From an uncultured Klebsiella sp. (GTDB lineage Bacteria > Verrucomicrobiota > Verrucomicrobiia > Limisphaerales > SXTU01): a DNA stretch of 64,000 bases. The stretch covers positions 32,123-96,122 of the forward strand of contig CAZCBE010000004.1 of assembly GCA_964496695.1 (NCBI GenBank), in the 5' to 3' direction. Below are positions 1 to 64,000 of this stretch, in pieces. Under the pieces are notes generated by a model, which saw only the letters and a program-made list of their open reading frames with translations, searched no databases and was not told where the DNA came from. Numbering within the stretch: position 1 is the first letter of the stretch; the number at the start of each line of letters is the position of its first letter. The translations under genes and the position numbers were made by a program.

Positions 1-1140
1 CGCGACGGCATCTCCACCGAGACCGGCCTGCTCAAGCAATGGCCGGCCGGGGGGCCGACACTGGCGTGGAAGGCCACCGGCCTCGGCACCGGCTACTCCA
101 GTGTCTCGGTCGTGGACGGCCGCGTCTTCACGATGGGCGATGGCCCCGATGGCGCGCGGGTGCTGGCGTTCAGCGCCAAGGATGGCAGCCCGCTCTGGCA
201 GTCCGAGGTCATCGGCAAGCCCGGCGGCAATTACCCCGGCACCCGTTGCACGCCGGCGGTGGATGGCGGCCTGGTCTATGCGCTCGCGCAATTCGGCGAC
301 TTTGTCTGCCTCGATGCGAAGACGGGCAAGGTGCAGTGGACCAAGAGCCTGCAGAAGGATTTCGGCGGCGGCTACGCGGGCTGGAACTACACCGAAAGCC
401 CCTTGGTGGATGGCAACAAAGTCCTGCTCACGCCGGGCGGCAAGAAGGGCGCGATGGTCGCGCTCGACAAGAAGACCGGGGCGCTGCTGTGGCAGAGCGC
501 GCAGTGGACCGAACGCGCGGCTTACTCGTCCATCGTCCCGTCGGACTTTGGCGGCAAGCGTCACTATGTGCAGTTCACCGAGGAGAGCGTCTCCGGCATC
601 GAGGCCGCAACCGGCAACCTGCTCTGGCGGGCACCGCGCAAAGGCGCCACCGCGAGCATTCCGACTCCGGTGCTCAGCGGTGATCTGGTCTTCGTCACCT
701 CCGGTTATGGGGTTGGCTGCAATCTCTTCAAGCTGAAGGCGGACAGCGGCGGGATCACCACCGAGGAGGTCTATGCGAACAAGAACATGGTCAATCACCA
801 TGGTGGGGTGATCCTGCTGGGCAAGCACCTCTACGGGCACTCGGACAGCGGTGGCTGGACCTGCCTGGAGATGAGCACGGGTGAAGTGGCGTGGAAGAAC
901 GGCGGCGTGGGCAAGGGCGCGGTCGCCTATGCCGACGGTCATTTCTACTGCCGTAGCGAAGGCAGCAAAGGCACGGTCGCCCTCATTGAGGCCACGCCCT
1001 CAGGCTACCAGGAAAAGGGCCGCTTCGATCAACCCGACCGCAGCGGCAAGAACAGTTGGGCGCACCCGGTCATCGCCGGCGGGAAGCTCTATCTCCGCGA
1101 CATGGACGTGCTGCTCTGCTACGATGTGAAGGCGAAGTGA
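1..1140 (+). CDS. PQQ-like beta-propeller repeat protein (BamB/PQQ-repeat family); 5' end lies outside the window
   Basis: Frame 1 is open from nt 1 (RDGISTETGLLKQWPAGGPTLAWKATGLGTGYSSVSVVDGRVFTMGDG...). It is paralogous to the two downstream genes, sharing the motifs WPQWRGP..DGIS, ALD.KTG..LW, NHHGG.IL..G.LYG and LLCYDVK. Stop at 1138-1140. Confidence 0.8.
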   Translation, partial: RDGISTETGLLKQWPAGGPTLAWKATGLGTGYSSVSVVDGRVFTMGDGPDGARVLAFSAKDGSPLWQSEVIGKPGGNYPGTRCTPAVDGGLVYALAQFGDFVCLDAKTGKVQWTKSLQKDFGGGYAGWNYTESPLVDGNKVLLTPGGKKGAMVALDKKTGALLWQSAQWTERAAYSSIVPSDFGGKRHYVQFTEESVSGIEAATGNLLWRAPRKGATASIPTPVLSGDLVFVTSGYGVGCNLFKLKADSGGITTEEVYANKNMVNHHGGVILLGKHLYGHSDSGGWTCLEMSTGEVAWKNGGVGKGAVAYADGHFYCRSEGSKGTVALIEATPSGYQEKGRFDQPDRSGKNSWAHPVIAGGKLYLRDMDVLLCYDVKAK

Positions 1141-1156
1141 ACTTCGGGGTTCGGTT

Positions 1157-1438
1157 TTGCTCAATACTGCGATGAGCGAACAGATCAAACTGCGGGATGG
1201 CGATGCCGTGCTCGTCATGGTGAAGGACGGCAAGCTGCTGCATCACTCGTGGAACATGGGACTGGCGCATGTCGAATTCGTGCGGCGAACCACCGGCCAG
1301 TTGCCCGAAGGCGCGTGGGTCGGCACGGTGTCCAAAGTGGAAGGCTCCATCGCCGCGATGACCTCGAAGTATTTCTTCGGCTACCAGATGCCGGCACCGC
1401 CGGAGGTCGCCGCAGTCGTGAAGCAGGCGTTCTGTTGA
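1157..1438 (+). CDS. hypothetical small protein (93 aa) in the spacer between propeller paralogs
   Basis: ATG ORF with strong G/C bias at third codon positions, typical of coding frames in this GC-rich DNA. No recognisable motif. It overlaps the alternative-start extension of the next ORF, but the real start of that gene is at 1459. Confidence 0.4.
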   Translation: MLNTAMSEQIKLRDGDAVLVMVKDGKLLHHSWNMGLAHVEFVRRTTGQLPEGAWVGTVSKVEGSIAAMTSKYFFGYQMPAPPEVAAVVKQAFC

Positions 1439-1458
1439 ACGGCAGCCCCTTTCATCCC

Positions 1459-2712
1459 ATGACCAAACCCATCCTCCTCGCCCTCGCTCTCGCTGCCACC
1501 GCTTCCGCCACCGACTGGCCGCAGTGGCGCGGGCCGGATCGCGACGGCATCTCCAAGGAGACGGGCCTGCTGAAGCAATGGCCGGCCGCCGGTCCGGCGC
1601 TGGCTTGGAAGGCCACAGGTGTCGGCATGGGCTTTTCCAGCGTCGTCATTGCCAAGGGCCGCATCTACACGATGGGTGACGTGGGCGACTCCGCAGTCGT
1701 TCTCGCGCTCGATGAGAAAGACGGCAAGCTGCTCTGGAAGACGCCGATCGGTGCTCCCTATCCGCAGGACAAGAGCCGCCCCGGCACCCGCTCGACGCCG
1801 ACGGTGGATGGCGATCTGCTCTTCGCGCTCGATCCCCACGGCGATCTCGTCTGCCTGGAGACGGCCACGGGCAAGGAGGTTTGGAAGAAGAACCTCTCCA
1901 AGGATTTCAACGGCCAGATGATGTCCGGCTGGCGCTACAGCGAGTCACCGCTCGTGGACGGGGACCGGGTGCTGGCCACGCCGGGCGGCGCGGGCGGAAC
2001 CGTGGTGGCCCTCAACCGGAAGACCGGCGCCACGCTCTGGCAGTCCAAGGCCGTGGCTGACAAGGCCGGTTACTCGACCATCGCGCCCGCTGAGATTCTT
2101 GGAGTGAAGCAGTATGTGCAGTTGACCGGAGCCAGTGTGTTCGGCCTCGCGCCGGCGAATGGCAACGTGCTGTGGCGGGCGGAACGGACCGGCAAGACGG
2201 CGGTCATTCCCACGCCGATCATCAATGGCACCGAGGTCTATGTCACTTCGGGTTACGGCGTGGGTTGCAATGCCTTTGCGGTCGCGAAGGACACGGGCGG
2301 CTTCAAGGCCAGTGAAATCTGGCTCGACGAATCCGGCGGCCGACCGATGGCCTCGAACATGGTCAACCACCACGGCGGCGTCATTCTGGTGGACGGGTAT
2401 CTCTATGGCTACTCGGACAAGGGCGGCTGGTCTTGCCAGAACTTCAAGACCGGCAAACTGGAGTGGGCGGCTCCCGGCGTGGGCAAGGGGGCGGTGGTTT
2501 GTGCCGATGGCTTGCTCTACTGCCGGAGCGAAGGCGGGGCCGGGATGGTGGCGCTGGTGGAAGCGAACCCGAAGGCGTATGTCGAGAAGGGGCGCTTCAG
2601 CCAGCCGGACCGGAGCAGCTACAACAGTTGGGCGCATCCCGTGGTGGCCAATGGCAAGCTCTACCTCCGCGACATGGACGTGCTGCTCTGCTACGACGTG
2701 AAGGGAAAGTGA
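1459..2712 (+). CDS. secreted PQQ-like beta-propeller repeat protein (paralog 2)
   Basis: Start taken at ATG 1459 (MTKPILLALALAATASA = signal peptide) rather than the upstream in-frame extension. Propeller-blade motifs are repeated: DWPQWRGPDRDGIS, ALDEKDGKLLW, ALNRKTGATLW, NHHGGVILVDGYLYG. Confidence 0.85.
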   Translation: MTKPILLALALAATASATDWPQWRGPDRDGISKETGLLKQWPAAGPALAWKATGVGMGFSSVVIAKGRIYTMGDVGDSAVVLALDEKDGKLLWKTPIGAPYPQDKSRPGTRSTPTVDGDLLFALDPHGDLVCLETATGKEVWKKNLSKDFNGQMMSGWRYSESPLVDGDRVLATPGGAGGTVVALNRKTGATLWQSKAVADKAGYSTIAPAEILGVKQYVQLTGASVFGLAPANGNVLWRAERTGKTAVIPTPIINGTEVYVTSGYGVGCNAFAVAKDTGGFKASEIWLDESGGRPMASNMVNHHGGVILVDGYLYGYSDKGGWSCQNFKTGKLEWAAPGVGKGAVVCADGLLYCRSEGGAGMVALVEANPKAYVEKGRFSQPDRSSYNSWAHPVVANGKLYLRDMDVLLCYDVKGK

Positions 2713-2747
2713 GCTTCACCGTCTGTTCTTCAGCACGCCACCGCACC

Positions 2748-4022
2748 ATGAAACCACACGCCTGTCTTGCCCTCATGTTTGCCTTCGTTCTCTCCGCCTC
2801 CGCCTCCGCGCCGGACTGGCCGCAATGGCGCGGCCCCAAGCAGGACGGCATCTCGCCAGAGAAGGGGCTGCTCAAGGAATGGCCCAGCGACGGTCCGCCG
2901 CTGGCGTGGCGCATGAAGGGCGTGGGCACCGGCATGTCCAGCGTGTCCATCGCGAATGGCCGGCTTTACACCTTGGGCAAGCGCAATCGCGATGGGGCGC
3001 AGGGCGTCTATGTCACCGCGCTGAATCTCGCCGACGGCAAGGAGCTCTGGGCCACGGCCATCACCACCGGAGGCGGCCCCAATCCCAACGGCACGCCCAC
3101 CGTGGATGGGAAACTGCTATACGCGGTGGGCAACAACGGTGATCTCGCCTGCCTCGAGACCGACACCGGCAAGCTCGTCTGGAAGAAGAACTACGCGACC
3201 GATTTCGGCGGCAAGTGCATGTCCGGCTGGGGCTACAGCGAGTCCCCGCTCGTGGACGGGGACCGCCTGATCTGCGTCCCCGGTGCGCCGGATGCCGGCA
3301 TCGCCGCGCTGAACAAGAAGACCGGCGAAGTCATCTGGAAGGCGGCAGTTCCCAAACTCGGCAGCGCGGGCCTCGAAGGTGCGGGCTACACCGGCGTGGT
3401 CATCTCGCAGGGCGCGGGCGTGAAGCAATACGTCACGCTCACCGGCCGCGGTCTCGTGGGAGTGCGGGCAGGCGACGGCAAGTTCCTTTGGGGTTACAAC
3501 CGCATCGCCAACCAAACTGCTGACATCCCCACGCCGATTGTGAAGGGCGACTATGTCTTTGGCTCCAGCGGCTACGGCGACGGCGGCACCGCGCTGGTGA
3601 AGCTCACGAAGGACGGCGAGGGCGTGAAGGCGGAGGAGGTCTATTACCTCAAGGCCAACGAGCTGCAAAACCACCACGGCGGCATGATCCTCCTCGGCGA
3701 CCACGTTTACATGGGCCACGGCCACAACAACGGCTTTCCCACCTGCGTCGAGTTGATGACTGGCAAGGTTGTCTGGGGCAAGGAGCGCGGGCCGGGCAGC
3801 GGCTCGGCGGCGATTGTGATGGCGGACGGTCATCTCTACTTCCGCTATGAGAGCGGCGTGATGGCGCTCATCGAGGCCACACCCAAGAGCTACAACCTGA
3901 AAAGCTCCTTCATGCTCGCCAGCAAGGTTTCCCAAAGCTGGCCGCACCCGGTCATCCACGACGGCAAGCTCTACATCCGGGACCAGGACAACCTGCTGTG
4001 CTATGACGTGAAGGCGAAGTAG
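2748..4022 (+). CDS. secreted PQQ-like beta-propeller repeat protein (paralog 3)
   Basis: ATG at 2748 (MKPHACLALMFAFVLSASASA signal peptide), in frame with ORF 2433-4022. Same motif set as paralogs 1 and 2 (DWPQWRGPKQDGIS, ALNKKTGEVIW, NHHGGMILLGDHVY, LLCYDVKAK). Confidence 0.85.
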   Translation: MKPHACLALMFAFVLSASASAPDWPQWRGPKQDGISPEKGLLKEWPSDGPPLAWRMKGVGTGMSSVSIANGRLYTLGKRNRDGAQGVYVTALNLADGKELWATAITTGGGPNPNGTPTVDGKLLYAVGNNGDLACLETDTGKLVWKKNYATDFGGKCMSGWGYSESPLVDGDRLICVPGAPDAGIAALNKKTGEVIWKAAVPKLGSAGLEGAGYTGVVISQGAGVKQYVTLTGRGLVGVRAGDGKFLWGYNRIANQTADIPTPIVKGDYVFGSSGYGDGGTALVKLTKDGEGVKAEEVYYLKANELQNHHGGMILLGDHVYMGHGHNNGFPTCVELMTGKVVWGKERGPGSGSAAIVMADGHLYFRYESGVMALIEATPKSYNLKSSFMLASKVSQSWPHPVIHDGKLYIRDQDNLLCYDVKAK

Positions 4023-4035
4023 GCCCGTGCTCCTT

Positions 4036-4743
4036 ATGTATTCTGTGATGAAATCAGCCTTTGCTCTGCTCCTCTGCTCGGTTGCGTTCGCAACCTTGCC
4101 CGCCGCCGATGCCCCGGTCACGAAGCTGATCAACGGCAAAGACCTCGACGCCTTCACGGTCTTCATGAAGGACTCGGGCAACACCGACCCGGACAAGGTC
4201 TTTACCGTGCGCGACGGCATGCTCTTCATCAGCGGCCAGCGCAATGGCTACCTGGCCACCAAACGCGAGTTCGCGAACTACCGGCTCGTGGCCGAGTTCA
4301 AGTGGGGCGAAAAGAACTGGCCGCCGCGCGACCAGAAGACCCGCAACAGCGGCATTTTCATCCACGCCCAGCCGGGCGACAAAATCATGCCGCCATCCTT
4401 TGAAATTCAGATTCAGGAGGGCGGCACGGGCGATACCATCCCCATCAGCGGCACGTCGCTCACGCAGGGCGGTGAGACGAAGACCAAGGGCCGTTTTGAT
4501 CGCCCAGGCCGGGAGCCGTTCAAGGACGTGCTCGGTTTCCGTGGGCCGAACGAAGTGGAGAAGCCGCTCGGCGAATGGAACACCGTGGAGATCATCGCCG
4601 ATGGCGACCGCCTCAAGGTCAGCGTGAATGGCAAGGTGATGTTCGACGGCACGCAGGCCAAGCCCGACAAGGGCCGCATCCTCATCGAGTGCGCCTACGC
4701 CGAAATGTGGTGGCGGAAGGTGGACGTGCATCCGCTGAAATAG
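4036..4743 (+). CDS. DUF1080 (LamG-like jellyroll, 3-keto-disaccharide-hydrolase-like) domain protein, secreted
   Basis: N-terminal signal peptide (MKSAFALLLCSVAFATLPAA). It carries motifs typical of the DUF1080 family (KDLDAFTVF...DGML...GYLATKREFANYRL..EFKW...NSGIF...GDRLKVSVNGK). First ATG at 4036; the track ORF begins at an upstream GTG (4027). Confidence 0.75.
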   Translation: MYSVMKSAFALLLCSVAFATLPAADAPVTKLINGKDLDAFTVFMKDSGNTDPDKVFTVRDGMLFISGQRNGYLATKREFANYRLVAEFKWGEKNWPPRDQKTRNSGIFIHAQPGDKIMPPSFEIQIQEGGTGDTIPISGTSLTQGGETKTKGRFDRPGREPFKDVLGFRGPNEVEKPLGEWNTVEIIADGDRLKVSVNGKVMFDGTQAKPDKGRILIECAYAEMWWRKVDVHPLK

Positions 4744-4883
4744 GTTCGGAGTCCCGCCTTCAGGCGGCGGAACATCCGATCGTCAGTGCTGCTACGCGCG
4801 AGTCGTCCGTTTTCATCAGTGCCCTTGTTGGGTTTCAGTGAACTCGCTTGAAGCATTCGCCTTTGAAACCAGTCCTTACTTCG

Positions 4884-6257
4884 ATGCCGAATGTGAACGC
4901 CAGCGCAGCCAACCCGCTCGCGGCGAACCACTTTTCCCGCCGCAGCTTCGTGCGCGGCGTCGGGGCATCGCTCTTCCCCTTGGCCGCCGGCTGGTCGCAC
5001 GCCGCGGGCATGGGGCCGCTCCGCACGGGCAAGGCCAAGTCGGTCATCATGATCTTCAACGGGGGCGCGCCCAGCCACCTGGACTTGTGGGACCCGAAGC
5101 CCGATGCCGCCGATGACATTCGCGGTCCGTTCCGGCCGATCAAGACGAACGTCACCGGCACACATATCTCGGAGCTGCTCCCGCGCATGGCCAAGCGGAT
5201 GGACAAGGTGGCGCTCATCCGCTCGGTCCATCACAAGCACAGCAGCCACAATGGCGGCATGCACTGGGCCACCGTGGGCCGGCCCTACGTGGTGGACAGC
5301 ACGCTAATCACGCCCAGCCGCACGGACATCCCGTGCTTCGGCACGCTCATCGGCTGGCTCGCGCGACGCGATGGCTACAGTGAAGGCGTGCCGCCCTACG
5401 TCATCACGCCCTTCCCGCACTGCGACAGCAAGGTTTACCTCACGCCCGGCCAGTTCGGCGGCTGCCTCGGCGCGCGCTTCGATCCCTACGTGCTGGATGA
5501 CGATCCGAACTCGGCCTCGTTCAAGGTGCGCAATCTCGGCCTCGACGAGAGCCTGACCCCCGTGCGCTTTCAGGAGCGCCTCGGCCTGCTGCAGGAACTC
5601 ACGGTCAACGCGCCGAAGATCGCTTCGACGAGCGTGGCCGAGATGGATGTCTTCAATCAGCAGGCGGCCTCGCTCCTCCGCTCCGGCAAGGCGGCGGATG
5701 CGTTCGATTTGAGCAAGGAGCCCGCCTCCGTGCGCGAGCGCTACGGACGGCACAGTTGGGGTCAGTCGCATCTCCTGGCACGCCGTCTCATTGAATCTGG
5801 CACGCGCTTTGTCTCCACGGTGAACGGTCCGAGCATTACGTGGGACACCCACAAAGACAACTTCAACACCTTGAAGAACCGCCTCGTTCCGCCCATGGAT
5901 CAGGCCTACGCCGCGTTGCTCGATGACCTGGAAGAGCGCGGCCTGCTGGACTCGACGCTCGTCATCTGGATGGGCGAGTTCGGGCGCACGCCCAAGATCA
6001 ACGCCGATGTCGGGCGTGATCACTGGCCCGGCTGCTACAGCGTCCTGCTGGCGGGCGGCGGCATCCGTGGCGGTCAAGTGGTGGGGGCCTCCGATGCCAT
6101 CGGGGCGTATCCAAAGGAGCGGCCCGTGAGCCCGGCAGACATCCACGCGACCGTATATGCCGCGCTGGGCTACGACGCGGGCAACATCCACTTCATGGCT
6201 TCGGATGGCCGCCCGATGCCGCTCTGCGAAGGCACGCCGATCAGCGAAGTGCTCTGA
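4884..6257 (+). CDS. DUF1501 domain protein (sulfatase-like fold) with Tat signal
   Basis: First ATG at 4884 gives MPNVNASAANPLAANHFSRRSFVRGVGASLFPLAAG (twin-arginine motif). The ORF is long, with conserved DUF1501-type blocks (GGAPSHLDLWDPKPDA, GEFGRTPKIN...RDHW). A second paralog lies at 35321. Confidence 0.85.
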   Translation: MPNVNASAANPLAANHFSRRSFVRGVGASLFPLAAGWSHAAGMGPLRTGKAKSVIMIFNGGAPSHLDLWDPKPDAADDIRGPFRPIKTNVTGTHISELLPRMAKRMDKVALIRSVHHKHSSHNGGMHWATVGRPYVVDSTLITPSRTDIPCFGTLIGWLARRDGYSEGVPPYVITPFPHCDSKVYLTPGQFGGCLGARFDPYVLDDDPNSASFKVRNLGLDESLTPVRFQERLGLLQELTVNAPKIASTSVAEMDVFNQQAASLLRSGKAADAFDLSKEPASVRERYGRHSWGQSHLLARRLIESGTRFVSTVNGPSITWDTHKDNFNTLKNRLVPPMDQAYAALLDDLEERGLLDSTLVIWMGEFGRTPKINADVGRDHWPGCYSVLLAGGGIRGGQVVGASDAIGAYPKERPVSPADIHATVYAALGYDAGNIHFMASDGRPMPLCEGTPISEVL

Positions 6258-6335
6258 GGCAGCAGGCGCGCGGCATTCATGCCGCTTCAAGTTGCTGCGC
6301 TCTTTGGTGTCCGATTGCACGGTGGCGTTTGAACG

Positions 6336-6785
6336 ATGAAGCGGCCTGAAGGCCGCGCTCCTCAACTCAATCGCCTCGCCCCACCCGCCTTCGCCATGAA
6401 ACCCGCCGCCAAGCCTCCGCCGGACTCCCCATTTCCCGCCATCTTCACCCGGCTGCGCGCCATCCTTGAGCCCTACGCCGCCCGGCTCACCGTCACAGCC
6501 AACGCGCCGGACCACTACTGCCTCGCCCTGGACTACAGCCCCAAGTTTAAGAAGGGGTTTCCCGTCGCCTGGGTGAAAATCAGCCGGGCCTACGTGAGCT
6601 ACCATTTCATGCCCGTTTATATGTTCCCGCAGCTCCGCGACGGCCTTTCGCCCAAGCTGCGCGCGCGGATGCAAGGGAAGTCCTGCTTCAACTTCAAGCA
6701 GCTCGACGAACCGCTCTTCGAGGAACTGGCCCGGCTCACCACCACCGGCCTCGCCACCGCGCGCAAATCCGGTGTGGCCGGCTGA
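6336..6785 (+). CDS. DUF1801 (YdhG-like) domain protein
   Basis: 149-aa ORF. The segment HYCLALDYSPKFKKGFPVAWVKISRAYVSYHFMPVYMFPQLRDGLSPKLRARMQGKSCFNFKQLDE resembles the DUF1801 fold family. The start could instead be the internal ATG at 6396. Confidence 0.6.
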   Translation: MKRPEGRAPQLNRLAPPAFAMKPAAKPPPDSPFPAIFTRLRAILEPYAARLTVTANAPDHYCLALDYSPKFKKGFPVAWVKISRAYVSYHFMPVYMFPQLRDGLSPKLRARMQGKSCFNFKQLDEPLFEELARLTTTGLATARKSGVAG

Positions 6786-7013
6786 CCCGGCTTCCGGCAG
6801 TCGAAGATTCAGCGGGTAGCCCATGCCACCCAGTTGCTTCGGATTAAATCCAGTTTGACACCCCCGCCCTCGCTCGCTAGAAATCCCACCATCAGCCAGA
6901 GGTCGGATGAGTGGGGAAAACCATCATTCAAGGTGTGCTCTGGTCCGCGACGCCGCCGGACCTGCGGCCCTTTCGTCTCCTGAATTCAGTGACCTCCCTG
7001 GCAGGGCCGACCT

Positions 7014-7292
7014 GTGGTCGGCCTCGTCTTCCATATCAACACCCTCCGCCTGCAACAGCAGCAAGCCACCATCAAGACCAACCGCGAACGCGAGGAAGTC
7101 CAGCCCGTCTTCACCGAAGCCCTGCTCGTCTGCCGGGACTTCGCTGAGATCACCGAATTCTTCTTCCGCAAAGACCTCGACGACGCCAGCCGCCGCCAAA
7201 AATGCGCACAATGGGGCGTCAACTACATCTTCGAGCCGAACGAACCCGGTGCGCCGCCGGCATCCAACCCGGCGACAGCGCCCAATACCTGA
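7014..7292 (+). CDS. hypothetical small protein (about 92 aa), non-ATG (GTG) start
   Basis: Open frame with very strong G/C bias at third codon positions (host-like coding signature), ending 32 bp before the AT-rich NTPase gene. No recognisable motif. The start codon is uncertain. Confidence 0.35.
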   Translation: MVGLVFHINTLRLQQQQATIKTNREREEVQPVFTEALLVCRDFAEITEFFFRKDLDDASRRQKCAQWGVNYIFEPNEPGAPPASNPATAPNT

Positions 7293-7324
7293 TTTCGGAA
7301 ACACCTTGAGCGCTTCAATATCTT

Positions 7325-8848
7325 ATGACTGAAAAGCCTCTATACGATAATTTACAGCACATTGATTTGGGCAACGGTGTGGCAGAGCACGATAATCTGT
7401 TACGAAAATGCCTTGTTGAGACTCAGCATTTTACCGACCTGCTGTTTGACCGCATTGATCTTGTGTTAGGAAGCAAGGGCGCTGGAAAATCTTCTCTCTT
7501 TAGAATATTTGGGGAAGTTCTGGAAGATACATTGTTCACTAGATGGAAGACGATAGCGGTGTCTGGAGTAGAGACTAAGGGTGATCCGATATTTAAGGCA
7601 TACGCTGCAAATTTTGAGAAGTTCTCAGAAAGCCAGTTCGAGGCGTTTTGGAAAGCATATTTGTTGGGCCTTGTCTATAACAAGATTTTCCATGATGAAC
7701 GAGCCGCTTCTGTATTCGCCAATTATCCAGAAGAACTCTCCAATTTCAGGAAACATTACGTAAGTCTTGGGTTAATCGATGTCGGTCGGCTATCTTCGCC
7801 GACGAAAGTTCTCAAGTTTGTTTGCGCCTTTACAATAGCTGCTATCGAAGGTGCAAAGGCGGCGTGGGACATGGAAAAGAACCAGCTTGTTTTTGGAGTG
7901 AATATCCGTGATAAGATAGACAAAGGGTATCAAGAGATCACCGTCCCTGATTTAGCCAACCTTGACACGGTCTTGTGCATCGACGCGCTGTCAGAACTTG
8001 TTCAAAAGAGTGGTTTTAAAATATGGATTCTTCTCGATCATCTTGACGTGGTTTTTAGAAGGCGTTCGCCCGAAGAAACTAAAGCCCTGCGAGCACTACT
8101 CAAGGTCTTATATGCCATGACCTCCGAACACCTTCGGTTGAAAATATTCCTGCGGGATGACATTCTGGATGCAATCAGCACTGATTCCATTGAACCTCTA
8201 GCGGGCGTCTCCCATATTACGGCTCGGTCTGGACCAAATCTAAAATGGACTTCCGATTCTTTATGCGTGATGATCATGAAAAGACTTGCCTCCGACTTCT
8301 GGCTCTCCACGAAGTATTCACTTGAAGCGGATAAGCTCGAAAGCGTTGATTATGCACGAGAAAGTTTTCAAAAGATCTTCGCCCTGAAATACGTGACCCA
8401 ACAGGCGTTTGATTGGATTTATTCGCTTCTCTCGGACGGACGCGGTGTCGTAACGCCACGCGATTTAATCGATTTGCTAAAAAAGGCCCTGCACATTCAA
8501 TCGCTTTGGCTTCAAAAGCACCCTGACAAGACAGAGTTTATGACTATTGTGGCAATCCAAGAAGCTCACAAGGAACTCTCTAAAAACAGGAAAGAAACCG
8601 TGCTTCAGACAGAGTTTTCCCACTTGAAGCATTGGATTGTGAAGTTGGAGAGAAACAAAGAACAGTATGGAAAGGATGAGCTTTCAAGCGTTTTCGGCGC
8701 GGATTGTGACAAGGCAATCTCCACACTGCAAGCGATAGGGGTGATACAGTTCGATCACAAAAAGGCCGCTTATCGTGTTGCCAAACTTTACGGACCTGGG
8801 CTGCAAGTCTATGCCACGCGAGCAAAGAGGCAGTCTAATGAAAGATAG
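7325..8848 (+). CDS. P-loop NTPase, KAP-family-like (Walker A GSKGAGKSS; Walker B-like ILLDHLDVVFRRRSPEE), horizontally acquired
   Basis: 507-aa ORF with ATG at 7325. Walker A is near residue 50. A long insert separates it from an hhhhDxLD motif followed by R..PEE..K.L..LLKVL. This matches the KAP P-loop pattern of a long Walker A-to-B spacer and DDLDR-type Walker B. AT content is much higher than the flanking DNA. Confidence 0.8.
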   Translation: MTEKPLYDNLQHIDLGNGVAEHDNLLRKCLVETQHFTDLLFDRIDLVLGSKGAGKSSLFRIFGEVLEDTLFTRWKTIAVSGVETKGDPIFKAYAANFEKFSESQFEAFWKAYLLGLVYNKIFHDERAASVFANYPEELSNFRKHYVSLGLIDVGRLSSPTKVLKFVCAFTIAAIEGAKAAWDMEKNQLVFGVNIRDKIDKGYQEITVPDLANLDTVLCIDALSELVQKSGFKIWILLDHLDVVFRRRSPEETKALRALLKVLYAMTSEHLRLKIFLRDDILDAISTDSIEPLAGVSHITARSGPNLKWTSDSLCVMIMKRLASDFWLSTKYSLEADKLESVDYARESFQKIFALKYVTQQAFDWIYSLLSDGRGVVTPRDLIDLLKKALHIQSLWLQKHPDKTEFMTIVAIQEAHKELSKNRKETVLQTEFSHLKHWIVKLERNKEQYGKDELSSVFGADCDKAISTLQAIGVIQFDHKKAAYRVAKLYGPGLQVYATRAKRQSNER

Positions 8849-8881
8849 TTTGTTGAGTTAAATGGCGAACGGACACACACC

Positions 8882-9249
8882 ATGCAATCCCAAGCCACCA
8901 CCATTTCCGAATACCTTGAGGAGCTTCCACCCGACCGTCGTGCCGCCTTGAGCGAGTTGCGCGCCCTCATCCACCGCGTCGCCCCCAAAACAGTCGAGGC
9001 CATGCAATACGGGCTGCCCGCGTTTGGCGACCTTTGCGCCCTGGCCTCCCAGAAGAACTACATGGCGCTCTACGTATGCGAGAGCGACCTCGTGCAGGCG
9101 CATCTGGCGCAGTTGGCAAGGTCAGTTGCGGCAAGGGCTGCATCCGCTTCAAGCGTCTCACCGACCTGAACCTGAGCACGGTGGAGAGTCTGCTGCGGGA
9201 GATTTTGAAGCGGCGCCAAGCCGGCATCGGCCCGAGCTGCGGCAGATGA
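8882..9249 (+). pseudogene. DUF1801 (YdhG-like) gene disrupted by a 1-nt deletion (frameshift near 9113-9120)
   Basis: Frame 2 ORF 8882-9169 (MQSQATTISEYLEELPPDRRAALSELRALI...YGLPAFGD...NYMALYV...QAHLAQL) continues in frame 1 (...GKVSCGKGCIRFKRLTDLNLSTVESLLREILKRRQAG, stop 9249). At ttggcaag a single G appears to be missing relative to ttgGgcaag. This is either a true pseudogene or a sequencing error. Confidence 0.6.
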
Positions 9250-9416
9250 GTCCCACGCCGCCAACCATGAACCGCCCGCAGCAGACCCAAAGATTAGGGG
9301 CGGACAAAGGTGGGCTTGGAAATCTTTGTCCGCCTCAAATCTTTGGGTTGCCTGTCTTTGTTTCTGGGTTCCAATGCGCGGTCAATGACGATGACCGGTT
9401 CATCCGGTTCCCTTTT

Positions 9417-10127
9417 ATGAAACTACCTCTCCTCCTCGCCCTCGGTCTGGCCGTGGCCGGCTGCCGTCAGGAAGCACCTCACCCCGAAATCCTGACCCGG
9501 CTCAAGGCGCTGGAAGCCGAGGCGGCCAAGCGCCCGGCGCCCGTGCGGTGGGCCTACGCTGACAAAAGCAAGATTGCCGGCGCCTTTTACGCGCGCGCCA
9601 CTGAGCAGGTGGAGGAGTTCTTGCGGGGGGAGAAAGTGTCCGCCGAGCAGATGGCCAAGGTGGCCGAGTATGAGGCGCTGAACCGGGAATGGCAGTTCAG
9701 GCGGATGCGGATGTCGATGGTCCTGCCCACGCGCATTGAGCCTTCGACCCGGCCTCCGCTCCCGCCGACGGAATTGACCGCCGGTTCGCCCGCCGCACCT
9801 CCGGTTCCGCGGCCGCCGACGCGTCTGCCTTTACCTTCGTTCTATGGTCAATCCGGCTCCCCGGCGGAGGAGGCGGAGCTTGAGGCCCTGGCCAAGCGGG
9901 TGGCCGAGGCGAAGGCTCCGGTGGCGGGGATTGTGGACCGCCGGGCGCAGATCATGGCGCAGGCCTTCAAGTCGCAATTGGTGGAGGAACTGGTGGCTGA
10001 GTATGCCAAGGGCCGGTTCGACCTGGTGGTGGACAAGGAGGAGAAGGTGCTCTACCGCACCGCCGGCGAAGTGCCCGACATCACCCAAGGCGTGCTCAAG
10101 CTTTTCCGTGAGCGGGCAAAGCCTTGA
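9417..10127 (+). CDS. OmpH/Skp-like periplasmic chaperone lipoprotein
   Basis: ATG at 9417 gives MKLPLLLALGLAVAGC (lipobox LAVAGC). It has a coiled-coil middle region and a Pro-rich linker. The C-terminal block AKAPVAGIVDRRAQIMAQAF...GRFDLVVDKEEKVLYRTAGEVPDITQGVLKLF is typical of OmpH/Skp family proteins. The upstream in-frame extension to 9024 overlaps the DUF1801 pseudogene and is unlikely to be translated. Confidence 0.6.
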   Translation: MKLPLLLALGLAVAGCRQEAPHPEILTRLKALEAEAAKRPAPVRWAYADKSKIAGAFYARATEQVEEFLRGEKVSAEQMAKVAEYEALNREWQFRRMRMSMVLPTRIEPSTRPPLPPTELTAGSPAAPPVPRPPTRLPLPSFYGQSGSPAEEAELEALAKRVAEAKAPVAGIVDRRAQIMAQAFKSQLVEELVAEYAKGRFDLVVDKEEKVLYRTAGEVPDITQGVLKLFRERAKP

Positions 10128-10156
10128 TGGCGTCCGGGAATGGCCTTGAACGGGCC

Positions 10157-11338
10157 TCAATACAGCCGCGTGGATTCCTCGCGTTTGATGGGCTTCTCGA
10201 ACTGGTCGGTGGTGAACTCGACTTTGAAGCGGGCATCGTCCGCCCGCAGCGCCTTGGTCAGCACGCGCCAGGTGGCCACGGCCTTGCCTTCGAGGGAGGG
10301 CAGGGCGGTCATGGTGACGGTGCGGCCCTGCGCCTGCACCGGGGTGCTGCCCGAGCCGTAAACGAACTCCTGGCTGTCCGGCACCGTGCAGGTGAAGCGG
10401 ATGCCGGTGCCGGTCTGGTTCCCCTGATTGGTGACGGTGACGACATAGGTGACGACCTTCCCCACCTCGATGGGGTCCTCGAGATCAATGACTTCCACGA
10501 GCACGGCATAGACGCCGAGGATCTGGGTGAAGCATTCGCAATACGCCGGGCCGGCCACCGCGCCCGTCACCGTGGACTTGAACTCCAGCCGTCCCGGCCG
10601 CTCCGTGGTGAAGGTGGCGCAGACCTCGCGCGGGCCGCCCATGGTGAGGTTGGCGATCTCCCAAGTCACGCGGTCAAAACTGATCACGCCGCCGTCCGTC
10701 GCGCTGGTGGCCGTGGCTCCCGCCGGAATGGGCACCGTGACGGTGGCCCGAGGCTCGGGGCCGTCTCCGTTGTTGCGGACGGTGAAGCATACCTTTACCG
10801 GGCGTCCGGTGAACTGCCGCTCCGGCGCGGTGCAGGTCAGCGCGAGCCGGGGGACCGGCACCGGCTCCGGGCCGAGGTCCTCGACAAAGAAGTTGCTGCA
10901 CGCCTTGGGCGTGATGCAGCGGTAGCGCCGGCCTTTGGAGGAGAAGTTGAACCAGTAGCACGGCGCGGCTTCCTCGCCCGCCCAGAGCACGTCCCGCAGG
11001 CAGATGGCGATGCCGTCCTTCCGCGACGACATGAAGGGCATCCGGGTGCCGACAGGGATCTTGCCGTCGTTGATCTCGGCGGTCTGGGCGGCCCGGTGGA
11101 TGTCCTCCAGGCTGCCGGGCCAGCCCCACTGCGCGAGGATCGAGGCGATGTCCGGCTTGAGCTTCTCGTCGCGGAAGCGCTCGCGCAAATCCTCGGGCGT
11201 CTTGAGCGGCGGGGCGAAGCGGGTCAGAGGATGGCCCAGCCGGGTGGCGCGGTGCTGCTGGGCCGGAGCGGAGCCGGGCAGCAGAGTGAGCAGGGCAAAG
11301 GCGAAGCCGAGCAGCGAAAGCGCAGTGCGTTTCATCAT
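10157..11338 (-). CDS. secreted DUF11 (conserved-repeat domain) protein
   Basis: Tandem ATG-ATG at 11338/11335 gives MMKRTALSLLGFAFALLTLLPGSAPAQQ (signal peptide). It contains DUF11-like beta-repeat blocks (VTYVVTVTNQGNQTGTGIRFTCTVP, VKVCFTVRNNGDGPEPRATVTVPIPAG). The upstream in-frame extension is Pro/Ser/Arg-rich and is probably non-coding. Confidence 0.7.
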   Translation of the reverse strand: MMKRTALSLLGFAFALLTLLPGSAPAQQHRATRLGHPLTRFAPPLKTPEDLRERFRDEKLKPDIASILAQWGWPGSLEDIHRAAQTAEINDGKIPVGTRMPFMSSRKDGIAICLRDVLWAGEEAAPCYWFNFSSKGRRYRCITPKACSNFFVEDLGPEPVPVPRLALTCTAPERQFTGRPVKVCFTVRNNGDGPEPRATVTVPIPAGATATSATDGGVISFDRVTWEIANLTMGGPREVCATFTTERPGRLEFKSTVTGAVAGPAYCECFTQILGVYAVLVEVIDLEDPIEVGKVVTYVVTVTNQGNQTGTGIRFTCTVPDSQEFVYGSGSTPVQAQGRTVTMTALPSLEGKAVATWRVLTKALRADDARFKVEFTTDQFEKPIKREESTRLY

Positions 11339-11441
11339 TGGGAAGCTTCGGAAAACTGGGCAGGGAAGCGAGCCTATAATGAAGCAGGCGACCTTCGTTG
11401 GGTCGCCTGCTCCAGAGCGCTGTGATGGGGTTGCGAAGCGC

Positions 11442-11957
11442 TTACTTCCCGACCGTGCCGGTGAGCCCGGCGTCGTTGAGCGCGGTGAACACGGCCTTGG
11501 GGCTGAAGTCGCCGGTGACCTCGAAGGTCTTGGCATTCTTCTCGGCGGTGTTGCCTTTGACGCCGGGCACCTTGCTGATGGCATTCTGCACGGCGGTCAC
11601 GCACTTGCCGCAGCAGAGATGCACGCCCTCGACCTTGAGGGACTTGACCTTCTCATCCTTGGCATTGCTGCTGGCGAGCTTGATCGAGCTGTCACTGGAC
11701 TTGCCGTAGTAGCCGGCGGTCACGAGGGCATCCACGGTCTGCTGGATGGCGGCCTTGCTGGAGGAGGAGATGGCCACGGTGCCGGCGTCCTTGTCAATGG
11801 TGACAGACGCGCCGCTGACCTTGGCCGCGACCTTCTCCACGCCCTTGACGCAGGCGCCGCAGCAGAGGTGGACGTTGCTGATCTTGACCTCGTCGGCGTG
11901 GGCGATGATGGCGGCGGTGAAGGTGGCGAAGGCGAAGGCGATACGGAGACGTTTCAT
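11442..11957 (-). CDS. secreted protein with two heavy-metal-associated (HMA)-like domains carrying an HLCCGxCV motif
   Basis: Signal peptide MKRLRIAFAFATFTAAIIAHA. Two internal repeats of about 65 aa each contain VHLCCGACVKGVEKV and VHLCCGKCVTAVQNA, which resemble a metal-binding loop plus a ferredoxin-like HMA fold. Confidence 0.6.
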   Translation of the reverse strand: MKRLRIAFAFATFTAAIIAHADEVKISNVHLCCGACVKGVEKVAAKVSGASVTIDKDAGTVAISSSSKAAIQQTVDALVTAGYYGKSSDSSIKLASSNAKDEKVKSLKVEGVHLCCGKCVTAVQNAISKVPGVKGNTAEKNAKTFEVTGDFSPKAVFTALNDAGLTGTVGK

Positions 11958-12039
11958 GGACAGGTTCTGTGCGTTATGGGTTGAACTAACTGGGGCGGAT
12001 TGACGGGCGGGAGGCCGGTCGGATTCAACCGGTCGGCGG

Positions 12040-12747
12040 TCAACGCGTGGCGCGGGCCACGTTGATGGAGTCGCGCAGGCGGCGGTTGTCCGCCCGGATG
12101 CGGGCGGTGAGGGTCTTGCAGACGGCGATGAGGAAGGGCGTGGCCAGTTCCGGCGCGTCCTGCACCATGCGCTGGAGGTTGGCCGAGGAAATCTTCAGCA
12201 GCACGGAAGGGTTGTTGGCCACCACGTCCGCCGAGCGCGGACCGTGGTCGAAGAGGGAGATGTCGCCGAAGAACTCACCCGCCAGCAGGGTGACCAGCAC
12301 CGTCTCCTTGCCGCCGATCATCTGGCGCACGCGCAGCTCGCCTTCGAGAATGAGATACATCGCATCGCCGGGATCACCCTGCTTGACGATGGTGTGGAAC
12401 TGCCGGGCGTTCTCCACCTCCATGAACTGCGCAAACCGCCCGAGCTGCTGGTCGTTCATCTCCCCGAGGATCTTGACCCGCTTCAGCGCCCCCGGACGAA
12501 TGCCGGCGATGAGCGGAGCCGGAGCGGCCACCGCGCCGCCGGGCTGGATGGCGGTGAACGTCACCCGCAGTTCCTTGATCTGGCCTGCCTGGCTCCACTT
12601 CTTCTCGTGACAGATGAAGACCCAGGTTTCCGCCAGCACCCGCTCGTCTTTGACCCAATCTACGAGGGTCAGCAAGTCCACCGGGCCATAGACGACATCG
12701 TCCACGGCCCAGATTTTGTAGCCGACATCCTGGGGTGCCTGATCCAC
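12040..12747 (-). CDS. cyclic-nucleotide-binding (cNMP) domain protein with N-terminal DUF4339/GYF-like domain
   Basis: C-terminal half has the classic cNMP-binding signature (GEFFGDISLFDHGPRSADVVA). N-terminal block YKIWAVDDVVYGPVDLLTLVDWVKDERVLAETWVFICHEKKWSQAGQIKEL fits the GYF-like DUF4339 pattern. Start is GTG at 12747. Confidence 0.75.
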   Translation of the reverse strand: MDQAPQDVGYKIWAVDDVVYGPVDLLTLVDWVKDERVLAETWVFICHEKKWSQAGQIKELRVTFTAIQPGGAVAAPAPLIAGIRPGALKRVKILGEMNDQQLGRFAQFMEVENARQFHTIVKQGDPGDAMYLILEGELRVRQMIGGKETVLVTLLAGEFFGDISLFDHGPRSADVVANNPSVLLKISSANLQRMVQDAPELATPFLIAVCKTLTARIRADNRRLRDSINVARATR

Positions 12748-12843
12748 GCGTTTTTCTTAAGGCCGAACTGGTTGACTGTAAAGGAAATCGGCAGGAGAGA
12801 CGCGGAACTGGAGTGGAATCTTCGATCCCACTTCTTTTCCCGA

Positions 12844-14610
12844 TCACATTTGTTCCGTCGTCTCAATGCCGAGGGCTTCGAGACCCTGCTTGAGCACCCG
12901 TCCGGTGAGGTCGCACAACAGCAGGCGGGTGGCGCGCTCGGCACCCTCCGCCTTGAGCACCGGGCAGCTCTCGTAGAACCGCGCGAAGAGTCCAGCGAGG
13001 TCGTAGAGGTAGTTGCACAGGAAGTTCGGGCGGTATTCCTCCGCCACCGCCTCCAGCACCATGCCGAAGTTCATGAGCTGCTTGGCCAGCGCGATCTCAT
13101 CCGGCGCGTTCAACGCGGGCAGTTGCGTGGTCAAAGTGGCGCTGTCCGCCCCGCCCTTGCGGAAGATGCTGCGCACCCGTGTGTAGGCGTAGAGCAGGTA
13201 AGGCGCGGTGTTGCCTTGGAGCGCGAGCATCTTGTCCCAGCTAAACTGGTAGTCACTCTGGCGGTTGGGCAGGAGGTCGGCGTATTTAACCGCCCCGAGG
13301 CCAACGATCCGGGCGATCTCCTTTTTCTGGGCCTCGGGCAGGTCGGGGTTCTTCTCCGTCACCACCTTGAGCGCCCGCTCTTCGGCCTCATCCAGCAAGT
13401 CGCCGAGTTTCACCGTGTCACCGCTGCGCGTCTTGAAGGGCTTGCCGTCCTCGCCGAGGATCTTGCCGAAACCTACGTGAACCAGTTTCACCTTCGCGGC
13501 CGATTCCGGCTGCCAGCGGGCGAAGGTGAGGAACAGCTTGCGGAAGTGCGGGGCCTGCCGGTCATCCACCACATAGACGATCTCGGTGGGCGACCAGGTC
13601 TTCAGCCGGTAGTCCACCGTGGCGAGGTCGGTGGTCATGTAGTTGAAGCCGCCGTCGCTCTTGCGCACCAGCGCGGGGTCGGGCACCCACTCGCCGTCAC
13701 GGTTGACGAGGAAGGGGTCTTGCTTCGGGGGCATGGAGCCATCGCTGAACACACCAACGGCACCCTCGCTCTCGCGGGCGAGGCCACGCGCGAGCAGGTC
13801 ATCCACCACCGGACCGAGTTGCGGGTTGTAAAAGCTCTCGCCCAGCGCGTGATCGAACTTCACCCCGAGCCGCCCGTAGATCGTGTCAAACTGCGCCTGC
13901 GAGACGCGGATCATCTCTTGCCAGACGGCGGTGTTTTCGGCATCACCGGCCTGAAGCTTGACCAGCTCCTGCTTGGCCTCCTCCAACCGCGCGGGAGTCG
14001 CATCGCACTCCGCGTTGATGACTTTATAGAGCCGTTCCAGCTCGGCGATGGCATCCTTGGCCAGCGCGTCGCGGTCGAGGATCTGCTTCCAGCCGAGCAG
14101 GAGCTTGCCAAACTGCGTGCCCCAGTCCCCGATGTGGTTGTCCGTGATGACCCGGTGGCCGAGCAGGCGGAAGACGCGTTGCAGCGCATCGCCAATGCCC
14201 GTCGAGCGGATGTGGCCGACGTGCATGGGCTTCGCCACGTTCGGCGAGCTGAAATCAATCACCACGGTGCGCGGCTGCGCCGCCTTCGCGAAGAACAGAT
14301 GCTCCCCGCGTGCGGCGGTTTGCAGCACGGCGGCCAGCGCGGCGGGACGGATGCGGAAGTTCAGGAAGCCCGGCCCGGCGATGTCCACCGCGTCGCAGAG
14401 TTCCGTCACATCCAGCGCGGCCTTCACCTGCTCGGCGAGCTGGCGGGGGTTGAGCTTGCGCTGCTTGGCCAGCGGGATGAGCGCGTTGGACTGGTAATCC
14501 CCATGACGCGCATCCGGGCAGGGGCGCACGAGGACGGCGGTGGTATCCGCGTCCGGCAACACGGCCCGGACAGCGGCTTGGAGACTGGCTTGGAGCTTCA
14601 GGTGCAACAT
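12844..14610 (-). CDS. argS: arginine--tRNA ligase
   Basis: Class I aaRS with HVGHIRSTGIGD (HIGH-like) and a C-terminal anticodon-binding region. Start taken at ATG 14610 (MLHLKLQASLQAAV, 589 aa) rather than the 93-codon upstream extension, which lacks homology. Confidence 0.9.
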   Translation of the reverse strand: MLHLKLQASLQAAVRAVLPDADTTAVLVRPCPDARHGDYQSNALIPLAKQRKLNPRQLAEQVKAALDVTELCDAVDIAGPGFLNFRIRPAALAAVLQTAARGEHLFFAKAAQPRTVVIDFSSPNVAKPMHVGHIRSTGIGDALQRVFRLLGHRVITDNHIGDWGTQFGKLLLGWKQILDRDALAKDAIAELERLYKVINAECDATPARLEEAKQELVKLQAGDAENTAVWQEMIRVSQAQFDTIYGRLGVKFDHALGESFYNPQLGPVVDDLLARGLARESEGAVGVFSDGSMPPKQDPFLVNRDGEWVPDPALVRKSDGGFNYMTTDLATVDYRLKTWSPTEIVYVVDDRQAPHFRKLFLTFARWQPESAAKVKLVHVGFGKILGEDGKPFKTRSGDTVKLGDLLDEAEERALKVVTEKNPDLPEAQKKEIARIVGLGAVKYADLLPNRQSDYQFSWDKMLALQGNTAPYLLYAYTRVRSIFRKGGADSATLTTQLPALNAPDEIALAKQLMNFGMVLEAVAEEYRPNFLCNYLYDLAGLFARFYESCPVLKAEGAERATRLLLCDLTGRVLKQGLEALGIETTEQM

Positions 14611-14660
14611 GGCTTCTACAAAGGGGCAAAGGCTAGCCAGTGGGGCAGGGAGGGTCGAGT

Positions 14661-14880
14661 CCAAAGGCCAGTGTGCTAAAGCACAGTGGGCGTATCTCGA
14701 CACTGCCCCCGCACGACGGCGGAGCGCGGCCCTCAGGGCCGCAGCGGCTGGCAGCAGGGAAAGGCTTGGGAAGCTCCGCAGCCCGTTCTGCAGGGTGGCC
14801 GCTGCGGCCCGGAGTGCCACGCTCCGGGGGCAGTGCGCGGATGCGCCCAAGCACAGTGCGCACGGGGGCGCACCTTGACA
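14661..14880. repeat. nested inverted/direct repeat structure in the 960-bp argS-aminotransferase gap
   Basis: Direct copies of gcacagtg(N13-18)gacactgcccc at 14671-14700 and 14841-14877. Inverted arms cactgccccc (14691-14700) / gggggcagtg (14816-14825) and ggccgcagcggc (14727-14738) / gccgctgcggcc (14788-14799) centred near 14763. Confidence 0.5.
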
Positions 14881-15109
14881 CTGCCCCATAAAGCTGAAGC
14901 AACGGTTCGGCTTTATGGCTGCACCGAAACACCACAGAAACGCAACCTATGAACACCAGCACACCGCGCCCGGCAACTCTACGGGAAATTGAACTGGCCG
15001 TAGAGGTCGAAGGCCGCGAGTGGGCCCGGCCACGCCTTCAAGCAGAAGCCGACCGCCACGGCGAAGTTTCCCCCGGAGCGGCCAGCGGCTGGTGCATCGG
15101 CGGCGGCCG

Positions 15110-15466
15110 ATGCAACTACGCACCGCCGTGGGGGGGCACGCTGCAAGTGCTAAGGTGGTGGTCGGCTGGCGGGGGGAGCCGCAGGAGTTGGGCCACCGCC
15201 TGCACTGGGAAGCCCTGCGCGCGGGCTTGGGCCGGGCGCAAGCCAACTTGGTGGGGGCCGAGGGCGCGCTGTGGGTGGAACCGCGCCGTCACCAACTGCT
15301 GCACGGGCGGAAGCCACGGGTGCTGGCCGATCGGCTCCGGCGCGGTGGAGTCGGCGTGCCGCCAACGCCAAGGCCGCTTCAAACGCTCCGGCCAGTTTTG
15401 GACGCCCGCCGGGATGCGCCACCTCAGCGCGCTGACCGAGGCGCGCCACACCCACCACTGGGATGA
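15110..15466 (+). CDS. possible small CDS or gene remnant in the argS-aminotransferase gap
   Basis: In frame 2, the segment about 15150-15340 (LHWEALRAGLGRAQANLVGAEGALWVEPRRHQLLHGRKPRVLADRL) shows strong GC3 bias. Flanking ORFs in other frames are W/C/R-rich and unconvincing. No motif is recognised. Confidence 0.15.
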   Translation: MQLRTAVGGHAASAKVVVGWRGEPQELGHRLHWEALRAGLGRAQANLVGAEGALWVEPRRHQLLHGRKPRVLADRLRRGGVGVPPTPRPLQTLRPVLDARRDAPPQRADRGAPHPPLG

Positions 15467-15574
15467 ACTATGGTGGCAGCCTGATCGGGGGCAGTGTCAA
15501 GTTGCGCTCCGTCGTTTCTTCGACGTTGCCAATCTCATTGCCCCGCGCTGCCTCCCCCGGTAAAATCCCCGGCC

Positions 15575-16738
15575 ATGCAAATCGCGCCCGCTTTCAAAGC
15601 GCCGACCCGTCTGTTGATGGGGCCCGGCCCCAGCAACGCTGCCGCCGAGGTCCTCGCGGCCATGAGCCAGCCGCTCGTCGGCCACCTGGACCCCGTGTTC
15701 GTCAGGATGATGGAGGAACTCAAGACGATGCTGCGCGCCGTGTTTCTCACGCGCAATGAGATGACCTTTCCCGTCAGCGGCACGGGCAGCGCCGGCATGG
15801 AGTTCTGCTTCGTGAACCTCATCGAGCCGGGCGACGAGGTCATCATCGGCGTCAACGGCGTCTTCGGCACCCGCATGGTGGACGTGGCTGAGCGCTGCGG
15901 TGCGCGCGTGACCAAGGTCGAGTCCGGCTGGGGCAACATCATCGCCCCGCAGCAGATCGCCGAGGCGCTCACGAAGGTGCCCAAGCCCAAGCTCGTCGCC
16001 ATCGTCCACGCGGAGACCTCCACCGGCGCGCTCACGCCGGTCGAGGAAATCTCCAAGCTCGTGCACGACGCCGGTGCGCTGCTGCTGCTGGACACTGTGA
16101 CCTCGCTGGGCGGCTGCCCGGTGCGGATTGATGAGTGGAATGTGGACGCCGTTTACAGCGGCACACAGAAGTGCCTGAGCTGCCCGCCGGGTCTTTCGCC
16201 CGTGTCGCTCAATGCCCGTGCGCTGGAGGTCGCCCGCCGCCGCCGGACCAAGGTGCAGAGCTGGTATCTGGATGTGAACCTGCTCGCCTCCTACTGGGGC
16301 CAGGAACGTGTCTATCACCACACCGCGCCCATCTCGATGAATTACGCCCTGCACGCCGCCCTTCGGCTGGTGCTGGAGGAGGGCCTGGAAAACCGCTGGC
16401 GGCGGCACAAGCAGAACCACCTCGCGCTCAAGTCCGCGCTCGGGGCCATCGGTCTGGAACTCGCCTCGCAGGAAGGGCACCAGCTCTGGCAGCTCAACGC
16501 CATCCGCGTGCCGCAGGGCGTCGAAGAGGTGGACGTGCGCAAGCGCCTCCTGAACGACTTCAACATCGAGGTCGGCGCGGGGCTCGGTCCGCTCAAGGGC
16601 AAAATCTGGCGGGTGGGCCTGATGGGCGAGACTTCCTCGCGCGAGAACGTCCGGCTCTTCCTCTCCGCGTTCTGCCAGGTGCTCAATGAATGCGGCCGCA
16701 AGACCGATGCGAAGGCGGCTCTTTCGGCCGTGGAGTAA
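15575..16738 (+). CDS. class V pyridoxal-phosphate aminotransferase (alanine--glyoxylate / serine--pyruvate aminotransferase family)
   Basis: ATG at 15575 (MQIAPAFKAPTRLLMGPGPSNAAAEVL...). Class V aminotransferase blocks and a PLP-lysine context (SGTQKCLSCPPGLSP) are present. 387 aa. Confidence 0.85.
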   Translation: MQIAPAFKAPTRLLMGPGPSNAAAEVLAAMSQPLVGHLDPVFVRMMEELKTMLRAVFLTRNEMTFPVSGTGSAGMEFCFVNLIEPGDEVIIGVNGVFGTRMVDVAERCGARVTKVESGWGNIIAPQQIAEALTKVPKPKLVAIVHAETSTGALTPVEEISKLVHDAGALLLLDTVTSLGGCPVRIDEWNVDAVYSGTQKCLSCPPGLSPVSLNARALEVARRRRTKVQSWYLDVNLLASYWGQERVYHHTAPISMNYALHAALRLVLEEGLENRWRRHKQNHLALKSALGAIGLELASQEGHQLWQLNAIRVPQGVEEVDVRKRLLNDFNIEVGAGLGPLKGKIWRVGLMGETSSRENVRLFLSAFCQVLNECGRKTDAKAALSAVE

Positions 16739-16829
16739 CCCCTTCGGCTGATAATTTCCTTTGAAGCTGCCAGTCCAGTTGACAGTATGCCCTCCGTGTT
16801 TCTGACGCCCGCCTTGTGGGCGTAAGTTT

Positions 16830-17777
16830 ATGGCCAACACTTCTTTGACTCGCAAATTGCAGGACGTGGAGGCGGTCCCCGCCGCCGTGACCCCGCCGGA
16901 ACATTCCACCGAGACGTCCTTCTTCAAGAAGCCCAAGCTCGCCACCGGCAAGTCCCGCAAGCGCGACATTCCCGAAGGCCTGTGGACCAAGTGCCCCAAG
17001 TGCGCCACCATGCTCTACGACAAGGAGCTGGATGCGAACCTCAAGGTCTGCGCCAAGTGCGGCCACCACTTCGCCATCGGCTCCCGTGAGCGGATCAATG
17101 CGCTGGTCGAAACGTGCTCATTCGAGGAGATGGACGCGGGCATGACCGCCGTGGACGTGCTCAAGTTCACCGGCGTCGCCACCTACACCTCCAAGCTGGA
17201 AGCCTACAAGAAGAGCACCGGCCTGAAAGACGCGGTCATCACCGGCATCGGCACTGTTGGCACGCAACGGCTGGCGCTGGGCGTGATGGACTTCAGCTTC
17301 CTCGGCGGCTCGATGGGCTCCGTGGTCGGGGAAAAGCTCACGCGCATGATCGAGGCTGGCACCGACAAGGGGCTGCCCGTGGTCATCATCTCCACCAGCG
17401 GCGGCGCGCGCATGTATGAAGGCATGTTCAGCCTCATGCAGATGGCCAAGACCAGCGCCGCCCTCGCCTACCACGCGCGGAACAAGCTCCCTTACATCAG
17501 CGTCCTGACCCATCCCACCACCGCCGGGGTCATGGCCAGCTACGCCAGCCTGGGCGACCTCATCATCGCCGAACCGGGCGCCATGATCGGCTTCGCCGGA
17601 CCGCGCGTCATCAAGGACACCACGCAGGCCGACCTGCCGCCCGGCTTCCAGACGGCGGAGTTCCTGCTTGATCACGGACTGGTGGACGCCATCGTGCCGC
17701 GCAAGGAGTTCAAGACCGCCCTGTGCGGCTACCTGGAAAGCATGATGTCCGGGCATCGCCGGCAGCAGGCTGCGTGA
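16830..17777 (+). CDS. accD: acetyl-CoA carboxylase carboxyltransferase subunit beta
   Basis: N-terminal C4 zinc ribbon (CPKCATMLYDK...CAKCGHHF) followed by the carboxyltransferase domain (GGSMGSVVGEK, GGARMYEG). Confidence 0.9.
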   Translation: MANTSLTRKLQDVEAVPAAVTPPEHSTETSFFKKPKLATGKSRKRDIPEGLWTKCPKCATMLYDKELDANLKVCAKCGHHFAIGSRERINALVETCSFEEMDAGMTAVDVLKFTGVATYTSKLEAYKKSTGLKDAVITGIGTVGTQRLALGVMDFSFLGGSMGSVVGEKLTRMIEAGTDKGLPVVIISTSGGARMYEGMFSLMQMAKTSAALAYHARNKLPYISVLTHPTTAGVMASYASLGDLIIAEPGAMIGFAGPRVIKDTTQADLPPGFQTAEFLLDHGLVDAIVPRKEFKTALCGYLESMMSGHRRQQAA

Positions 17778-17935
17778 CCGTCACCCGCCGAACCTCGTGC
17801 CGGTGGCATGGAGCCACCGCGTTGCGGGCGGATTGTTGAAGACGGTTCGTTCCGCTGTAGCCTGAGGACGGCGGCTGCAAGCCGTCGGCACGGGGTTCAT
17901 GGGCAAGCCGTCGTTGGTTTTGCCGACCGCTGTCT

Positions 17936-19117
17936 TCACGCCTCCGGCAGGGTGAAGCAAAACGTCGCCCCCTCGCCGGGCTCGCTGTTCACCCAAACTT
18001 CGCCACCGTGGGATTGGACAATGTGCTTCACGATGGCGAGCCCCAGGCCGGTGCCGCCAGCGTCGCGGGAGCGCGCCTTGTCCACGCGGTAGAAGCGCTC
18101 AAATACCCGTGTCTGCGCCTCGGCGGGAACACCGGGACCGTCGTCACGCACCCAGAATTCCACCTGCTTGTTGTCCTTTTTTCGCGCTCCGATCACCACG
18201 TTTCCGCCGGTCAGTCCGTATTTGATGGCGTTGTCCACCAGATTGAAGAACACCTGCTGCAGCCGGTCGGCATCGGCATGCACCACGGTTTCCACCGGCA
18301 CCTCGTTGACCAGTTGGGCCTGCTTGGCGGCGGCTTTGGCTTCCAGGTCGCCGATGACCCGCTCGACCACGACATGCGGTTCGATGCGCTGGAGGTTCAT
18401 CACGATCTGGCCCGATTCCAGCCGTGAGATGGTGAGCAGGTCTTCGATCAGGTAGGTCAGCCGGTCGGCGTGCTTCTCGATGGTGTTGAGGAACTTGGTG
18501 GCGACTTCGGGATTGTCCTTTGCGCCGTCAATGAGCGTCTCGACATAGCCCTTGATGAGCGAAAGCGGCGTGCGCAGTTCGTGGCTGACGTTGGCGACGA
18601 ATTCGCGCCGGGTGTTCTCCAGTTGCTTCAGCCGGGTCAGGTCGTGGCAGACAAGGATGATGCCCTGCTGTCGGCCATCCGGGCCGAGGACCACGGCGGA
18701 GTTCACCTGCAGGCTGCGGTTGCCATCAAGGCCCGGCAGCTCCAGTTCAAACTCCTGCACCTGGCCCTCGACGAGGGTGCGGTTCACCAGTTCCTGCACT
18801 TGATGCAGGCGAAGGGCTTCCATGACCGTGCGGCCTCGCAGGTCGCCGGTCACCCCGAACAGCCGCTCCAGCGCCTGATTGACCAGCCGCACCCGCCCGT
18901 CGGCATCGAGCACCAGCACGCCTTCACTCATGCTGTTGAACAGCGCCTGCTGCTGGGCCAGTTCCCACGCGCGCGCCTGCTCGTGCTGCTGGCGGAGCTT
19001 CTCAAACTCCCGCCGTTGACGCCCACGCTCCGCCTCAGCGTCCCGACGGCATCGTATCAACGCCGCTAAACAAGCGCCTGCAACAAGCAGGGCGAGTATG
19101 GTGAGCGCGGGCCACAT
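17936..19117 (-). CDS. sensor histidine kinase, PhoR-like (TM + PAS + HisKA + HATPase)
   Basis: H-box HELRTPLSLIKGYVETL and G-box-containing HATPase (GGTGLGLAIVKHIV). One N-terminal TM helix. Sits directly downstream of an OmpR/PhoB-type regulator. Confidence 0.85.
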   Translation of the reverse strand: MWPALTILALLVAGACLAALIRCRRDAEAERGRQRREFEKLRQQHEQARAWELAQQQALFNSMSEGVLVLDADGRVRLVNQALERLFGVTGDLRGRTVMEALRLHQVQELVNRTLVEGQVQEFELELPGLDGNRSLQVNSAVVLGPDGRQQGIILVCHDLTRLKQLENTRREFVANVSHELRTPLSLIKGYVETLIDGAKDNPEVATKFLNTIEKHADRLTYLIEDLLTISRLESGQIVMNLQRIEPHVVVERVIGDLEAKAAAKQAQLVNEVPVETVVHADADRLQQVFFNLVDNAIKYGLTGGNVVIGARKKDNKQVEFWVRDDGPGVPAEAQTRVFERFYRVDKARSRDAGGTGLGLAIVKHIVQSHGGEVWVNSEPGEGATFCFTLPEA

Positions 19118-19151
19118 CGGGCGGAGAATGGCGAGGGGAGGGAAGGGGGAA

Positions 19152-19213
19152 AAGTAATTAGTGATCAGTGCGGTGGCCGAAATCGGAGACTAATCACTAA
19201 GCACTAATTACTT
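19152..19213. promoter_or_regulatory. AT-rich 12-bp-arm inverted repeat in the intercistronic spacer of the PhoB/PhoR-like operon
   Basis: aagtaattagtg (19152-19163) ... cactaattactt (19202-19213), with a further partial pairing gtgatcagtg / cactaagcac. It sits between the RR stop (19220) and HK start (19117). Confidence 0.45.
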
Positions 19214-19219
19214 CTTCCA

Positions 19220-19900
19220 TCACCCCGCCACAAACCGATACCCCACCCCCCGCACCGTATCCAAATGTTTGGCGGCCTTCCCGAGCTTCTCCCGGAGTCG
19301 CCGCATGTGCGTATCCACCGTGCGGGTGTCAATCACGTTGTCATATTCCCACACGTCCTTGAGCAACTGGTCGCGCGACTGCACCCGCCCGCGCCGTTGC
19401 GCGAGGATGGTCAGCAGTTTGAACTCGGTGGCGGTCAGTTCGATGCGCTTGCCGTTCACCGTCACGCTGTGCGCGGGCACGTCGAGGATCAATTCGCCAA
19501 ATTGCATCCGCTCGGCCTTGGCCTCGGTCGTCTCCCGGCGGCGCAGCAGGCCCTTGATGCGGAGCATCAGCTCGCGTGGACTGAACGGCTTGGTCACATA
19601 GTCATCCGCGCCGAGTTCCAGCCCCAGCACGCGGTCAATCTCCGCCGCCTTGGCCGTAAGCATCAGCACCGGGATGCCTGCCGTGGATGCATCGCGCCGC
19701 AGCAATTTGCAGACCTCCAGCCCGTCCACCTCGGGGATCATCAGATCCAGCACGATGAGGTCAGGCAGCGTTGCCCGGGCTTTTTTCAAGGCCTCCGCTC
19801 CGTCCGCCGCCGTCACCACCTCGAAGCCAGCATTCTTCAAGTTGAACTCGACCAGTTCAACGGCATCCGGCTCATCGTCCACCACGAGAATCTTTGCCAT
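19220..19900 (-). CDS. OmpR/PhoB-family response regulator
   Basis: MAKILVVDDEPDAVELVEFNLKNAGFEVV (REC domain with DD pair and phospho-acceptor Asp in DLMIPEVDG) plus a C-terminal winged-helix (VDTHMRRLREKLG). Confidence 0.9.
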   Translation of the reverse strand: MAKILVVDDEPDAVELVEFNLKNAGFEVVTAADGAEALKKARATLPDLIVLDLMIPEVDGLEVCKLLRRDASTAGIPVLMLTAKAAEIDRVLGLELGADDYVTKPFSPRELMLRIKGLLRRRETTEAKAERMQFGELILDVPAHSVTVNGKRIELTATEFKLLTILAQRRGRVQSRDQLLKDVWEYDNVIDTRTVDTHMRRLREKLGKAAKHLDTVRGVGYRFVAG

Positions 19901-20054
19901 ATGTTGCCCAAGTGGGTAACACGCACCAGGTAACGAAACAACGACAAGGCGGTGACAACGATGTTACGAACAGGTGACGGCCCCGTAGGAGACGACGTGA
20001 GGAGTCTCTCATTGTCGGTTTGCCTCCAGCCTGTGGTCAGCCCAAACTACCGCC

Positions 20055-22124
20055 ATGCGTTCCCTCGTTGCCGCGATCGCGTTCGTCATCACCAGCGCGT
20101 TCCTGACTGGCGCTGAAGTCTCATGGCCCAAACTCCCCGAACGCGACGGCCCCATTGTCATCCCTGCCCAAGAATGGCCCGCCCGCCCCGGCCCGCGCGA
20201 GGTCCGCTTGCAAATCCACTACCCCGGCGGCACGCGCGCCAGCATCGGTCCGCGCACGGGCATCTTCCTCACCCTGCACAACTGGGGCGGGAGCAATTGC
20301 GATGGCACCGCCAGCCCGGCCGTGCTTGCCCGCGAGTTCAACTGCGTCGCCCTCTGTGTGAACTACCTCCAGAGTGGTCCGAAGGATTCCATCGAAGGCC
20401 CTGAGCCTTACGACTTCGGCTGGTTGCAAAGCCTCGACGCCTTGCGTGCCCTGTGGCTCGTGTTCAACGAACTCGACACGACCAAGACGCCCTTCGCCCG
20501 CGGACGCCTCTTTGCCACCGGTGGCAGCGGCGGTGGCAATGTCACCCTCATGGCCAACAAGCTCGCCCCGCGCACCTTCACGGCCGTTGTGGACATGTGC
20601 GGCATGAAGAAGCTCAGCGACGCCCTTGCCTACAAACTTCCCGCCGGCGGCGGCCTTGATGGCCGCTGGAGCCGCGATCCCGCCAGCCCAAACTTGCTTA
20701 CGCCCGGTGCGCAGGAAATCCGCTTCGTCGGCCACCCCGCGCATCTGGCTGAGATGAAGCGTCTTGGCAGCACGTCCAAGGTCTTCTCCGTCCACGGCGT
20801 GGACGACAAAACCTGCCTCGCCGACGGCCAGGAAATGGTCGCGAACATGCAGCGCGCCGGCCTCGACATCACGCCCGTCTGGGTCACGAAGGAGATGGTG
20901 GACGGCAAAATCTTCAGCACCACCGGCCACGCCCTCGGCAATCGCACCTTCATCCCTGGCCACGTCGCCGGGAAATTCCTGCGTGCTGACAGCTCTGATG
21001 CGCTGGACCGCAAGACCCTCACCGATTTCGAGCGCCGCGAGGACATCCGCTATGTCACGACTGACGGCGTGTTTGTGATTTCCTATGCGCAAGGCTATCC
21101 CGTCGGCCGCTTCGAGCCAGCGGCTCCCACCCCCGCCTACCCCGACCGTTTCGACCTGCTCCGCGTCACCGCATCCGATGGGAAGAGCAGCATGGCGAAA
21201 TCACCTGCCGATTGGGAACCGCGCCGTCGCCACATCGCAGCCGCACTGGAGCGTGCGATGGGCCCGTTCCCCAACCCCGCCAAGCGCGTCGCCCTCGACG
21301 TGAAGGTGCTGGAGGAGGTGAGACTTGATGGCGGGCTCATCCGGCGCAAGCTGACCTATCAGAGCGACGCGACCGACCGCGTCGCTGCCTATCTGTTCCT
21401 CCCCGAAGCCGCCGCGAAGGCGAAACTCCCCGCCGTCCTCTGCCTCCACCAGACCACCAAGCTCGGCAAGGCCGAGTCCGCCGGCCTTGTGGAGAACCCC
21501 AAGCAATACGCCCTACACCTCGCGCAGCGCGGCTACGTGACCTTTGCCCCCGACTACCCGAGCTTTGGCGACTCGAAGTATGACTTCGACCCGCGCCACG
21601 GCTATGCCAGCGGCACCATGAAGGCGGTCTGGGACAACGTCCGCGCCGTGGATCTGCTGGAGTCACTCCCCGAGGTGGACGCGTCGCGCCTCGGCGTCAT
21701 CGGCCACTCGCTCGGCGGGCACAACGCGATGTTCACCGCCGTGTTCGAGCCGCGCCTGCGCGTGATCGTGTCGAGCTGCGGCTTCACCACCTTCCGCAAG
21801 GACGACGTGCCGAGCTGGACAGGCAAGGTTTACATGCCGCGCATCAAGACCGAGTTCGCCAACGACGCTGCGAAGGTGCCCTTCGACTTCCCGGAGATCG
21901 TCGCGGCCTTCGCCCCGCGCCCCTTCCTAACCTGCTCGGCGGAAGGCGATACCGACTTCGACGTGTCCGGTGTCCGCGATGTGCTCGCCGCCGCACGCCG
22001 GGTCTATGAACTCCATGGCAGAGCAGGGGCCCTGACCGGCTACTATCCCAAAGGCCCCCACGCCTTCCCCGACGACGCCCGCAAAGTCGCCTACGACTTC
22101 TTCGACCAGCATCTGCGAAAGTGA
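20055..22124 (+). CDS. secreted protein with two alpha/beta-hydrolase-fold domains (esterase/dienelactone-hydrolase-like)
   Basis: Signal peptide at the N terminus. First domain has LHNWGGSN and ATGGSGGGNV (GxSxG-like). Second domain has LCLHQTTKLGK and GVIGHSLGGHNAMF (GxSxG nucleophile elbow). Confidence 0.7.
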   Translation: MRSLVAAIAFVITSAFLTGAEVSWPKLPERDGPIVIPAQEWPARPGPREVRLQIHYPGGTRASIGPRTGIFLTLHNWGGSNCDGTASPAVLAREFNCVALCVNYLQSGPKDSIEGPEPYDFGWLQSLDALRALWLVFNELDTTKTPFARGRLFATGGSGGGNVTLMANKLAPRTFTAVVDMCGMKKLSDALAYKLPAGGGLDGRWSRDPASPNLLTPGAQEIRFVGHPAHLAEMKRLGSTSKVFSVHGVDDKTCLADGQEMVANMQRAGLDITPVWVTKEMVDGKIFSTTGHALGNRTFIPGHVAGKFLRADSSDALDRKTLTDFERREDIRYVTTDGVFVISYAQGYPVGRFEPAAPTPAYPDRFDLLRVTASDGKSSMAKSPADWEPRRRHIAAALERAMGPFPNPAKRVALDVKVLEEVRLDGGLIRRKLTYQSDATDRVAAYLFLPEAAAKAKLPAVLCLHQTTKLGKAESAGLVENPKQYALHLAQRGYVTFAPDYPSFGDSKYDFDPRHGYASGTMKAVWDNVRAVDLLESLPEVDASRLGVIGHSLGGHNAMFTAVFEPRLRVIVSSCGFTTFRKDDVPSWTGKVYMPRIKTEFANDAAKVPFDFPEIVAAFAPRPFLTCSAEGDTDFDVSGVRDVLAAARRVYELHGRAGALTGYYPKGPHAFPDDARKVAYDFFDQHLRK

Positions 22125-22125
22125 C

Positions 22126-22318
22126 CGTGAAGGGGACACTCCTGTCCCCTTTGAACTGCAGGACAAGCGAGTCCCGCTCACGGCGCACATCTTGGACTGT
22201 GCCGGCAGAGCGCAGCCGCGACGGCGCCTTGGCCTTCCGCGGAGCGGAAAGTGCAGCAACTGTGAAGGGGACACTCTTGTCCCCTTTGAACTACGGGACA
22301 AGAGTGTCCCGCTCACAG
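22126..22318. repeat. two direct copies of a ~57-bp palindromic GGACA...TGTCC hairpin repeat (22126-22183 and 22261-22318)
   Basis: cgtgaaggggacactcctgtcccctttgaactgcaggacaagcgagtcccgctcacg and tgtgaaggggacactcttgtcccctttgaactacgggacaagagtgtcccgctcaca. Each unit contains two GGGACA(N4)TGTCCC stem-loops and terminal inverted GTGAA...TCAC ends. Confidence 0.7.
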
Positions 22319-22372
22319 TGGCACCCCCACCGTTGCCTTCCTCCCCATCCTCCCGCACACTCCGCCTGCTAC

Positions 22373-23953
22373 ATGAGCAAGCGTTTCTACATCACGACCG
22401 CGATTGACTATGTGAACGGCCAGCCGCACCTCGGCCATGCCTACGAGAAGATCATCGCGGATGTCATCGCCCGCAGCCGCCGCGCGCTGGGCGAGGAGGT
22501 CTTCTTTCTCACCGGCCTCGACGAACACGGGCAGAAGGTCCAGCAGGCCGCGCAGGCCGACGGCAAATCCGCCCAGGCCTACTGCGACGAACTCGCCACG
22601 AGCTGGCAGTCCTTCGTCGCCAAACTCGGCCTCACCAACGACGACTTCGTCCGCACCACGTCGGCGCGCCACAAGGACGTCGTGCAGGCCATTCTCACGA
22701 AGCTCCATGCGGAGGGGCACTTCTACCAGGCCAGCACCGAGGGCTTTTACTCCACCAAGGAGGAAACCTTCGTCACCGAGAAGGAACGCCTGCCGGACGG
22801 CACCTTTCCCCCGCACTATGGCGAAGTCGTAAAACTTTCCGAAACCAACTGGTATTTCAAACTGGGCGCACACCAGCAATGGCTCATTGACCACATCGAG
22901 GCGAACCAGTCCTTTATCCAGCCCGACTACCGGCGCAACGAAGTCCTCGGCTTCCTCAAGAACAACACCCTCGAAGACCTCTGCATCAGCCGCCCCGCCG
23001 CCCGCCTCACCTGGGGCATCCCCATCCCCTTCGACCTCGCCTACGTCACCTACGTCTGGTTCGACGCGCTGGTGAATTACGTCTCCGTTCCGGCCATCCA
23101 TGGGGACTTCGACCTCATGGAATATTACGCTCCAGCCATCGCCGCTGCCGGAACGCGCAAGATATTTCCCGGCCCAAAACTATGGCCCGCCGACATCCAC
23201 GTCATCGGCAAGGACATCGTCAAGTTCCACGCCGTTTATTGGCCCATCATGCTCAAGGCCATGGGCCTGCCGCTGCCCAGGCAGCTCCTCGTCCACGGCT
23301 GGTGGCAGAAGGACGGCGCGAAGATGAGCAAGAGCACTGGCAATGTCGTGGACCCCGTCGCTGTCATTGACGACTGGGGTCTCGACGCCTTCCGCTTCTA
23401 CGTCGTGCGCGAACTGGACATCGGCCCCGACGGCAACTGGACCGACGCCGGGTTCGCCGCGCGCTACCAGGCCGAGCTGGCCAACGGCCTCGGCAACCTC
23501 GTCAACCGCTCGCTCTCCATGCTCAAGCGCTACCGCGCCGGCGTCATCCCTGCACGCCACGATGAACTGGCTGCCGACGCGGCCAAGGCGGCTGCGGATA
23601 CTGTGGCCCACCTCCGCGCCAGCGAACTCCAGAAAGCTCTCCACAGCATCTGGACGCTCGTCACCCGCGCGAATCAATACGTGGACCAGACCGCGCCGTT
23701 CCGGCTGGCCAAGGACCCCGCGCAAGCCGCGCGCCTCGACGAAGTGCTCTACAACCTTGCGGAAAGCTGCCGCATCCTCGCCGTGCTGCTGCATCCCTTC
23801 ATCCCCGGCACCGCCGCGCGAATCTACGCCCAGCTCAACCTCCCGGGCTCTCCGGACCAGCTTGCCCTCGCTTCCTGGGGTGGCCTGACGCCGGGCCAAA
23901 CCATCGGCGAACCAGCCGCGCTTTTCCCGCGCAGGGATGCGCCCAAGGCGTGA
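22373..23953 (+). CDS. metG: methionine--tRNA ligase (short form)
   Basis: ATG at 22373 (MSKRFYITTAIDYVNGQPHLGHAYEKI = HIGH motif). KMSKS motif present (GAKMSKSTGNVV). The upstream in-frame extension overlaps the repeat elements and is discarded. Confidence 0.9.
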   Translation: MSKRFYITTAIDYVNGQPHLGHAYEKIIADVIARSRRALGEEVFFLTGLDEHGQKVQQAAQADGKSAQAYCDELATSWQSFVAKLGLTNDDFVRTTSARHKDVVQAILTKLHAEGHFYQASTEGFYSTKEETFVTEKERLPDGTFPPHYGEVVKLSETNWYFKLGAHQQWLIDHIEANQSFIQPDYRRNEVLGFLKNNTLEDLCISRPAARLTWGIPIPFDLAYVTYVWFDALVNYVSVPAIHGDFDLMEYYAPAIAAAGTRKIFPGPKLWPADIHVIGKDIVKFHAVYWPIMLKAMGLPLPRQLLVHGWWQKDGAKMSKSTGNVVDPVAVIDDWGLDAFRFYVVRELDIGPDGNWTDAGFAARYQAELANGLGNLVNRSLSMLKRYRAGVIPARHDELAADAAKAAADTVAHLRASELQKALHSIWTLVTRANQYVDQTAPFRLAKDPAQAARLDEVLYNLAESCRILAVLLHPFIPGTAARIYAQLNLPGSPDQLALASWGGLTPGQTIGEPAALFPRRDAPKA

Positions 23954-24086
23954 GCTGGACACTCCTGTCCAGAGGTGCTGCGCGGGGAACAGCTCAAAGG
24001 GGACAGGAGTGTCCCCTTCACGCCCGGTAGGGCGCGATTCGCCGGTGCCCGCGCCCTGATCGGCGGACAGAGTGTCCGCCTCACGA
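23950..24086. repeat. cluster of three inverted or partial copies of the GGACA...TGTCC hairpin repeat
   Basis: ctggacactcctgtccag (23955-23972), aaaggggacaggagtgtccccttcacg (about 23997-24023, reverse complement of the upstream unit) and ggcggacagagtgtccgcctcacg (24062-24085). They lie between the metG stop and the stop of the 24081-24932 gene. Confidence 0.7.
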
Positions 24087-24932
24087 TCTCTCGCTGCGCC
24101 GTTTCGTGAAATCCGGCATCTTCTTGAAGCGTTCCAGCGAGTCCTGCTTCCAGTCGCGGGCGGCGGGTGCTGTGGACTTCGTTGGCACGGGCTGAGGAGC
24201 CACCGCCGCATCGGGGGTGCTTTCAGTTTGCTGCCGCGCCGCCGGGGCAGGGGAGGTGCGCGGCTCGAAGTAGGTGCTTTGCGTGAAGGCCGACATCAAG
24301 GGTGCGGGCGACTGCGAGGCCGGCACTGGTTGCCTTGTCGGGGTTGGTTCAGGACTGGCCGCAGCCTGAGGCAGGGCCTCATGTGGAATTGGCGGCGGCG
24401 TGCTCGTCGGCTCCGGCTCCAGCGCCCGCCAACGGAGGCGGAGAGCCGGAGCCGGTCCCACTTGCACGGAGACTTCGCAGTAGTGGAGGTCGTCGAAGCG
24501 GGTCTGGGCGGCGATCTCTTCCGCCTTCACCAGCGCGGCGAGGACGCCATGGACCACGCGCCGGTCGTCATTCGGCTTGAGCATCGAGCGGATCGCCGCC
24601 ACGCCGACGACCTCGACGCGTTCCAGATGCGCGGTGAGCCGGGCCGCGATGCCCAGTTCCATGTCCACGCCGGTCAGCGCGTAGCCGGCCCGCAAGAAGA
24701 CTGGCGCACCTTCGTTCAACTCGCGGACTGCCAGGTTTACGGTTTCGCCGGTTTCCGCCCGGAGGCCGGCGATGCTGGCCTGCACCTCGGTGCGAAGCTG
24801 CTGAAGCTGGCTGGTGGTCTGCGTGACGATGTCCTTGGCCTGCTCGATCCGCTCCGGCGCAGTCTCCAGCAGTTCCCGCACGCGCTCAGCTTGCTGCGAG
24901 AGTTCCTTGGCCCGGCGAAGCATCTTGCTCAT
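24081..24932 (-). CDS. hypothetical coiled-coil / proline-rich protein (283 aa), last gene of the flotillin-linked cassette
   Basis: ATG at 24932 (MSKMLRRAKELSQQAERVRELLE...). N-terminal heptad-like helices, a central conserved-looking block (GYALTGVDMELGIAARLTAHLERVEVVG), and a Pro/Ala/Thr-rich C-terminus. Preceded by a 134-bp spacer carrying direct and inverted repeats. Confidence 0.55.
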   Translation of the reverse strand: MSKMLRRAKELSQQAERVRELLETAPERIEQAKDIVTQTTSQLQQLRTEVQASIAGLRAETGETVNLAVRELNEGAPVFLRAGYALTGVDMELGIAARLTAHLERVEVVGVAAIRSMLKPNDDRRVVHGVLAALVKAEEIAAQTRFDDLHYCEVSVQVGPAPALRLRWRALEPEPTSTPPPIPHEALPQAAASPEPTPTRQPVPASQSPAPLMSAFTQSTYFEPRTSPAPAARQQTESTPDAAVAPQPVPTKSTAPAARDWKQDSLERFKKMPDFTKRRSERS

Positions 24933-25066
24933 AGAGGGTGGGTGGATGACTCAACGTCATGCTCGAAATTTTGACGCGAATTGCGCGAATTTGCGCGAAA
25001 TGGAATGGCCTGAGGCATGCAGTATCGGGTTTTGAATTCGTGTCAATGGGTGAAATTCGCGTCAAC
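24933..25066. promoter_or_regulatory. repeat-rich spacer (operator/promoter-like) between the giant AAA+ gene and the 283-aa gene
   Basis: ttgacgcgaattgcgcgaatttgcgcgaaat carries tandem gcgcgaa(t/a)t units. An inverted copy aattcgcgtcaa sits about 70 bp away (24975-24985 vs 25057-25067). The segment is AT-richer than the flanks. Confidence 0.35.
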
Positions 25067-28000
25067 TCAACCGGGTTCTTCCGGAATCGGTGGCGGCTTC
25101 GGTGCGGCCGGGTGATGTGAGGCGGCCAGGGCTTCGTTGAAGCGGCGGAGGAAGACGCTTTGGTTCTCCAGCATCTCCTGCGTCACCTCGACTTCCAGCG
25201 TGCCCTGTTTCGCGCGCGCGGCGAGGAGTTCCTGCGACGTGCGGATCTGGTCCCGCTGCTGGCGCGCGAGATCCTCCACGCTGGACATGGTGCTGTGGAG
25301 CATCTCCATCTCGTGCGTGAGGCTGTCCACCTTTTGGGAGAGCGCGCCGGAGTGGGCGGTGCGCAGCGCGCGGCTCAGCTCGACCCGCAGCGCCTTCATG
25401 CCGTCGGTGAACTGATGGATCAACACGCCCATGTCCGTGCCTTGCGCGGCGGTCTGAGACGGCCGTGTCTCCAGGCTCAGGCGGAGGGCTTCGAGCGTCT
25501 TCGCCAGCGTGTCAGCGTCAATGGCCGGAGTGGCCTGGGCGGCCGGCGTCGAGAGCCGCTGCTCCAGCGTGTCGCGAATGGATTCGAGGCCGCCTTGGAA
25601 CGTCGCGAGCTGCGCGACCAGCCGCCCGACCGGGTCGGTCGTGTCGGTGCCGCGCGTGAACTGGTTGCGCTTGAAGGTCCGCTTGATCTCCTCCCAGCGC
25701 GTCTTCTCCTCCGGCGACTGCACGGCGAGCAGTTCCTTGAGCTTGAGCATGTTCGCCTCGGCCCCAGTCGTGAGGGTCTGCGACTCATTGCGGTAGTGGG
25801 CGAGCACGAGCGCGCGGACCTCGGCGTCGTTCATGATGGGCGCGACCTTCTCGGCGAGCCGGTTCATGTTGCGGTAGCTGCCTTGCAACCGGAACGCCGG
25901 CTCGGTGCGGAACTCGTCGGCCTGCGCGGCGGAGGCGATGTATTCCTGGTTCACGCGCAGCACGATGTCGCGGATGGCCACGAGCTTGCGCAGCACATTG
26001 AGAATCTCCTCGATCTCCTGCGCGGAGTAACTGCCATCGAAGGTTTCGCTCTCGGGCTGGCCCGCGCCGGTCGCGGCCATGCGGATGAAGGTGCGCACGT
26101 CCTTCTGGCTGCGGTTGGCGAGCGGAGCGAGCACGGCGTTCGACGTGACGGCGTTTTCGAGATAGCTGGCCTTGAAAGAATCCGCGTTCCCACCGGCGGC
26201 GATGTCACCCAGGTTGTAGGTGTCGGCGCGGTTCGAGAGCATGTCCGGCAGCTTGAACTTCAGCCCGCTCTCCGTGTAGGGGTTGCCGCACATCACCACG
26301 ACGACCTTGCGCCCGCGCAGGTCATAGGTGCGCGGCTTGTTGCGCCAGACGCCCTCGATGCGGCGCTGGCCATCGCAGAGGGAGATGAACTTCTGGAGGA
26401 ACTCCGGGTTTGTGTGCTGGATGTCGTCCACGCAGATCATCACGTTGTCGCCCATCTCCAGCGCGAGGTTGAGCTTCTGGATTTCCTCGCGCGCCGCGGC
26501 GTTGGGCGCCTCCTGCGGGTCGAGCGACGTGACGTTGTGGCCGAGGGCAGGGCCGTTGATCTTGACGAACACGATGCCCAGCCGGCTGGCGACGTATTCC
26601 ATCAGCGTCGTCTTGCCGTAGCCGGGCGGCGAGATGAGCAGCAGCAGGCCCATCAGGTCCGTGCGCTTGGTCGCGCCCGCCGCGCCGACCTGCTTGGCGA
26701 GGTTGTCGCCGACGAGCGGGAGATAGACCTGGTCAATGAGCTGGTTGCGCACGAACGAGGTCAGCACCTTGGGCTTGAACTCGTCGAGCCGCAGCTTGGC
26801 GCGTTCGCGGTCGAGCAGCTCCTGCTTGAGCCGGTGGAACTGCTCGAAGCGCGGCACCACGTCGCGCTCGAAGTGGCGAAGCTTGTCGGTGAACGCGAGG
26901 TAGTCGAAGTGATAACGGCTCTCGCGCAGCGTGGCGTGCGCGCCTTTCATGCCTTCGAGCTTCGCGGTGGTGCTCGCGGCAACCATGGTGCGGGGCAGGG
27001 CGTCGCCGCAGAAGACAATCGCGGCCACCTCGTCGAGGTGCGTCCGGCTGGACTGGCCCAGCAGGAAGCCGCGCGTCCAGTCGCGGACCAGTTCGAACTC
27101 GCTCGCAGGATGCGATGCGAGAGCCTGGCGGGCTTGCGCGAAGTCATCTTCGCAGCCCTTCACCACGAGATGCTGTCTGAGGGCGGAGGTGAGCTGCTCG
27201 GCCTCGTGGCTGGAGGCGAAAGTGTCGCCGGTGGTCAGCTCGTGGAAGAGGTATTCGCCGGCGGGAGCGGCGATGTCAGGGGCGAAGAGCTTCGTCTCCT
27301 CAATGAAGACAGCCAGCAGCGCCTGCAACGCATGGATATAAACCTGCTGGGTGGGGTCCCCGGGGAAGAGGCGGCTGCGCGTGCCGAAGCCCTTGAGCTT
27401 CGCGGTCCAGAGGGCGCGGGTGTCCGGTGGACAGAAGCGGAGCCACCAGACCACGGCACATGCGCGGACGGTAGGATGGAAGCGCGCGAGGCGGAGCGCC
27501 GTGTGCGTGCTGAGCAGCGTGTGAAAGACACGCGCGGCGTCGAGGTCGTGGATGCCTTTCATGTAGCCCTCGGCGTAGCGGGCCTGCATGAAGTGCTGGA
27601 CGGCAGCGAGGCGGGTTTCGTCGTTGAGTGAGAGAGCGTCGGCGAGCGTGCGCGCAGCCCCCTCACCCCGGCCCTCTCCCCCACTGGGGGAGAGGGAGAA
27701 GAAGGCGCCGGACTCCGCGGCCTTCAACATCTGCCAGGCGAGATACTCGGCGCGATAGACCTGCGCGTTTTCGGAGATGACTTCCTGCTCCCACACATCG
27801 CGCGTCGCGAGGAATGCGTCGTCCGTGACCGGCTCGAAATACTTCGTGCTGGTCAGGTGGACGTGCTGCACGCCATCGCGGTTGACCACGGTGAGTTCGA
27901 GCGGCTGCGTGTTGGTGTTGAACTGGTGCCGGCCAAGCTGGATGACGTTCGGGCCGCCGGTGAACAGCTCCTGCCGGTCCTTCAACTGCCGCACTGCCTC

Positions 28001-30547
28001 CTGCTGCACGCTCTTGAGGCGGCCTTGCAGGTCATCGGCTTTCACCGAGTCGCCGAGCGTGAGGAGCTGGGCGACGTGATCGCGCACCTTCGCGATCATC
28101 AGGTCCGACGCCATGTAGGTGTGGATCGCCTCGACCGACTCCATCCCCGCGAGCCGGTTCTGGATGACCTTGAGGATGCGCTCGGCAGCGGTGAGGAGGG
28201 CCGAGGCGCGGCGGTTACGCTGCTCGACGAGCGCGACCTTCCGCTGCTCAAACGCCTCGTAGAGCGACGTGCGCTTCTCGGCGAGCTGGACGGTGTAATC
28301 CTCGAAGTCGGCGAACGCGCCCTCCAGCTCCTCGATTTGCACCGTGAGCCGGTTCAGATACTCATCGCACTTCGCCGGGGCGTCGCAGAGGTCGAGGTAA
28401 CTCGCGGCGGACTGGCTCAACAGCTTGAGCTTCGCGCTGAACTGCGCCGCGCCCTCGGTGGCCACCAGCTCCTGCAGGCGCTTCTTCAACGCCGCCTTGA
28501 CCTGGTTCAGCGTCGAGTAGATCGCGGTGATGCCATCAATGATGCGGGTGGTCTCGGTCGCGTCCTCGATCTTGAGGTTGTTGACGATCTCAATGAGCAG
28601 CTCCAGCTCCGCGCCCGCCTTGGCGACGGCCTGCTCGACCTGCCGGCCCTCCGACGCCTTCGCGACCTTGTCCACGCCGGCAAGCTGTTCCTCCGCCTGT
28701 TTACGATACGGCTCCAGGGCGGCCGGTTGGAGCAGAAACTTTACGCACGCGCGGGAAAGCTCCTCCGTCTGCGTGGTCACGGCGGCCTCGGTGGCCTCAA
28801 TCGCCGCGAGGTCCACATAGCGGACTTCCTTGAGCGTGATGAGTTCGCCGCGCAGTTGCCTAAGCGCGGCGAGGTTCGTGACGAAGTCGTTGAGCGAACG
28901 CAGACCCGCGCGCCGCACGGCCTGAAAGCGCTCTTCGCAGCGCGCCTTGACGTCCTTTACCCGCTGCACAGCCTCGCGCTGGAGGCGGCGCACCTTTTCA
29001 AACTCATCCACCGCCTTGTCCGCCGTCTCGCCCACGGCACGGAGCGCCGCGTCCAGACCGAAGCCGTCCTCGCTCGACAGCCACGAATAGGCGTCGAGCA
29101 TCGCGCCAGTGCGCTTCACGAGGTCGGCGTAGAGCTGGGCGTAAGGACTTTCTTTCCGGGCGAGCGTGAGCACCTCGTTGCACTCGGCCAGGCAGCGGAC
29201 CACCTCCTTGTTGCCGACCTGGTAGAGGAACGCGTCCCGCTTGCCGGCCGGCTCGTAGCCCGCCTGATAGAACGGCGTCTGGCGGAGCTGAATCTGGTGA
29301 TGCCGCTGCGGCTCGGCCTCGGCGCGGAAGACGACGAGGTGGCCGTTGGGGAAGAGCGAGAAGCCGTTGCAGGTGATGCGTTCCTCGACCTTCTGCGCGA
29401 TCAGGCGGTAGGGGAGCAGGGCGTATTGCCCGGTGTCGTTCTTGAAGAAGATGTAGAGTGAGTCCTCGCCGTTGGGCGCGTGGATGATGCGCTCCAGGGT
29501 CATCGGCTCCTCCTTGGTCTCGAAGCGCTTCAGCTCGCCGCTGCTGAGGTAGTAGCCATCCGGGAAGATCAGGCCGTGCTCCTCGGGCAGCAGCGCGCAG
29601 GACTGGCCGATGCTGTCCACACGCTCCGCCGTCTGGGTCTTCTCGTTGAAGATGAAGTAGCGCGCGGCGGTTTCCTTGTAAGGCCGGATCTTGAGCAGGA
29701 TCAGGTGGCCGAGAATCGCATAGGCGATCTCCGCGTCATCCACCTTCTGAAACTTGTCTTCGACGGGTTCGGAGTAAACGCCCTCGCCGGTGGCGGTGTT
29801 GTCCTCGACCTTGATGGTCAGGTCGCCCTCGATGCTCTCGACGAACACCCGGTCCTCGATGGAAACGTGCGGGTGGTCGCCGTAGCGAAAAGACTGCCGG
29901 TCCGGGGTGCGCCAGCGGAATTGGTGCGACGGCGGGAAGCCAATCTTGCGGAACTCGGCCTCCGCGCGGCCGTCCACGTATCGGAGGCGGCCGTCATCAT
30001 AAACCCACTTGAACACCGCCAGATCATTCAACCCCGCGCCAATGCGGAAGACCATGAAGAGGTGCGCCTCAATCAGGGAGAACTTGTGGAAGGCCGCGCG
30101 GTCGTAAACCTTGTAGAGCCGCTTGAAGTCGGTGAGGAAACTCTTGTCCTGCAGGACGGTGAGTTCCGCCTCCTTGAAGGTTCCGGCCGCTTCGTCGCGC
30201 CGGTAGAGGGCGAACACATCACCGAGTTCGATGGCCTTCTTCAGCCCGAAACTGACGTTGAAGCCGAAGAGGAACTGACCCTCGCCAAGCTGCACCATGT
30301 CCTGCGGGATGCAGTTGTGCGAGGTGGTGATGCGGTCGGCCTGGAGGAGCTTGAACTCCACGTTGCCGAAGACCTCGCCGCGCCGGGCGTCGAGCTTCGC
30401 CATGCGCTCGCGCAACGCCTCCGCGTGCGTGCCGAGGCGCTGGCGGATGACCTCGTAGGTCGCGCTGCCGAGCGCGGCGGCGGCAGACGGCTGGGCTGCG
30501 GGAGCTGACGCGGCGGGCTGTGGTTCGGTTGGCTTAGGGTCGGCCAT
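25067..30547 (-). CDS. giant (1,826 aa) protein with coiled-coil core and a single AAA+ ATPase module (AAA_5/MoxR-dynein-like), function unknown
   Basis: ATG at 30547 overlaps the end of the upstream small gene by 14 nt. The N-terminal ~430 aa have no recognisable motif, and about 650 aa are E/A/L/R/K-rich coiled-coil. Walker A LLLISPPGYGKTTLMEYV is encoded at about nt 26605-26640. Walker B is VMICVDDIQHTNPEF, followed by RKVVVVMCGNPYTES (the NP-containing sensor segment typical of AAA_5). The C-terminus ends Pro-rich (AAPKPPPIPEEPG). Confidence 0.85.
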   Translation of the reverse strand: MADPKPTEPQPAASAPAAQPSAAAALGSATYEVIRQRLGTHAEALRERMAKLDARRGEVFGNVEFKLLQADRITTSHNCIPQDMVQLGEGQFLFGFNVSFGLKKAIELGDVFALYRRDEAAGTFKEAELTVLQDKSFLTDFKRLYKVYDRAAFHKFSLIEAHLFMVFRIGAGLNDLAVFKWVYDDGRLRYVDGRAEAEFRKIGFPPSHQFRWRTPDRQSFRYGDHPHVSIEDRVFVESIEGDLTIKVEDNTATGEGVYSEPVEDKFQKVDDAEIAYAILGHLILLKIRPYKETAARYFIFNEKTQTAERVDSIGQSCALLPEEHGLIFPDGYYLSSGELKRFETKEEPMTLERIIHAPNGEDSLYIFFKNDTGQYALLPYRLIAQKVEERITCNGFSLFPNGHLVVFRAEAEPQRHHQIQLRQTPFYQAGYEPAGKRDAFLYQVGNKEVVRCLAECNEVLTLARKESPYAQLYADLVKRTGAMLDAYSWLSSEDGFGLDAALRAVGETADKAVDEFEKVRRLQREAVQRVKDVKARCEERFQAVRRAGLRSLNDFVTNLAALRQLRGELITLKEVRYVDLAAIEATEAAVTTQTEELSRACVKFLLQPAALEPYRKQAEEQLAGVDKVAKASEGRQVEQAVAKAGAELELLIEIVNNLKIEDATETTRIIDGITAIYSTLNQVKAALKKRLQELVATEGAAQFSAKLKLLSQSAASYLDLCDAPAKCDEYLNRLTVQIEELEGAFADFEDYTVQLAEKRTSLYEAFEQRKVALVEQRNRRASALLTAAERILKVIQNRLAGMESVEAIHTYMASDLMIAKVRDHVAQLLTLGDSVKADDLQGRLKSVQQEAVRQLKDRQELFTGGPNVIQLGRHQFNTNTQPLELTVVNRDGVQHVHLTSTKYFEPVTDDAFLATRDVWEQEVISENAQVYRAEYLAWQMLKAAESGAFFSLSPSGGEGRGEGAARTLADALSLNDETRLAAVQHFMQARYAEGYMKGIHDLDAARVFHTLLSTHTALRLARFHPTVRACAVVWWLRFCPPDTRALWTAKLKGFGTRSRLFPGDPTQQVYIHALQALLAVFIEETKLFAPDIAAPAGEYLFHELTTGDTFASSHEAEQLTSALRQHLVVKGCEDDFAQARQALASHPASEFELVRDWTRGFLLGQSSRTHLDEVAAIVFCGDALPRTMVAASTTAKLEGMKGAHATLRESRYHFDYLAFTDKLRHFERDVVPRFEQFHRLKQELLDRERAKLRLDEFKPKVLTSFVRNQLIDQVYLPLVGDNLAKQVGAAGATKRTDLMGLLLLISPPGYGKTTLMEYVASRLGIVFVKINGPALGHNVTSLDPQEAPNAAAREEIQKLNLALEMGDNVMICVDDIQHTNPEFLQKFISLCDGQRRIEGVWRNKPRTYDLRGRKVVVVMCGNPYTESGLKFKLPDMLSNRADTYNLGDIAAGGNADSFKASYLENAVTSNAVLAPLANRSQKDVRTFIRMAATGAGQPESETFDGSYSAQEIEEILNVLRKLVAIRDIVLRVNQEYIASAAQADEFRTEPAFRLQGSYRNMNRLAEKVAPIMNDAEVRALVLAHYRNESQTLTTGAEANMLKLKELLAVQSPEEKTRWEEIKRTFKRNQFTRGTDTTDPVGRLVAQLATFQGGLESIRDTLEQRLSTPAAQATPAIDADTLAKTLEALRLSLETRPSQTAAQGTDMGVLIHQFTDGMKALRVELSRALRTAHSGALSQKVDSLTHEMEMLHSTMSSVEDLARQQRDQIRTSQELLAARAKQGTLEVEVTQEMLENQSVFLRRFNEALAASHHPAAPKPPPIPEEPG

Positions 30548-30920
30548 ACATCGCGAAGTAAAACCAAAGGCCGAACAGCGCCGTTGATGCCACGGATAAA
30601 ATCGTCGCGATGATCAGGCGCAACTTCCAACCCTGCTCCATCAATTGGCGCACGCCAGCATAAGCCAAGGCCGGTGCCACAAAGATGCTCAGCAGGAAAG
30701 TGGGCTTGGCCAGATGCAGTGGCCACATGAACCAGAAGACAAGGAACGTCCACCCGGTCAAAATGAACACAATGCTGCTCCAAGCGAGCATCTGCGACGG
30801 GGTGATTGGCCGTTGCAGCCTCACCTGATGAGCTGACGTTTGCGATCTGGGTGTTGAAGGCATTTTTCGCGCAAGAGCCACGATTCTGCATTCGCTTACC
30901 AACGCGTTCCAACCACTCAA
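30534..30920 (-). CDS. small integral membrane protein (about 3 TM helices), translationally coupled on both sides
   Basis: TTG start at 30920 overlaps the flotillin TGA (TTGA). An alternative ATG gives MLAWSSIVFILTGWTFLVFWFMWPLHL...FVAPALAYAGV...LIIATILSVASTALFGLWFYFAMYG. The stop lies inside the first codons of the giant gene. Confidence 0.5.
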   Translation of the reverse strand: MSGWNALVSECRIVALARKMPSTPRSQTSAHQVRLQRPITPSQMLAWSSIVFILTGWTFLVFWFMWPLHLAKPTFLLSIFVAPALAYAGVRQLMEQGWKLRLIIATILSVASTALFGLWFYFAMYGRP

Positions 30921-33085
30921 TTCCGCTTCGCCACCTCAGTCACCACCATGCTGGCCGGCGCGTCATGCACGCCCCGTTCTTTCGCCGCACTCAACGCGGA
31001 CCGCATCAACGACTGCATACCGCTGTCCTGGGTGGAGGCGATCAGCTTGGCCAGCAGCGCGGAGAGGGTGAGGTTTTTTACGTCCTCGCTGCTGAGGCCG
31101 AAATCCGTCACCCACTGCCGCACCTGCGTCTTGAAGTGATCCGGGTCGCCGCTGAAGAACGTGCTCTTCACGTCCGTGAGGACGGTGCTGTTGTTCACCA
31201 TGCGGTCCACGGACTTGCCAGTGCCGACGGCCTTGACGATCTTCTCGAAGAAGTCGTTCTCGCCGCCGACGATGTCTATGTGCGCGTGCTTGAGCGCCTC
31301 GCCCACGATGTTCGAGTGCGACTGCGCCACATCCCGCTGCACATGGATGGCGGCCAGCTCGACGTCGCGTTCCTTGGCGAGCCGGAGCTTGAACTCCTCG
31401 TGCTCCCGGCCGGCGTCGTGCAGAAGCTTCATGGACTCGGCCTTCTGGTGAATGGCTTTCGCTTCGGCTGATCCTCTCGCCTCGATGCCGGTGGCGACAG
31501 CGATTTCCTTCTGCTTGGTCCCTTCCGCCTCGGCGGACGCCTGCGACTGGGTGTTCTGGGCCAGCACTGCGCCCTTGGCTTTGGAGACATCGGCCTCGGC
31601 GAGCCCGACTTCCTTGATGGCGCTGGCGTCAACCTTCCTGGCCCCGGCCTTCGCGGTGATGACGCGGGCTTCGGCCAGCCCCTTCGCAGCTTCCATGGCG
31701 GCGATGCCCTCGGCCTGCTGTTCGGCGGCGTGGCGCTTTTTGTCGCTGGCTTTGGCCTCGGCGTCGGCGGTGGTCTGGAGGCGCTCGGCATCGCGGAGTG
31801 CGGCGTCGCGTCCGGCATCCGCGGCGGTGATGACCTTGATCTTCTCGCCCTCGGCATGATGGCGGTCGGCTTCCTTCTGCGCCTCGGCGGCGACGACCTT
31901 CTCGACCTGCTCCTTCTTGGCAATCATGTCCGCCTCGATCAGCGTGACCTCGCGGACGCGCTCGGCAGTCATGCGGGCTTCGATGTTGTCCTTCTCCTGC
32001 TGCTGCTGCACGACGCCCTTTTCCTCGGCTACCACCGTGGCGCGCTTGCGCTGCACCTCGACGGCCGCCTCGGCGACCTTCACCTCTTTGTCCATCTCGG
32101 CCAGCGACACGGTGCGCTCGCGGCGGACACGCGCCTCCTCGCCCTCCTGCACGGACTCCTGGTCCAGGCGCTGCTTCTCCTTCTTCACGGTGAACTCGCG
32201 CTCCTGCACAGCGCGGTTCATGTCCTCCTGGCGGAGGCGGATGGCTTCCTCGGCTTCGATGCGTTTGCCTTCGACCTCGCGGCGGCGGGCTTCGATGATC
32301 TTGCGGGACTCGGCCTCCTCGTTGGCCTTCACCTCGGTGATGGCGCGGGTCTGCTTGGCGGTGTCCTCCTCGTTGCGGCGCCGCTGCTCGCGCTTGGCGA
32401 TGTCGGCGTCGGCGTTTTCCTTTTCCACCTGCACCTGCGCGCGCTGGGAGAATTCGTTGGCGATGACGCGTTCGCGCTGGGTGATCTCGGTGATCTTCTT
32501 GATGCCCTCGGAGTCGAGCACGTTGCTCGGGTCATGCTGGTCCAGCGGGGTCTGCTCCAGATAGTCAATCGCCACGTCCTGCAGGATGAAGCCGTCCAGG
32601 TCCTTGCCAATGGTCGCCTGGATTTGCTCGCGGAACTTGGTGCGCTCGGTGAACAGCTCGTGGAATTCCATCTGCTTGCCGGCGGTCTTGAGCGCCTCAG
32701 AGAATTTCGCCTCGAACAGCTCGCGGAGCTGGTTGAGGTCGGAGACGCGTTCCGGCGTGAGCATCTGGGCGACCTTGCGGACGCTCTCCGCCGTGGCGTC
32801 CACTCGGATGTAGAAGGCCACGGAGATGTCCGCGCGGATGTTGTCCTTGCAGACCAGGCCGTCCTTGCCCTTGCGCTGAATTTCGATTTTTTTGACGGAG
32901 ATGTCCACCAGTTCGAGGGTCTGGACAATGGGCAGGCGCACCATCCAATCAAAGGAGACACGCATCCCGCCCACGCCGACGATGACGCCAGCCTTGCCCG
33001 GCTGAATCTTGCGGATGCAAACGGCGAGTCCGACCGTGAGGCCCAGAAGTCCCATGAAGAGAAGTCCTAAGAGGAGGTATTCCAT
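30917..33085 (-). CDS. flotillin-like SPFH/Band-7 domain protein (long form, 722 aa)
   Basis: N-terminal TM segment (MEYLLLGLLFMGLLGLTVGLAV) followed by an SPFH domain (IQPGKAGVIVGVGGMRVSF...IVQTLELVDISVKKIEIQRKGKDGLVCKDNIRADISVAFYIRV). Then a very long EA/ER-rich coiled-coil and a C-terminal flotillin-type region. Confidence 0.85.
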   Translation of the reverse strand: MEYLLLGLLFMGLLGLTVGLAVCIRKIQPGKAGVIVGVGGMRVSFDWMVRLPIVQTLELVDISVKKIEIQRKGKDGLVCKDNIRADISVAFYIRVDATAESVRKVAQMLTPERVSDLNQLRELFEAKFSEALKTAGKQMEFHELFTERTKFREQIQATIGKDLDGFILQDVAIDYLEQTPLDQHDPSNVLDSEGIKKITEITQRERVIANEFSQRAQVQVEKENADADIAKREQRRRNEEDTAKQTRAITEVKANEEAESRKIIEARRREVEGKRIEAEEAIRLRQEDMNRAVQEREFTVKKEKQRLDQESVQEGEEARVRRERTVSLAEMDKEVKVAEAAVEVQRKRATVVAEEKGVVQQQQEKDNIEARMTAERVREVTLIEADMIAKKEQVEKVVAAEAQKEADRHHAEGEKIKVITAADAGRDAALRDAERLQTTADAEAKASDKKRHAAEQQAEGIAAMEAAKGLAEARVITAKAGARKVDASAIKEVGLAEADVSKAKGAVLAQNTQSQASAEAEGTKQKEIAVATGIEARGSAEAKAIHQKAESMKLLHDAGREHEEFKLRLAKERDVELAAIHVQRDVAQSHSNIVGEALKHAHIDIVGGENDFFEKIVKAVGTGKSVDRMVNNSTVLTDVKSTFFSGDPDHFKTQVRQWVTDFGLSSEDVKNLTLSALLAKLIASTQDSGMQSLMRSALSAAKERGVHDAPASMVVTEVAKRN

Positions 33086-33463
33086 AAGCGTGTCGGTTAG
33101 TGGTTGGTGGTGCTGTCCGTTGTGCAGCGTTTAAGGCATTTCTTCGGGACGACGTATTAACTACTAAATCATTCGGAGGCAGGCCAGTGGAATCAGGCAG
33201 TGGAATTGTAGAAGATGTGAGGGTCCACGTTCGAGTGGTCGCGTAGCGACGCCCGAGTGCTGCGATGGGTGAATTCAGCGGTTCAAGCGTCGCTACGCGA
33301 CGCCGGTCGTCGGCTGGCCTGACCGTGGGTTAAAACCCACGGCTACCGTCGGAACCTCGCTATGCGAAGGGACCGGTCGCACGGGTCGGTTGCACAAAGG
33401 CTGACGTGCGTCAGTTGCAGGCCGGTTCCGGGATTGGCCAGAAGCCAGCCACCCTGCGCTTGC
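33086..33463. promoter_or_regulatory. palindrome-rich leader/promoter region upstream of the flotillin cassette
   Basis: Inverted pair gtcgcgtagcgacgc (about 33238) and gcgtcgctacgcgac (about 33292), each itself palindromic. Hairpins ccgtgggttaaaacccacgg and ctgacgtgcgtcag. An AT-rich tract sits at about 33150-33200. Confidence 0.4.
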
Positions 33464-35020
33464 TCACCCTTCCTTGCGATAGCTCGCCACCACCCATTCG
33501 CTGAGCACCTTGTCCGGCGCGGCGACGGCCTCGGCTTCGAGGATGAACTCCTTCCGGCCGGTGTTGCCGGCGACGAGCTTGAGGCCGAACTGGAAGTCCT
33601 TGAACTTCTGCCCACAGAGGTCGCGCACGGAGAGCTTCTTCTCCAAGGCTTCGGCGATCAGCGCGTCGGCTGCGGCGTCGGTGAAGCGCAGGGTGAGCTG
33701 GTGCTCCTTGGTGAAGCGCTCGCCGAACTGGTGGACGAGCTGGCGCATCACGATCTGCTCCTCTTTCGCGTGATCTGCGAGGAGCTGCTTCAGCCCGGCC
33801 GCAGGGTGGTCCACCAGGTCGCGGGTCACCACGAAGCGTTTCACGAGCGTGCTGGGCAGCTCGAACTTGAAATCCCGCAGCGCGCGCTCACACACGGTCA
33901 TCAGGCCGCGTGCGCCGGTCTTCTCATCCCCGGCCCGCTCGGCGATGCGCCGCAGGCCGTCCTCATGGAAGAGCACCTCGATGCCGTAGGCGGCGAAGTC
34001 CTGCTCGTATTGGTGGATGATGCTGCCTTCGCTGGTCTTGAGGATGTGGAAGAGGTCGTCCACCGCGAGCGGCTGGCAGACCACGCGCACGGGCAGGCGG
34101 CCGATGAACTCCGGCTCGAACCCGAAATCAATGAAGTCCCGCGTCTGCGCCTCGCCGAGCACGCTGGCCGCGTCGGCCTGCGTCTGGGGCTTGGCGGCAA
34201 AGCCAATCGTCGCCTCGCGCAGCCGCTTGCGGACGATCTTGTCCAGCCCGTCGAACGCGCCGCTGACCACGAAGAGGATGTGCTTGGTGTTGATGTTGGC
34301 CGGGCCCTTTTTCGTCCCGCGCTGCACTTCCATCATCGCCTGGATCTGGCCGGCGATGTCCTGCGGCGACCGCGCGGGGACCTCGGTCTCCTCCATCAGC
34401 TTGAGGAGGTTGGTCTGCACGCCGCGTCCGCTTACGTCGCGGCCGGAGGCGTTGGTGGCACTGGCGAGCTTGTCTATCTCATCTATGTAAATGATGCCGT
34501 GCTGGGCGCGGGCCACATCGCCATCGGCGCGGCGGACGAGTTCGCGGACGATGTCCTCCACGTCGCCGCCCACGTAGCCGGTCTCGCTGAACTTGGTGGC
34601 ATCCGCCTTCACGAACGGCACGCCGATGAGGTCCGCCATGCTGCGGACGAGGTAGGTTTTACCGACACCGGTCGGGCCAAGGAGGATGATGTTCTGCTTG
34701 GCGTAGTTGGGCATCGCCTTGCCACCGAGCGCCGCCTGCACCGCGTGGTAGTGGTCGCAAAGGGCGACGCTGAGGACTTTCTTGGCCTCGTCCTGTTGGA
34801 TCACGAAACGGTCGAGGTGCGCTTTGACATCGCGTGGCTTGCGGTCGAATTGGAAGACCGGGCTGGCTGCGTCGCCGGTCGGCGGCTCGGCGCTGGAGTC
34901 AAAGTTTGGCTGGGCATCGCTGGCCGAGGGAGGCGGGACTTGGAGATGGCGCATCAAGTCATTGAGGCGGCGCTGGAACTCCTCGGGCGTCGGCTGGTGG
35001 CTGGCAATCACGTCGCGCAT
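33464..35020 (-). CDS. ClpX-family AAA+ unfoldase lacking the N-terminal zinc-binding domain
   Basis: Walker [14 protein letters not shown]. Pore loop [11 protein letters not shown]. Walker [30 protein letters not shown] block. ClpP-docking IGF loop (ATIGFAAKP). The N-terminal 90 aa contain no C4 zinc finger. Confidence 0.8.
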
Positions 35021-35320
35021 GGCGGCGATACGGTGGCACTGAAGCGCGGCATTGCAAGCCGTAGGAGACGGAGAAAGGAAGGTGGGAAAGACAATCGCTG
35101 CACGCTTTCAAACCGCTACCAGGAGCCGCAGTGGTAGGGCGGGGTGTCCTCACCCCGCCGCCGATCATCCGGAGGCAACAAGATCACGGCGGCGTGCCGA
35201 GGACAGCGTGCCCTGCCAGTGCTGGCTTAGTTTGCATCACCGTGTTTCCAGTGATCTTCTGCGAGGTGGGGCTGAATTCCCTCCGTCTCCGCCCGTCCAT
35301 TTCAAGGACGATTTCACAGC

Positions 35321-36667
35321 ATGAGCAAGCCACGTTACAACTGCAACGGACTGGGCCGCCGCGACTTCCTCCAGCTCGGGCTGGGCGCGACCGCCGGCCT
35401 GGGCTTCACGGATCTGCTCCGCCTCCGTGCCGGCGCGGCTGAAGCCGCCAAGGCTGCGGGCAAGTCGTCGGGCAAGCGAATCAATGTCATCATGATCTGG
35501 CAGGATGGCGGGCCGAGCCATTACGAGAGCTTCGATCCGAAGCCGGACGCGCCGTCCGAGATTCGCGGCGAGTTCAAGTCCATCAAGACGGCGGTCACCG
35601 GCACCCATTTTTCCGAGTGCGTTCCCGAACTGGCCAAGGTGGCGGACAAGTTTACCGTGCTGCGCTCGCTCGCGCACAAGGACCCCAATCATGGCGGTGG
35701 CAACCACTACCTCATGACTGGAGCGCCCACGCCCGTGCCGGTGGGCTGCGGTGCGTTTGTGACGTTCCATCCTTCGTTTGGTTCCGTTGTCTCGTTCAAG
35801 CGCGGCGTGCAGAACGGCATCCCGCCCTACATGACCATGCCGAGCATCTCGCGCTCCGGCGGGCCGAATTTCCTCGGGGCCGAGCATGCGCCGTTCGTCG
35901 TGGGCGGGTCGCCGCAGGCCGCGGGCTTCAAGGTCCGGGACGTGGTGCTCCCGACGGACATCAGCGAGGGCAGGGGAGTGTCACGTCAGGACTTGCGCAA
36001 GTCACTCGACCGTCTCGCGCGCATTACGGACGCGGCGGCGGAAGATCCGACAGTGGGCTTCGACAAGTTTTACGAGCAGGGCGTGGATCTCATCACCAGC
36101 CCGCAGGCCCAGGCGGCCTTCGACATTGGCAAGGAAGATCAGAAGACCCGCGACTTGTATGGTGCGAATGACTTCGGCCAGCGCTGCCTCCTCGCGCGCC
36201 GGCTCACCGAGGCCGGGGTGTCGTGGGTGACGGTCTATTCCGGCGGCTGGGACCATCACGAAAAAATTTTTGAAGCCCTCAAGGGCAACCAGGGCGTGAA
36301 CTTCGACAAGGGTGTCGCGGCGTTGATTGCCGACCTGGACCGACGGGGTTCTTTGGAGAACACACTCGTCCTTGCACTCGGCGAATTTGGCCGGACCCCG
36401 AAGGTCAACCAGCGCGTGGGCCGCGACCATTGGCCATTTGCCATGAGCGTGCTGTGCGCCGGTGCCGGGGTGCCGCGCGGGACGATCATCGGGGCGACCG
36501 ACCCGAAGGGCTACTACGCGGCGGACAACGTCTATTGCCCGGAGGACTTCGCCACGACGCTCTACACCAAGCTGGGCATTGACCCGCATCAGGTGCTCCA
36601 CACGAACACGGGCCGGCCGGCGCAGTTGGTCAACGGCGGGCGGCCGATCAAGGAGCTGTTTTCCTGA
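35321..36667 (+). CDS. DUF1501 domain protein with Tat signal (paralog of 4884-6257)
   Basis: MSKPRYNCNGLGRRDFLQLGLGATAGLGF (twin-arginine motif). Conserved blocks shared with the first copy (IWQDGGPSHYESFDPKPDAPSEIRGEF, GEFGRTPKVNQRVGRDHW). Confidence 0.85.
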   Translation: MSKPRYNCNGLGRRDFLQLGLGATAGLGFTDLLRLRAGAAEAAKAAGKSSGKRINVIMIWQDGGPSHYESFDPKPDAPSEIRGEFKSIKTAVTGTHFSECVPELAKVADKFTVLRSLAHKDPNHGGGNHYLMTGAPTPVPVGCGAFVTFHPSFGSVVSFKRGVQNGIPPYMTMPSISRSGGPNFLGAEHAPFVVGGSPQAAGFKVRDVVLPTDISEGRGVSRQDLRKSLDRLARITDAAAEDPTVGFDKFYEQGVDLITSPQAQAAFDIGKEDQKTRDLYGANDFGQRCLLARRLTEAGVSWVTVYSGGWDHHEKIFEALKGNQGVNFDKGVAALIADLDRRGSLENTLVLALGEFGRTPKVNQRVGRDHWPFAMSVLCAGAGVPRGTIIGATDPKGYYAADNVYCPEDFATTLYTKLGIDPHQVLHTNTGRPAQLVNGGRPIKELFS

Positions 36668-36901
36668 GGTGTCGGCAGAGCGCCGGTCTCCGACCCGGCG
36701 TGGTCGTAGTGCGATCACTCTCAACGCTGGAGCGCAGGTGAGCCGATGGTGAGGAGCGTGGCCTGCAGGCCGCAGGAACGTTAGCAGGCCGCTGGTGATT
36801 CTAACGGAATCGTTCCAACTGTGGCTTTCTGCTGCGTGAACGCCGCGCTCCGGGCGGGGTCAACGCGCCGGGTCGGAGACCGGCGCTCCGGAACCAGCCG
36901 C

Positions 36902-38578
36902 TTAACCCCGCTTCCGTGCCGCGCGTCCCTTGCCGGAGCGGCGTTCCTTCGAGATGCCGCTGCTGCGCTTGAACTTGGGCCGCACCGGCGGACCGCCGGG
37001 ACGTTGCTTAAACTTCCGCACCGGGTCCACGGTCTTGGGCCGTGCCTTCGCCACGAGGACGATATGGCAGCCTTCGTAGCCGAAGGCCTTGCGCATCTCG
37101 CCGGTGAGATACTTCGTGTATTGCGGGGAGAGCAGTTCGTCCTTGTTGACGAAGAGGAGGAATGTTGGCGGGGCCTGCCGGACCTGCGTGGCGTAGAAGA
37201 ACTTCAGGAAATGCCCCACGGCGCTGATCGGCTGACGGCGCTGGATGGCGTCGTTGAGCGTGCGGTTCAAGATCGAGGTGGGAACCACCTGCTGGAGCTG
37301 CGCGCCCACGTAGCGCACCGCCTCGAGCAACCGGTCGAGCTGAAAGCCGGAGGTGGCGGAGGTGAAGATGACGGGCGCGTAGTCGAGGAAGAAGAGCTTC
37401 TCCTGCACCCAGGAGCCGAACTCCGCGAGCGTCGTCAGCGGGTTGCCGCCCTGGCCTTCGCGGTGGCGTTTGCCCTGCTTCAGCCGGCGGGCGACTTCCT
37501 CCTCGTGGGCCACGCGCACGGTCTTGTCCATCAAGTCCCACTTGTTGATCACCACGATGCACGCGCGGCGCGCCTCGACCACCATGTCGGCAATCTTCTT
37601 GTCCTGCTCCACGATGCCCGTGACCGCATCAATGACCAACACGACAATGTCCGAGCGTTCGACGGCTTCCTCCGTGCGCTGCGCGCTGAAGTATTCCACC
37701 GTGTCATCCACGCGGCGTGCTTTGCGCAGGCCTGCGGTGTCAATCAGCACATACTGCTGCCGCACACCCTCGGTCTCCACCTCGAAGGGCACATCCACGG
37801 AGTCCCGCGTGGTGCCGGGGATGGGGCTGACGATAACGCGCTCCGACTTGGTGAGCGCGTTGATGATCGAGGACTTGCCGACGTTGGGCCGCCCGATGAT
37901 GGCCAGCTTGAGCGGGCCGGTGCGCGGCTTGAAGCGTTGTTTGGCCGGGCTGGCTTCACCGGCGGCTTCCGCCTCGGCATCGGCGGCCACGGCAGCTTCC
38001 ACTTCGGCGGCGGCATCCTCTTCCGACAAGCCGTAAGGGCCGTCGCCCTCCAGCTTGTCCTCGGGCTTGGCTTCCGGCAGGTAACCGGCGGCCTGGTTCA
38101 GCAGTTGCTCGATGCCGCGACCGTGGATGGCCGTGACGGGAAAGAGCTTGTCGAAGCCGAGTTCGGCAAATTCAGTGATCCCGGCCTCCGCCTGGTAATT
38201 GTCCACCTTGTTGACCGCGACGAGGACCGGTTTTCCAGACTTGTGCAGCCGGTCGGCGACTTCCTTGTCCAGCGGGACGACGCCTTCCTGCACGTTGACG
38301 ACGAGGATGATCGCGTGGGCGGATTGAACGGCAATCTCGACCTGGTCGAGCGCGGCCTTGATGATGACATCCTCCACCTTCTCGCCGCGGAGCAGGCCGA
38401 TGCCGCCTGTATCCACAAGCGTGAAGGTGCGCCCGCGCCACTCCGCCTCGGCGGTCACCCGGTCGCGCGTGACGCCCGGCATGTCATGCACGATGGCGAT
38501 GCGCCGACCAGCGATGCGGTTGAAAAGCGCGGATTTCCCGACGTTAGGGCGACCGACAATGGCAATGAGACCGGACAT
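36902..38578 (-). CDS. der: ribosome-biogenesis GTPase Der (EngA), with basic C-terminal tail
   Basis: Two tandem GTPase domains (GRPNVGKSALFN and GRPNVGKSSIINAL P-loops; DTGG/DTAG switch motifs) plus a KH-like C-terminal domain. Followed by a Lys/Arg-rich tail of about 60 aa. Confidence 0.9.
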   Translation of the reverse strand: MSGLIAIVGRPNVGKSALFNRIAGRRIAIVHDMPGVTRDRVTAEAEWRGRTFTLVDTGGIGLLRGEKVEDVIIKAALDQVEIAVQSAHAIILVVNVQEGVVPLDKEVADRLHKSGKPVLVAVNKVDNYQAEAGITEFAELGFDKLFPVTAIHGRGIEQLLNQAAGYLPEAKPEDKLEGDGPYGLSEEDAAAEVEAAVAADAEAEAAGEASPAKQRFKPRTGPLKLAIIGRPNVGKSSIINALTKSERVIVSPIPGTTRDSVDVPFEVETEGVRQQYVLIDTAGLRKARRVDDTVEYFSAQRTEEAVERSDIVVLVIDAVTGIVEQDKKIADMVVEARRACIVVINKWDLMDKTVRVAHEEEVARRLKQGKRHREGQGGNPLTTLAEFGSWVQEKLFFLDYAPVIFTSATSGFQLDRLLEAVRYVGAQLQQVVPTSILNRTLNDAIQRRQPISAVGHFLKFFYATQVRQAPPTFLLFVNKDELLSPQYTKYLTGEMRKAFGYEGCHIVLVAKARPKTVDPVRKFKQRPGGPPVRPKFKRSSGISKERRSGKGRAARKRG

Positions 38579-38738
38579 AGCGGCGCGCAGATTGCCTTGC
38601 TACGCTGATGAAGGCGATACTTTTGAATCGCCGAGGGGCGCGGCATTTATGCCACTTCAGCGGGCGAGGGCGCAGAGCGTAAGATTGCTCAGGAGTGCTC
38701 CACGGCGAAGCGGCATGAATGCCGCGCGCCGGGGAGGG

Positions 38739-40796
38739 TTACTCCGCGATCTGGTCAGGATCAGTTCCTCCCGCTGGGAGCGAAATGCTGACGGTGCCGG
38801 GGGAGGCGAGATGGACGTCCAGCCGGCCCCGATGCAGTTCCACAATCCGCCGGGTCACTGTCAGGCCGAGGCCGAGGCCAACCGTGCGCTTGGAATAGAA
38901 CGGTTCCGTGGCACGGGCCGCGCTCTCGGCGTCGAAGCCGGTCCCGGCATCGCGCACCTCGATCCGCACCCAGCGGGAGCCGTCGGGTCGTGTCTCCGTG
39001 GAGGAGGCGACCTGCACCGGCTGGTCATCGGGCGTGGCTTGCAGGGCGTTGAGCAGGACTTCGGCGAGGGCGTGCTTGAGCCCGGCGCGCTCGGCAATGA
39101 GGGCGATGGCCTGGCCGCCGCTTTCATATTGGAGCCGGGCCGAGGCGCGCGGGTTCTCGGCGTGGGCCTCCTTGAACGCCTCTTGAATGAGCTGCGCCAG
39201 CGGCAGACTCTCGACCCGCCGCAGGCCGTCACGGGAGAGGAACTGCATCTGGCGTGCAAGCCGACTGATACGGCGGACGCTGTCGCCCATGATGCCGGTG
39301 ACTTCCTTGCGGGTGACGAGGTCGTCGGGACTTTCGCTGAGGAGCTGCTGGCTCGTGGAGATGGGCACGAGCGAATTGCCAATTTCGTGCGCTAACTGCT
39401 CGGCCATCCGGCGCACAAGCCGGAGGTTGGCGGCCTCGACTTCCATCTGCTGCGCCCGGTCGGTCTGGGTCACGTCATCCAGCAGGACCAGCACGGCTTC
39501 GGGCGCGGCGGCACCACGGCGGCGGAACGGTTTCAGGACCGCCCGGTAGGCAATGTCCTCTGCGCCGGGGATGCGGCAGCGGCTCGGGGGCGGGGCTGCG
39601 CCGGTTTGCAGGGCTTCAAACACCTTGCTGCCCAGCGCCTGCGGCAGGTCGGCGAAGGTGAACGAGTTGCGTGTGCCGCCCCGTCGGAACAGCGCGCGGG
39701 CCATCTGGTTGGCCTGCAGGATGCCGAGGTCGCGCGCGACGACGATGACCGCGCTGCCGAGCTGGTCCAGCGTGTCGGTCATCATGCCGTGCTGGCTGGT
39801 CAGGGCGTCATGCAGCCAGGTGTTGCGGATGGCCAGGCCGAGTTCCTCCAGCAGGTGGAAGACGAGGGAGAGTTCCTCACTGGCGAACTGCTCGCCGGTC
39901 AGCCGGCCATCGAAGACGGCGATGCCGAGCAGCGCCTCGCGGTCGAAGATGGGGATCGCCACCTGGCCGCCGAGCAGCTCGAACTCGCGGGCAATGTCCG
40001 GATCACTGGCAGCTTCGCCCGCACCGCGCCGGAGTATCCTCGCGTTCCGCTGGAGGTGCGCGCCAATGCCGCCCTTGGAGGAAAGTGCGAAGTGGCTGAA
40101 GAGCTGGGGGGCGATCCCCAGCGCGCAGGCGACGGAAAAAGCGGTGTTGGGCGTCCAGCGTTCAGGATCAGCCCCATGCCCGGGACCGCCGAGCGGCGGG
40201 GCTCCGTAGGGCGACGCAGCGGTGACCGTGGCAGTCGGGGTGCGCAGGAAGATGGCGGCGCGGTTGACCGCGAGGATTTCCCGGAGGAGCTGGAGGAATT
40301 CCCGGAGCAGGGCGTCGGTCTGCAGGCTGTGCGTGAGGATGCCGGAGAAGTCCCGGAACGCGGCCAGCGCGGTGTCGGGCTGGCGGGCCGCTGGCGGTGC
40401 TTCTGCGGTGGTCGGGGGAGCGGCCGGCGCGGGCAGGCGCTTCTGCCAGCTTCGGGCGATGAGGGTCGTCAGGAGCCGGGCGCGGACGGGCTTGGTCAGG
40501 ATGTAGTCCACGCCGAGCAGATAGGCTTCCTCCTCCCATTCCCATTGCCGGGCGGAGGCGTAGAGGATGACCGGGCAGCCGGGGAGGGCGTGACGCAGGT
40601 GCTCGATGACCCGGATGGGGCGAACATCGTTCAGTTCCGTGTCGAGGAGCACGGCGTCCACCGTGCCTTGACGGAAGAGCGGCTCGGCGGACCAGACATC
40701 GGCGTGATGCAGCACGCGAAATTCCTCCACGTCCAGCACGGCGCGCACGGCCTCGGCGAGGGACGGCTGCTGGGCGATGACGAGGAGGGTTTTCAC
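38739..40796 (-). CDS. hybrid signalling protein: N-terminal receiver (REC) + GAF-like + HisKA + HATPase
   Basis: GTG start overlapping the upstream HK stop (GTGA). REC-like N-terminus (MKTLLVIAQQ...AVLLDTEL). H-box HEIGNSLVPISTSQQLL. HATPase region (RIEVRDAGTGFD, GLGLGLTVTRRIVELHRG). Confidence 0.8.
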   Translation of the reverse strand: MKTLLVIAQQPSLAEAVRAVLDVEEFRVLHHADVWSAEPLFRQGTVDAVLLDTELNDVRPIRVIEHLRHALPGCPVILYASARQWEWEEEAYLLGVDYILTKPVRARLLTTLIARSWQKRLPAPAAPPTTAEAPPAARQPDTALAAFRDFSGILTHSLQTDALLREFLQLLREILAVNRAAIFLRTPTATVTAASPYGAPPLGGPGHGADPERWTPNTAFSVACALGIAPQLFSHFALSSKGGIGAHLQRNARILRRGAGEAASDPDIAREFELLGGQVAIPIFDREALLGIAVFDGRLTGEQFASEELSLVFHLLEELGLAIRNTWLHDALTSQHGMMTDTLDQLGSAVIVVARDLGILQANQMARALFRRGGTRNSFTFADLPQALGSKVFEALQTGAAPPPSRCRIPGAEDIAYRAVLKPFRRRGAAAPEAVLVLLDDVTQTDRAQQMEVEAANLRLVRRMAEQLAHEIGNSLVPISTSQQLLSESPDDLVTRKEVTGIMGDSVRRISRLARQMQFLSRDGLRRVESLPLAQLIQEAFKEAHAENPRASARLQYESGGQAIALIAERAGLKHALAEVLLNALQATPDDQPVQVASSTETRPDGSRWVRIEVRDAGTGFDAESAARATEPFYSKRTVGLGLGLTVTRRIVELHRGRLDVHLASPGTVSISLPAGGTDPDQIAE

Positions 40797-42976
40797 GCCT
40801 CCTCCTCCAACGGGATGGCCGGTGGCGGGACGGGCTTCACAAAGCGCACGGGCAGGTCCACGGTGACGGTGGTGCCTTTCTTTTCCTCGCTGGCGATGTT
40901 GAGGTTGCCGCCATGCTGGTGGACAATCTTCCGGCAGATGGCCAGGCCCAGGCCGAAGCCCCGGTTCTCGTCCCCGGAATCCTTGGTGGTGAAATACGCC
41001 GAGGTCAGCCGCTGAAGGTTTTCACGGCTGATGCCTTCGCCGTGGTCAATGACGCTCACGCGCACCCACTCGCGTTCCGCCTCGGTCGTGGAGAGCCGCT
41101 GCAGCTCGAACCGCACCGTCGCGCCGGGCGGCGAGGCGTCAATGGCATTGGAGAGGATGTTGCCGAGGCAGCGTTGCATGAGCACCGAGTCCATCTCTAC
41201 TTCCGTGGGCGGAAACTCTGGCAGTTCGACCCGGATCTGGCGGCGTTTGAGCTTGGTGGCGGCGAGTTCCACCACCTTGTGGAGGAGCCGGTCGAGCGGT
41301 GCAAGCGCGATCTGCACGGTGTGGTTCTGCGAGAAGAACAGCGCGTCCTTCACATAGGCCTGGATCGTGCCGACATTGCGCAGGCAGATGGGGACCAGTT
41401 CGTCATTCTCGCCCGGCGCCGAGCCGTTCGCGTTCTCCTTGGTCATCTGGAGGAACGTGGAGACCGGGGTGAGCAGGTTGTTCAGGTCATGCGCCATGCC
41501 GCGCGACATGCGGCCGAGCAGCTCGAGTTCCTCCGCGAGCAGGACCTGTTTCTTGAGGCGGATCTGGTTGAGGATGAGGCTGAGATTTTTGACCAGGCGG
41601 GTGAGCAACTGGAGGTCGTTGGGCGTGAAGGGGGTGCCGCTGGACTTCTCGCCGATGAGCAGCAGGCCGAAGGGCTCGTCACCGCTGAAGAACGGGAAGC
41701 AGAATTCCGGTTCGAACCGCTTCAGAAGCTGCCGGGCCTCGCGCTCCATCTCGGTCTCGCCGGGCATGATGTAGGCCAGGTTGAAGGCGAGGTAGCTGGC
41801 CGTGGTGTGCTGGAAGAGCTGGAAGATGGGCGAGTTGGCGCGCAGTTCCGGGAGCTGGTCCAGCGGTGCCTTGGGGTGGGTGCGGAACAGCGTGAAGACA
41901 TGCGTGGACTCGTCCAGCAGGATGATCTGGTAGCTGCGCACCCGGATGGTTTTTACGAAGAGCGCGTCGAGGTCGTTCAGGAGCAGGTCGGCGTTGTTGT
42001 AGAACTGCACCTCCTGCAGAAAGGACCGGACCTTGTCGTGATACTCGAAGCGGTCTCCGTAGCGGTCGCTCAGCATGCGGCTCTCCAGGGAGTCCTCGCC
42101 CTTGCCGAACAGACGGGGGAAGAAGATGGAGGCGACGAGCGCGCTCATGAGCAGCACGCCCAGCGAGCCGAAGAAGGCAAACGTGGTGAACTCGCCGGGG
42201 CGAAATACATTCAGCAGCAGCAGCAGCAGCAGCCCGACGAGGAACAGGAAGAGCAGGCGCACCGCGTGCGCGGCGGCCTTGCCGAGGGTGACGTGGATAT
42301 CCAGCAGATGGTGTTGCAGCACGCTGTAGCCGACGATGATGCCGTAGAAGATCGCCGCCGCGCTGCCGAACGGAAAGATGGCAACCTTGGTAAATGGATA
42401 GGTATCGAAGCCAAGAATGGGGAGGATGTCATTCCAACCGAAGCCAATGAGGATGCCATTGGCCCAGAGCAAGGCCTTTACCCGGGCGCGGTGCAGCCGC
42501 TGCAGCGTCTGCAGCTTGCGGTAAAGCATGAGGACTGTCGCCGTGGTCACGACGACGTAGCTCACCAGGAACGCCCAGAAGCCCGGCCCGGCGACCGAGT
42601 AATAGGCGTAGCCCAGGAAGCGCACGCCGGAGGTGAAGTAGCCAAAGATGTTGGTGAGGGCGAGCAGCAGGAACCAGACGTAAAGCACGGGCAGCCAGCG
42701 GGGCAGCTTCACCTGGGCAATCAGGACGCTGAGATGAAACAGGCTGATGGGGAGAAAAATCACGCCGTAGTGCAGAAACTGCGACCAGAACAGCGCGGTG
42801 GTCTCCCGGTCCACGCTGAACATGAAGAACGTGCCGAGATTCCAGACCGTGATGGACAGGCCCCAGAGAAGGTAAACCCGGTTCAGCGTTGAACGCAGGT
42901 CCCGCGTCAGGACGAACAACGTCAGCGCCAGGTTCGTGACGGCGGCGGTCAGCGGGATGAGTTCGTAGAACTTCAT
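40793..42976 (-). CDS. membrane sensor histidine kinase with multi-pass (7TM-type) N-terminal sensor
   Basis: ATG at 42976 (MKFYELIPLTAAVTNLALTLFVLT...). Several predicted TM helices over the first ~300 aa. Then a GAF/PAS-like region, H-box MAHDLNNLLTPVSTFLQM and HATPase (VIDHGEGISRENLQRL..., GFGLGLAICRKIVHQHGG). Confidence 0.8.
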   Translation of the reverse strand: MKFYELIPLTAAVTNLALTLFVLTRDLRSTLNRVYLLWGLSITVWNLGTFFMFSVDRETTALFWSQFLHYGVIFLPISLFHLSVLIAQVKLPRWLPVLYVWFLLLALTNIFGYFTSGVRFLGYAYYSVAGPGFWAFLVSYVVVTTATVLMLYRKLQTLQRLHRARVKALLWANGILIGFGWNDILPILGFDTYPFTKVAIFPFGSAAAIFYGIIVGYSVLQHHLLDIHVTLGKAAAHAVRLLFLFLVGLLLLLLLNVFRPGEFTTFAFFGSLGVLLMSALVASIFFPRLFGKGEDSLESRMLSDRYGDRFEYHDKVRSFLQEVQFYNNADLLLNDLDALFVKTIRVRSYQIILLDESTHVFTLFRTHPKAPLDQLPELRANSPIFQLFQHTTASYLAFNLAYIMPGETEMEREARQLLKRFEPEFCFPFFSGDEPFGLLLIGEKSSGTPFTPNDLQLLTRLVKNLSLILNQIRLKKQVLLAEELELLGRMSRGMAHDLNNLLTPVSTFLQMTKENANGSAPGENDELVPICLRNVGTIQAYVKDALFFSQNHTVQIALAPLDRLLHKVVELAATKLKRRQIRVELPEFPPTEVEMDSVLMQRCLGNILSNAIDASPPGATVRFELQRLSTTEAEREWVRVSVIDHGEGISRENLQRLTSAYFTTKDSGDENRGFGLGLAICRKIVHQHGGNLNIASEEKKGTTVTVDLPVRFVKPVPPPAIPLEEEA

Positions 42977-43029
42977 GCGGCGGGCCGTGCGCTTTGCTTG
43001 AGCCCCACTGTTGGCCAATAGCTTCCAAC

Positions 43030-43154
43030 TCCCGCTCCCCTTGGGGAGCAAGGGGAGCGGGCCGGGGTGAGGGGTTGTGTGCGTCGGCGTTGGCGGCCGC
43101 ACCCCTCATCCGGCCTCCGGCCACCTTCTCCCCTCGCTCCGCGAAGGGAGAAGG
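43030..43154. other. two strong GC-rich stem-loops between fabF and the HK operon (terminator-like, no U tract)
   Basis: cccgctccccttg-gggag-caaggggagcggg (43030-43060, 13-bp stem) and ccttctccc-N13-gggagaagg (43124-43154). Confidence 0.4.
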
Positions 43155-43187
43155 CGCGTGCCGTGGCGTTCTGGTCTTTCAAGGACT

Positions 43188-44447
43188 TCATGCGCGCGGA
43201 TACTCCTTGAACACCAGGCACGAGTTCTTGCCGCCGAAGCCGACGTTCAGATTCATTGCGGCGCGGATCGGATAGGGCCGGGGGCGGATGGGCACGTAGT
43301 CTAGATCGCAGCCGGGCGCGGGCGCGGAGTGGTTCGCCGTGGGCGGGATCTCGCGATGGTGAATCGCCAACGTGGTGATGACCGACTCCACCGCTCCGGC
43401 CGCGCCGAGCAGGTGGCCGGTCACCGGCTTGGTGCCGCCGACGGCGACGCGGTGTGCGTGCTCACGGAAGAGCTTCTTGATGGCCTTGGTTTCCACCACG
43501 TCGTTGGCCTCGGTGGCGGTCGCGTGCGCGTTGATGTAATCAATCTGCGTCACGTCCATGCGGGCGCGGCGCAGGGCCTTTTCCATCGCACGGTGCATCC
43601 CCAGGCCCTCCGGGTGCGGTGCGACCGAGTGGTAGGCTTCGCAATTGCGCCCGTGGCCGGCGAGTTCCGCGTAGATCTTTGCCCCACGGCCCAGGGCATG
43701 CGCGAGTTCCTCCAAGACGAGGAAGGCCGCGCCTTCGCCGAGGAGGAAGCCGTCGCGTGACTCGTCGAACGGACGCATGGCGGTCTTGGGCTCGTCATTG
43801 CGCGCGGTCATCACCTTCGTCAGGCAGAACGCGCCCCACAGCGGTGCGAGGATGGGGGACTCCGCCCCCCCGGCGACAAAGACATCCGCCTCATCGTGCT
43901 GAATCAGATCAAAGGCATGGCCCACGGCGTCGTTGCCGGAGGCGCTGCCGGTGCTGATCGAAATCGCATGGCCCTTGATGCCGAGTTCCAATGCGATTTC
44001 GCCGCTGCCACCGCCGGAGTAGGCGTTGATGAGCGTGAAGGGGCTCATGTGCTTGAACCCGCGCGCCTCAAACGTGCTCTGGCCCTTGAAGGAACTTTCC
44101 ATGCCGCTGACGGTCGTGCCCTCGATGATGCCGGCGCGATCAGGATCGAGCTTGGTGAAATCCACGCCCGCGTCCGCCGCCGCCATGCGGGCGGCGGCGA
44201 TGCCGTAGCGGATGGAAATCTCGAACCGCCGGGCCTTCTTGTGATCCATGTAGCGGCTCGGATCAAAGTCGCGCACCTCGCACGCGATCTTGTTCGGCAG
44301 TTCGCTGACATCGAAGCGCGTGACCGGGCCGGCGGCACTCTGCCCGGTGCGGACGCTGTTCCAGAACGTGCCGAGGTCATTGCCGTTTGGCGCGATGACG
44401 CCGAGGCCGGTGATGACAACGCGACGGGTTGGAGTGTCAAAACCCAT
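43188..44447 (-). CDS. fabF: beta-ketoacyl-[acyl-carrier-protein] synthase II
   Basis: ATG at 44447 (MGFDTPTRRVVITGLGVIAPNGN...). Active-site Cys context (ISTGSASGNDAVGHAFDLIQ), catalytic His motifs (YINAHATAT, GHLLGAAG) and a C-terminal NVGFGGKN. Confidence 0.9.
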   Translation of the reverse strand: MGFDTPTRRVVITGLGVIAPNGNDLGTFWNSVRTGQSAAGPVTRFDVSELPNKIACEVRDFDPSRYMDHKKARRFEISIRYGIAAARMAAADAGVDFTKLDPDRAGIIEGTTVSGMESSFKGQSTFEARGFKHMSPFTLINAYSGGGSGEIALELGIKGHAISISTGSASGNDAVGHAFDLIQHDEADVFVAGGAESPILAPLWGAFCLTKVMTARNDEPKTAMRPFDESRDGFLLGEGAAFLVLEELAHALGRGAKIYAELAGHGRNCEAYHSVAPHPEGLGMHRAMEKALRRARMDVTQIDYINAHATATEANDVVETKAIKKLFREHAHRVAVGGTKPVTGHLLGAAGAVESVITTLAIHHREIPPTANHSAPAPGCDLDYVPIRPRPYPIRAAMNLNVGFGGKNSCLVFKEYPRA

Positions 44448-44460
44448 GTCAGGGGCGGTA

Positions 44461-44650
44461 TTTGAACGGCCAATGACCAACGGCCAATGACCAACGAATG
44501 ACCAAGTCCGAATGGCCAATGGCGCGCCGGTTGTTGCAGATGGCACGGAGGGCCGCGCTCCGAGGCCGGGTCAAGCTACGCCCTGCGGCACGGACATTGG
44601 GCATTGGGCATTGATTGGTCATTGGGTCATTGGGTCATCGGTCATTCCCG
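44461..44650. repeat. two opposed arrays of 7-11-bp TGACCAA / TTGGTCA motifs flanking a 70-bp GC-rich core, immediately upstream of fabF
   Basis: Left array 44468-44522: ggccaatgaccaacggccaatgaccaacgaatgaccaagtccgaatggccaatgg. Right array 44594-44647: acattgggcattgggcattgattggtcattgggtcattgggtcatcggtcattcc. The right array also encodes the last residues (MTDDPMTQ) of the upstream methyltransferase gene. Confidence 0.7.
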
Positions 44651-45206
44651 TCCGCCCTTTCCACGGGATCACTGCGGGCGTGCTCCGTTGATACGCACGA
44701 TAGGCGTCACCAAACTTCTCGACCAACGCCGTCTCCTCCAGGCGCACGCGCTCGACCAACGCGGGCACGAAGAGCAGCATCACCACGGCGAACGTGAAGG
44801 GGGCCTGCAGAATGAACGCGGCGGAGAGCAGTTCCAAAATCATCGAGAAATAGGTCGGATGCCGCATCCAGCGAAACGGCCCGGCCTGCACGAACTGGTG
44901 GCTCTCTCGAATTTCGACGTGCAGGCTCCAGAACTTGCCGAGCGCCGCGATGGCACGGCGGCGGATGACGAAGGAGCCCAGACCGCACGCCCAGCCGAGC
45001 ACGAAGGTCACGGTGTTCCACTCCGGTTTCCGCCAGAAAAACTCCCCCATGGCCCCCACCAGCATCAGCGTCCCCGTCGCCACAAACCACGTCAGCGTGC
45101 GTGTCTCCCGCACCTGACCGGGGATGGTGTCTCGCTTGGCCCGCAGTTCCACCATCCGGGCAAGGTAAATGCCCAGCACCGAAAGGACTGCCAGCCAGGT
45201 TGCCAT
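44619..45206 (-). CDS. isoprenylcysteine carboxyl methyltransferase (ICMT/PEMT)-family membrane methyltransferase
   Basis: Multi-pass membrane protein with the family signature FVQAGPFRWMRHPTYFSMILELLS...RLEETALVEKFGDAYRAY. Confidence 0.75.
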   Translation of the reverse strand: MATWLAVLSVLGIYLARMVELRAKRDTIPGQVRETRTLTWFVATGTLMLVGAMGEFFWRKPEWNTVTFVLGWACGLGSFVIRRRAIAALGKFWSLHVEIRESHQFVQAGPFRWMRHPTYFSMILELLSAAFILQAPFTFAVVMLLFVPALVERVRLEETALVEKFGDAYRAYQRSTPAVIPWKGRTGMTDDPMTQ

Positions 45207-45333
45207 TAAAGCGCGCGCTCGCGCGTTCTACCCCAATTAGTCGTAGGGCCGCAACTGGTTTGGCACACTATTTGGTGGTGCCTGTGGAGGCGAGACCACT
45301 GGCGACGCGTAAGAGAGACTTGAGGTTTGCTAG

Positions 45334-46662
45334 TTGTTGCCGCGTGAACCACTGTTGGGTCACTTGAATCAAACCAAGAGTGATCAGTTCTGTGCTCTCA
45401 GCGACCACCTGGCGAAGCGTAGAAAAGCAATTTTGGAGGCCTGGAGAAAGGCGGCCTATGCCGATCCAGAGCAAACCACATCCGACTCGCTCACGCGCGG
45501 ACAGTTTAACGATCATATTCCTGAAGTGCTCGACGCGTTTGAGCGGAAACTCCGCTCGCGCCCGGGCAGTGCGAATGCCCAGGCCGCTGACGTCGAGCGG
45601 AAACAGGAGGAGGTCAAGCATGGTCTGCACCGCTGGCAGCAGGGCTACCGCTTGCAGGAGTTGATGCGGGAATGGGGCTGCCTCCAGCTCTGCCTGTTCG
45701 ATGAACTGCATGCCTTCGCCGCGACCCATCCTGGGTTTGAACGGGAGACGCTGATCGAGGCGAACCGCCAGTTGATAACCTTGGTCAACGTCGCGATCAG
45801 CGGCAGCACGGCGCAATACCAGCGCCTCCAGCAGGCAGAGGCGGCCGGGCATGTGGACGATCTCCGGGTGGCGCTCGCCAGCGTCAATGCGATCGAGCAG
45901 CGCCGGGCCACCCTCATCCACCAAGCCGTCCACGATCTTAGCAGCAATGTTTGTGGCGTCAGCGTGGCGGCCACCCTGCTGGGCAGAACAGAGGTGCCGG
46001 AAGCCGCGCGTGTGGAATTCGTGACTCTGCTCCAGCAGGGCGTTCAAGAGGTCACGGGCATGCTCGGCGAGTTGATGGAACTGGCGCGCCTTGAGGCCGG
46101 CCAGGAGCGCCGGGAGATCACCACCTTCGCGGTCGCGGCATTGGTCACCGAACTGGGCAACGTCAACCGGCCGTTTGCCCGTGAGCGCGGCCTTTTTCTG
46201 AACACCAGCGGCCCGCCCCGGCTTACCGTTGAGGGCGATCCGGGCAAGATTCGGCGCTTGTTGCAGAACCTGTTGCTGAACGCGCTCAAATATACCCATC
46301 GGGGTGGTGTCACCATGAGCTGGGGCAAGGAGAAGGACAATTGGTGGCTGATGGTCCAGGACACCGGACCGGGCCTCCTCGCCGGAGCCGGAGCGCAGAT
46401 GGTTGCGGGCCTGAAAGAAGCCACCGCCAGCGCGCGAGAGTCCGACGAGAAGACGGCCGCCACCGAGGGCGAGGTGTCGCATGTGCTGACGCCCGCCCCT
46501 GGCGCCTCCAATGACGCCAGGGCTAGCTATCAACCAGTCGGCGAAGGGATCGGCCTTTCGATTGTGAAACGGCTGTGCGAATTGCTGGATGCAAGCTTGG
46601 AGGTGGCGAGTTCGGCGGAAACGGGCACGACGTTTCGAGTCGTGTTGCCGTGCCGCTACTAG
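45334..46662 (+). CDS. cytoplasmic sensor histidine kinase (HisKA + HATPase), non-ATG start
   Basis: H-box HDLSSNVCGVSVAATLL. HATPase blocks (LLQNLLLNALKYTHRGGVTMSWGKEKDNWWLMVQDTGPGL, GEGIGLSIVKRLCELLDASLEV). The first in-frame codons are TTG and there is no ATG for ~120 codons, so the start is uncertain. Confidence 0.7.
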   Translation: MLPREPLLGHLNQTKSDQFCALSDHLAKRRKAILEAWRKAAYADPEQTTSDSLTRGQFNDHIPEVLDAFERKLRSRPGSANAQAADVERKQEEVKHGLHRWQQGYRLQELMREWGCLQLCLFDELHAFAATHPGFERETLIEANRQLITLVNVAISGSTAQYQRLQQAEAAGHVDDLRVALASVNAIEQRRATLIHQAVHDLSSNVCGVSVAATLLGRTEVPEAARVEFVTLLQQGVQEVTGMLGELMELARLEAGQERREITTFAVAALVTELGNVNRPFARERGLFLNTSGPPRLTVEGDPGKIRRLLQNLLLNALKYTHRGGVTMSWGKEKDNWWLMVQDTGPGLLAGAGAQMVAGLKEATASARESDEKTAATEGEVSHVLTPAPGASNDARASYQPVGEGIGLSIVKRLCELLDASLEVASSAETGTTFRVVLPCRY

Positions 46663-46748
46663 CCTTGCCACCCGCGTCCGGCGGTGTGCGTCGGCAGCGC
46701 TTCCCGGAGCCCGCTGAATAGTCCTCCCGGCCTGCCAGTCCGCTTTGC

Positions 46749-49088
46749 ATGTTCGTTGGTCTTTCGTTCGTTCACCACCGCGCGGCCTGGGTCGCGGCGG
46801 CATTGCTGGCTTTTGCAGTTTCGTCTCCCGCAGCCGCGCCGGACTTCAAGGGCACCGCCGTCTCGTTCATGAAGAAGCACTGCTTCGAGTGCCATGGTGA
46901 AAAGTCCACGAAAGCCGACCTGGACCTGACCAAATACAAGGACGAGGCGAACATCCTCAAGGAGCACAAGTTCTGGAAAAGCGTCCTGCATCAAGTCAAC
47001 ACCGGCGAGATGCCGCCCAAGAAGAAGCCGCAGCCCACGCCGCAGGAACTCACAGCCTTCAACAATGCCATCGAGAACGCCTTCACCGTGGCCGAGAAGA
47101 ACGCCAAGCCCGATCCCGGCCGCGTCACCATCCGCCGGCTCAACCGCACCGAATACAACAACACCGTCCGCGACCTCGTGAGCGTGGACTACAATGCCGC
47201 CGAGGATTTCCCGGCGGACGACATTGGCCACGGCTTCGACAACATCGGGGACGTGCTCTCCATCTCACCGGTGCATCTGGAGCGCTATCTCGCCGCGGCC
47301 GAGAGCGTCGCCCTGCGGGCCATCGTCCTGAAACCCGAGAAGGCGCCGGCCCGCACGCAGTCCAGCAAGTATCTGTCGCCGGGCGGCAATTTCACCGCGC
47401 GTTTCCGCCCCTTGGAGAAGGTGGACAAGCTTTACACTACGTTCGGCCTCACCATGCCGGGTGAGTTCAAGTTCAACGCCAAGGTTTACGGCCTCGCGGC
47501 CACGGGCAAGGACCCCGTCCGGATGATGATGATCGTGGATGGCAAGGAGCTGAAGGAGGTTGAGGTCGCGGGCTCGGACAAGTCGCCCCAGACCCACAGC
47601 GTCACGCTGCGCCTGCCGGTCGGCAATCATGACTTCGCCGTCAAATTCCTCAATCCTTCCGAGGCCGGTGAACTGCCGCGCACGCTCTTCGTCGAGTGGC
47701 TGCAGGTGGAAGGCCCGGCGGACACCCGGCCGGAGTTCCAGCAGGCCGTGCATGCGCGCTTCGCCACCACGGCGAAGGACAGCCGGACGCGCGAGTTCGC
47801 CAAATGGTTTGTCACCCGCGCCTTCCGTCGTCCCGCCACCCCGGCGGAACTGGACCGCTATGTGAAGGTGGCTGAGGCGGCGGAAGCCGCCACCGGGAAT
47901 TGGGACGGCGGTCTCCAGCAGATGGTGAAGATTGTCCTCTGCTCGCCCAAGTTCCTCTTTCGCGTCGAGCTGGATTCGCTGCCCCGGTATCCCGGCGCGC
48001 ATCCGATTGACGAACACCAGCTTGCCTCGCGCCTGAGCTACTTCCTCTGGAGCACGATGCCGGACGAGGAGTTGCTCACTCTCGCCGCCAAGAACCAGCT
48101 CACGCCCAACCTAGAGGCCCAGGTCCAGCGGATGTTGAAAGACCCGCGCGCCGAGTCGCTCACGACGAATTTCGCCATGCAATGGCTGCAGCTCCAGCGG
48201 CTCCAGACCTTCGCGCCGGACAGCAAGCTCTTCCCGGGCTTCGACGAGCGCCTGCGCCGGGCGATGTCCCGGGAGACGGAGTTGTTCTTCGGCGAGATTG
48301 TCCGCGAGAACCGGAGCGTGCTGGACTTGATTGACGCGGACTTTACCTATCTCAACGAGGCGCTGGCCAAGCACTACGGCATCGCCGACACCGCCGGGAA
48401 CCCGCTTTATCAGAAGAAGACGCAGGCTGCGGGGAAGGCCATCCCGCGCAACGAATTCGTTCGGGTCTCGTTGGCGGGCAAGGAACGCGGCGGCCTCCTC
48501 ACCCAGGCTGGCATCCTAACGGTCACCTCGAACCCCACGCGCACCTCGCCGGTGAAGCGGGGCAAGTGGGTGCTGGAACAAATCCTCGGCACCCCGCCGC
48601 CGCCGCCGCCGCCTGATGTGCCGGAACTGGAAAACCAGAAGAAGCTGACCGGCACGCTGCGCCAGCGCATGGAGCAGCATCGTGAAAACCCGAGCTGTGC
48701 CGGCTGCCACCGGCAGATGGACGCGCTGGGCTTCGCGTTCGAGAACTTCGACGCCATCGGCCGCTTCCGCGACAAGACCGATGAAGGGGCCATTGACCCT
48801 TCGGGCACACTGCCCGACGGCAAGTCATTCAAAGGCCCGGGCGAACTGAAGGCCATCCTCAAGGACAAGAAGGAACTCGTGGTCCGCAACCTTGCGGAGA
48901 AGCTCCTTACCTACGGCATCGGGCGTGGCCTGGAGTTCTACGACAACCGCTCGCTCAACCAGATCTGCGACCAGACCAGCGCCGCCGGCTACCGCTTCTC
49001 CGCCCTCATTACGGCCATCGTGAAGAGCGACCCCTTCCGCCTCCGCCGCGGCACCGAACTGGTGAAACAGCAGGAAGGATCGGAGTAG
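46749..49088 (+). CDS. secreted planctomycete-type cytochrome-c-domain (PSCyt) protein of the large DUF15xx family
   Basis: Signal peptide (MFVGLSFVHHRAAWVAAALLAFAVSSPAAA). Then FMKKHCFECHGEKSTKADLDLTKYKD (heme-binding CxxCH). A later CAGCHRQMDALGFAFENFDAIGRFRD block is typical of the ~780-aa PVC-group family usually annotated DUF1587/DUF1592/DUF1595/DUF1588/DUF1585. Confidence 0.75.
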   Translation: MFVGLSFVHHRAAWVAAALLAFAVSSPAAAPDFKGTAVSFMKKHCFECHGEKSTKADLDLTKYKDEANILKEHKFWKSVLHQVNTGEMPPKKKPQPTPQELTAFNNAIENAFTVAEKNAKPDPGRVTIRRLNRTEYNNTVRDLVSVDYNAAEDFPADDIGHGFDNIGDVLSISPVHLERYLAAAESVALRAIVLKPEKAPARTQSSKYLSPGGNFTARFRPLEKVDKLYTTFGLTMPGEFKFNAKVYGLAATGKDPVRMMMIVDGKELKEVEVAGSDKSPQTHSVTLRLPVGNHDFAVKFLNPSEAGELPRTLFVEWLQVEGPADTRPEFQQAVHARFATTAKDSRTREFAKWFVTRAFRRPATPAELDRYVKVAEAAEAATGNWDGGLQQMVKIVLCSPKFLFRVELDSLPRYPGAHPIDEHQLASRLSYFLWSTMPDEELLTLAAKNQLTPNLEAQVQRMLKDPRAESLTTNFAMQWLQLQRLQTFAPDSKLFPGFDERLRRAMSRETELFFGEIVRENRSVLDLIDADFTYLNEALAKHYGIADTAGNPLYQKKTQAAGKAIPRNEFVRVSLAGKERGGLLTQAGILTVTSNPTRTSPVKRGKWVLEQILGTPPPPPPPDVPELENQKKLTGTLRQRMEQHRENPSCAGCHRQMDALGFAFENFDAIGRFRDKTDEGAIDPSGTLPDGKSFKGPGELKAILKDKKELVVRNLAEKLLTYGIGRGLEFYDNRSLNQICDQTSAAGYRFSALITAIVKSDPFRLRRGTELVKQQEGSE

Positions 49089-49092
49089 CCCG

Positions 49093-49262
49093 CGAAACAC
49101 GCGAAAGACGCAGAAAGCGAAATCAGACAAATTGGGTCGGAGAGATTTTCGGCCATGTCCCCATTTTTCTGACCCTTGGCCGTTCTACCTGAGATACGGT
49201 GGCAACTCTTTGTCCGTCCCGAATCTTTGGGTCATTACTTTTCGCGTCATTTCGCGTGTTTA
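49093..49262. repeat. imperfect ~22-bp inverted repeat pair enclosing an AT-richer ~120-bp core (MITE-like or structured element)
   Basis: aaacacgcgaaagacgcagaaagcgaaa (49093-49120) vs tttcgcgtcatttcgcgtgttt (49238-49260, rc = aaacacgcgaaatgacgcgaaa). Confidence 0.4.
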
Positions 49263-49349
49263 GCGGGCACCTCCTCCACTTCCTGACTTCCCATCCCTCC
49301 GCTGCGCGGCTAACCATTCCGCGCTTGCAGCGAACTGACTGACGACACC

Positions 49350-50324
49350 ATGCCGGACTCCTCCCTGCCCACTATTTCAGTGGTGATGCCGAACTACAAT
49401 CACGGCAAATACCTTTCCACGTCGCTGCCCGCCATTCTCAACCAGTCCGTGCCCCCGCTGGAGATCATCATCATTGATGACTGCTCCACGGACAACAGTT
49501 GGGAGATCATCCAGGATTACGCGAAGAAATACCCGGTCATCAAGGCCATCAAGAACGAGAAGAACCTCGGCGTCATCGCCAACAGCAACAAGGGCGTGGC
49601 CTTGGCGAAAGGGGACTACCTGCATCTCGGCTCGGCGGACGATGAGATTTACCCCGGCCTGTTTGAGAAATCCCTGCGCCTGCTCCAGCAGCATCCCCAG
49701 GCGGCGTATTGCTGCACCATCGGCGACTGGCATGAACTCGCTTCCGGCTTCAACTGGCATGTCGCCGTCGGCATGGCGGACACGGCCTGCTACCTCTCGC
49801 CGGAGCGGATGGTCGAGCTGGAGCGGCAGAGCAAGTTCTTCATCGCCAGCCACACGACGGTCTTGAAGCGGGCGGCGTTTCTGGAGGTGGGTGGCTTTAT
49901 CCCGGAACTCAAGTGGCACACCGACTGGTTCGCGCTCTACGCTTCCGGATTCCGTCATGGCATCTGCTACGTGCCCGAGCCGCTCGCGCGCTTCAACATC
50001 TTCCAGACCTCCTACTACAAGTCCGGCCGACGAGACGAGACGGCGCACCGCGCGGTCCTGCAGGGGATGCTCGACCGGCTCGCCAGCCCGGAGTTCGCCA
50101 CCGAGGCGGAATACATCCGGCAGGGCGGCTCACTGTTCCAGTTCGCCGGTCCGATGCGCCAGCTCCTGCGGCAGGATGCGCGCTTCAAGAACTACCTGAC
50201 CTCGCTGCTGCTGCGCCGCAGCTACTGGCACAGCTTCAAGCTCGCCGTGAAAGACCACCTGCCCGTGTGGGCCGCGAACATTTACTTCCGGGTGGCGGGG
50301 TATCGGGCGCCGAAGGTGAAATGA
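49350..50324 (+). CDS. family-2 glycosyltransferase
   Basis: MPDSSLPTISVVMPNYNHGKYLSTSLPAILNQSVPPLEIIIIDDCSTDNS is the canonical GT-A/GT2 N-terminus with a DxD-type IIDD motif. Confidence 0.85.
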   Translation: MPDSSLPTISVVMPNYNHGKYLSTSLPAILNQSVPPLEIIIIDDCSTDNSWEIIQDYAKKYPVIKAIKNEKNLGVIANSNKGVALAKGDYLHLGSADDEIYPGLFEKSLRLLQQHPQAAYCCTIGDWHELASGFNWHVAVGMADTACYLSPERMVELERQSKFFIASHTTVLKRAAFLEVGGFIPELKWHTDWFALYASGFRHGICYVPEPLARFNIFQTSYYKSGRRDETAHRAVLQGMLDRLASPEFATEAEYIRQGGSLFQFAGPMRQLLRQDARFKNYLTSLLLRRSYWHSFKLAVKDHLPVWAANIYFRVAGYRAPKVK

Positions 50325-50375
50325 CGGGGCAGGTTATCGCTTGATTTGACGCAAAGGCGCGAAGACGCAAAGCGG

Positions 50376-51596
50376 CTAACGGAGGAGTGAGGGCGGCGGC
50401 TGGGGACGGGCTTGCGGGTCCGCGCGGAGGGCGAGCACCACGCGGTCCAGCTCGGCGGAGAAGCTGGTGGAGTTTGGCTGCCAGCCTTTGAAGTCGGCCG
50501 CGAGCCGCTCGCACAACTGCTGCCGCTTGCCACTTTGGTATTGGTTGCTGAAGAGGTGCCCGTCCAAATCCAACGGGAGCAGCAGGTTTATCTTCTCGTT
50601 GCGCTTTTGCATGAGTTTGCGCTCCTCGTCGAAGACCGTAGCGATTTCGTTGTCCACCCACCAACTGGTCAGTGAGGGCTGTGAGGCGCAGAGCAGGAAT
50701 TTGTCATATTGGCGGATGCCCCGGTCCACTCCGTGGTAGATGTCATCGCCGGGCAGCAACTGCTTCTCATCCAGCCAGCAGCGGATGCCACGCGCCTGCA
50801 ACTGATCGTGAAGCCACCGCGCAAAAGGCTTGTCCACATGGCTGTGGCTGATGAAGCAAGAGTAGTAGGTAAAAGGGTTCGTGGTGAGCTTGTTCGCAAT
50901 CGCGTAGGTGATGTCGGTGATCTGCCCGTTGGACATACCCGGTTGGCAAAGTCTCGCTGCTTCGATTTGCCAGTCGGACCAGCCGCAACCGCGAAGGAAG
51001 GGTCCATGCAATATGCCAGACCGCTCGACGGTGCGAAAATCGAGGACGCTGGGACCGATGTGATTACATTGATCCAGACCTCGTGTCTCAGTTAAATCCG
51101 TGTTTCCAAACACAGTTTCACTCAATACGGCGTTGTTGATGATTGTCCCCCTGAGCACAGTATTTGTGAGGTTAGCCCGATGAAGTTTAGCATCCGTCAG
51201 ATCTGACCCGCTGAGGTTAGCGTTATAGCAGTCGGCCCCTCCGAGATTTGCCCCAGTGAGGATAGCCGCTTGGAGTTCCACAGACGTTAGTCGTGCACAA
51301 AGCAGATTCGTGCCTTTGAGGTTTGCACGACGAAGCGATGATGCGACAAAACTGGCATCCTCAAGGTTCGCACCTTCAAGGTTCACATCGTCCAGCGACA
51401 TCCAATTGAAATCTATACCCACTAGGTTCGCACCACGCAGAGCTGCTCCTCGCAAGTCAGGTTTACTGCCCAGGGATTTCCACGCGTTCCAAGCTTCTGT
51501 TCCCCATCGGATAATTTTCAGATGTTCCTCGTTGGCATGACTTTGTCCTGAGTTCGTTATGCAGTCCCAGATTGTCCAGTCGCAACCGCAGGCCAA
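50376..51596 (-). CDS. pentapeptide-repeat / TIR-domain fusion protein
   Basis: The N-terminal ~200 aa are consecutive pentapeptide repeats (LRGANLVGIDFNWMSLDDVNLEGANLEDASFVASSLRRANLKGTNLLCARL...ANLSGSDLTDAKLHRANLTNTVLRG). The C-terminus is a TIR domain (YYSCFISHSHVDKPFARWLHDQLQARGIRCWLDEKQLLPGDDIYHGVDRGIRQYDKFLLCASQPSLTSWWVDNEIATVFDEE). The gene has lower GC than the flanks. Start is TTG at 51596 (no in-frame ATG before the repeats). Confidence 0.85.
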   Translation of the reverse strand: MACGCDWTIWDCITNSGQSHANEEHLKIIRWGTEAWNAWKSLGSKPDLRGAALRGANLVGIDFNWMSLDDVNLEGANLEDASFVASSLRRANLKGTNLLCARLTSVELQAAILTGANLGGADCYNANLSGSDLTDAKLHRANLTNTVLRGTIINNAVLSETVFGNTDLTETRGLDQCNHIGPSVLDFRTVERSGILHGPFLRGCGWSDWQIEAARLCQPGMSNGQITDITYAIANKLTTNPFTYYSCFISHSHVDKPFARWLHDQLQARGIRCWLDEKQLLPGDDIYHGVDRGIRQYDKFLLCASQPSLTSWWVDNEIATVFDEERKLMQKRNEKINLLLPLDLDGHLFSNQYQSGKRQQLCERLAADFKGWQPNSTSFSAELDRVVLALRADPQARPQPPPSLLR

Positions 51597-51690
51597 GCTT
51601 GATGCAGCGAGATTACAAATCCTTCCGTCCCAGACGAGGAAGTTTTGGGCCTACCTTGCTGTTGTCCTTTGCGTCTTCGCGTCCTTCGTT

Positions 51691-51717
51691 AGAAAACGCT
51701 GCGGCCTCACCGCAGCG
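51691..51717 (-). terminator. intrinsic (rho-independent) terminator after the protease-fusion gene
   Basis: cgctgcgg-cctcac-cgcagcg hairpin (51697-51717, includes the stop codon). On the minus-strand RNA it is followed by UUUUCU (complement of agaaaa 51691-51696). Confidence 0.6.
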
Positions 51718-53998
51718 ACCGCAGCAACTGCTCCACCCGGTCCAGATCAATGCCGCGTGGCCGATTCTCCAGCAGCCAGAGCAGGTCGAGGCGACCCCCT
51801 TCTTGATCCTCGTTTTGCAGGCGCAGGAGCGCGCGACCGATGCGGTCGCCGGGAGACTCGGGGGACAGGGCGACAATCAGTTCCTGATAGCGGAGCATCG
51901 CGGCGTGGTCGCTGGTCTGGCGGGCGGCGGACAGGAGATTGCGCAACATGCGGACGATGATCGCGCGCTTGGTGGCAGGCTGGAGATCCTCGTCGGTGAA
52001 CTGCGTGGAACGTGCCGGCGGGAGAATCGCCCCGCCGTCGAACACATCAATGAGCTGGCGCTCACCCTTCGTCGGCGTGTGCAGCACCATGAAGTGCCCC
52101 GGCACCGGCGCGCCGGTCACAGTTTCCAAGCCGATGCGCCGGGCCAGTTCGAGGAACACGACCGAGAGCGTGATGGGGATGCCCTCGCGGTCATCGAGCA
52201 CTTCATTGATGTAGCTGTTGGCCCGGTTCCCGTAGTCGCTGCGGCTGCCGTGGAATCCGTTCTCCTCAAACAGGAATTTCTTCAGGGCCTTGAGCTTCGC
52301 CTCGTCATCCGGCATGGCGGCGAGCTGACAGGTGATGTCCCGGGCCATGTCGTCGAGCTGGCGGCGGTAGGCGCCGAGATCGAGTTCCTCGTTGTCCAGC
52401 TTGGCGAGCAGCAGCGCCGCGTGGAAGAGGTCAATCTTGATTTCCGGCTGGTCCAGTTCACGCAGGATGGCGGCTTCGACCTCGCGCCGATGGACCGTGC
52501 GGGCGAGCTTGCGAAGCTGGCCCACTTCCTTCTCCAGCCGGTCCGCGCGCGCGATGAGCACGGCGCGGCTGGCGGCGGCATTGGTCTGAAGCGAGGCGAC
52601 GAGCCGTTCATCGGGCGTTGTGGTGAGGGATTCGATCTTCTGCAGAATGTCCTGCTCTAGCTTGGCCGTGGATTGAAGCGACGGGATGGTCTGGGCGACC
52701 TGGAAGTTTTTGAACGAAGCCTTCGTGTCGCGGAACTTGGCCAGGCCGACTTTACCGGTGCGCAGCTCCTTGTCGTCCGACTCGATGGTGAGCTGGTCGT
52801 TCACGTAGCACAGCAAGCGGTCCTTCTCGACGCGCACCTTGATCGTGTTCCACTCCCCCGGACGATAGTGCGGTGAGGGCACGGTCTTGATGATCGCCCA
52901 GGAATAGACCGTTGGGCCGTCGAAGCGCGTGAGGCGGAGCTGTCCGGCAGTGGGATAGAAGCCGTAATGCAGGTCGCCGCCATCGGCGGAGAAGATCAGG
53001 CCCGCCGCACCGCCTTCGCTCTCCAGCTTCACGGTCACCGCGATTTCGTAAGGGACCGCCGGCACGTCGCGCTGATTCAGGCAGAGCGCCCGGCCACCGA
53101 AGCCCTTGCCGGTGCCTTCGACCGAGATGCGTCCGGCCTTCTGCGTCCAGCGTGCGCCCAGGAGCGGCTGCCACTCGCGCGGGTTCAGGTTGCCGATGGT
53201 GAGCCAGCGCGCGATGGGCACGGGGTTGGGTTTGCCGAGGAGGGGCTTGAGCGCGTTGATGGGCATCGCGAAGCCGAGGTTCTCAGTCAGCGCGGACTTG
53301 AGGGTGAGCACTCCATGAACTCGGCCTTGCATGTCCAGCAAGGGGCCGCCGCTGTTGCCTGGCTCGATGGGGATGGCAAGCTGGATCATCTCATCAGCGA
53401 TCAGGTCACCGGCCTTCACCTCGCGGCGGGCGGAGACAACGCCGGAGACGACGCTGAAGTCGAGGCCGCGCGGATTGCCCATGGCGACGATGGCCGCGCC
53501 TTGCTCCAGCGAGTCGGAGTCGCCGAGGGGCAGGGCAGGGAGGTCCTTGGCCTCGATGCGGATGAGCGCGAGATCCGAGCGGCGGTTCCAGGCGTAAACT
53601 TCTGTCACGTCAAATTTCCTGCCGTCCGCGAACTGCACGGCGATTGGGCGCGCCTCGCCGATGACGTGGAGCGAAGTGGCGATCAGGCCGTCCGGAGCAA
53701 CGACGAACCCCGAGCCGGTGCCTTCCACGGAGCCATCGCGTCCGGTGAAGGTGACGGTGACGAGGGAGGGTTTTACGCGCGCCGCGATTTCCTTGACCGT
53801 AAAGGCGGGTGCGTTGGTCGCCACGGGCGTGGACTTCGCGGCGGGTTTGCTGCTCTTGGGCTGCTTGGTGAGCAGTGCGCCAGGCTTGTCCTGGGCCAGC
53901 AGGGCGCAGCTCAGCGAGAGTGCGGCGGCCGCGACGCCCGGGAAGCGCAGCCAGCGAAGTGGACCGGTGGGGCGAGGTCGGCGTGAGCAGTCAGTCAC
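51707..53998 (-). CDS. secreted multidomain protein: S1C (HtrA-like) trypsin-fold serine protease + DUF1080 (LamG-like) + transglutaminase-like/SirB1-type C-terminal domain
   Basis: GTG start with signal peptide (LRWLRFPGVAAAALSLSCALLAQ). Protease triad contexts SLHVIGEA (His), RSDLALIRI (Asp), GNSGGPLLD (Ser). Middle block (WNTIKVRVEKDRLLCYVNDQ...KFRDTKASFKNFQV) matches the DUF1080 gene at 4036. C-terminal block (GIPITLSVVFLELARRIGLETVTGAPVPGHFMV) resembles the transglutaminase-like/SirB1 family. Confidence 0.75.
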   Translation of the reverse strand: MTDCSRRPRPTGPLRWLRFPGVAAAALSLSCALLAQDKPGALLTKQPKSSKPAAKSTPVATNAPAFTVKEIAARVKPSLVTVTFTGRDGSVEGTGSGFVVAPDGLIATSLHVIGEARPIAVQFADGRKFDVTEVYAWNRRSDLALIRIEAKDLPALPLGDSDSLEQGAAIVAMGNPRGLDFSVVSGVVSARREVKAGDLIADEMIQLAIPIEPGNSGGPLLDMQGRVHGVLTLKSALTENLGFAMPINALKPLLGKPNPVPIARWLTIGNLNPREWQPLLGARWTQKAGRISVEGTGKGFGGRALCLNQRDVPAVPYEIAVTVKLESEGGAAGLIFSADGGDLHYGFYPTAGQLRLTRFDGPTVYSWAIIKTVPSPHYRPGEWNTIKVRVEKDRLLCYVNDQLTIESDDKELRTGKVGLAKFRDTKASFKNFQVAQTIPSLQSTAKLEQDILQKIESLTTTPDERLVASLQTNAAASRAVLIARADRLEKEVGQLRKLARTVHRREVEAAILRELDQPEIKIDLFHAALLLAKLDNEELDLGAYRRQLDDMARDITCQLAAMPDDEAKLKALKKFLFEENGFHGSRSDYGNRANSYINEVLDDREGIPITLSVVFLELARRIGLETVTGAPVPGHFMVLHTPTKGERQLIDVFDGGAILPPARSTQFTDEDLQPATKRAIIVRMLRNLLSAARQTSDHAAMLRYQELIVALSPESPGDRIGRALLRLQNEDQEGGRLDLLWLLENRPRGIDLDRVEQLLRSLR

Positions 53999-54007
53999 AG
54001 TGCTTGG

Positions 54008-54355
54008 ATGGCCGGGAAGATTGAAAATTCAGCGGGCAGTCCATATCTTGCGGGCGTGGCCTCGACCATTGAGCTGCCGGACGTCGTCCGTGAGGAAGAA
54101 ACGGAGTCGAAGGAGAACCTTGACCCCGGGTTCCTCGTGATTTGCTGGGATGATCCGGTGAACCTGATGGACTACGTCACGCATGCCTTCCAGTCCGTCT
54201 TTGGCTGGAAGAAGGAGAAGGCGGAGTATCACATGCTGCAGGTGCATCATCAGGGCAAGAGCGTGCTCACGCGTGAGACGATGGAGCGGGCGGAGTGCTA
54301 CGTGCATGAGCTGCAGAAATACCAGCTCCACGCCACGATGGAGCCCGCCGAGTGA
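54008..54355 (+). CDS. clpS: ATP-dependent Clp protease adaptor ClpS
   Basis: Core ClpS motif ICWDDPVNLMDYVTHAFQSVFGW...AEYHMLQVHHQGKSVLTRETMERAECYVHELQ. The N-terminal extension is likely partly untranslated. Confidence 0.8.
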   Translation: MAGKIENSAGSPYLAGVASTIELPDVVREEETESKENLDPGFLVICWDDPVNLMDYVTHAFQSVFGWKKEKAEYHMLQVHHQGKSVLTRETMERAECYVHELQKYQLHATMEPAE

Positions 54356-54897
54356 AACTCGTCGAGGCCAAGGACGGGCTGTTCGTGTTCCACCTGTCGC
54401 GCCGCGAGCGGGCGATGCTGACGCATGTGCTGCGGTTGTTTCCGGTGGGCAGCGGGCCGGTGGCACCACTCTCCATTAGCTCGGAAGTGGGGGCCTTGGC
54501 CGAGCACGAGCAGGCGCTGGGAGAGGCTTTGGCCGAGCAGCGCGTGGAGCACAAGCGACTGGTGGATGCGTTCCTCGGGGAGGACGGGCGTTTCGCGGCG
54601 GACAAGCAAGGCTACCGGCTCCGGCTGCCGGGGACACAGCTCGATTGGCTGCTGCGCGTGCTGAACGAAGTGCGCGTGGGCCTGTGGATCAAGCTGGGCC
54701 GCCCCAAGGATCTCGGTGTGGTGGCTCTGTCGGGTGAAATCGAAGCGATCGTGGCGATGGAACTGTGCTCGTTTTTTCAGATGCGCTTTCTTGCTGCGCT
54801 TGAAGTGAAAGAGCTAGTCCCGCGACGCAGGCCAGTCAAAAAGAAGCGGAAGGTGGGAGGGGATGACTCAGCGCCACAAGGTCAGAAAGCATCCTAA
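54352..54897 (+). CDS. hypothetical protein (181 aa), translationally coupled to clpS (ATGA overlap)
   Basis: ATG overlaps the clpS stop. No recognisable motif. Lys/Arg-rich C-terminal tail. Confidence 0.5.
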   Translation: MKLVEAKDGLFVFHLSRRERAMLTHVLRLFPVGSGPVAPLSISSEVGALAEHEQALGEALAEQRVEHKRLVDAFLGEDGRFAADKQGYRLRLPGTQLDWLLRVLNEVRVGLWIKLGRPKDLGVVALSGEIEAIVAMELCSFFQMRFLAALEVKELVPRRRPVKKKRKVGGDDSAPQGQKAS

Positions 54898-55361
54898 CGT
54901 CTAGCCGGCTTCACTTTCGTTTTCCGCAGCAGCCGCACGTCGCCGATGACCATCGTCTTGTCCACGGCCTTGCACATGTCGTAGATGGTGAGTGCGGCGA
55001 CGGTCACGGCGGTGAGGGCCTCCATTTCCACGCCGGTCTGCGCGGCAATCTTGGCCGAGGCGGTGATGACCACGCGGTCGCGGCTGGCGGGAATCACGAA
55101 GGCAACTTCGCAGTGCGTGATGGGGAGCGGATGGCAGAGGGGGATGAGTTCACCGGTCTTCTTTGCCGCCAGGATGCCGGCGAGGCGTGCGGTGGCGAGC
55201 ACGTTGCCCTTGGCGATGGCGTTCGACTCGATGAGCGCGAGCGTCTCGGGCTGCACGCGGATTTCACCGGTGGCGCCGGCCTCGCGCAGGAGCACGGGCT
55301 TGGCGGAGACGTCCACCATGCGGGCTTCGCCGGTGCGGGTGAGGTGGGAGAGGCGTTTCAT
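54894..55361 (-). CDS. moaC: cyclic pyranopterin monophosphate synthase accessory protein MoaC
   Basis: Full-length match to the MoaC pattern (LSHLTRTGEARMVDVSAKP...GNVLATARLAGILAAKKTGELIPLCHPLPIT...GVEMEALTAVTVAALTIYDMCKAV). Confidence 0.9.
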   Translation of the reverse strand: MKRLSHLTRTGEARMVDVSAKPVLLREAGATGEIRVQPETLALIESNAIAKGNVLATARLAGILAAKKTGELIPLCHPLPITHCEVAFVIPASRDRVVITASAKIAAQTGVEMEALTAVTVAALTIYDMCKAVDKTMVIGDVRLLRKTKVKPARR

Positions 55362-55846
55362 GGGTGCGGCTTAGGAACTGAGTTGGTGGGAGCAGAGACG
55401 CGGAGAATCCCGTAACTGATGTTCGTGCCTTGATTCGGCCAGGTAACGTCAAGTCCTCCGTCCGCGCGGGGCGTGAACTGGAGGGACTTCATGAGTTCGA
55501 GGTCAGTGGCGCGAGGAATGAAGATGGCCTCAAATCCAGCCGCATTGGTAGCTGGCTGGAAGGGATGGCGCTGAAGAAAGTCGCCCAGTTCATGTCCGTT
55601 TGTCGGCCAGCGCGATTCGGTTCGGTAAAAGTAACTGGTGCTGGTGCCGATTCGCACGGGAGCCAGGACGTCTGCAATAACTGCCTCGACTGTCGGCGCA
55701 TTGGTTTCACCTTTGCGTTGGAAGAAAGGCGCCAAAACTTCCCAAGTGGACTTCGGTGGAGGCCGCCTTCCAGAAGAACAAGCCGCGCCTGCAACCACCA
55801 GCAGGGCGAACAAAAGCAGCAGGCAAGATCTGAAGTTAGAGGTCAT
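55358..55846 (-). CDS. hypothetical lipoprotein
   Basis: ATG at 55846 gives MTSNFRSCLLLLFALLVVAGAACSS (lipobox AGAAC). Stop overlaps the moaC start (ATGA). Overlaps the panB 3' end by 11 nt. The upstream extension of the track ORF is discarded. Confidence 0.45.
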   Translation of the reverse strand: MTSNFRSCLLLLFALLVVAGAACSSGRRPPPKSTWEVLAPFFQRKGETNAPTVEAVIADVLAPVRIGTSTSYFYRTESRWPTNGHELGDFLQRHPFQPATNAAGFEAIFIPRATDLELMKSLQFTPRADGGLDVTWPNQGTNISYGILRVSAPTNSVPKPHP

Positions 55847-56603
55847 TCGCCCACTCCTGCACCACCCGCCGCACGTCCTCGCCGACGCGGAGCCGGGGCT
55901 GCACAAACTTCGGCGTGAACCACGGGAACGCACCGAGCAGATCGGGCGTCACGAGGATTTGCCCGTCGCAGTCCGGGCCGGAGCCGATGCCGATGGTGGC
56001 GAAGGGAAACTGCGCGGTGATTTCCTTGGCGACCGGTGGCGTGACCAGTTCGAGCACGACAGCGAAAACGCCGGCTTCGGCGAGCGCGGTTGCGTCGTCG
56101 AGCAGCTTGGCGTGGCCGGCGTCGTCCTTGCCTTTGATGCGGTATTTGCCGCCTTCCTCCAGCACATGCTGCGGCAACATGCCGACATGGCCCATGAAGG
56201 GAATGCCCGCGGCGTGGATCGCACGAATCTGAGGGAGAATGTCGCGTCCGCCCTCAGCCTTCACGGCCTCCGCCCCTGCGGCGACGAGTCGCTGTGCGCT
56301 GGCAACTGCTTGTTCCAGGGTTTCGTAACTACGATAGGGCAGGTCGCCAATGAGGAGTGCGCGTGGCTTTGCTCGGGCGGCGGCGCGAACGTGATGCTCC
56401 ATCTCTGCGAGCGTGACGTGGGTGGTGTCCGGATAGCCGAGCACGACCATGCCGAGGGAATCGCCGACCAGGATGATGGGAATGCCCGCTTCGTCCAGCA
56501 GGCGGGTCATCGGGTAGTCGTAGGCGGTCAGCGAGGCGATGCGCTGGCCGGCGGCCTTCATGGCGCGAATGGTGTCCGGCGTGACTTTGGCGGTGGCGTC
56601 CAC
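55836..56603 (-). CDS. panB: 3-methyl-2-oxobutanoate hydroxymethyltransferase
   Basis: KVTPDTIRAMKAAGQRIASLTAYDYPMTRLLDEAGIPIILVGDSLGMVVLGYPDT...GIPFMGHVGMLPQ gives a full PanB match. Confidence 0.9.
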   Translation of the reverse strand: MDATAKVTPDTIRAMKAAGQRIASLTAYDYPMTRLLDEAGIPIILVGDSLGMVVLGYPDTTHVTLAEMEHHVRAAARAKPRALLIGDLPYRSYETLEQAVASAQRLVAAGAEAVKAEGGRDILPQIRAIHAAGIPFMGHVGMLPQHVLEEGGKYRIKGKDDAGHAKLLDDATALAEAGVFAVVLELVTPPVAKEITAQFPFATIGIGSGPDCDGQILVTPDLLGAFPWFTPKFVQPRLRVGEDVRRVVQEWANDL

Positions 56604-56778
56604 GGGCAGAGGATTCCGTCACCCACGCGAAGGGACAAGGCGAAACCAAGTGGCGGCAGGCGTCCCGCCCGGCGGAGGTGGCGTGCGATGCGGAAGGAAC
56701 GTCCGAGACTTCGCGGCATTCTTCCGGGCGGCAAGATGCCGCCCTCTACGGCAGGCAGGATGCCTGCCGCCACCGGGG

Positions 56779-58257
56779 TCACGGCAGTTCCGTCTTGCCC
56801 ATCAGGTAGCGGTCGCACTCGCGCGCAGCGCCGCGGCCTTCGTTGAAGGCCCACACCACGAGGCTCTGGCCCCGGCGGCAGTCGCCGGCGGCGAAGACGT
56901 TCGGGAGGCTGGTCTGGAACTTGCCGTGGTCGGCCTTCACGTTGGAACGCGGGTCGCGCTCGACGCCGATGGCGTCCAGCAGCGGCTGTTCCGGTCCGAG
57001 AAAGCCCATGGCCAGCAGGACGAGCTGCGCAGGAACCACGCGCTCCGTGCCGGGGACGTTCTTCGGGATGAACTGGTCCTTGTCGTTCTTGGTCCACTCG
57101 ATGTTCACGAGGTGGACGGCCTTGACGTTGCCCTGGCCATCGTCCTCGAATTTGGTGGCGGTGGTGAGGTAGATGCGCGGGTCATCGCCGAACTTCTCCT
57201 TCGCCTCTTCCTGGCCGTAGTCGAGCTTGTAGGTCTTGGGCCATTCGGGCCAGGGGTTGTCCTTGGCGCGGTCCAGCGGCGGCTTGGGCAGGATTTCCAC
57301 CTGCACGAGGCTCTTGCAGCCGTGGCGCATGGAGGTGCCCACGCAGTCGGTGCCGGTATCCCCACCGCCGATGACGATGACATCCTTGCCCGCCGCACTG
57401 ATGGGAGCGGATTTGCCATCCAGCAGCGCCTTGGTGTTGCTGTGCAGAAACTCCATGGCGAAGTGAACGCCCTTGAGCGCGCGGCCCTCGATGGGCAGGT
57501 CGCGCGGCTTGGTCGCGCCGGTGCAGATCACGACGGCGTCGAAGTCGTCCATGAGCTGCTTGGAGGTCACGTCCTTGCCGACCTCGCAGTTGCAGACGAA
57601 CTTAATGCCCTCGTCTTCCATCAGCTTGATGCGGCGCATCACGACCTCGTTCTTGTCGAGCTTCATGTTGGGGATGCCATACATGAGCAGGCCGCCGGGA
57701 CGGTCCGCACGCTCGAAGACGATCACGCGATGGCCGACCTTGTTGAGCTGGGCGGCGGCACTGAGGCCGGCGGGACCGGAGCCGACGACGGCGACCTTCT
57801 TGCCGGTGCGCTTCGCGGGCGGCTCGGGCTTGACCCAGCCGTTTTCCCAGCCGTGGTCAATGATGCTGCACTCGATGTTCTTGATGGTGACGGGCGGGGA
57901 GCTGATGCCGAGCACGCACGAACCCTCGCACGGGGCAGGGCAGACGCGGCCGGTGAACTCGGGGAAGTTGTTCGTCTTGTGCAGGCGTTCGAGCGCCTCC
58001 TGCCAGAGGCCGCGATAGACGAGGTCGTTCCACTCCGGGATGAGGTTGTTGATGGGGCAGCCGCTGGCCATGCCGCTGATGAGCTGGCCGGTGTGGCAAA
58101 AGGGCACGCCGCAATCCATGCAGCGCCCGCCCTGCTCGCGCAGTTTCGGCTCCGGCATGTGGTCGTGGAACTCGCGCCAGTCGGCGGTGCGCGCCAGTGG
58201 CGAGCGGTCAGCGGGGAGTTCGCGGTTGAATTCGAGGAATCCGGTGGGTTTGCCCAT
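56779..58257 (-). CDS. gltD: glutamate synthase (NADPH) small subunit
   Basis: N-terminal Fe-S cysteine cluster ([10 protein letters not shown]...[10 protein letters not shown]), FAD/NAD Rossmann motifs ([24 protein letters not shown]), and [14 protein letters not shown]. Confidence 0.9.
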
Positions 58258-58296
58258 GTCAGTGTTGTGCTTGCGGTGAAACTCGGAAGGTCTGCC

Positions 58297-58390
58297 TAAA
58301 CGCAGAGGCGCAGAGGACGCGGAGAGACGCAGAGGAAGAATTGATTTCTCTCTCTGCGCTTCTCTGCGATCTTTGCGTCTCTGCGTTTAA
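58297..58390. repeat. ~93-bp palindromic GCAGAGG/CCTCTGC repeat element (left copy), flanking the GxxExxY gene
   Basis: taaacgcagaggcgcagaggacgcggagagacgcagagg...tctctgcgcttctctgcgatctttgcgtctctgcgtttaa. It is near-perfectly self-complementary and directly repeated at 58845-58937. Confidence 0.7.
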
Positions 58391-58407
58391 GTTAGTCACG
58401 ATGGGTG

Positions 58408-58827
58408 CTAGAGCTTGAATGGTGGTAGCGGGGTGGACATGGGTGGCGCATCCAGTTTGTTCACTACGCGAGCGATGCCATTCTTCAGGACAAGTTCGTG
58501 GAAGTTGATGATGAGGCCCAGTCGCAATTCGCAAAGACGGAGATAGCTCAGGAGCTTGGCACGGTCGAGGGGCGTCACCTCCTCCTTGGCTTTCAAATCC
58601 AAGATGACCCGCTGTTCCACCAGCAGGTCGAGTTTCAACGGCACACCAAGCTTCACGCTTTTGTAAGCGATGGGCACGAGCTTCTGCCGTTCGAAGACGA
58701 TGCCGCGCAAGCTGAACTCGTAGCGCAGCGCCTCTTCATATATCTGCTCCACCAAGCCCGGGCCGAAGAACCGGTGAACTTCGATGGCTGCGCCGATAAT
58801 GCGCTCAGAAATCTCGTTCTCGGTCAT
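58408..58827 (-). CDS. GxxExxY-family protein (PD-(D/E)XK-like fold), inserted between gltD and gltB
   Basis: MTENEISERIIGAAIEVHRFFGPGLVEQIYEEAL contains the G-x-x-E-x-x-Y signature (GLVEQIY). 139 aa. GC content is lower than the flanking glt genes. Confidence 0.8.
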   Translation of the reverse strand: MTENEISERIIGAAIEVHRFFGPGLVEQIYEEALRYEFSLRGIVFERQKLVPIAYKSVKLGVPLKLDLLVEQRVILDLKAKEEVTPLDRAKLLSYLRLCELRLGLIINFHELVLKNGIARVVNKLDAPPMSTPLPPFKL

Positions 58828-58844
58828 GAGGACGGGTTCTCCTT

Positions 58845-58937
58845 AATGCAGAGGCGCAGAGGACGCGGCGTTGGACAGAGAGAAAAATCCAACAGAGCTG
58901 CTTTGCGAATCTCTGCGCTCTCTGCGTCTCTGCGTTG
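58845..58937. repeat. ~93-bp palindromic GCAGAGG/CCTCTGC repeat element (right copy)
   Basis: aatgcagaggcgcagaggacgcggcgttggacagagagaaaaatccaacagagctgctttgcgaatctctgcgctctctgcgtctctgcgttgaa. It shares its ends with the left copy. Confidence 0.7.
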
Positions 58938-58955
58938 AATGGAACTGCCCATACT

Positions 58956-61900
58956 TCAACCACCACCCACGCGTGCGGCGTCCTTGGAGTTTTCTTCGAA
59001 GGCGGCATTGAGCGCGTCGTCGCCGGTGAGGCCGGCGGCCTGCGCCTTCTTGATGGCTTGCAGCACGCGCTTGTAGTCTTTCGGCATGACCTTCACGAAC
59101 TTCGGCACGTTGGCATTCCAGAGCGCGAGCACGTTGCGGCCCTTCTCGGAGCCGGTGTAAAGGATGTGCTTCTCGATCATCGTGCGCACTTCGGCAATCT
59201 CCTCGAGGTCCTCCAGCTTTTCCAGCCCGACCATCTGCTTGTTGCAGTTGCGGGCGAAGGTGCCGTCCTCGTCGAGCACGTAGGCGACGCCGCCGGACAT
59301 GCCGGCGGCGAAGTTGCGCCCCGTCTTGCCCAGCACGATGACCGTGCCGCCGGTCATGTATTCGCACCCGTGGTCGCCCACGGATTCGACGACCGTCTTG
59401 ACGCCGGAGTTGCGGACGCCGAAGCGCTCGCCGGCCATGCCGCGGAAGTAAGCCTCGCCGGCGGTCGCACCGTAGAGCGCGACGTTGCCGATGATCATGT
59501 TCTCCTCGGCACGGAAGGTGGAGCCGCCGTGCGGGTAGATGATGAGCTTGCCGCCGGAGAGGCCCTTGCCGCAGTAGTCGTTCGCATCGCCTTCCAGGCG
59601 GATGGTCACGCCCGGCGGGACGAATGCGCCGAGGCTCTGGCCGGCGGAGCCCTTGAAGTGCAGTTGCACCGTGTCCTCGGGCAGACCGGCGGCCCCGTGG
59701 CGGCGGGTGATCTCGTTGCCGAGAATCGTGCCGACCACGCGGTTGATATTCCGGATGGGCAACTGGACAACGACCTTTTCCTTGCGGTCAATGGCCGGTT
59801 TGCAGGCCTCCAGCAGGTGCATCACGTCAATGGACTTGTCCAGGCCGTGATCCTGCTCCATCTGGCAGAAGCGGCCCACGCCGTCGGCCACGTCGGGCGC
59901 GTGCAGGATGCTCGAGAGGTCCAGACCGCACGCCTTCCAGTGGTCGGCGGCCTTGCGGGCTTCGAGCCGCTCCACGCGGCCCACCATGTCGGTGATCTTG
60001 CGGAAGCCGAGCTGGGCCATGATCTCGCGCACTTCCTGCGCGATGAAGGTCATGAAGTTGACCGCGTCCTCGGGCTTGCCGGGGAACAGGCTGCGCAGCT
60101 TCGGATTCTGCGTGGCCACGCCGACCGGGCAGGTGTTCAGGTGGCAGACGCGCATCATGATGCAGCCCATCGCCACCAGCGGGGCGGTGGCGAAGCCGAA
60201 CTCCTCTGCGCCGAGCAGGGCGGCCATGACGACGTCGCGACCGGTCTTCAACTGGCCGTCCGTCTCGACCGCGATGCGCGAGCGCAGGTTGTTGAGCACG
60301 AGCGTCTGGTGGGTCTCAGCGAGACCGAGTTCCCACGGGATGCCCGCGTGCTTGATCGAGGTCTGCGGGGAGGCACCGGTGCCGCCGTCGAAGCCGGAGA
60401 TAAGCACCACGTCCGCGTGCGCCTTCGCGACACCGGCCGCGATGGTGCCGACGCCGACTTCCGCCACCAGCTTGACGCTGATGCGGGCGCGCCGGTTGGA
60501 GTTCTTCAGGTCGTGAATCAACTCCGCGAGGTCTTCAATGGAGTAGATGTCGTGGTGCGGCGGCGGGGAGATGAGGCCCACGCCAGGCGTCGAGTGACGG
60601 ACCTTTGCGACCCACGGATACACCTTGGTGCCGGGGAGCTGGCCGCCTTCACCGGGCTTCGCGCCCTGGGCCATCTTGATCTGCAGCTCGTTCGCGTGCG
60701 TGAGATAGAGGCTGGTGACGCCGAAGCGGCCGGAGGCGACCTGCTTGATGGCGCTGTTCTTCGAGTCGCCCTTGTCGTTGGTCCACGCGTAGCGCGCGGG
60801 GTCTTCGCCGCCTTCGCCGGTGTTGCTCTTGCCGCCGATGCGGTTCATCGCGATGGCGAGCGTCTCGTGCGCCTCGCCGGAGATGGAGCCGTAGCTCATC
60901 GCGCCGGATTTGAAGCGCTTCATGATGCTCTCGACCGACTCGACCTCCTCGATGGGGATCGCGGTCGCGGGCTTGAACTCCAGCAGGCCGCGCAAGGTGT
61001 AGATGTCTTTGAGCTGGGTGTTCACCAGCGCGGAATACTCCTTGAAGGTCTTGTAATCCGCGTTGCGGACGGCCTTCTGGAGCTTGTGGACGGTCTGCGG
61101 GTTGAAGAGGTGTAGTTCGCCGTCCGCGCGCCATTGATACTGGCCGCCCACTTCGAGCGTGTGGCCATTCACAGGCCGGTCGGGGAAGGCACGCTCGTGC
61201 CGGCTGAGAACTTCCTTGGCGATGTCTTCGATGCTGATGCCGGCGACACGCGAGGCGGTCCAGGTGAAATACTTGTCAATCACCGCATCGCTCAGGCCGA
61301 TGGCCTCGAAGATTTGCGCGCCGCGATAGCTCTGGATGGTGCTGATGCCCATCTTGGAGGCGACCTTCACGACGCCCTTCACGGCGGACTTGGTGAAATT
61401 CTTGACGGCCGTCTTGTGGTCCACGCCGACGAGCAGGCCCTGGCGGATCATGTCGTCGAGCGTCTCGTAGGCGAGATAGGGGTTGATCGCGCCGCAGCCG
61501 TAGCCGATGAGCAGCGAGAAGTGATGCACTTCGCGCGGTTCGCCGGACTCCAGCACGAGCCCCACGCGCGTGCGCGTGCCCTCGCGGATGAGGTGGTGAT
61601 GCACGCCCGCCACTGCGAGCAGGGCAGGGATGGGGGCGTTCTCCGAGTTCACGCCGCGGTCGGACAGGATGATGATGTTCGCCCCGTCCTTGATGGCCTT
61701 CGTCGCGGCCTCGCACAGTTCGTCCATGGCCTTTTCCAGCCCGCCGGGGCCTTCGGAGGCCTTGAAGAGCGTGGGCAGCGTGGCCGACTTGAAGTGCGGG
61801 TGGTTGAGATGCTTGAGCTTGGCGAACTCCTCGTTGCTGAGGATGGGCTGCTTCAGCTCGATGAGCCGGCAGCTTTCCGGTTCGGGCTTGAGCAGGTTGC

Positions 61901-63584
61901 GCTCGGAGCCGATGGTCGTCTCGGCCGAGGTGACGATTTCCTCGCGGATGCAGTCAATCGGCGGGTTCGTGACCTGCGCGAAGAGCTGCTTGAAGTAGCT
62001 GTAGAGCAACTGCGGGCGCTGCGAGAGCACCGCGATGGGCGTGTCCGTGCCCATCGAGCCGACGGCTTCGACGCCATCGCGCGCCATGGGAACCATGAGC
62101 ATGCGCAGGTCCTCGAAGGTATAGCCAAACGCGGACTGGCGGTGCAGCACGGTGTCGTGATCGGGCTCCGGCAGGTGCGGCGCGTCGGGCAGCTTGTCCA
62201 GCTCCACCATGTGGTCGTTGATCCACTGGCGGTAAGGCTGGGACTTGCAGATGGCTTCCTTGATCTCCTCGTCGGCCACGATGCGGCCCAGCGAGGTGTC
62301 CACCAAGAACATGCGGCCCGGCTGCAGGCGGCCCTTCTGGAGCACGCGGTCCGGGGCGATGTCCAGCACGCCGACTTCTGACGCCATGATGACGAGGTCA
62401 TCCTTGGTGACGTAGTAGCGCGAGGGGCGGAGGCCGTTGCGGTCCAGGCACGCGCCGATCTGCACGCCATCGGTGAACGCCACCGACGCGGGCCCATCCC
62501 ACGGCTCCATGAGGCAGGAGTGGTATTCGTAGAAGGCCTTGCGCTCGTCGCTCATGGACTCGTGATTGGTCCACGGCTCCGGGATCATCATCATCATCGC
62601 GTGCGTGAGCGGCCGGCCGGCGAGGTAGAGGATCTCCAGGCAGTTGTCGAACATCGCCGAGTCAGACCCGGTCTGGTTGATGATCGGGAAGATCTTCTTG
62701 ATGTCCTTGCCGAAGAGTTCGCTCTCGAACATGGACTGGCGCGCGTGCATCCAGTTGATGTTGCCCCGCAGCGTGTTGATCTCGCCGTTGTGGGCGATGT
62801 AGCGGTAGGGGTGCGAGCGCTCCCAGCTTGGGAAGGTGTTCGTCGAGAAACGTGAGTGGACGAGGGCCAGGGCGGACTCCATGTCCGCGTCCCGCAGTTC
62901 GGGGTAATACTGGTCCACCTGTGCCGGCATGAGCATGCCTTTGTAAACGACCGTCCGGCACGAGACGCTCGGCATATACCACTCCTGCGTGCCGCGCACG
63001 CCGGAGTTGCGGATCTCGTTCAGCGCGCGCTTGCGGATGACGTAGAGCTTCCGCTCGAAGGCCAGTTCATCCTTCGCCTTGCGCACGTTGCGCTCGATGA
63101 AGCACTGGCGCACAAACGGCTCGGTGGCGACCGCCGTGGGTCCGAGGGAGGAACTGTCGGTCGGCACATCGCGCCAGCCGAGGACCGAGTGGCCCTCTTC
63201 GCGCACCACGCGCTCGAAGGTGCGCTCGCAGTGGTGCCGGTCTTCCTCGTCCTTCGGCATGTAGATCATCGCCACGCCGTAGCGGCCGGGGGCGGGGAGG
63301 GTGAAGCCGTTTTCCTTCGCGGCCTTGGTGAAAAACTTGTGCGGGAGCTGGATGAGGATGCCCGCGCCGTCACCAGTGTTGGGTTCGCACCCGCAGGCGC
63401 CGCGATGGTCCAGGTTGATGAGGATCTGGATGCCCTGCTGGACGACCTCGTGGGACTTCTTGCCCTTCATGTTCACGACGAACCCGACGCCGCAGGCGTC
63501 GTGCTCGAACTGCGGGTCATACAATCCCTGCTTGGGCGGCAATCCCTGCCACCGCGCTTGCGTGCTCATTTTGTTTTCGTTCAT
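58956..63584 (-). CDS. gltB: glutamate synthase (NADPH) large subunit
   Basis: ATG at 63584 ([12 protein letters not shown]...[17 protein letters not shown] = N-terminal amidotransferase nucleophile Cys). Full-length (about 1540 aa), with FMN and GXGXG domain blocks. The upstream in-frame extension is discarded. Confidence 0.9.
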
Positions 63585-64000
63585 CGTCACTGGCTGCCGG
63601 TCAAGTGCCGGCATGGAAATCTGCCCGGGCTGTTGGAGAGGCTGGATCCGCCTGGTTGCGCCAAAAACGCGCCGCGACGGTAACAAACCACTTCGCGGGC
63701 GCAATCGCATTTTGCAATTGGCCCGTTGTCGCGCCCTTTTTCCCGGTTTGCGCCGTTCGATTCTGGCCGGTCAGCATCACTCAAAACCCAAACTGGGGTT
63801 AGTTAACAGACAACCGCCTCCCTGTAAAAAGTATTTACGCCTAATCTGAACAGGCCGCTGCGCAACGGCAACTTATCAGGTCGAAACGGGCGTGGAATCA
63901 CGAGGAAAAGCATCGCGAAAAGCGTTCCGTCCGGGCGTTCCCTGAAGCAACGAGGAAAGGGATTCCCAAGTGTGAAACGCCAGGCTCCGAGGCATGCCGA

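What the first reader, a model, noticed from the sequence alone, without database searches (positions are those of the whole stretch)
7290..8880. AT-rich, apparently horizontally acquired solitary KAP-like P-loop NTPase wedged between two DUF1801 genes
Seen in sequence: the 7325-8848 ORF is conspicuously AT-rich against a ~65% GC background. The composition switch occurs at about 7290 and about 8860. The protein has Walker A GSKGAGKSS near residue 50, about 190 residues before an hhhhD-x-LD motif (IWILLDHLDVVF), which is followed by RRRSPEETKALRALLKVLY. This long Walker A-to-B spacing and the DDLDR-like Walker B plus downstream PEE..L pattern is what defines KAP-family NTPases. No TM insert is apparent. 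The C-terminal ~260 aa are helical with no motif I recognise. Inference: a foreign-origin NTPase with no partner genes (the upstream 92-aa ORF has host-like codon usage). It may be a single-gene defense or abortive-infection-type factor, or a remnant of a larger mobile element. The adjacent DUF1801 gene carries a frameshift, which may be collateral to the insertion.
Basis: partly seen in the sequence, partly recalled or inferred. Interest (0 to 1): 0.7.

Follow-up and report, generated by a model that had tools for sequence, protein, structure and literature searches.

The report
Horizontally acquired solitary Sll1717-family ATPase
A single AT-rich gene dropped into a variable slot of a GC-rich Verrucomicrobia genome encodes an ORC/Cdc6-like ATPase of the already curated "Sll1717" family, one distant branch of which was recently shown to protect E. 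coli from phages, so this is a plausible but unproven single-gene defence factor, not a new kind of system.

Summary
The sequence observation holds. ORF 7325-8848 (507 aa) has 45% GC and GC3 0.48, against about 64% GC and GC3 0.73-0.90 in its neighbours.

The KAP label does not hold. No Pfam KAP match appears in this protein or in 65 relatives. The protein passes NCBI's curated "P-loop ATPase, Sll1717 family" model (129 bits, cutoff 75). A confident AlphaFold model is an ORC/Cdc6/STAND-type AAA+ module: a core with a helical insert, a lid and a winged helix. It has no effector domain.

Related Verrucomicrobia keep the flanking genes but lack this gene, and one has an empty slot. DNA similarity to homologues stops at the ORF ends. 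In 92 non-redundant loci no neighbouring gene is conserved, so the gene is solitary.

The experimentally validated single-gene E. coli anti-phage protein DS-41 passes the same family model. It belongs to a distant clade, and direct profile comparisons between the two clades are weak.

Verdict: a recently acquired new member of a known family. A defence role is plausible by analogy only, and the mechanism is unknown. The upstream neighbour is not a detectable DUF1801 protein. The downstream DUF1801 frameshift is real but lies away from the junction.

The parts
6260..9416 (.). Variable slot between the conserved DUF1501 gene (ends 6257) and the p236 lipoprotein-like gene (starts 9417). Its content differs among related Verrucomicrobia.
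   Evidence: L007 has DUF1501 followed within about 90 nt by the p236 homologue, an empty slot. L004 and L005 share only p149. L004 carries other cargo in place of 6779-9414.
7284..8880 (.). AT-rich foreign segment (GC about 0.45), essentially just the ATPase gene with about 35 nt on either side.
   Evidence: Composition profile and change-point fit. blastn similarity to homologous loci covers only 7324-8831.
7325..8848 (+). 507-aa P-loop ATPase of the Sll1717 family: ORC/Cdc6/STAND-type AAA+ core, lid and winged helix.
7469..7495 (+). Walker A, GSKGAGKSS (residues 49-57).
   Evidence: G49, G52, G54 and K55 are invariant in 66 sequences. Position.
7589..8011 (+). About 140-residue helical insert with a beta-hairpin between strand beta2 and the Walker B strand (residues about 89-229). 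It is soluble, with no TM segment.
   Evidence: Secondary structure of the model. Hydropathy maximum 1.46.
8021..8056 (+). Walker B, IWILLDHLDVVF (residues 233-244), followed by the conserved RRS motif.
   Evidence: W234, D238, L240 and D241 are invariant. R246, R247 and S248 are at least 90% conserved.
8141..8161 (+). KIFLRDD strand (residues 273-279), at the sensor-1 position of the AAA+ core.
   Evidence: K273, F275, L276, R277, D278 and D279 are invariant. Strand 270-277 in the model. The sensor-1 assignment is inferred from AAA+ topology.
8207..8518 (+). Helical lid (residues about 295-398). It contains the invariant TPRD (377-380, nt 8453-8464), the likely sensor-2 arginine.
   Evidence: T377, P378, R379 and D380 are invariant. 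The C-terminal model matches the lid and WHD of SSO1545, NB-ARC, Cdc6 and CED-4. The sensor-2 role is inferred.
8546..8803 (+). Helical hairpin (residues 408-441) plus a winged-helix domain (about 447-493).
7014..7292 (+). 92-aa orphan ORF with host-like codon composition. It is not a partner of the ATPase.
   Evidence: No homologue other than itself among 5.8 billion clusters. Absent from relatives and from all other ATPase loci. GC1/2/3 of 0.63/0.42/0.80.
8882..9249 (+). DUF1801 gene disrupted by a 1-nt frameshift located between 9104 and 9118. The simplest cause is a lost G in the GG run at 9115-9116.
   Evidence: Pfam match split between two frames, with the repaired protein matching full length. 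The sequence was read directly. An independent assembly is identical.
6336..6785 (+). 149-aa conserved hypothetical protein (p149). It is shared with L004 and L005 and is not a detectable DUF1801 member.
   Evidence: tblastn at 84-89% identity to L004 and L005. No Pfam DUF1801 match. Only a motif-level match to the downstream protein.
6264..6363 (.). About 100-nt palindromic dispersed repeat at the left edge of the variable slot.
   Evidence: The element matches its own reverse complement. Copies occur at window 38633-38730 and 36737-36851, and in L004 at 5820-5920 and 10473-10576.
9285..9348 (.). 25-nt inverted repeat hairpin near the right edge of the slot.
   Evidence: 92% complementary arms. 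A related copy lies at window 49204-49233.

Best explanation
The 7325-8848 gene is a recently acquired, stand-alone member of the Sll1717 family of P-loop ATPases.

Shown:
- It is one intact gene with all catalytic motifs.
- It folds as an ORC/Cdc6/STAND-type AAA+ module. This comprises a nucleotide-binding core with a roughly 140-residue helical insert, a lid carrying a TPRD sensor-2-like motif, and a C-terminal winged helix. There is no nuclease, protease or other effector domain.
- It sits in a variable slot that is empty or holds different cargo in related Verrucomicrobia.
- It moves between very different hosts as a single gene without any conserved neighbour.

Inferred:
- It acts as a single-protein anti-phage or anti-mobile-element factor, like the distantly related family member DS-41.
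- The most likely mode is an ATP-gated switch that oligomerises on sensing an invader cue. It would then use its winged helix and helical insert to bind nucleic acid or a phage replication or packaging component, as ORC/Cdc6, TnsC and MuB assemble on DNA. This would block phage DNA replication or packaging directly, without activating a separate enzyme.
- The identity and acquisition parts are near certain. The defence role is about even odds. The specific DNA-binding and oligomerisation mechanism is a guess, at about 0.2-0.25.
For: Family:
- NF047389 scores 129.2 bits against a cutoff of 75. Relatives score 135-221 bits.

Fold:
- The AF2 model has pLDDT 90.8.
- The C-terminal domain is a lid plus WHD.

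Acquisition:
- GC is 0.45 and GC3 0.48, against 0.64 and 0.73-0.90.
- The gene is absent from the syntenic loci L004, L005 and L007.
- DNA similarity ends at the ORF boundaries.
- In the close clade gene GC does not track host GC (r 0.20, slope 0.08). Family-wide the gene sits about 8 points below its flanks.

Solitary:
- No neighbour cluster occurs in more than 2 of 92 loci.

Functional:
- All 40 invariant family residues are present.
- dN is 0.13-0.21 with saturated dS.

Defence link:
- DS-41 is a single 502-aa gene. It gave 1-3.6 log protection against several BASEL phages (PMC13092281).
- DS-41 passes NF047389 at 97.6 bits, and its homologues are named Sll1717 family by NCBI.
- All 66 clade members match the PADLOC candidate PDC-M28C, with a best E of 3e-19.
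- Family members occur on 14 predicted viral or prophage contigs.
- Some copies lie next to AbiE, TIR, HigB, M78, resolvase or IS genes.
Against: - The link to DS-41 is remote. The window protein scores only 25 bits on the DS-41 equivalog model, whose cutoff is 370.
- hhalign between the two clade profiles gives E 0.005, probability 6.7% and 18% identity, and covers only the C-terminal half.
- Reciprocal hmmsearch finds essentially nothing. Function transfer across such a distance is weak.
- Bulk scanning of 148 flanking ORFs shows mostly unrelated genes, often housekeeping, with only scattered defence or mobility hits. There is no control set.
- No effector domain is present, and the mechanism of DS-41 itself was not studied.
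- No promoter, expression or phenotype data exist for this organism, an uncultured MAG.
Confidence: 0.55

Rival explanations
1. It is a KAP-family P-loop NTPase. That would make it a relative of Kidins220/ARMS/PifA-type NTPases, including phage-exclusion proteins such as PifA.
Against: Pfam KAP_NTPase is not matched by the protein at E<=1, nor by any of 66 relatives at E<=0.1. nSTAND1, NACHT, AAA_16 and ORC-CDC6-like recur instead. There are no TM helices in the insert. Forty structures rank above the KAP-annotated one. A different curated family model is passed.
Confidence: 0.03
2. It is a mobile-element maintenance or targeting ATPase and not an immunity protein. Examples would be a TnsC/MuB/IstB-like target-DNA activator, or a replication or partition factor of a degraded integrative element or satellite, stranded here as a remnant.
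Against: No transposase, integrase or replication gene is conserved next to it in 92 loci. Homology between copies stops at the ORF ends, with no shared terminal repeats. Most copies sit alone among ordinary chromosomal genes. There is strong purifying selection on a gene that would be useless without its element. The window has no tRNA or mobility gene nearby.
Confidence: 0.15
3. It is an accessory ATP-dependent regulator: a MalT/STAND-like or Cdc6-like DNA-binding switch controlling host genes or chromosome processes. On this view it is beneficial for reasons unrelated to phages.
For: The C-terminal winged helix resembles MarR-type regulators, and MalT is among the structural neighbours. Many copies lie in ordinary metabolic neighbourhoods.
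Against: Distribution is patchy across phyla and composition is foreign. No conserved target operon or neighbour exists. The gene is absent from sister genomes at the same locus. The only tested family member is an anti-phage protein (PMC13092281).
Confidence: 0.12
4. The copy in this genome is silent or non-functional cargo. It would have been recently inserted without a promoter and be drifting towards loss like the neighbouring DUF1801 pseudogene.
For: Only about 35 nt of AT-rich DNA precede the ATG, and there is no convincing sigma-70-like promoter or SD upstream. The adjacent gene is frameshifted. The un-ameliorated composition implies a short residence time.
Against: The ORF is full length, and every invariant residue of the 66-sequence alignment is retained. 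It could be co-transcribed with the upstream 92-aa ORF on the same strand. Verrucomicrobial promoters are not covered by the scan.
Confidence: 0.1

Closest known systems
NCBIfam NF047389, 'P-loop ATPase, Sll1717 family' (named after Synechocystis Sll1717)
   Same: The protein passes the curated cutoff (129.2 against 75 bits) over residues 15-459. It has the same length of about 500 aa and the same stand-alone architecture as other members.
   Different: Nothing separates it from the family. It belongs to a sub-clade of 50-80% identical sequences, found mostly in uncultured soil, sediment and groundwater bacteria. No paper in the searchable library mentions Sll1717, so the family name carries no known function.
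DS-41 ('AAA2', WP_033812887.1), a validated single-gene E. coli anti-phage system (DefensePredictor, Science 2026, PMC13092281); NCBIfam NF053860
   Same: DS-41 also passes NF047389 (97.6 bits). It is a single gene of about 500 aa. The layout is colinear: an N-terminal acidic motif, Walker A near residue 55, a helical insert of about 190 residues, a Walker B of the form hhhhDxLDE, a (S/T)PR(D/E)LI lid motif and a C-terminal winged helix.
   Different: The window protein scores only 25 bits on the DS-41 equivalog model, whose cutoff is 370. Identity is about 18%. Direct profile-profile and HMM searches are weak or negative. DS-41 is proteobacterial. No activity has been tested for this clade.
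Archaeal Walker-type AAA+ ATPases PABY2304 (2qen) and SSO1545 (2fna); Pfam ATPase_2
   Different: Identity is 12-14%. They lack the roughly 140-residue helical insert. There is no significant Pfam ATPase_2 match. Their functions are also unknown.
ORC/Cdc6 initiators, and the DNA-bound AAA+ oligomers TnsC and MuB
   Different: There is no sequence-level membership. Pfam ORC-CDC6-like is matched below threshold in 15 of 66 relatives. No partner proteins are present, and distribution is sporadic rather than universal.
Defence-associated AAA+/STAND ATPases: BrxC (BREX), RdrA (RADAR), Avs3/Avs5, and the PADLOC candidate PDC-M28C
   Different: All of those work with partner genes or with fused effector and sensor domains. 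This protein has neither. PDC-M28 is a multi-gene candidate, and its A and B partners are not found here.
KAP family P-loop NTPases (Pfam PF07693)
   Same: Both have a long insert between Walker A and Walker B and a sporadic phyletic pattern.
   Different: There is no profile match, no TM helices in the insert, and better matches elsewhere.

Membership tests
Sll1717-family P-loop ATPase (NCBIfam NF047389) | Whole-protein score at or above the curated cutoff of 75 bits | tested here: met
   129.2 bits, E 2.3e-37. Close homologue P0002 scores 135 bits and distant relatives score 140-221 bits.
Sll1717-family P-loop ATPase (NCBIfam NF047389) | Near full-length colinear match to the 454-position profile | tested here: met
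   Residues 15-459 align to profile positions 1-393. The C-terminal winged helix is less well covered.
Sll1717-family P-loop ATPase (NCBIfam NF047389) | Intact Walker A lysine and Walker B acidic residues | tested here: met
   K55, D238 and D241 are present and invariant in 66 sequences.
DS-41 anti-phage protein (NCBIfam NF053860 equivalog) | Score at or above the curated cutoff of 370 bits | tested here: not met
   25 bits, E 8.3e-6. DS-41 itself scores 414 bits.
DS-41 anti-phage protein (NCBIfam NF053860 equivalog) | Single-gene system of about 500 aa without partners | tested here: met
   The protein is 507 aa. No conserved neighbour is found in 92 loci. DS-41 is one 502-aa gene.
DS-41 anti-phage protein (NCBIfam NF053860 equivalog) | Protection against phage when expressed | not testable with these tools
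   Requires plaque assays. This is shown only for DS-41 (PMC13092281).
KAP NTPase (Pfam PF07693) | Match to the KAP_NTPase profile | tested here: not met
   Not listed at E<=1 for the protein, nor at E<=0.1 for any of 66 relatives.
KAP NTPase (Pfam PF07693) | Transmembrane helices inserted within the P-loop domain (present in many KAP members) | tested here: not met
   The maximum 19-residue hydropathy is 1.46. The insert is modelled as soluble helices at pLDDT 72-98.
KAP NTPase (Pfam PF07693) | Long Walker A to Walker B spacing | tested here: met
   183 residues. This feature is not exclusive to KAP, since DS-41 and other Sll1717 members share it.
STAND NTPases (NACHT/NB-ARC/nSTAND) | Tripartite NBD, helical domain and winged-helix module | tested here: met
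   The full model and the C-terminal model match CED-4, Apaf-1, NRC1, Avs3/5 and MalT.
STAND NTPases (NACHT/NB-ARC/nSTAND) | Significant match to a STAND Pfam model | tested here: not met
   nSTAND1 scores 15.6 bits against a cutoff of 27.1. It is sub-threshold in 55 of 66 relatives, with a best E of 1.6e-5.
STAND NTPases (NACHT/NB-ARC/nSTAND) | Fused effector and/or repeat-type sensor domain | tested here: not met
   The protein ends after the winged helix. Only rare relatives carry extras such as HEAT repeats or a methyltransferase.
ORC/Cdc6-type AAA+ ATPases | AAA+ core, lid and WHD fold with Cdc6/Orc1 among the top structural neighbours | tested here: met
ORC/Cdc6-type AAA+ ATPases | Sequence-profile membership (Pfam ORC-CDC6-like, Cdc6 families) | tested here: inconclusive
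   Matches are sub-threshold in 15 of 66 relatives, with a best E of 0.0024. The profile search of PDB sequences found no significant hit.
PADLOC candidate system PDC-M28 | Match to component C | tested here: met
   E 1.2e-11 for the protein, covering residues 224-323 only. 66 of 66 relatives match, with a best E of 3e-19.
PADLOC candidate system PDC-M28 | Presence of the partner components A and B nearby | tested here: not met
   No conserved neighbours are found. No PDC-M28A or B appears among the flanking-ORF hits listed (top 25 only).

The most novel reading that the evidence does not exclude
This clade is about 18% identical to DS-41 and is spread through uncultured Verrucomicrobiota, Omnitrophota and other phyla. 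It always travels as one gene of 43-51% GC whatever the host. It could be a distinct effector-less immune protein whose minimal ORC/Cdc6-like ATPase is itself the weapon. For example, it might polymerise on invading DNA, or titrate a phage replication initiator or terminase. That would define a new mechanistic class of single-protein defence, separate from STAND systems that activate fused effectors.
Probability: 0.2. Interest if true: 0.6.

Novelty: new member of a known kind. Interest (0 to 1): 0.3.

Why it matters
This is a clean example of single-gene horizontal acquisition into a hypervariable chromosomal slot of an uncultured Verrucomicrobium.

It also corrects a tempting mis-assignment. 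A long Walker A to Walker B spacing does not imply KAP.

The wider interest lies in the family. Sll1717-type ATPases form about 2,700 clusters at 50% identity. They are minimal ORC/Cdc6/STAND-like modules without effectors, and one branch (DS-41) protects E. coli from phages by an unknown mechanism. If distant clades such as this one are also defensive, the family would be a widespread immune module that acts without an effector domain. The window's gene adds a data point but does not by itself open that question.

Tried and rejected
- KAP membership was rejected by Pfam scans of the protein and of 66 relatives.
- A sequence search of all PDB chains with the family profile returned only P-loop-level noise from ABC transporters.
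- Literature searches for 'Sll1717' and 'PDC-M28' returned no papers.
- The search for insertion signatures was negative. No convincing flanking direct or inverted repeats bracket 7284-8880, there is no tRNA in the window, and no mobility gene lies nearby.
- P0049 is a fusion of the ATPase with an Mrr nuclease domain, which at first looked like a swapped effector. The Mrr part starts in mid-domain ('GGTGDEGIDG') directly after ATPase residue 297. It is more likely a deletion chimera between two adjacent genes in a locus that also carries AbiEi/AbiEii nearby, and not evidence for a modular effector.
- Longer family members were checked for fused effectors. Only HEAT repeats, a methyltransferase and a tandem duplication were found, with no consistent theme.
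- Direct clade-to-clade comparison with DS-41 by hhalign and reciprocal hmmsearch was weak or negative. I therefore do not claim close homology.
- Bulk Pfam and PADLOC scans of 148 flanking ORFs gave no clear defence-island signal and had no control set.
- The dN/dS ratio could not be computed because dS is saturated. Only dN is reported.
- The 92-aa ORF was tested as a possible partner or antitoxin. It is an orphan.
Full report
**Observation**

The window averages 63.8% GC. The stretch 7201-8800 falls to 43-47%. A three-segment likelihood fit puts the change points at about 7284 and about 8920. In 60-nt steps the switch lies at 7280-7310 and 8850-8910. This is the lowest of all 1.5-kb windows and the only one below 55%.

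The stretch holds one ORF, 7325-8848 on the + strand, 507 aa. Its GC3 is 0.48, against 0.73-0.90 for eight neighbouring genes.
- GSKGAGKSS at residues 49-57.
- IWILLDHLDVVF at residues 233-244.
- RRRSPEETKALRALLKVLY at residues 245-263.
- K55 to D238 is 183 residues.

No segment is hydrophobic enough for a membrane helix. The maximum 19-residue Kyte-Doolittle score is 1.46.

**Flanking genes**

The downstream gene 8882-9249 is a DUF1801 gene split over two frames. Its N-terminal part matches Pfam profile positions 1-49 (36.8 bits). Its C-terminal part, in another frame, matches positions 56-84. Restoring one base between 9104 and 9118 gives a full-length match (1-84 of 85, 59.3 bits). The simplest cause is a lost G in the GG run at 9115-9116. 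An independent Logan assembly seen in three samples has the identical sequence, so the frameshift is not an assembly slip.

The upstream 149-aa ORF (6336-6785) is not detectably DUF1801. It shares only a 34-residue 'GK.C..FK.L' motif with the downstream protein, at E 0.013 in a single comparison.

A 92-aa ORF (7014-7292) lies between p149 and the ATPase. Its position-specific GC is host-like (0.63/0.42/0.80). It has no homologue other than itself among 5.8 billion clusters.

**What the protein is**

Pfam gives no KAP_NTPase match for the protein or for any of 66 aligned family members at E<=0.1. The recurring sub-threshold matches are nSTAND1 (55 of 66), NPHP3_N, AAA, AAA_16, ORC-CDC6-like and NACHT.

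NCBIfam places it above the curated cutoff in NF047389, 'P-loop ATPase, Sll1717 family' (129.2 bits against 75, residues 15-459).

The 66-sequence alignment (A1) has these invariant residues:
- G49, G52, G54 and K55.
- W234, D238, L240 and D241.
- K273, F275, L276, R277, D278 and D279.
- H297.
- T377, P378, R379 and D380.

An AlphaFold2 model built on this alignment is confident (mean pLDDT 90.8, pTM 0.88).

Structural neighbours:
- Foldseek's best solved-structure hits are archaeal Cdc6/Orc1, PABY2304 and the BREX ATPase BrxC.

I modelled residues 295-507 separately (pLDDT 93.8). That model matches the lid plus winged-helix portions of SSO1545, NB-ARC proteins, Cdc6 and CED-4, along with MarR-type winged helices. 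The 'unrecognised' C-terminal 260 residues are therefore the AAA+ lid, with TPRD at the sensor-2 position, followed by a helical hairpin and a winged helix. The long Walker A to B spacing is a soluble helical insert with a beta-hairpin between beta2 and the Walker B strand. There is no nuclease, protease, TIR or other effector domain.

**Origin**

The flanking DUF1501 protein identifies the host as a Limisphaerales/Pedosphaera-type Verrucomicrobium.

- The closest relative, L004 (95% identity for DUF1501), keeps the gene order DUF1080, DUF1501, p149 ... p236, p393, HMA, cNMP. It lacks the 92-aa ORF, the ATPase and DUF1801.
- At nucleotide level, window 6779-9414 is replaced in L004 by 845 nt encoding an unrelated 216-aa protein.
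- L004 also carries two further insertions in the same neighbourhood, one of them AT-rich.
- L005 shares p149 only.
- L007 has DUF1501 followed within about 90 nt by the p236 homologue, which is an empty slot.

So 6260-9416 is a variable slot with nested acquisitions, and the AT-rich ATPase is its compositionally youngest layer.

DNA similarity between the window and loci carrying 70-80% identical proteins covers only 7324-8831. No repeats bracket the segment, and the window has no tRNA.

In ten loci of the close clade, gene GC is 0.43-0.51 while flank GC ranges from 0.41 to 0.65 (r 0.20, slope 0.08). Fifty-eight more distant relatives partly track their hosts (r 0.63). Family-wide the gene is about 8 GC points below its flanks, and the window's copy is the extreme at -20.

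dN against eight homologues is 0.13-0.21 while synonymous sites are saturated. The clade is therefore under purifying selection, and the actual donor has not been sampled.

**Solitary or not**

I inspected nine annotated contexts. None shares a neighbour, although AbiEi/AbiEii, a TIR protein, HigB/HTH, Peptidase_M78, resolvases, and IS21, DDE or Y1 transposases occur nearby in individual cases.

I then collected 80 metagenomic and 14 viral or prophage loci. I called ORFs within 4 kb and clustered them. Among 92 non-redundant loci, 56 had at least 1.5 kb upstream and 53 had at least 1.5 kb downstream. No neighbour cluster occurs in more than two loci. The gene is a self-contained unit.

Bulk Pfam and PADLOC scans of the 148 nearest flanking ORFs are heterogeneous. 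They show a few integrases, HTH regulators, AAA_21/AriA-type ATPases, methylases and a TIR protein, but also many housekeeping enzymes. Without a control set this supports no more than a weak defence-island association.

**Link to a known function**

The weak NCBIfam hit 'DS41_1_antiphage' (25 bits, cutoff 370) led to the DefensePredictor paper (PMC13092281). There DS-41 (lab code AAA2, WP_033812887.1) is a single 502-aa gene. It protected E. coli against several BASEL phages, for example 3.6 log on Bas63 and 2.7 log on Bas3.

Homologues of DS-41 are named 'P-loop ATPase, Sll1717 family' by NCBI. DS-41 itself passes NF047389 at 97.6 bits as well as its own equivalog model at 414 bits. Family members on viral or prophage contigs pass NF047389 at 174-221 bits and touch the DS-41 model at 34-60 bits.

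The window protein and DS-41 are thus members of one curated family with the same size, single-gene status and motif order. They belong to distant clades, however:
- hhalign between the clade profiles gives E 0.005, probability 6.7% and 18% identity, over the Walker B to winged-helix half only.
- Reciprocal hmmsearch is essentially negative.

The paper did not study DS-41's mechanism.

All 66 clade members also match the PADLOC candidate component PDC-M28C, with a best E of 3e-19. That candidate's partner genes are not present here.

**Family size**

An exhaustive profile search of 1.84 billion representatives finds 2,664 clusters at E<=1e-3, 1,365 at E<=1e-10 and 531 at E<=1e-30. Almost all are about 500 aa. 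Rare longer members add HEAT repeats, a methyltransferase or a tandem copy.

One chimera, P0049, joins residues 1-297 to a truncated Mrr nuclease domain in a locus that also carries AbiEi/AbiEii nearby. It looks like a deletion product and not a designed fusion.

**Mechanism**

Shown: the gene is intact and under selection, and it encodes an effector-less ORC/Cdc6/STAND-type AAA+ module with a winged helix. It moves alone.

Inferred: it is a single-protein anti-phage or anti-mobile-element factor. My preferred model is an ATP-gated switch that oligomerises on an invader cue. It would bind DNA or a replication or packaging protein through the winged helix and the helical insert, and block the invader directly, as ORC/Cdc6, TnsC and MuB assemble on DNA.

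My confidence is about 0.95 for identity and acquisition, about 0.5 for a defence role and about 0.2-0.25 for the specific mode of action.

The rivals are:
- A stranded mobile-element ATPase.
- An accessory regulator.
- Silent cargo.
- KAP membership, which was tested and not met.

**Verdict**

The foreign-origin and solitary parts of the interpretation are supported. The KAP assignment and the 'two DUF1801 genes' framing are not.

This is a new member of a known, curated family whose only tested representative is a defence protein. It is ordinary as a genomic event and moderately interesting as a pointer to an effector-less family of unknown mechanism. Interest 0.3.

Noticed in passing
window 6264-6363; also 38633-38730 and about 36737-36851; L004 5820-5920 and 10473-10576: A palindromic intergenic repeat of about 100 nt that matches its own reverse complement. 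It is dispersed in this genome and its relative, and one copy sits exactly at the left edge of the variable slot. It may be a REP/MITE-like element that promotes recombination there.
   Followed up: partly
window 9285-9348; related copy at 49204-49233: A 25-nt inverted repeat (92% complementary, 14-nt loop) just downstream of the frameshifted DUF1801 gene, near the right edge of the slot. A second copy lies elsewhere in the window. It is probably a terminator or REP-type hairpin.
   Followed up: partly
L004 2024-2452 (closest relative): Another AT-rich insertion (GC about 0.47) between DUF1501 and p149. It encodes a 142-aa protein with a sub-threshold Imm74 (immunity protein) match, E 5e-5. 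This shows that the same neighbourhood collects foreign genes in the sister lineage too.
   Followed up: partly
L004 3038-3688 and 4498-5784: The relative carries a 216-aa signal-peptide, TPR-like protein where the window has p92, the ATPase and DUF1801. It also has an extra 428-aa Ig-domain protein between p236 and p393. The whole region is a mosaic.
   Followed up: partly
L085-L087 3745-4983 (P0049): A chimeric gene found on 13 contigs. ATPase residues 1-297 are joined to an Mrr_cat nuclease domain that begins in mid-domain. An AbiEi/AbiEii pair lies about 1 kb upstream in the same loci. It is likely a deletion fusing two adjacent defence-type genes.
   Followed up: partly
L175 2147-4831 and L180 154-2841 (IMG/VR contigs): On two predicted viral contigs, Sll1717-family genes lie about 1.1 kb downstream of an 894-aa P4-alpha-like primase. 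This suggests carriage by P4-like satellites, which are known to hold defence hotspots.
   Followed up: no
window 7014-7292: A 92-aa ORF with host-like codon-position GC but no homologue in 5.8 billion protein clusters. It is either a lineage-specific orphan gene or the remnant of an older insertion.
   Followed up: partly
record titles: Several GTDB representative MAGs that clearly carry Verrucomicrobia DNA are titled Klebsiella, Proteobacteria or Akkermansia muciniphila in their records. This indicates mislabelled public MAG taxonomy.
   Followed up: no

Follow-up and report, generated by a model that had tools for sequence, protein, structure and literature searches.

The question raised by this locus is whether it encodes a new kind of membrane-associated system. 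An earlier note, written from the DNA sequence of a 64,000-nucleotide stretch (the window), had described it as an undescribed, translationally coupled cassette that links a flotillin to a giant AAA+ protein. The four ORFs of 722, 128 (TTG start), 1826 and 283 amino acids (aa) are indeed located on the minus strand in the same direction and at the positions that the note had given (Table 1). The TGA of the flotillin gene overlaps the TTG of the 128-aa ORF (TTGA), whose 3' end overlaps the ATG of the 1826-aa gene by 14 nt, and a 134-bp spacer separates the latter from the 283-aa gene. But the system is not undescribed: the operon was already reported in a purely computational comparative genomics study (Ravi et al. 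2024, mSystems, PMC11237479), and the ATPase belongs to the named Pfam family DUF3686. On balance, we favor the view that the cassette represents the Verrucomicrobial version of an AAA+ module that is widespread and linked to flotillin, and in which the ATPase would act in membrane remodelling on a flotillin scaffold.

Table 1. Features of the locus (positions refer to the window)
Feature	Position	Strand	Basis
Upstream leader, 378 bp	33086..33463	-	repeat search, alignment with L081 and L051
Flotillin-like SPFH protein, 722 aa	30917..33085	-	ORF and translation, Band_7, synteny
SPFH/Band_7 domain, residues 26-171	32573..33010	-	Pfam PF01145, profile positions 2-140 of 176
Non-conserved 128-aa ORF	30534..30920	-	no homologs in related loci, low GC
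Giant cytoplasmic AAA+ ATPase, 1826 aa, DUF3686/'DNA repair ATPase' family	25067..30547	-	Pfam, models, fold searches
DUF3686 domain, residues 45-487, N-terminal helix and about seven four-stranded beta units	29087..30415	-	
Helical rod, residues ~446-861, spectrin-like three-helix bundles including DUF7902	27965..29212	-	
Single AAA+ module, residues ~1287-1493	26069..26689	-	
C-terminal coiled-coil tail, residues ~1639-1811, Pro-rich tip	25115..25633	-	structure model, tblastn
Spacer between ATPase gene and 283-aa gene, 134 bp	24933..25066	.	repeat search
Orphan partner protein, 283 aa	24081..24932	-	synteny, alignment, profile search
GGACA-containing hairpins between convergent metG and 283-aa gene	23947..24085	.	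repeat search

The flotillin and ATPase genes form a conserved pair

We analyzed the neighborhood of the ATPase gene by tblastn in all 59 loci whose upstream flank extended over 4.2 kb or more. A flotillin gene was located directly upstream and on the same strand in every one of them; the median gap between the tblastn matches was 175 nt, and the smallest 29 nt. This linkage covers five phyla (Verrucomicrobiota, Bacteroidota, Gammaproteobacteria, Actinomycetota, and Deinococcota), and the pair is present in Saprospira, Aureispira, Hymenobacter, Pseudomonas (pQBR103), Proteus, Vibrio, Streptomyces, and Deinococcus. The genes therefore constitute a real and conserved unit, as had been proposed. 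The accompanying statement that flotillins do not usually pair with giant AAA+ proteins does not apply here, since the two are paired in every related locus examined. The unit is also smaller than a four-gene cassette: in Verrucomicrobiota, three genes are conserved, and across phyla, two. In agreement with the note, Pfam searches identified no nuclease, helicase, or peptidase domain in the four proteins; a VWA domain was likewise not found in any of them.

The 722-aa protein is a true SPFH/flotillin, as the note had called it. Its first 200 aa match Band_7 with 51.4 bits (E 1.8e-13; cutoff 23.6 bits). With the full-length protein as query, no Pfam hit was obtained, and the Pfam Flot domain was undetected. 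An N-terminal membrane anchor (residues 1-23, hydrophobic segment 1-19) precedes the SPFH domain, which is followed by an Ala/Glu-rich coiled coil (residues ~200-560; composition rich in A, E, R, and K) and a conserved globular region at the C-terminus (~562-705). Orthologs upstream of the ATPase share 36-91% identity, and those of Streptomyces and pQBR103 are annotated as 'flotillin family protein' and 'SPFH domain-containing protein'. The flotillin-family profile weakly matched the coiled-coil part of QmcA and erlin, whose entries are large SPFH oligomers with 26 and 13 chains per entry, respectively.

The YqiK protein of E. coli has 553 aa. The window flotillin, with 722 aa, is longer than YqiK and is always followed by a giant ATPase; the Proteus ATPase gene gave no DNA match in complete E. 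coli genomes. The layout of anchor, SPFH domain, and long Ala/Glu-rich coiled coil is nevertheless that of the YqiK/FloT (SPFH2) flotillins (Hinderhofer et al. 2009, PMC2636767), in a survey from which the word 'ATPase' is absent.

The giant ATPase combines a propeller-like domain, a rod, and one AAA+ module

The ATPase has more than 2000 homologs, which fall into 674 clusters at 50% identity, and full-length members comprise 1504-2036 aa. The domain order is an N-terminal helix, a beta-propeller-like domain, a spectrin-like rod, a small beta domain with a helical region, the AAA+ module, and a coiled-coil tail; a transmembrane segment was not found. What had been regarded as a motif-free N-terminal domain of ~430 aa is in fact Pfam DUF3686 (E 3e-163). 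DUF7902 was detected at residues 610-693 (E 1.7e-23), and AAA and AAA_5 were matched as well, the latter with a score of 24.8 (gathering score 22). Judging from weak fold matches (TM at most 0.40), DUF3686 may adopt a divergent beta-propeller-like fold.

The protein carries a single P-loop, and the motifs of its one AAA+ module were found where the note had placed them. Walker A (SPPGYGKTT) spans residues 1306-1314, with GYGKTT at 1309-1314 (nt 26606-26623). Walker B (VMICVDD, residues 1369-1375) contains Asp-Asp in place of Asp-Glu. The sequence VVVVMCGNP (residues 1415-1423) includes sensor-1 residue N1422, and R1440 is the putative Arg finger. The whole family retains Walker A, Walker B in its Asp-Asp form, sensor 1, and the Arg-finger motif. 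The proposed AAA_5/MoxR assignment is supported by the closest folds, the MoxR ATPases CbbQ and NorQ, at a sequence identity of only 13-15%. With the MoxR class (CbbQ, NorQ, RavA; Pfam AAA_5), beside which the AAA modules of midasin and dynein are named as related, the ATPase shares the AAA_5 match and a pre-sensor-1 beta-hairpin, which the structure model predicts at residues 1396-1409. MoxR proteins have ~250-500 aa and usually a VWA-domain partner, whereas here the module is located near the C-terminus of 1,826 aa; and their Walker B contains Asp-Glu, in contrast to Asp-Asp in the whole family of the window ATPase.

Among Verrucomicrobial orthologs, mean column identity is 75% over ~1,800 aa, and the alignment points to strong purifying selection. 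Full-length identity is 61-91% in most Verrucomicrobial loci and 53-56% in a few marine ones, with a fixed architecture. The C-terminal tail consists of long helices (model fragment positions 540-712) with lower pLDDT. It had no tblastn match in homologs from other phyla, which are 1619-1748 aa long and for which the matches end at query residues 1625-1697.

An orphan partner protein and a lineage-specific insert

The 283-aa protein consists of an N-terminal helical segment, an alpha/beta domain (residues ~75-170), and a Pro-rich low-complexity linker (Pro fraction 0.20 in residues 170-283). Its C-terminus carries an L.RFK.MP motif that is invariant in the alignment (residues 266-273, nt 24114-24137). 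A homolog is encoded downstream of the ATPase gene in 48 of 63 loci and in none of the nine loci outside Verrucomicrobiota, and the family appears to be confined to this phylum. A profile search with the family recovered 57 proteins, none with a Pfam domain; the only one named in its source is from Luteolibacter. The protein itself gave no significant match in Pfam and PDB, and no similarity was seen in comparisons with PspA and CesT/Tir.

The note had counted the 128-aa ORF as a coupled gene of the cassette, but it has no homolog in ~80 related loci. It is missing from two close relatives (L081, 91% identical, and L001, 85%), in which flotillin and ATPase genes are separated by 33 nt and ~61 nt, respectively, and the GC content of the interval is 54.8% compared to 64-67% in its neighbors. 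We regard it as a lineage-specific low-GC insert outside the core of the cassette. Hydrophobic segments are located at residues 44-62 and 100-118, and searches in Pfam, NCBIfam, and PADLOC gave no hit. Coding-like codon periodicity (GC3) begins only at an internal ATG at position 30791 and covers the C-terminal 86 codons. The TTGA 'coupling' therefore probably does not represent a real start, and the interval probably encodes at most a small membrane protein of 85 aa with two to three transmembrane segments, starting at this ATG.

The Verrucomicrobial form differs from the published operon

Ravi et al. 2024 (PMC11237479) described operons of Band-7/flotillin, YqiJ/YuaF, and a 'beta-propeller/coiled-coil AAA+ ATPase' that are linked to CesT/Tir-PspA; the latter and a PLD hydrolase are present in some of these operons and missing from others. 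The authors proposed that the operons act in ATP-dependent sub-membrane dynamics. The Hymenobacter locus shows the same arrangement (CesT/Tir-PspA-YqiJ(DUF1449)-flotillin-ATPase), and the ATPase encoded there shares 49% identity with that of the window over 90% of the length. Outside Verrucomicrobiota, the flotillin gene comes after a YqiJ/NfeD-like gene, with CesT/Tir-PspA sometimes present as well. As in yqiJK, a YqiJ-like gene is found upstream of the flotillin orthologs in Bacteroidota, Gammaproteobacteria, and Deinococcus, and pQBR103 carries one co-oriented run of yjfI-pspA(yjfJ)-...-YqiJ-like-SPFH-ATPase.

In contrast, YqiJ/YuaF and PspA were undetected by tblastn in the window and in any Verrucomicrobial locus examined, and there was no CesT/Tir-PspA dyad near the cassette in these loci. 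Compared to YqiK/FloT with its NfeD2 partner (YqiJ/YuaF), the Verrucomicrobial flotillins thus have no detectable NfeD/YqiJ partner. Relative to the published operon, the Verrucomicrobial form instead adds the 283-aa RFK.MP protein, and its ATPase the Verrucomicrobia-type C-terminal coiled-coil tail. Both the published operons and the relatives studied here sometimes include a PLD (HKD) hydrolase. In L081, L051, L020, L047, L053, L074, and Vibrio L089, a PLD gene with a single HKD motif is located behind the module; the window has no such gene. Among the NCBIfam models, its product comes nearest to NucT, DISARM DrmC, and DpdK, but stays under the cutoff of each.

Possible function of the module

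Full-text literature searches returned no experiment on any member of the flotillin-ATPase module. The best available reading is a membrane-associated remodelling role. On the cytoplasmic side of the inner membrane, the flotillin would oligomerize to form a scaffold shaped like a ring or cage, similar to solved SPFH assemblies, to which the ATPase would be recruited via its propeller or rod. The ATPase would in turn oligomerize via its AAA+ module, and ATP binding and hydrolysis would drive the assembly, disassembly, or remodelling of the scaffold or of client complexes in membrane maintenance or envelope stress, much as Vps4 acts on ESCRT-III or FtsH inside the HflK/C cage. With its invariant Asp-Asp Walker B, hydrolysis could be slow. 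The 283-aa protein may serve as an adaptor or regulator that presents the RFK.MP peptide at the end of a flexible Pro-rich linker. In this scheme, we infer the flotillin-ATPase interaction, the oligomeric state, the ATPase activity, and the substrate.

The CesT/Tir-PspA neighbors in Hymenobacter and yjfI-pspA on pQBR103 link the module to membrane stress. For Verrucomicrobiota, the connection to the PSP response is indirect, because neither PspA nor YqiJ was detected there. HflK/C-FtsH is a functional analogy only: an SPFH-family scaffold, a 24-mer in the HflK/C structure, is genetically coupled to an AAA+ ATPase, as is the case here by synteny. FtsH differs from the window ATPase, which has neither protease domain nor transmembrane segment and belongs to another AAA+ clade.

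In some relatives, the module comes with a Nuc/NucT-like PLD gene, whose product could be an effector that hydrolyses nucleic acids or lipids, in place of pure scaffold remodelling. The Asp-Asp Walker B might also indicate weak or switch-like hydrolysis instead of a processive remodeller. Such slow nucleotide turnover would suit a membrane coat, tether, or cytoskeleton-like structure, in which propeller and rod form a lattice or long tether on the flotillin and the AAA+ module only regulates its own assembly. The architecture, with a long helical rod behind a propeller, fits this idea, and Foldseek returned IFT-A subunits, clathrin heavy chain, and the Vps18 propeller. But these hits are weak (TM 0.05-0.4, high rmsd), the rod resembles spectrin and not an alpha-solenoid, and many phyla without internal membranes carry the ATPase family. 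Moreover, the AAA+ catalytic motifs are strictly conserved except for the Walker B Glu, which argues for a working ATPase. We consider such a structure rather unlikely.

An anti-phage or abortive infection system, in which the propeller senses infection and triggers a flotillin membrane effector or the PLD nuclease, is unlikely. Defense systems often contain large ATPases with repeat-type sensor domains, homologs are carried by megaplasmids (pQBR103 and plasmids of Hymenobacter, Deinococcus, and Streptomyces), and the single-HKD PLD gene trails the module in some relatives. However, the window lacks this gene, and PADLOC found nothing significant with the four proteins (best E 0.0086, in a coiled-coil stretch). 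No homolog was present in 50,697 phage records or IMG/VR contigs. The cassette is flanked by chromosomal housekeeping genes (MetRS, ArgRS, Der, a ClpX-like ATPase, FabF, and glutamate synthase), with no defense or mobile-element genes among them. Finally, defense genes usually diversify fast, whereas the orthologs are unusually conserved. Of the membrane-anchored remodelling or defense-like machine suggested in the note, only the remodelling part is retained.

A coiled-coil, SMC/SbcC/RecN-like ATPase acting on DNA is highly improbable: the NCBI name 'DNA repair ATPase', the source name 'DNA repair protein', the Pfam description of PF12458 ('ATPase involved in DNA repair'), and weak RuvB P-loop matches (23 bits, cutoff 282) are opposed by a contiguous MoxR-type AAA+ domain instead of a split ABC/SMC head, by the absence of DNA-binding, nuclease, and helicase domains from the searches, by an invariant partner that is a membrane flotillin (plus YqiJ and PspA in other phyla) and never a repair gene, and by a literature search without any paper in favor of repair. 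The label finds no support in this analysis and most likely goes back to coiled-coil similarity to SbcC/RecN-type COGs.

Noncoding regions of the locus

Repeats and palindromes were found in leader, spacer, and downstream region, as described before, but the distal leader palindromes are not conserved in close relatives. This includes a perfect 15-nt inverted repeat (33238-33252/33287-33301). Conservation in L081 and L051 is limited to the ~110 nt next to the flotillin start (about 33086-33200); these are a candidate promoter/5'UTR, and a sigma-70 consensus scan of the leader gave no site. A direct repeat of the TTGCGCGAA type occurs three times in the spacer, which also contains a 29-nt imperfect inverted repeat and can be aligned with relatives only nearest to the ribosome-binding site; CACGAATT-type repeats were found again in L001. 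The downstream region comprises inverted repeats with 24-nt arms (88% complementarity) and several short perfect hairpins. These GGACA hairpins were not listed in a T-tract terminator scan; they are likely the terminator region shared by metG and the 283-aa gene.

Organization and conservation of the cassette

The ORF listing and the translations contain the four minus-strand genes exactly as the earlier note had claimed, and both the TTGA overlap of the flotillin gene with the 128-aa ORF and the 14-nt overlap of the latter with the ATPase gene can be read directly in the sequence. Apart from the corrections that follow, the original observation is largely real. The GC content of the window is ∼65%, and its closest relatives are MAGs of Limisphaerales and other Verrucomicrobiota. 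The flanking genes in the window are housekeeping genes (encoding MetRS, a ClpX-like ATPase, Der, ArgRS, FabF, and glutamate synthase); they differ between loci and are not conserved.

Features of the cassette region and their positions in the window
Feature	Position	Strand	Type
Flotillin, 722 aa	30917-33085	-	ORF
128-aa ORF, TTG start	30534-30920	-	ORF
Giant ATPase, 1826 aa	25067-30547	-	ORF
283-aa protein	24081-24932	-	ORF
ClpX-like ATPase, 518 aa	33464-35020	-	
Spacer repeats	24960-25066		
GGACA/TGTCC hairpins	23947-24085		

A scan of the genome collection yielded 80 loci, and with those from contig look-ups and plasmid records ∼90 loci were sampled overall. All 59 loci whose upstream flank extends over at least 4.2 kb have a flotillin ortholog upstream of the ATPase gene and on its strand, the gap between the tblastn matches having a median of 175 nt and a minimum of 29 nt. 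The pair was found in Saprospira, Aureispira, Hymenobacter, and another Bacteroidota MAG, as well as in Pseudomonas fluorescens pQBR103, Proteus mirabilis, Vibrio campbellii, Streptomyces, and Deinococcus. A giant ATPase is invariably found beside this flotillin, in at least five phyla. Further ATPase homologs were detected by tblastn alone in Nonomuraea, Halomonas, and Photobacterium, and a DNA search with the Proteus homolog gave no match in E. coli. Copies of the Verrucomicrobia-type operon (65-85% identity) also occur on contigs labelled Klebsiella, Bifidobacteriaceae, Hyphomicrobiales, Kapaibacterium, Methylomirabilota, Cyanophyceae, and others (loci L001, L002, L006, L014, L020, L033, L038, L056-L058, L068, L073, and L076); these labels are probably errors of MAG binning or labelling.

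The proposed linkage of all four genes was confirmed only in part. It stands for flotillin and ATPase and, less generally, for the 283-aa gene, which is found 3' of the ATPase gene in 48 of 63 loci; the nine non-Verrucomicrobial loci all lack it there. It does not stand for the 128-aa ORF, which has no homolog in any related locus examined. This ORF was rejected as a conserved membrane partner, since it shows no homology to ORFs in the equivalent gaps elsewhere. The gap between flotillin and ATPase genes is 33 nt in the 91%-identical locus L081. The interval of the ORF has a GC content of 54.8%, compared to 64-67% in the adjoining genes, and GC3 periodicity is limited to its last 86 codons; it may encode an 85-aa membrane peptide starting from an ATG at position 30791. 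Whether coding or not, this insert is lineage-specific. Other Limisphaerales loci have inserts of 300-1,800 nt, unrelated to it, at their flotillin/ATPase junction, as if this junction tolerated insertions.

Relation to the published operon

The cassette had initially been regarded as a candidate undescribed system, but an operon consisting of flotillin, YqiJ, and a beta-propeller-AAA+ protein has already been described (Ravi et al. 2024, mSystems, PMC11237479; first on bioRxiv in 2020). These three proteins, one of which is a 3TM YqiJ/YuaF protein, are listed beside a CesT/Tir-PspA dyad; a PLD hydrolase is added in some Proteobacteria, and abbreviated operons without PspA are widespread (PMC11237479). 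Table S3 of that study places a 'Betapropeller+Coiled-coil+AAA-ATPase' after the flotillin gene in Dokdonia, and its authors propose chaperone-like, ATP-dependent sub-membrane dynamics (PMC11237479). A 2009 survey of prokaryotic SPFH operons mentions no ATPase (PMC2636767). Our literature searches for DUF3686 (the family of the giant ATPase), PF12458, DUF7902, and flotillin together with MoxR returned no relevant paper, the study by Ravi et al. being found via PspA/Band-7, and we found no experimental study of the DUF3686 ATPase-flotillin operon.

The features of the published flotillin (TM, Band_7, A/E-rich coiled coil) are matched by the window flotillin, and those of the published ATPase by the giant protein (helix, beta-repeat domain, rod, AAA+), which shares 49% identity with its counterpart from a Hymenobacter operon of the published gene order. 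In contrast, the 3TM YqiJ/YuaF protein (DUF1449, NfeD-like) was not detected at the window locus, and neither was the CesT/Tir-PspA dyad of the extended operon in the window; the abbreviated form also lacks the dyad (PMC11237479). Compared to the SPFH2 pairs YqiK-YqiJ and FloT-YuaF, the window has the flotillin half, and no NfeD/YqiJ partner was detected in this lineage, whereas the orthologous flotillin in other phyla does have one, as in the SPFH2-NfeD2 pair. The cassette is a Verrucomicrobial form of an operon kind already known, in which no YqiJ or PspA was detected nearby, an orphan partner is encoded, and the ATPase tail is extended.

Outside Verrucomicrobiota, the flotillin gene has a YqiJ/DUF1449 (NfeD-like) gene directly 5' of it. 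Five YqiJ-like or equivalent upstream proteins used as tblastn queries matched their own orthologs in all nine non-Verrucomicrobial loci except the Streptomyces locus L085; within the limited sensitivity of tblastn, they detected no YqiJ homolog in the window or the Verrucomicrobial loci. Likewise, tblastn detected no PspA homolog, either in the window (64 kb) or in any Verrucomicrobial locus. On the Hymenobacter plasmid (L088, 3571-5412), the gene order is CesT/Tir chaperone, PspA/IM30, DUF1449, flotillin, and ATPase. On pQBR103 (L084, 1-5104), the module directly follows a yjfI-pspA(yjfJ)-rhomboid-DUF2491-DUF350-DUF1190-glutathionylspermidine synthase-like cluster; this plasmid carries the full yjfIJKLMC-like polyamine-linked cluster. 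The module of both plasmids, which are unrelated, directly follows a PspA/IM30 gene and a gene for a CesT/Tir-type (YjfI-like) chaperone.

A gene encoding a Nuc/NucT-like single-HKD PLD protein is found 3' of the module in seven loci, including the two closest annotated relatives and Vibrio. The protein of 231 aa (L081, 16407-17102; the close relative L051, 16380-17072; Vibrio campbellii L089, 12831-13514) is also present in marine Verrucomicrobiales, and its nearest NCBIfam models, all scoring under their cutoffs, are NucT, DISARM DrmC, and DpdK. The window contains no copy of this gene; metG converges directly on the 283-aa gene.

For the 283-aa protein, no significant match was obtained in Pfam, NCBIfam, PADLOC, or PDB. 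A profile search identified 57 relatives, none with a Pfam domain, and the only one named at source is from Luteolibacter. In the family alignment, a variable Pro-rich linker precedes an L.RFK.MP motif that is invariant at the C-terminus. The RFK.MP motif was not found in the ATPases of other phyla, nor at the six Verrucomicrobial loci where no 283-aa homolog was detected. A weak Pfam match to PspA_IM30 (E 0.012) had suggested a PspA/ESCRT-III-like protein. Alignments by hhalign with two operon-linked PspA proteins and one CesT/Tir protein were negative, as was a PDB profile search; the protein was therefore rejected as PspA, ESCRT-III-like, or CesT/Tir.

Domain architecture of the ATPase and the flotillin

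The N-terminal part of the giant protein had been described as motif-free. This was incorrect, as residues 45-487 correspond to Pfam DUF3686 (PF12458; E 3e-163, 543.9 bits vs. a cutoff of 25). They are followed by PF25472 (DUF7902; residues 610-693, 83 bits vs. a cutoff of 26) and by AAA and AAA_5 matches at residues 1302-1425. The protein fits the DUF3686 family, with an N-terminal PF12458, PF25472, one AAA module, and a length of ∼1,600-1,900 aa; its homologs carry the same Pfam set and are named 'DNA repair ATPase', 'AAA family ATPase', or 'MoxR-like ATPase' at source. A structure model of residues 1-1100 (mean pLDDT 77.2) shows a helix (residues 22-60), about seven four-stranded beta units (66-423), long helices (446-861), a small beta domain, and further helices. 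Propeller fold matches of the beta-repeat domain are weak.

The protein has one P-loop (SPPGYGKTT, residues 1306-1314), followed by VMICVDD (1369-1375; nt 26423-26443) and VVVVMCGNP (1415-1423), all of them where they had been located before. In the fold comparison of the AAA+ core, the MoxR-class proteins CbbQ (16.5) and NorQ (16.1) ranked ahead of Midasin (14.4), ClpA (13.5), and Dynein (13.5), and the assignment to AAA_5/MoxR therefore holds; a pre-sensor-1 beta-hairpin is predicted as well. Differences to the MoxR clade were also observed. Its canonical Walker B is hhhhDE with a catalytic Glu, whereas the window ATPase has VMICVDD, and a DD(I/V)QH Walker B is found in all 65 full-length representatives of the 50%-identity clusters of DUF3686 ATPases. 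Walker A, sensor 1, and a putative Arg-finger motif stay conserved in this family. Judged from the motif, the Asp-Asp Walker B may indicate slow or switch-like hydrolysis. Moreover, MoxR proteins usually work with a VWA-domain partner, and neither the four cassette proteins nor 20 other proteins predicted in the window, those of the cassette-flanking genes included, showed such a domain.

The full-length 722-aa protein has no Pfam match at E 0.1 and none in PDB by sequence, whereas its first 200 residues match Band_7 with 51.4 bits vs. a cutoff of 23.6; in the full-length protein, this match is apparently masked by the long coiled coil of low complexity. A hydrophobic anchor/TM is located at residues 1-19, and the coiled coil is Ala/Glu-rich. 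The Pfam Flot model does not match this protein. Its annotated orthologs are named flotillin or SPFH, and automated annotation leaves most orthologs as 'hypothetical protein'. The family profile gave only a weak match to the QmcA coiled coil in PDB. In Aureispira anguillae (L082, 6523-7197), an additional 224-aa Band_7 protein is encoded between the YqiJ-like and flotillin genes. Over its first ∼187 residues it shares 66% identity with the flotillin N-terminus, and its C-terminal tail can be aligned with the end of YqiJ-like proteins. By its sequence, it looks like a duplicated, chimeric SPFH/NfeD mini-protein.

Possible function of the flotillin-ATPase module

To our knowledge, the actual role of bacterial flotillins is still poorly understood. 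SPFH proteins of solved structure assemble into large membrane-bound rings or cages (26 chains in the QmcA entry and 13 in the erlin entry, with the HflK/C 24-mer among the structures cited), and AAA+ proteins of the MoxR class act as oligomeric remodelling or maturation factors. On these grounds, and from the observed flotillin and ATPase parts and their linkage, we infer a mechanism in which flotillin would build a membrane platform and the soluble ATPase would dock on it with its propeller or rod, its AAA+ module serving for oligomerisation. Driven by ATP, the scaffold or its clients would then be assembled, disassembled, or remodelled in the course of membrane maintenance or stress, and the 283-aa protein would be a lineage-specific adaptor. 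The earlier interpretation as a flotillin-coupled AAA+ machine was right on this point. A bolder version, which we offer tentatively and with considerable doubt, is that the DUF3686 protein could be a dedicated flotillin-cage remodeller, a MoxR-class AAA+ protein docking on SPFH assemblies via propeller and spectrin-like rod and controlling their assembly or turnover. In Verrucomicrobiota, the ancestral YqiJ/NfeD adaptor might have been replaced by the unrelated orphan protein, plugged in via its invariant C-terminal RFK.MP, possibly with the lineage-specific coiled-coil tail of the ATPase. If true, this would be a bacterial counterpart of Vps4/ESCRT-III for the SPFH world.

An improbable alternative, suggested only by a weak fold resemblance, is that the giant protein acts as a structural coat or tether. 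Anti-phage defence, an option in the earlier note, seems improbable as well: a PLD gene occasionally accompanies the module and megaplasmids carry it, but PADLOC-DB 2.0 gave no significant match (best E 0.0086-0.064, in coiled-coil or P-loop segments), homologs in phages or viruses were not found, the neighbors in the window are housekeeping genes, and the ATPase is very highly conserved (75% mean column identity over ∼1,800 aa among the Verrucomicrobial orthologs). A function in DNA repair has nothing but the database label in its favor. SMC, SbcC, and RecN proteins have an ABC-type head split by a coiled coil, with an N-terminal Walker A and a C-terminal signature motif and Walker B, whereas the giant protein has a single contiguous AAA+ module (residues ∼1287-1493), and neither SMC/ABC matches nor a second P-loop were found in it. 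This misleading label sits in thousands of genome annotations and, we argue, should be dropped.

For the proposed flotillin-docked ATPase, the conserved giant AAA+ protein provides flotillin with a concrete, testable partner and energy source in at least five phyla. An NfeD-type partner is often taken as the standard companion of SPFH proteins; the Verrucomicrobial variant indicates that operons exist from which it is missing and in which flotillin is accompanied by an unrelated orphan protein. The module is present in tractable hosts, including P. fluorescens SBW25 (plasmid pQBR103, locus tags PQBR_RS00460-00470), Proteus mirabilis, Vibrio campbellii, and Streptomyces.

Additional features of the locus

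The ClpX-like ATPase gene lies upstream of the leader that precedes the flotillin gene, on the same strand as the cassette, and is linked to the cassette in no other locus. Its product reaches 352.7 bits vs. an NCBIfam ClpX cutoff of 359; the first 59 residues lie outside the match, and the protein exceeds the model by ∼100 aa. The part of the leader proximal to flotillin (33086-33200) is conserved in close relatives. The spacer between the ATPase and 283-aa genes contains three TTGCGCGAA direct repeats and an imperfect 29-nt inverted repeat. Similar repeats of the CACGAATT type are found in the spacer of the 85%-identical locus L001 and not in L081 or L051. The GGACA/TGTCC hairpins were not detected by a scan for T-tract terminators. 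They fill the 127-nt gap between the convergent metG and 283-aa genes, include 24-nt arms with 88% complementarity, and are likely to be a bidirectional terminator.

Follow-up and report, generated by a model that had tools for sequence, protein, structure and literature searches.

What does a gene that joins pentapeptide repeats (PPR) to a TIR domain encode when it stands by itself, and is the copy found here still able to produce its protein? We analyzed this question in a stretch of 64,000 nucleotides from an uncultured Klebsiella sp. (the window), in which the 406-aa ORF pointed out in an earlier note on this DNA proved to be real (Table 1). We favor, at a probability of roughly 55%, the reading that the locus is a cassette consisting of a leader and a PPR-linker-TIR gene, that the gene product is an oligomerization-activated, NAD+-consuming effector, and that the ATG of this particular copy has been displaced.

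Table 1. Features of the PPR-TIR locus, with coordinates counted from the first nucleotide of the window
Feature	Coordinates	Strand	Basis or remark
PPR-TIR ORF, 406 aa, TTG to TAG	50376..51596	-	Mechanical ORF call
Non-native N-terminal stretch, residues 1-19/20, most likely translated leader		-	No counterpart in 44 relatives; pLDDT 46-54
N-terminal helical cap, residues 21-45	51462..51536	-	Relatives' alignment and AF2 model
Pentapeptide-repeat right-handed quadrilateral beta-helix, residues 46-170	51087..51461	-	Pfam, register, AF2, Foldseek
Helical linker, residues 171-243	50868..51086	-	Conserved in relatives; AF2 model
TIR domain, residues 244-392	50421..50867	-	Pfam TIR_2; PDB sequence/profile matches; TIR-only AF2 model
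BB loop, residues 280-296 (L280-Q296), LLPGDDIYHGVDRGIRQ	50709..50759	-	pLDDT below 50; mapping onto AbTir
WxxxE motif W313-V-D-N-E317	50646..50660	-	Aligned to AbTir W204...E208
Conserved C-terminal tail, residues 393-406	50379-50420	-	Trails TIR domain
Ancestral family ATG, now out of frame	51536..51538	-	DNA alignment with loci of two closest relatives
Shine-Dalgarno-like AGGA, 7 nt upstream of ancestral ATG	51546..51549	-	Conserved in relatives
Conserved 5' leader, about 115 nt, moves with gene	51539..51652	-	Alignment to relatives' loci
Inverted repeat, downstream arm, 20 nt	50353..50372	.	Begins 4 nt past stop codon
Inverted repeat, upstream arm, 20 nt	51667..51686	.	Between terminator T-tract and leader start
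Tandem repeat GACGCAAAG(N7)GACGCAAAG	50348-50379		Overlaps downstream inverted-repeat arm
Terminator-like hairpin, 9 bp (7 G-C), loop 3, plus TTTTCT	51691..51717	-	Pattern match

Both named parts of the protein are supported by Pfam, with matches to Pentapeptide (PF00805; E 8.6e-31, 105.6 bits vs. a curated cut-off of 20.2) and to TIR_2 (PF13676; residues 248-345, E 7.3e-22, 78.6 bits vs. a curated cut-off of 28). The repeat tract is shorter than the about 200 aa assumed before, as the register comprises 25 unbroken pentapeptides (about 125 aa) and residues 171-243 form a linker. The repeat domain of the AF2 model has a pLDDT of 92-99, and Foldseek matched this domain to Np275/276, Qnr, MfpA, and HetL. 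The cap that precedes it has the consensus MANxEHLxILxQGVxxWNxWR across the PPR-TIR family, and the linker consensus, CxHxGPSxxDxxT...FLRGCG.xDWxIE...TDIxY, is specific to this family. The TIR-only AF2 model matched solved TIR domains at a probability of 1.0. Fold and family membership of the PPR-linker-TIR protein are established. No second TIR or PPR gene was found in the window.

The first usable start in the 406-aa ORF is indeed the TTG noted before, but this TTG is probably an artefact of ORF calling and not the start of the family. At the conserved start position, 111 of 118 relatives have ATG, six have GTG, and one has TTG, and an SD-like motif is present at -16 to -4 in 73 of them. In the copy studied here, ATG and AGGA are conserved, yet the ATG is out of frame because 1 nt has been deleted directly after it (ATGGCC to ATGCC, relative to the closest relatives). 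Its frame now reads ATG CCA ACG AGG AAC ATC TGA (51538-51518) and ends after six codons. The in-frame TTG (51596-51594) lies inside the leader, is found in this copy only and is missing from the leaders of the relatives, and no SD-like motif was detected at a suitable distance from it. As the native ATG is displaced, translation either begins at the upstream TTG, which adds a disordered extension of about 19 residues, or does not take place, and the protein of this copy may thus be absent.

We regard it as possible, although not as probable, that the gene is dead or dying, in which case the deletion behind the native ATG would prevent normal translation, and the 406-aa ORF would owe its existence to a chance in-frame TTG in the leader. 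The start region described above agrees with this view, as does the predicted disorder of the N-terminal extension, and the family is at times disrupted elsewhere, as exemplified by a plasmid copy of the module that is split by IS256. The rest of the gene speaks a different language: the other 387 codons are intact with every invariant residue kept, of 93 highly conserved positions just 3 differ, a number equal to the family median, and a Ka/Ks of about 0.2 for linker and TIR indicates purifying selection. As the gene is otherwise undecayed, the missing base may be a sequencing error, the gene may have been inactivated very recently, or the TTG may rescue it. A single-base miscall at the GG dinucleotide (GG to G) would also explain the frameshift and gives an identical picture. 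The window is otherwise unfragmented, with ORFs of 1826 and 1584 aa, which counts against pervasive errors, not against a single one.

The leader accompanies the gene in unrelated genomic contexts. It is 80% identical to the leader of locus L001 and 73% identical to that of L002 over 113-115 nt, and about 50% of synonymous sites differ; neither an Rfam match nor a stable fold was found for it. The joint movement of leader and gene is in line with a promoter of the gene's own, as the earlier note had assumed. DNA homology with the relatives reaches no further than the stop codon on one side and 51652 on the other. The arms of the inverted repeat are complementary at 18 of 20 positions, a value that was reached in 0 of 2000 shuffles, and its 14-mer core occurs at just these two sites in the window. 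The lower GC content that had been noticed was borne out (0.559 vs. 0.638 in the window), and GC3 is 0.654 vs. 0.78-0.90 in eight neighboring or large genes. Most likely, PPR-TIR arrived by horizontal transfer as a self-contained cassette of about 1.3 kb, in which inverted repeats enclose the leader and one gene. The hairpin (51717-51697) closes the upstream 763-aa protease-fusion gene, whose TGA stop codon (51709-51707) is located in the loop. It had been described as a clean terminator, and the hairpin with its TTTTCT at the stop was indeed found; such patterns are, however, not more frequent than in shuffles (1 found in 2 kb vs. 1.7 expected), and the one argument for a terminator would be its position at the stop codon.

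We then come to the question of whether the TIR domain has the equipment of an NADase. In phmmer and profile comparisons, the Glu of the SWWVDNE block (W312-E317), which had been proposed to be catalytic, falls opposite the catalytic Glu of AbTir, PdTIR, BtTir, and TIR-STING; at the position of AbTir E208 and SARM1 E642 and inside the WxxxE motif, E317 is the putative catalytic Glu of PPR-TIR. In the alignment, S140, R151, D167, G174, W204, and E208 of AbTir correspond to S250, R260, D276, G283, W313, and E317. S250, D276, W313, and E317 are invariant across 45 family sequences, and G283, the BB-loop residue, is at least 90% conserved. FISHS...D had been taken for the start of a BB loop; FISHSH-D (F248-D255) is the beta-A strand/AA-loop motif, and the BB loop lies further downstream (Table 1). 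The active site of AbTir is built between two TIRs; E208A is inactive, G174A abolishes NADase activity or leaves very little of it, and S140A, R151A, D167A, and W204A inhibit NADase (bioRxiv 10.1101/2022.05.07.491051; PMC11374754). W204A especially cuts 2'cADPR production, and the alpha-C Trp position is the most informative one for cyclase activity across characterized TIRs (bioRxiv 10.1101/2022.05.07.491051; PMC11374754). As far as can be judged by alignment, the residues that this mutagenesis marks as needed for NADase are all kept in PPR-TIR, and W313 would be the alpha-C Trp at the position linked to ADPR cyclization. In the literature searched, we found no NADase or cyclase assay of any PPR-TIR protein.

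Among solved structures, those of AbTir, PdTIR, and BtTir came out on top by sequence, with E-values of 2e-8 to 7e-6 for the family profile and a TIR identity of only about 22-30%. WxxxE, catalytic Glu, BB-loop Gly, and beta-A Ser are common to these NADases and PPR-TIR, and so is the organization as a single gene with an N-terminal non-catalytic region, a C-terminal TIR, and no obligatory partner. Unlike the AbTir-type coiled coil, the N-terminus of PPR-TIR is a 25-repeat beta-helix with a family-specific helical linker. In the structure search, the TIR-only model was nearest to SPARTA TIR-APAZ, AbTir, SARM1, and Cat1, with SPARTA TIR-APAZ as the nearest neighbors (TM about 0.55-0.62, 24-27% identity), and the closest solved structures would thus, on the basis of this model, be oligomerization-activated NADase TIRs. 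The logic of SPARTA, whose TIR remains silent unless a sensor module drives oligomerization, is a likely model for PPR-TIR, although PPR-TIR has neither APAZ nor an Argonaute partner and its sensor module is unrelated.

For the effector that we favor, the gene product would be a cytoplasmic protein with a capped pentapeptide beta-helix, the family-specific helical linker, and the TIR. The TIR monomer would be inactive, and a head-to-tail TIR assembly would cleave NAD+, as in AbTir, SARM1, and SPARTA. We infer that the repeat rod is a sensor or regulator of the TIR; the rod, which is variable in length, and the linker could keep the TIR from assembling as long as no ligand or partner is bound. 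The ensuing NAD+ consumption would lead to growth arrest or abortive infection. NAD+ consumption would be the main output because the PPR-TIR protein would act alone, and the conserved Trp makes a cyclic ADPR product also possible.

That this is a single-protein module, as had been suggested, is in agreement with the genomic data: there is no conserved neighbor gene in 80 loci, the largest neighbor cluster comprising 10 of the 80, and the 16 ORFs scanned (about 38.7 to 63.7 kb of the window) include no SIR2, SLOG, or Macro partner. The same data make it quite unlikely that the TIR generates a signal, namely a cyclic ADPR isomer or other ADPR conjugate, for a receptor encoded elsewhere, like ThsB/AbTir. 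The invariance of W313 at the cyclase-informative position and weak matches to ThsB-type models would fit this idea, but the ThsB_TIR Pfam score of 18.4 bits is below the cut-off of 21.2, and a mobile single gene that needs an unlinked receptor would rarely function after transfer.

Membership in known systems was also considered. Thoeris ThsB has the catalytic Glu and the Trp in common with PPR-TIR; membership was rejected on the basis of the ThsB_TIR score and because a ThsA-like neighbor is absent here (16 ORFs scanned) and not recurrent in the 80 loci of relatives. For CBASS TIR-SAVED/TIR-STING and for SPARTA, only the TIR parts match, and such domains are absent from the protein and its neighbors. 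PADLOC matches are restricted to the TIR part of other systems; the match to the PADLOC candidate system PDC-S66, also rejected, is limited to the TIR core (profile 139-232 of 282, protein residues 235-327).

The architecture recurs in other genomes as a large family with 487 clusters at 50% identity in many phyla. Its members come from free-living bacteria of the environment and are abundant in MAGs of Acidobacteriota, Chloroflexota, Planctomycetota, and Verrucomicrobiota; several genomes have two copies. Averaged over sequence pairs, identity amounts to 0.69 in the TIR and 0.41 in the PPR, whose length varies between 87 and 237 aa. This TIR subtype also occurs in fusions with AAA_16-TPR, REC-PPR, ParA-like, NYN, and DNA-methylase modules, and longer proteins with other N-terminal modules align from the TIR onward only, a pattern that suggests a constant effector with a variable N-terminus. 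In the portions of PMC7159879 and PMC8195603 that were consulted, the conflict systems of Kaur, Burroughs, Iyer, and Aravind (eLife 2020/2021) likewise have constant effectors with variable repeat/STAND modules, comparable to the interchangeable PPR, STAND-TPR, REC, ParA, NYN, and methylase N-termini of this TIR subtype; these portions list pentapeptide repeats and TIR as components and do not describe the PPR-linker-TIR fusion. Unlike those systems, PPR-TIR has no NTPase or adaptor (EAD/Death-like) domain.

For the anti-phage context that the earlier note had envisaged, no clear support was seen. The gene is surrounded by housekeeping genes, and no clear defense-island signal emerged across the 144 ORFs adjacent to relatives in 78 loci, which comprise isolated CHAT, UvrD/GajB-like, TIR_2, integrase, and transposase genes and otherwise mostly housekeeping singletons (raw counts). 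The module was found in no phage record and in one plasmid record only. Some relatives are adjoined by transposases or integrases, and occasional neighbors are CHAT-TPR and other PPR proteins. What would argue for an anti-phage role is TIR homology alone, and the 69% conservation of the TIR across phyla is unusual next to fast-evolving defense sensors. It is a tentative and rather doubtful idea that PPR-linker-TIR is an unrecognized, self-spreading, cross-phylum single-gene immune system. If so, the beta-helix would be a rigid, possibly nucleic-acid-like bait for an invader protein, binding to the bait would release or template TIR assembly, the resulting NAD+ collapse would abort the infection, and the cassette would spread alone with a private promoter/leader. 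The repeat domain is only mildly acidic (net charge -4, family median -6), and a Qnr/MfpA-style DNA-mimic bait therefore finds no specific support.

A non-immune role, such as regulated NAD+ turnover, dormancy, or an 'apoptosis-like' social function in environmentally complex bacteria, appears improbable. The very high conservation of the TIR across phyla would be in line with it, as would the mainly housekeeping or unannotated contexts, the two copies in several genomes, the abundance in the MAGs of the four phyla, and the CHAT-TPR/PPR neighbors, which fit the conflict/apoptosis-type repertoires of PMC7159879 and PMC8195603. The patchy and mobile distribution, foreign codon usage, and IS/integrase nearby are, however, typical of accessory conflict genes and not of core physiology, and bacterial TIR NADases of known role are immune effectors (SPARTA, Cat1, TIR-STING, AbTir). 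That the TIR is a non-catalytic interaction module of a scaffold or secreted effector, like PipB2-type pentapeptide or Tcp-type TIR effectors of pathogens, is very improbable despite weak NCBIfam similarity to PipB/PipB2 repeat regions and the occurrence of TIR adaptors (MAL and MyD88 among the fold matches), given that the catalytic Glu, Trp, Asp, and Ser are invariant, the PipB and Qnr model scores are all far under the cut-offs, the hosts are free-living, and the MANxEHL N-terminus has no evident secretion signal.

An assignment of the repeats to Qnr/MfpA DNA mimics was rejected in view of the NCBIfam scores (Qnr 33 bits vs. 240, MfpA 29.7 vs. 360) and the net charge. The repeats of PPR-TIR have the same right-handed quadrilateral beta-helix fold as Qnr, MfpA, and AlbG (Foldseek probability 1.0); unlike Qnr, the repeat domain is devoid of Qnr loops and fused to a TIR.

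The pentapeptide-repeat (PPR)–TIR protein of the window is, as far as its sequence tells, a putative TIR NADase effector joined to an uncharacterised sensor module. Its Pfam matches to Pentapeptide (E 8.6e-31) and to TIR_2 at residues 248-345 (E 7.3e-22) were both well over the curated cut-offs. Residues 46-170 form 25 pentapeptide repeats in a five-residue register without a break, that is, ~125 aa and not the ~200 aa given in the earlier note. In an AlphaFold2 model of the full-length protein (45 homologues as input, mean pLDDT 85.8), a helical cap at the N-terminus is followed by a beta-helix with pLDDT 92-99, a helical linker at residues ~176-240, and the TIR domain, which has low confidence at the BB loop (residues 280-296). 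Using Foldseek, the repeat part matched Np275/276, Qnr, MfpA, and HetL structurally. A TIR-only model (pLDDT 74.7) was closest to SPARTA TIR-APAZ (TM 0.55-0.62) and further matched the AbTir-3AD filament, SARM1, Cat1, TIR-STING, and MAL. No NCBIfam model reached its cut-off with the window protein, and scores far under the cut-offs ruled out membership in Qnr, MfpA, HetL, and PipB. PADLOC models match the protein through their TIR parts only, and an exact look-up among public assemblies returned no record of it.

The TIR domain carries the fold and the complete residue set of the NADases. In searches of PDB sequences by phmmer and by a profile of 19 family sequences, the family motif S-W-W-V-D-N-E was aligned with D-W-T-N-Y-E of AbTir, a bacterial TIR NADase with published mutagenesis, and with the matching segments in PdTIR, BtTir, and a TIR-STING. 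The AbTir register is right, as counting back from E208 gives every published residue name (S140, S143, K146, R151, D167, G174-R178, K202, and W204). The catalytic glutamate, which was the main check proposed in the earlier note, is in place after alignment (E317), whereas the FISHS...D segment labelled there as the BB loop is actually the beta-A/AA-loop motif. In AbTir, the E208A variant is inactive, G174A has nil or very low NADase activity, and S140A, R151A, D167A, and W204A inhibit the activity, with W204A specifically lowering the cyclic product; the active site is formed between two TIR domains (bioRxiv 10.1101/2022.05.07.491051, PMC11374754).

The observation made in the earlier note was largely right, and besides the repeat length and the BB-loop label, only the start codon was a wrong detail. 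Where the family N-terminus is M-A-N-x-E-H-L, the window protein reads H20-A21-N22-E-E-H-L. When the window DNA is aligned to the corresponding loci of its two nearest relatives, whose proteins are 66% and 59% identical to the window protein, the relatives read AGGACAAAGTT ATG GCC AAT GAG GAA CAT CTG and the window reads AGGACAAAGTC ATG -CC AAC GAG GAA CAT CTG. The conserved ATG is thus present but frameshifted by one missing base: as this base is lost, the ATG frame ends after six codons, and the 406-aa ORF exists because the TTG at 51596 happens to be in frame. The stretch that holds this TTG is non-coding leader in the relatives, whose sequence lacks the TTG itself, and the 20 extra N-terminal residues are predicted to be disordered in the AlphaFold2 model. 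Among 118 relatives with a placeable start, the codon at the conserved position is ATG in 111, GTG in 6, and TTG in 1. Programmed frameshifting at the start was ruled out, as by inspection ATGCCAACGAGGAACATCTGA contains no slippery heptamer. Since the apparent TTG start conceals a frameshift, an annotation or expression construct derived from the 406-aa ORF would be wrong.

Three readings of the window copy remain that are not separable here: a sequencing error that turned GG into G, an inactivation that happened very recently, or a rescue by the TTG. A dead copy, with the frameshift at its start, is a serious possibility that we nonetheless tend to doubt. Every family-invariant residue is kept, and deviations are found at just 3 of 93 highly conserved columns, a number equal to the family median, two of the three deviations being common to sister sequences. 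The TIR is under strong purifying selection (Ka/Ks of linker and TIR ~0.2 in comparison to relatives), and the window overall contains very long intact ORFs. The interpretation as an NAD-depleting module, put forward in the earlier note, is uncertain for this copy and reasonable, as a putative function, for the family.

Features of the PPR-TIR gene and residue equivalences between AbTir and the window protein
Feature	Position	Strand	Basis or location
PPR-TIR ORF, 406 aa, first possible start TTG	50376-51596	minus	ORF call
Ancestral ATG, kept	51538-51536	minus	DNA alignment with two closest relatives
AGGA of ancestral ATG, kept	51549-51546	minus	DNA alignment with two closest relatives
20-nt inverted repeat, 18/20 complementary	50353-50372 and 51667-51686		just outside both homology boundaries, bracketing gene and leader
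Tandem repeat of GACGCAAAG	50348-50379		just past stop codon
AbTir S140	S250		alignment
AbTir R151	R260		alignment
AbTir D167	D276		alignment
AbTir G174	G283		alignment
AbTir W204	W313		alignment
AbTir E208	E317		alignment

The gene is of foreign origin. The lower GC content noticed earlier was confirmed, with a GC of 0.559 in comparison to 0.638 for the window and a GC3 of 0.654 in comparison to 0.78-0.90 in eight other genes. DNA similarity to the relatives is found at 51652-51509 (74-80% identity) and at 50999-50374 (80-82% identity), where it stops at the stop codon; the repeat region has diverged past DNA-level recognition. A 115-nt leader directly upstream of the ancestral ATG (window 51539-51652, minus strand; 47-161 in L001 and 2702-2813 in L002, the loci of the sister copies) is shared with 73-80% identity across unrelated genomic contexts. 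As 20-27% of its sites differ in comparison to ~50% of synonymous sites, a rate less than half the synonymous one, the leader is constrained. A structured RNA or riboswitch was provisionally rejected: Rfam gave sub-threshold chance matches only, the fold was not unusually stable (MFE z-score -0.30), and RNAalifold on three leader sequences, a small set, gave a positive (unfavourable) covariation term and no useful covariation. The simplest reading is that the leader is promoter or UTR sequence. Upstream sequence is shared in other subclades too, with 85 nt at 92% between two paralogues of one Calditrichia genome, and this conservation supports the previous view that the gene probably has its own promoter. 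Concerning the proposed terminator, a hairpin (51717-51697) followed by TTTTCT is indeed present, and its loop contains the stop codon at which the 763-aa gene upstream ends, but one such match in 2 kb is no more than shuffled sequences give.

The 14-nt core of the inverted repeat, GCGAAGACGCAAAG, occurs at its two sites and nowhere else in the 64-kb window, and none of 2000 shuffles of the two spacers reached 18/20. The repeat sequence was absent from the relatives' loci, and no target-site duplication was seen by eye around it in a check for a transposon-like structure. The repeat may be the scar of an insertion, a site bound by a protein, or simply a local repeat. Around the sister copies lie other, REP-like G-rich palindromes, GGGAGAGGGTGGGGGTGAGGG and similar (L002 2560-2680 and 3935-4049; L001 1379-1417), which are unlike the window repeat, and an IS110-family transposase lies immediately downstream in L002.

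PPR-TIR proteins are a large family without an entry in defence catalogues. At least 120 proteins of the same architecture (Pentapeptide and TIR_2) were obtained from a word-indexed search, with 38-66% identity over ~95% of the query, and some are already annotated 'TIR domain-containing protein/pentapeptide repeat protein'. With the linker and TIR alone as query, an exhaustive HMMER search gave 487 clusters (50% identity) at E <= 1e-30. Two strict peptide patterns located 279 loci in species-representative genomes, nearly all of them MAGs, from Acidobacteriota, Chloroflexota, Verrucomicrobiota, Planctomycetota, Calditrichota, Deferribacteres, Desulfobacterota, SAR324, and Alpha- and Gammaproteobacteria, with two copies in several genomes. 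This almost complete limitation to uncultured environmental phyla is probably the reason for the absence from current defence catalogues, and a literature search for PPR with TIR, NADase, or anti-phage terms gave no description or test of the fusion. The TIR is strikingly conserved (mean pairwise identity 0.69), and the repeat module is variable, with 87 to 237 aa. The same TIR subtype, 55-58% identical, also follows AAA_16/STAND-TPR (P0196, 1465 aa), receiver-PPR (P0176), ParA/MinD-like (P0189), NYN (P0242), and N6/N4 DNA-methylase (P0250) modules, which points to interchangeable front ends on what may be one constant TIR effector. These proteins align from the TIR onward only, so the linker is peculiar to the PPR fusion. 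It occurs in two variants (alignment A1, columns ~515-545; window residues ~205-240), the long DWxIExxKL...QxTDIxY... of the window protein and PExxIxYLPSL, which has ~20 residues less.

A conserved partner gene is lacking: when 2396 ORFs flanking the gene at 80 loci were clustered all against all, the largest cluster covered at most 10 loci. The top clusters were other PPR proteins, lineage-specific synteny (DUF1015, pterin dehydratase), generic PAS kinases, and CHAT-TPR (6 loci). A signal-generating TIR that acts via an unlinked receptor is in our view unlikely. In the window, neither a defence island around the gene nor a second TIR or PPR gene was found. The search for the architecture in other genomes and defence islands, suggested earlier, showed that it is widespread, but bulk Pfam and PADLOC analyses of 144 adjacent ORFs gave no clear island signal; they contained pentapeptide proteins (6), DUF1015 (4), DDE transposases (3), integrases (3), UvrD-like helicases (2), and TIR_2 (2), the remainder being housekeeping singletons. 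Individual long contigs showed mobile or conflict-type surroundings: IS110 adjoins the homologue P0002, several transposases surround P0008, P0048 lies in an integrase-bounded island with adjoining CAP12-PCTIR TIR and T5orf172, and P0012 has CHAT, a PPR-only gene, and a second PPR-TIR nearby. Phage records gave no match to the module, and among 72,556 plasmids only Skermanella rosea pSR-5 had it, as a disrupted copy. Together, these surveys of neighbours, mobile elements, phages, and plasmids characterise a stand-alone, patchy, mobile accessory gene. Defence is a plausible role, although association does not demonstrate it, and a non-immune NAD+/dormancy or social role appears similarly improbable to the unlinked receptor.

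Some loci deserve mention. L005, on a 353-kb Calditrichia MAG contig, combines two PPR-TIR paralogues, a PPR-only gene, a CHAT-like protease, and an ECF sigma factor within ~12 kb (7271-19429). In L007 (3915-13170), an integrase-bounded island directly after mreCD-PBP2-rodA holds PPR-TIR, a CAP12-PCTIR-type TIR protein, and a T5orf172/MUG113 protein. In pSR-5 (L169, NZ_CP086116.1, 4853-8609), two IS256 transposase genes cut the homologue into parts annotated 'pentapeptide repeat-containing protein' and 'TIR domain-containing protein', with another PPR gene and a recombinase nearby.

TIR NADases are central to bacterial, plant, and animal immunity, and the systems differ in how the TIR is switched on. 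The activity requires head-to-tail assembly, with the active site built across two domains, as in AbTir, SARM1, and SPARTA. By analogy, the likeliest mechanism for PPR-TIR proteins is one in which the repeat rod and linker would hold the TIR in a monomeric state and the binding of a ligand or partner would let the TIR domains assemble, consume NAD+, and arrest the cell. All 45 sequences of the family alignment share S250, D276, W313, and E317, and as this set includes the Trp, a cyclic ADPR product would be possible. DNA mimicry by the repeats, which have a net charge of -4, is not specifically supported, and we give hardly any credence to a TIR that serves as a non-catalytic scaffold. To our knowledge, the roles of pentapeptide repeats other than Qnr/MfpA are largely unknown. 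If the proposed mechanism is true, several hundred clusters with a conserved catalytic TIR, a PPR rod, and no partner would represent a new type of trigger module, and pentapeptide repeats would gain a defined function.

The neighbours in the window include a GT2 glycosyltransferase, a planctomycete PSD/PSCyt protein, a protease-transglutaminase-TPR fusion, ClpS, MoaC, histidine kinases, a ketoacyl synthase, and a glutamate synthase. Two ORFs near ClpS/MoaC, 54352-54897 (plus strand, 181 aa) and 55638-56846 (plus strand, 402 aa), had no Pfam match and are perhaps spurious, as are many long antisense ORFs in such high-GC sequence. The gene upstream of PPR-TIR (51707-53998, minus strand) encodes an unusual four-part fusion of a trypsin-like serine protease, a 3-keto-disaccharide-hydrolase-like domain, Transglut_core2 (a transglutaminase-like core), and TPR_9, of which the protease gives weak PADLOC matches to RT-Protease models.
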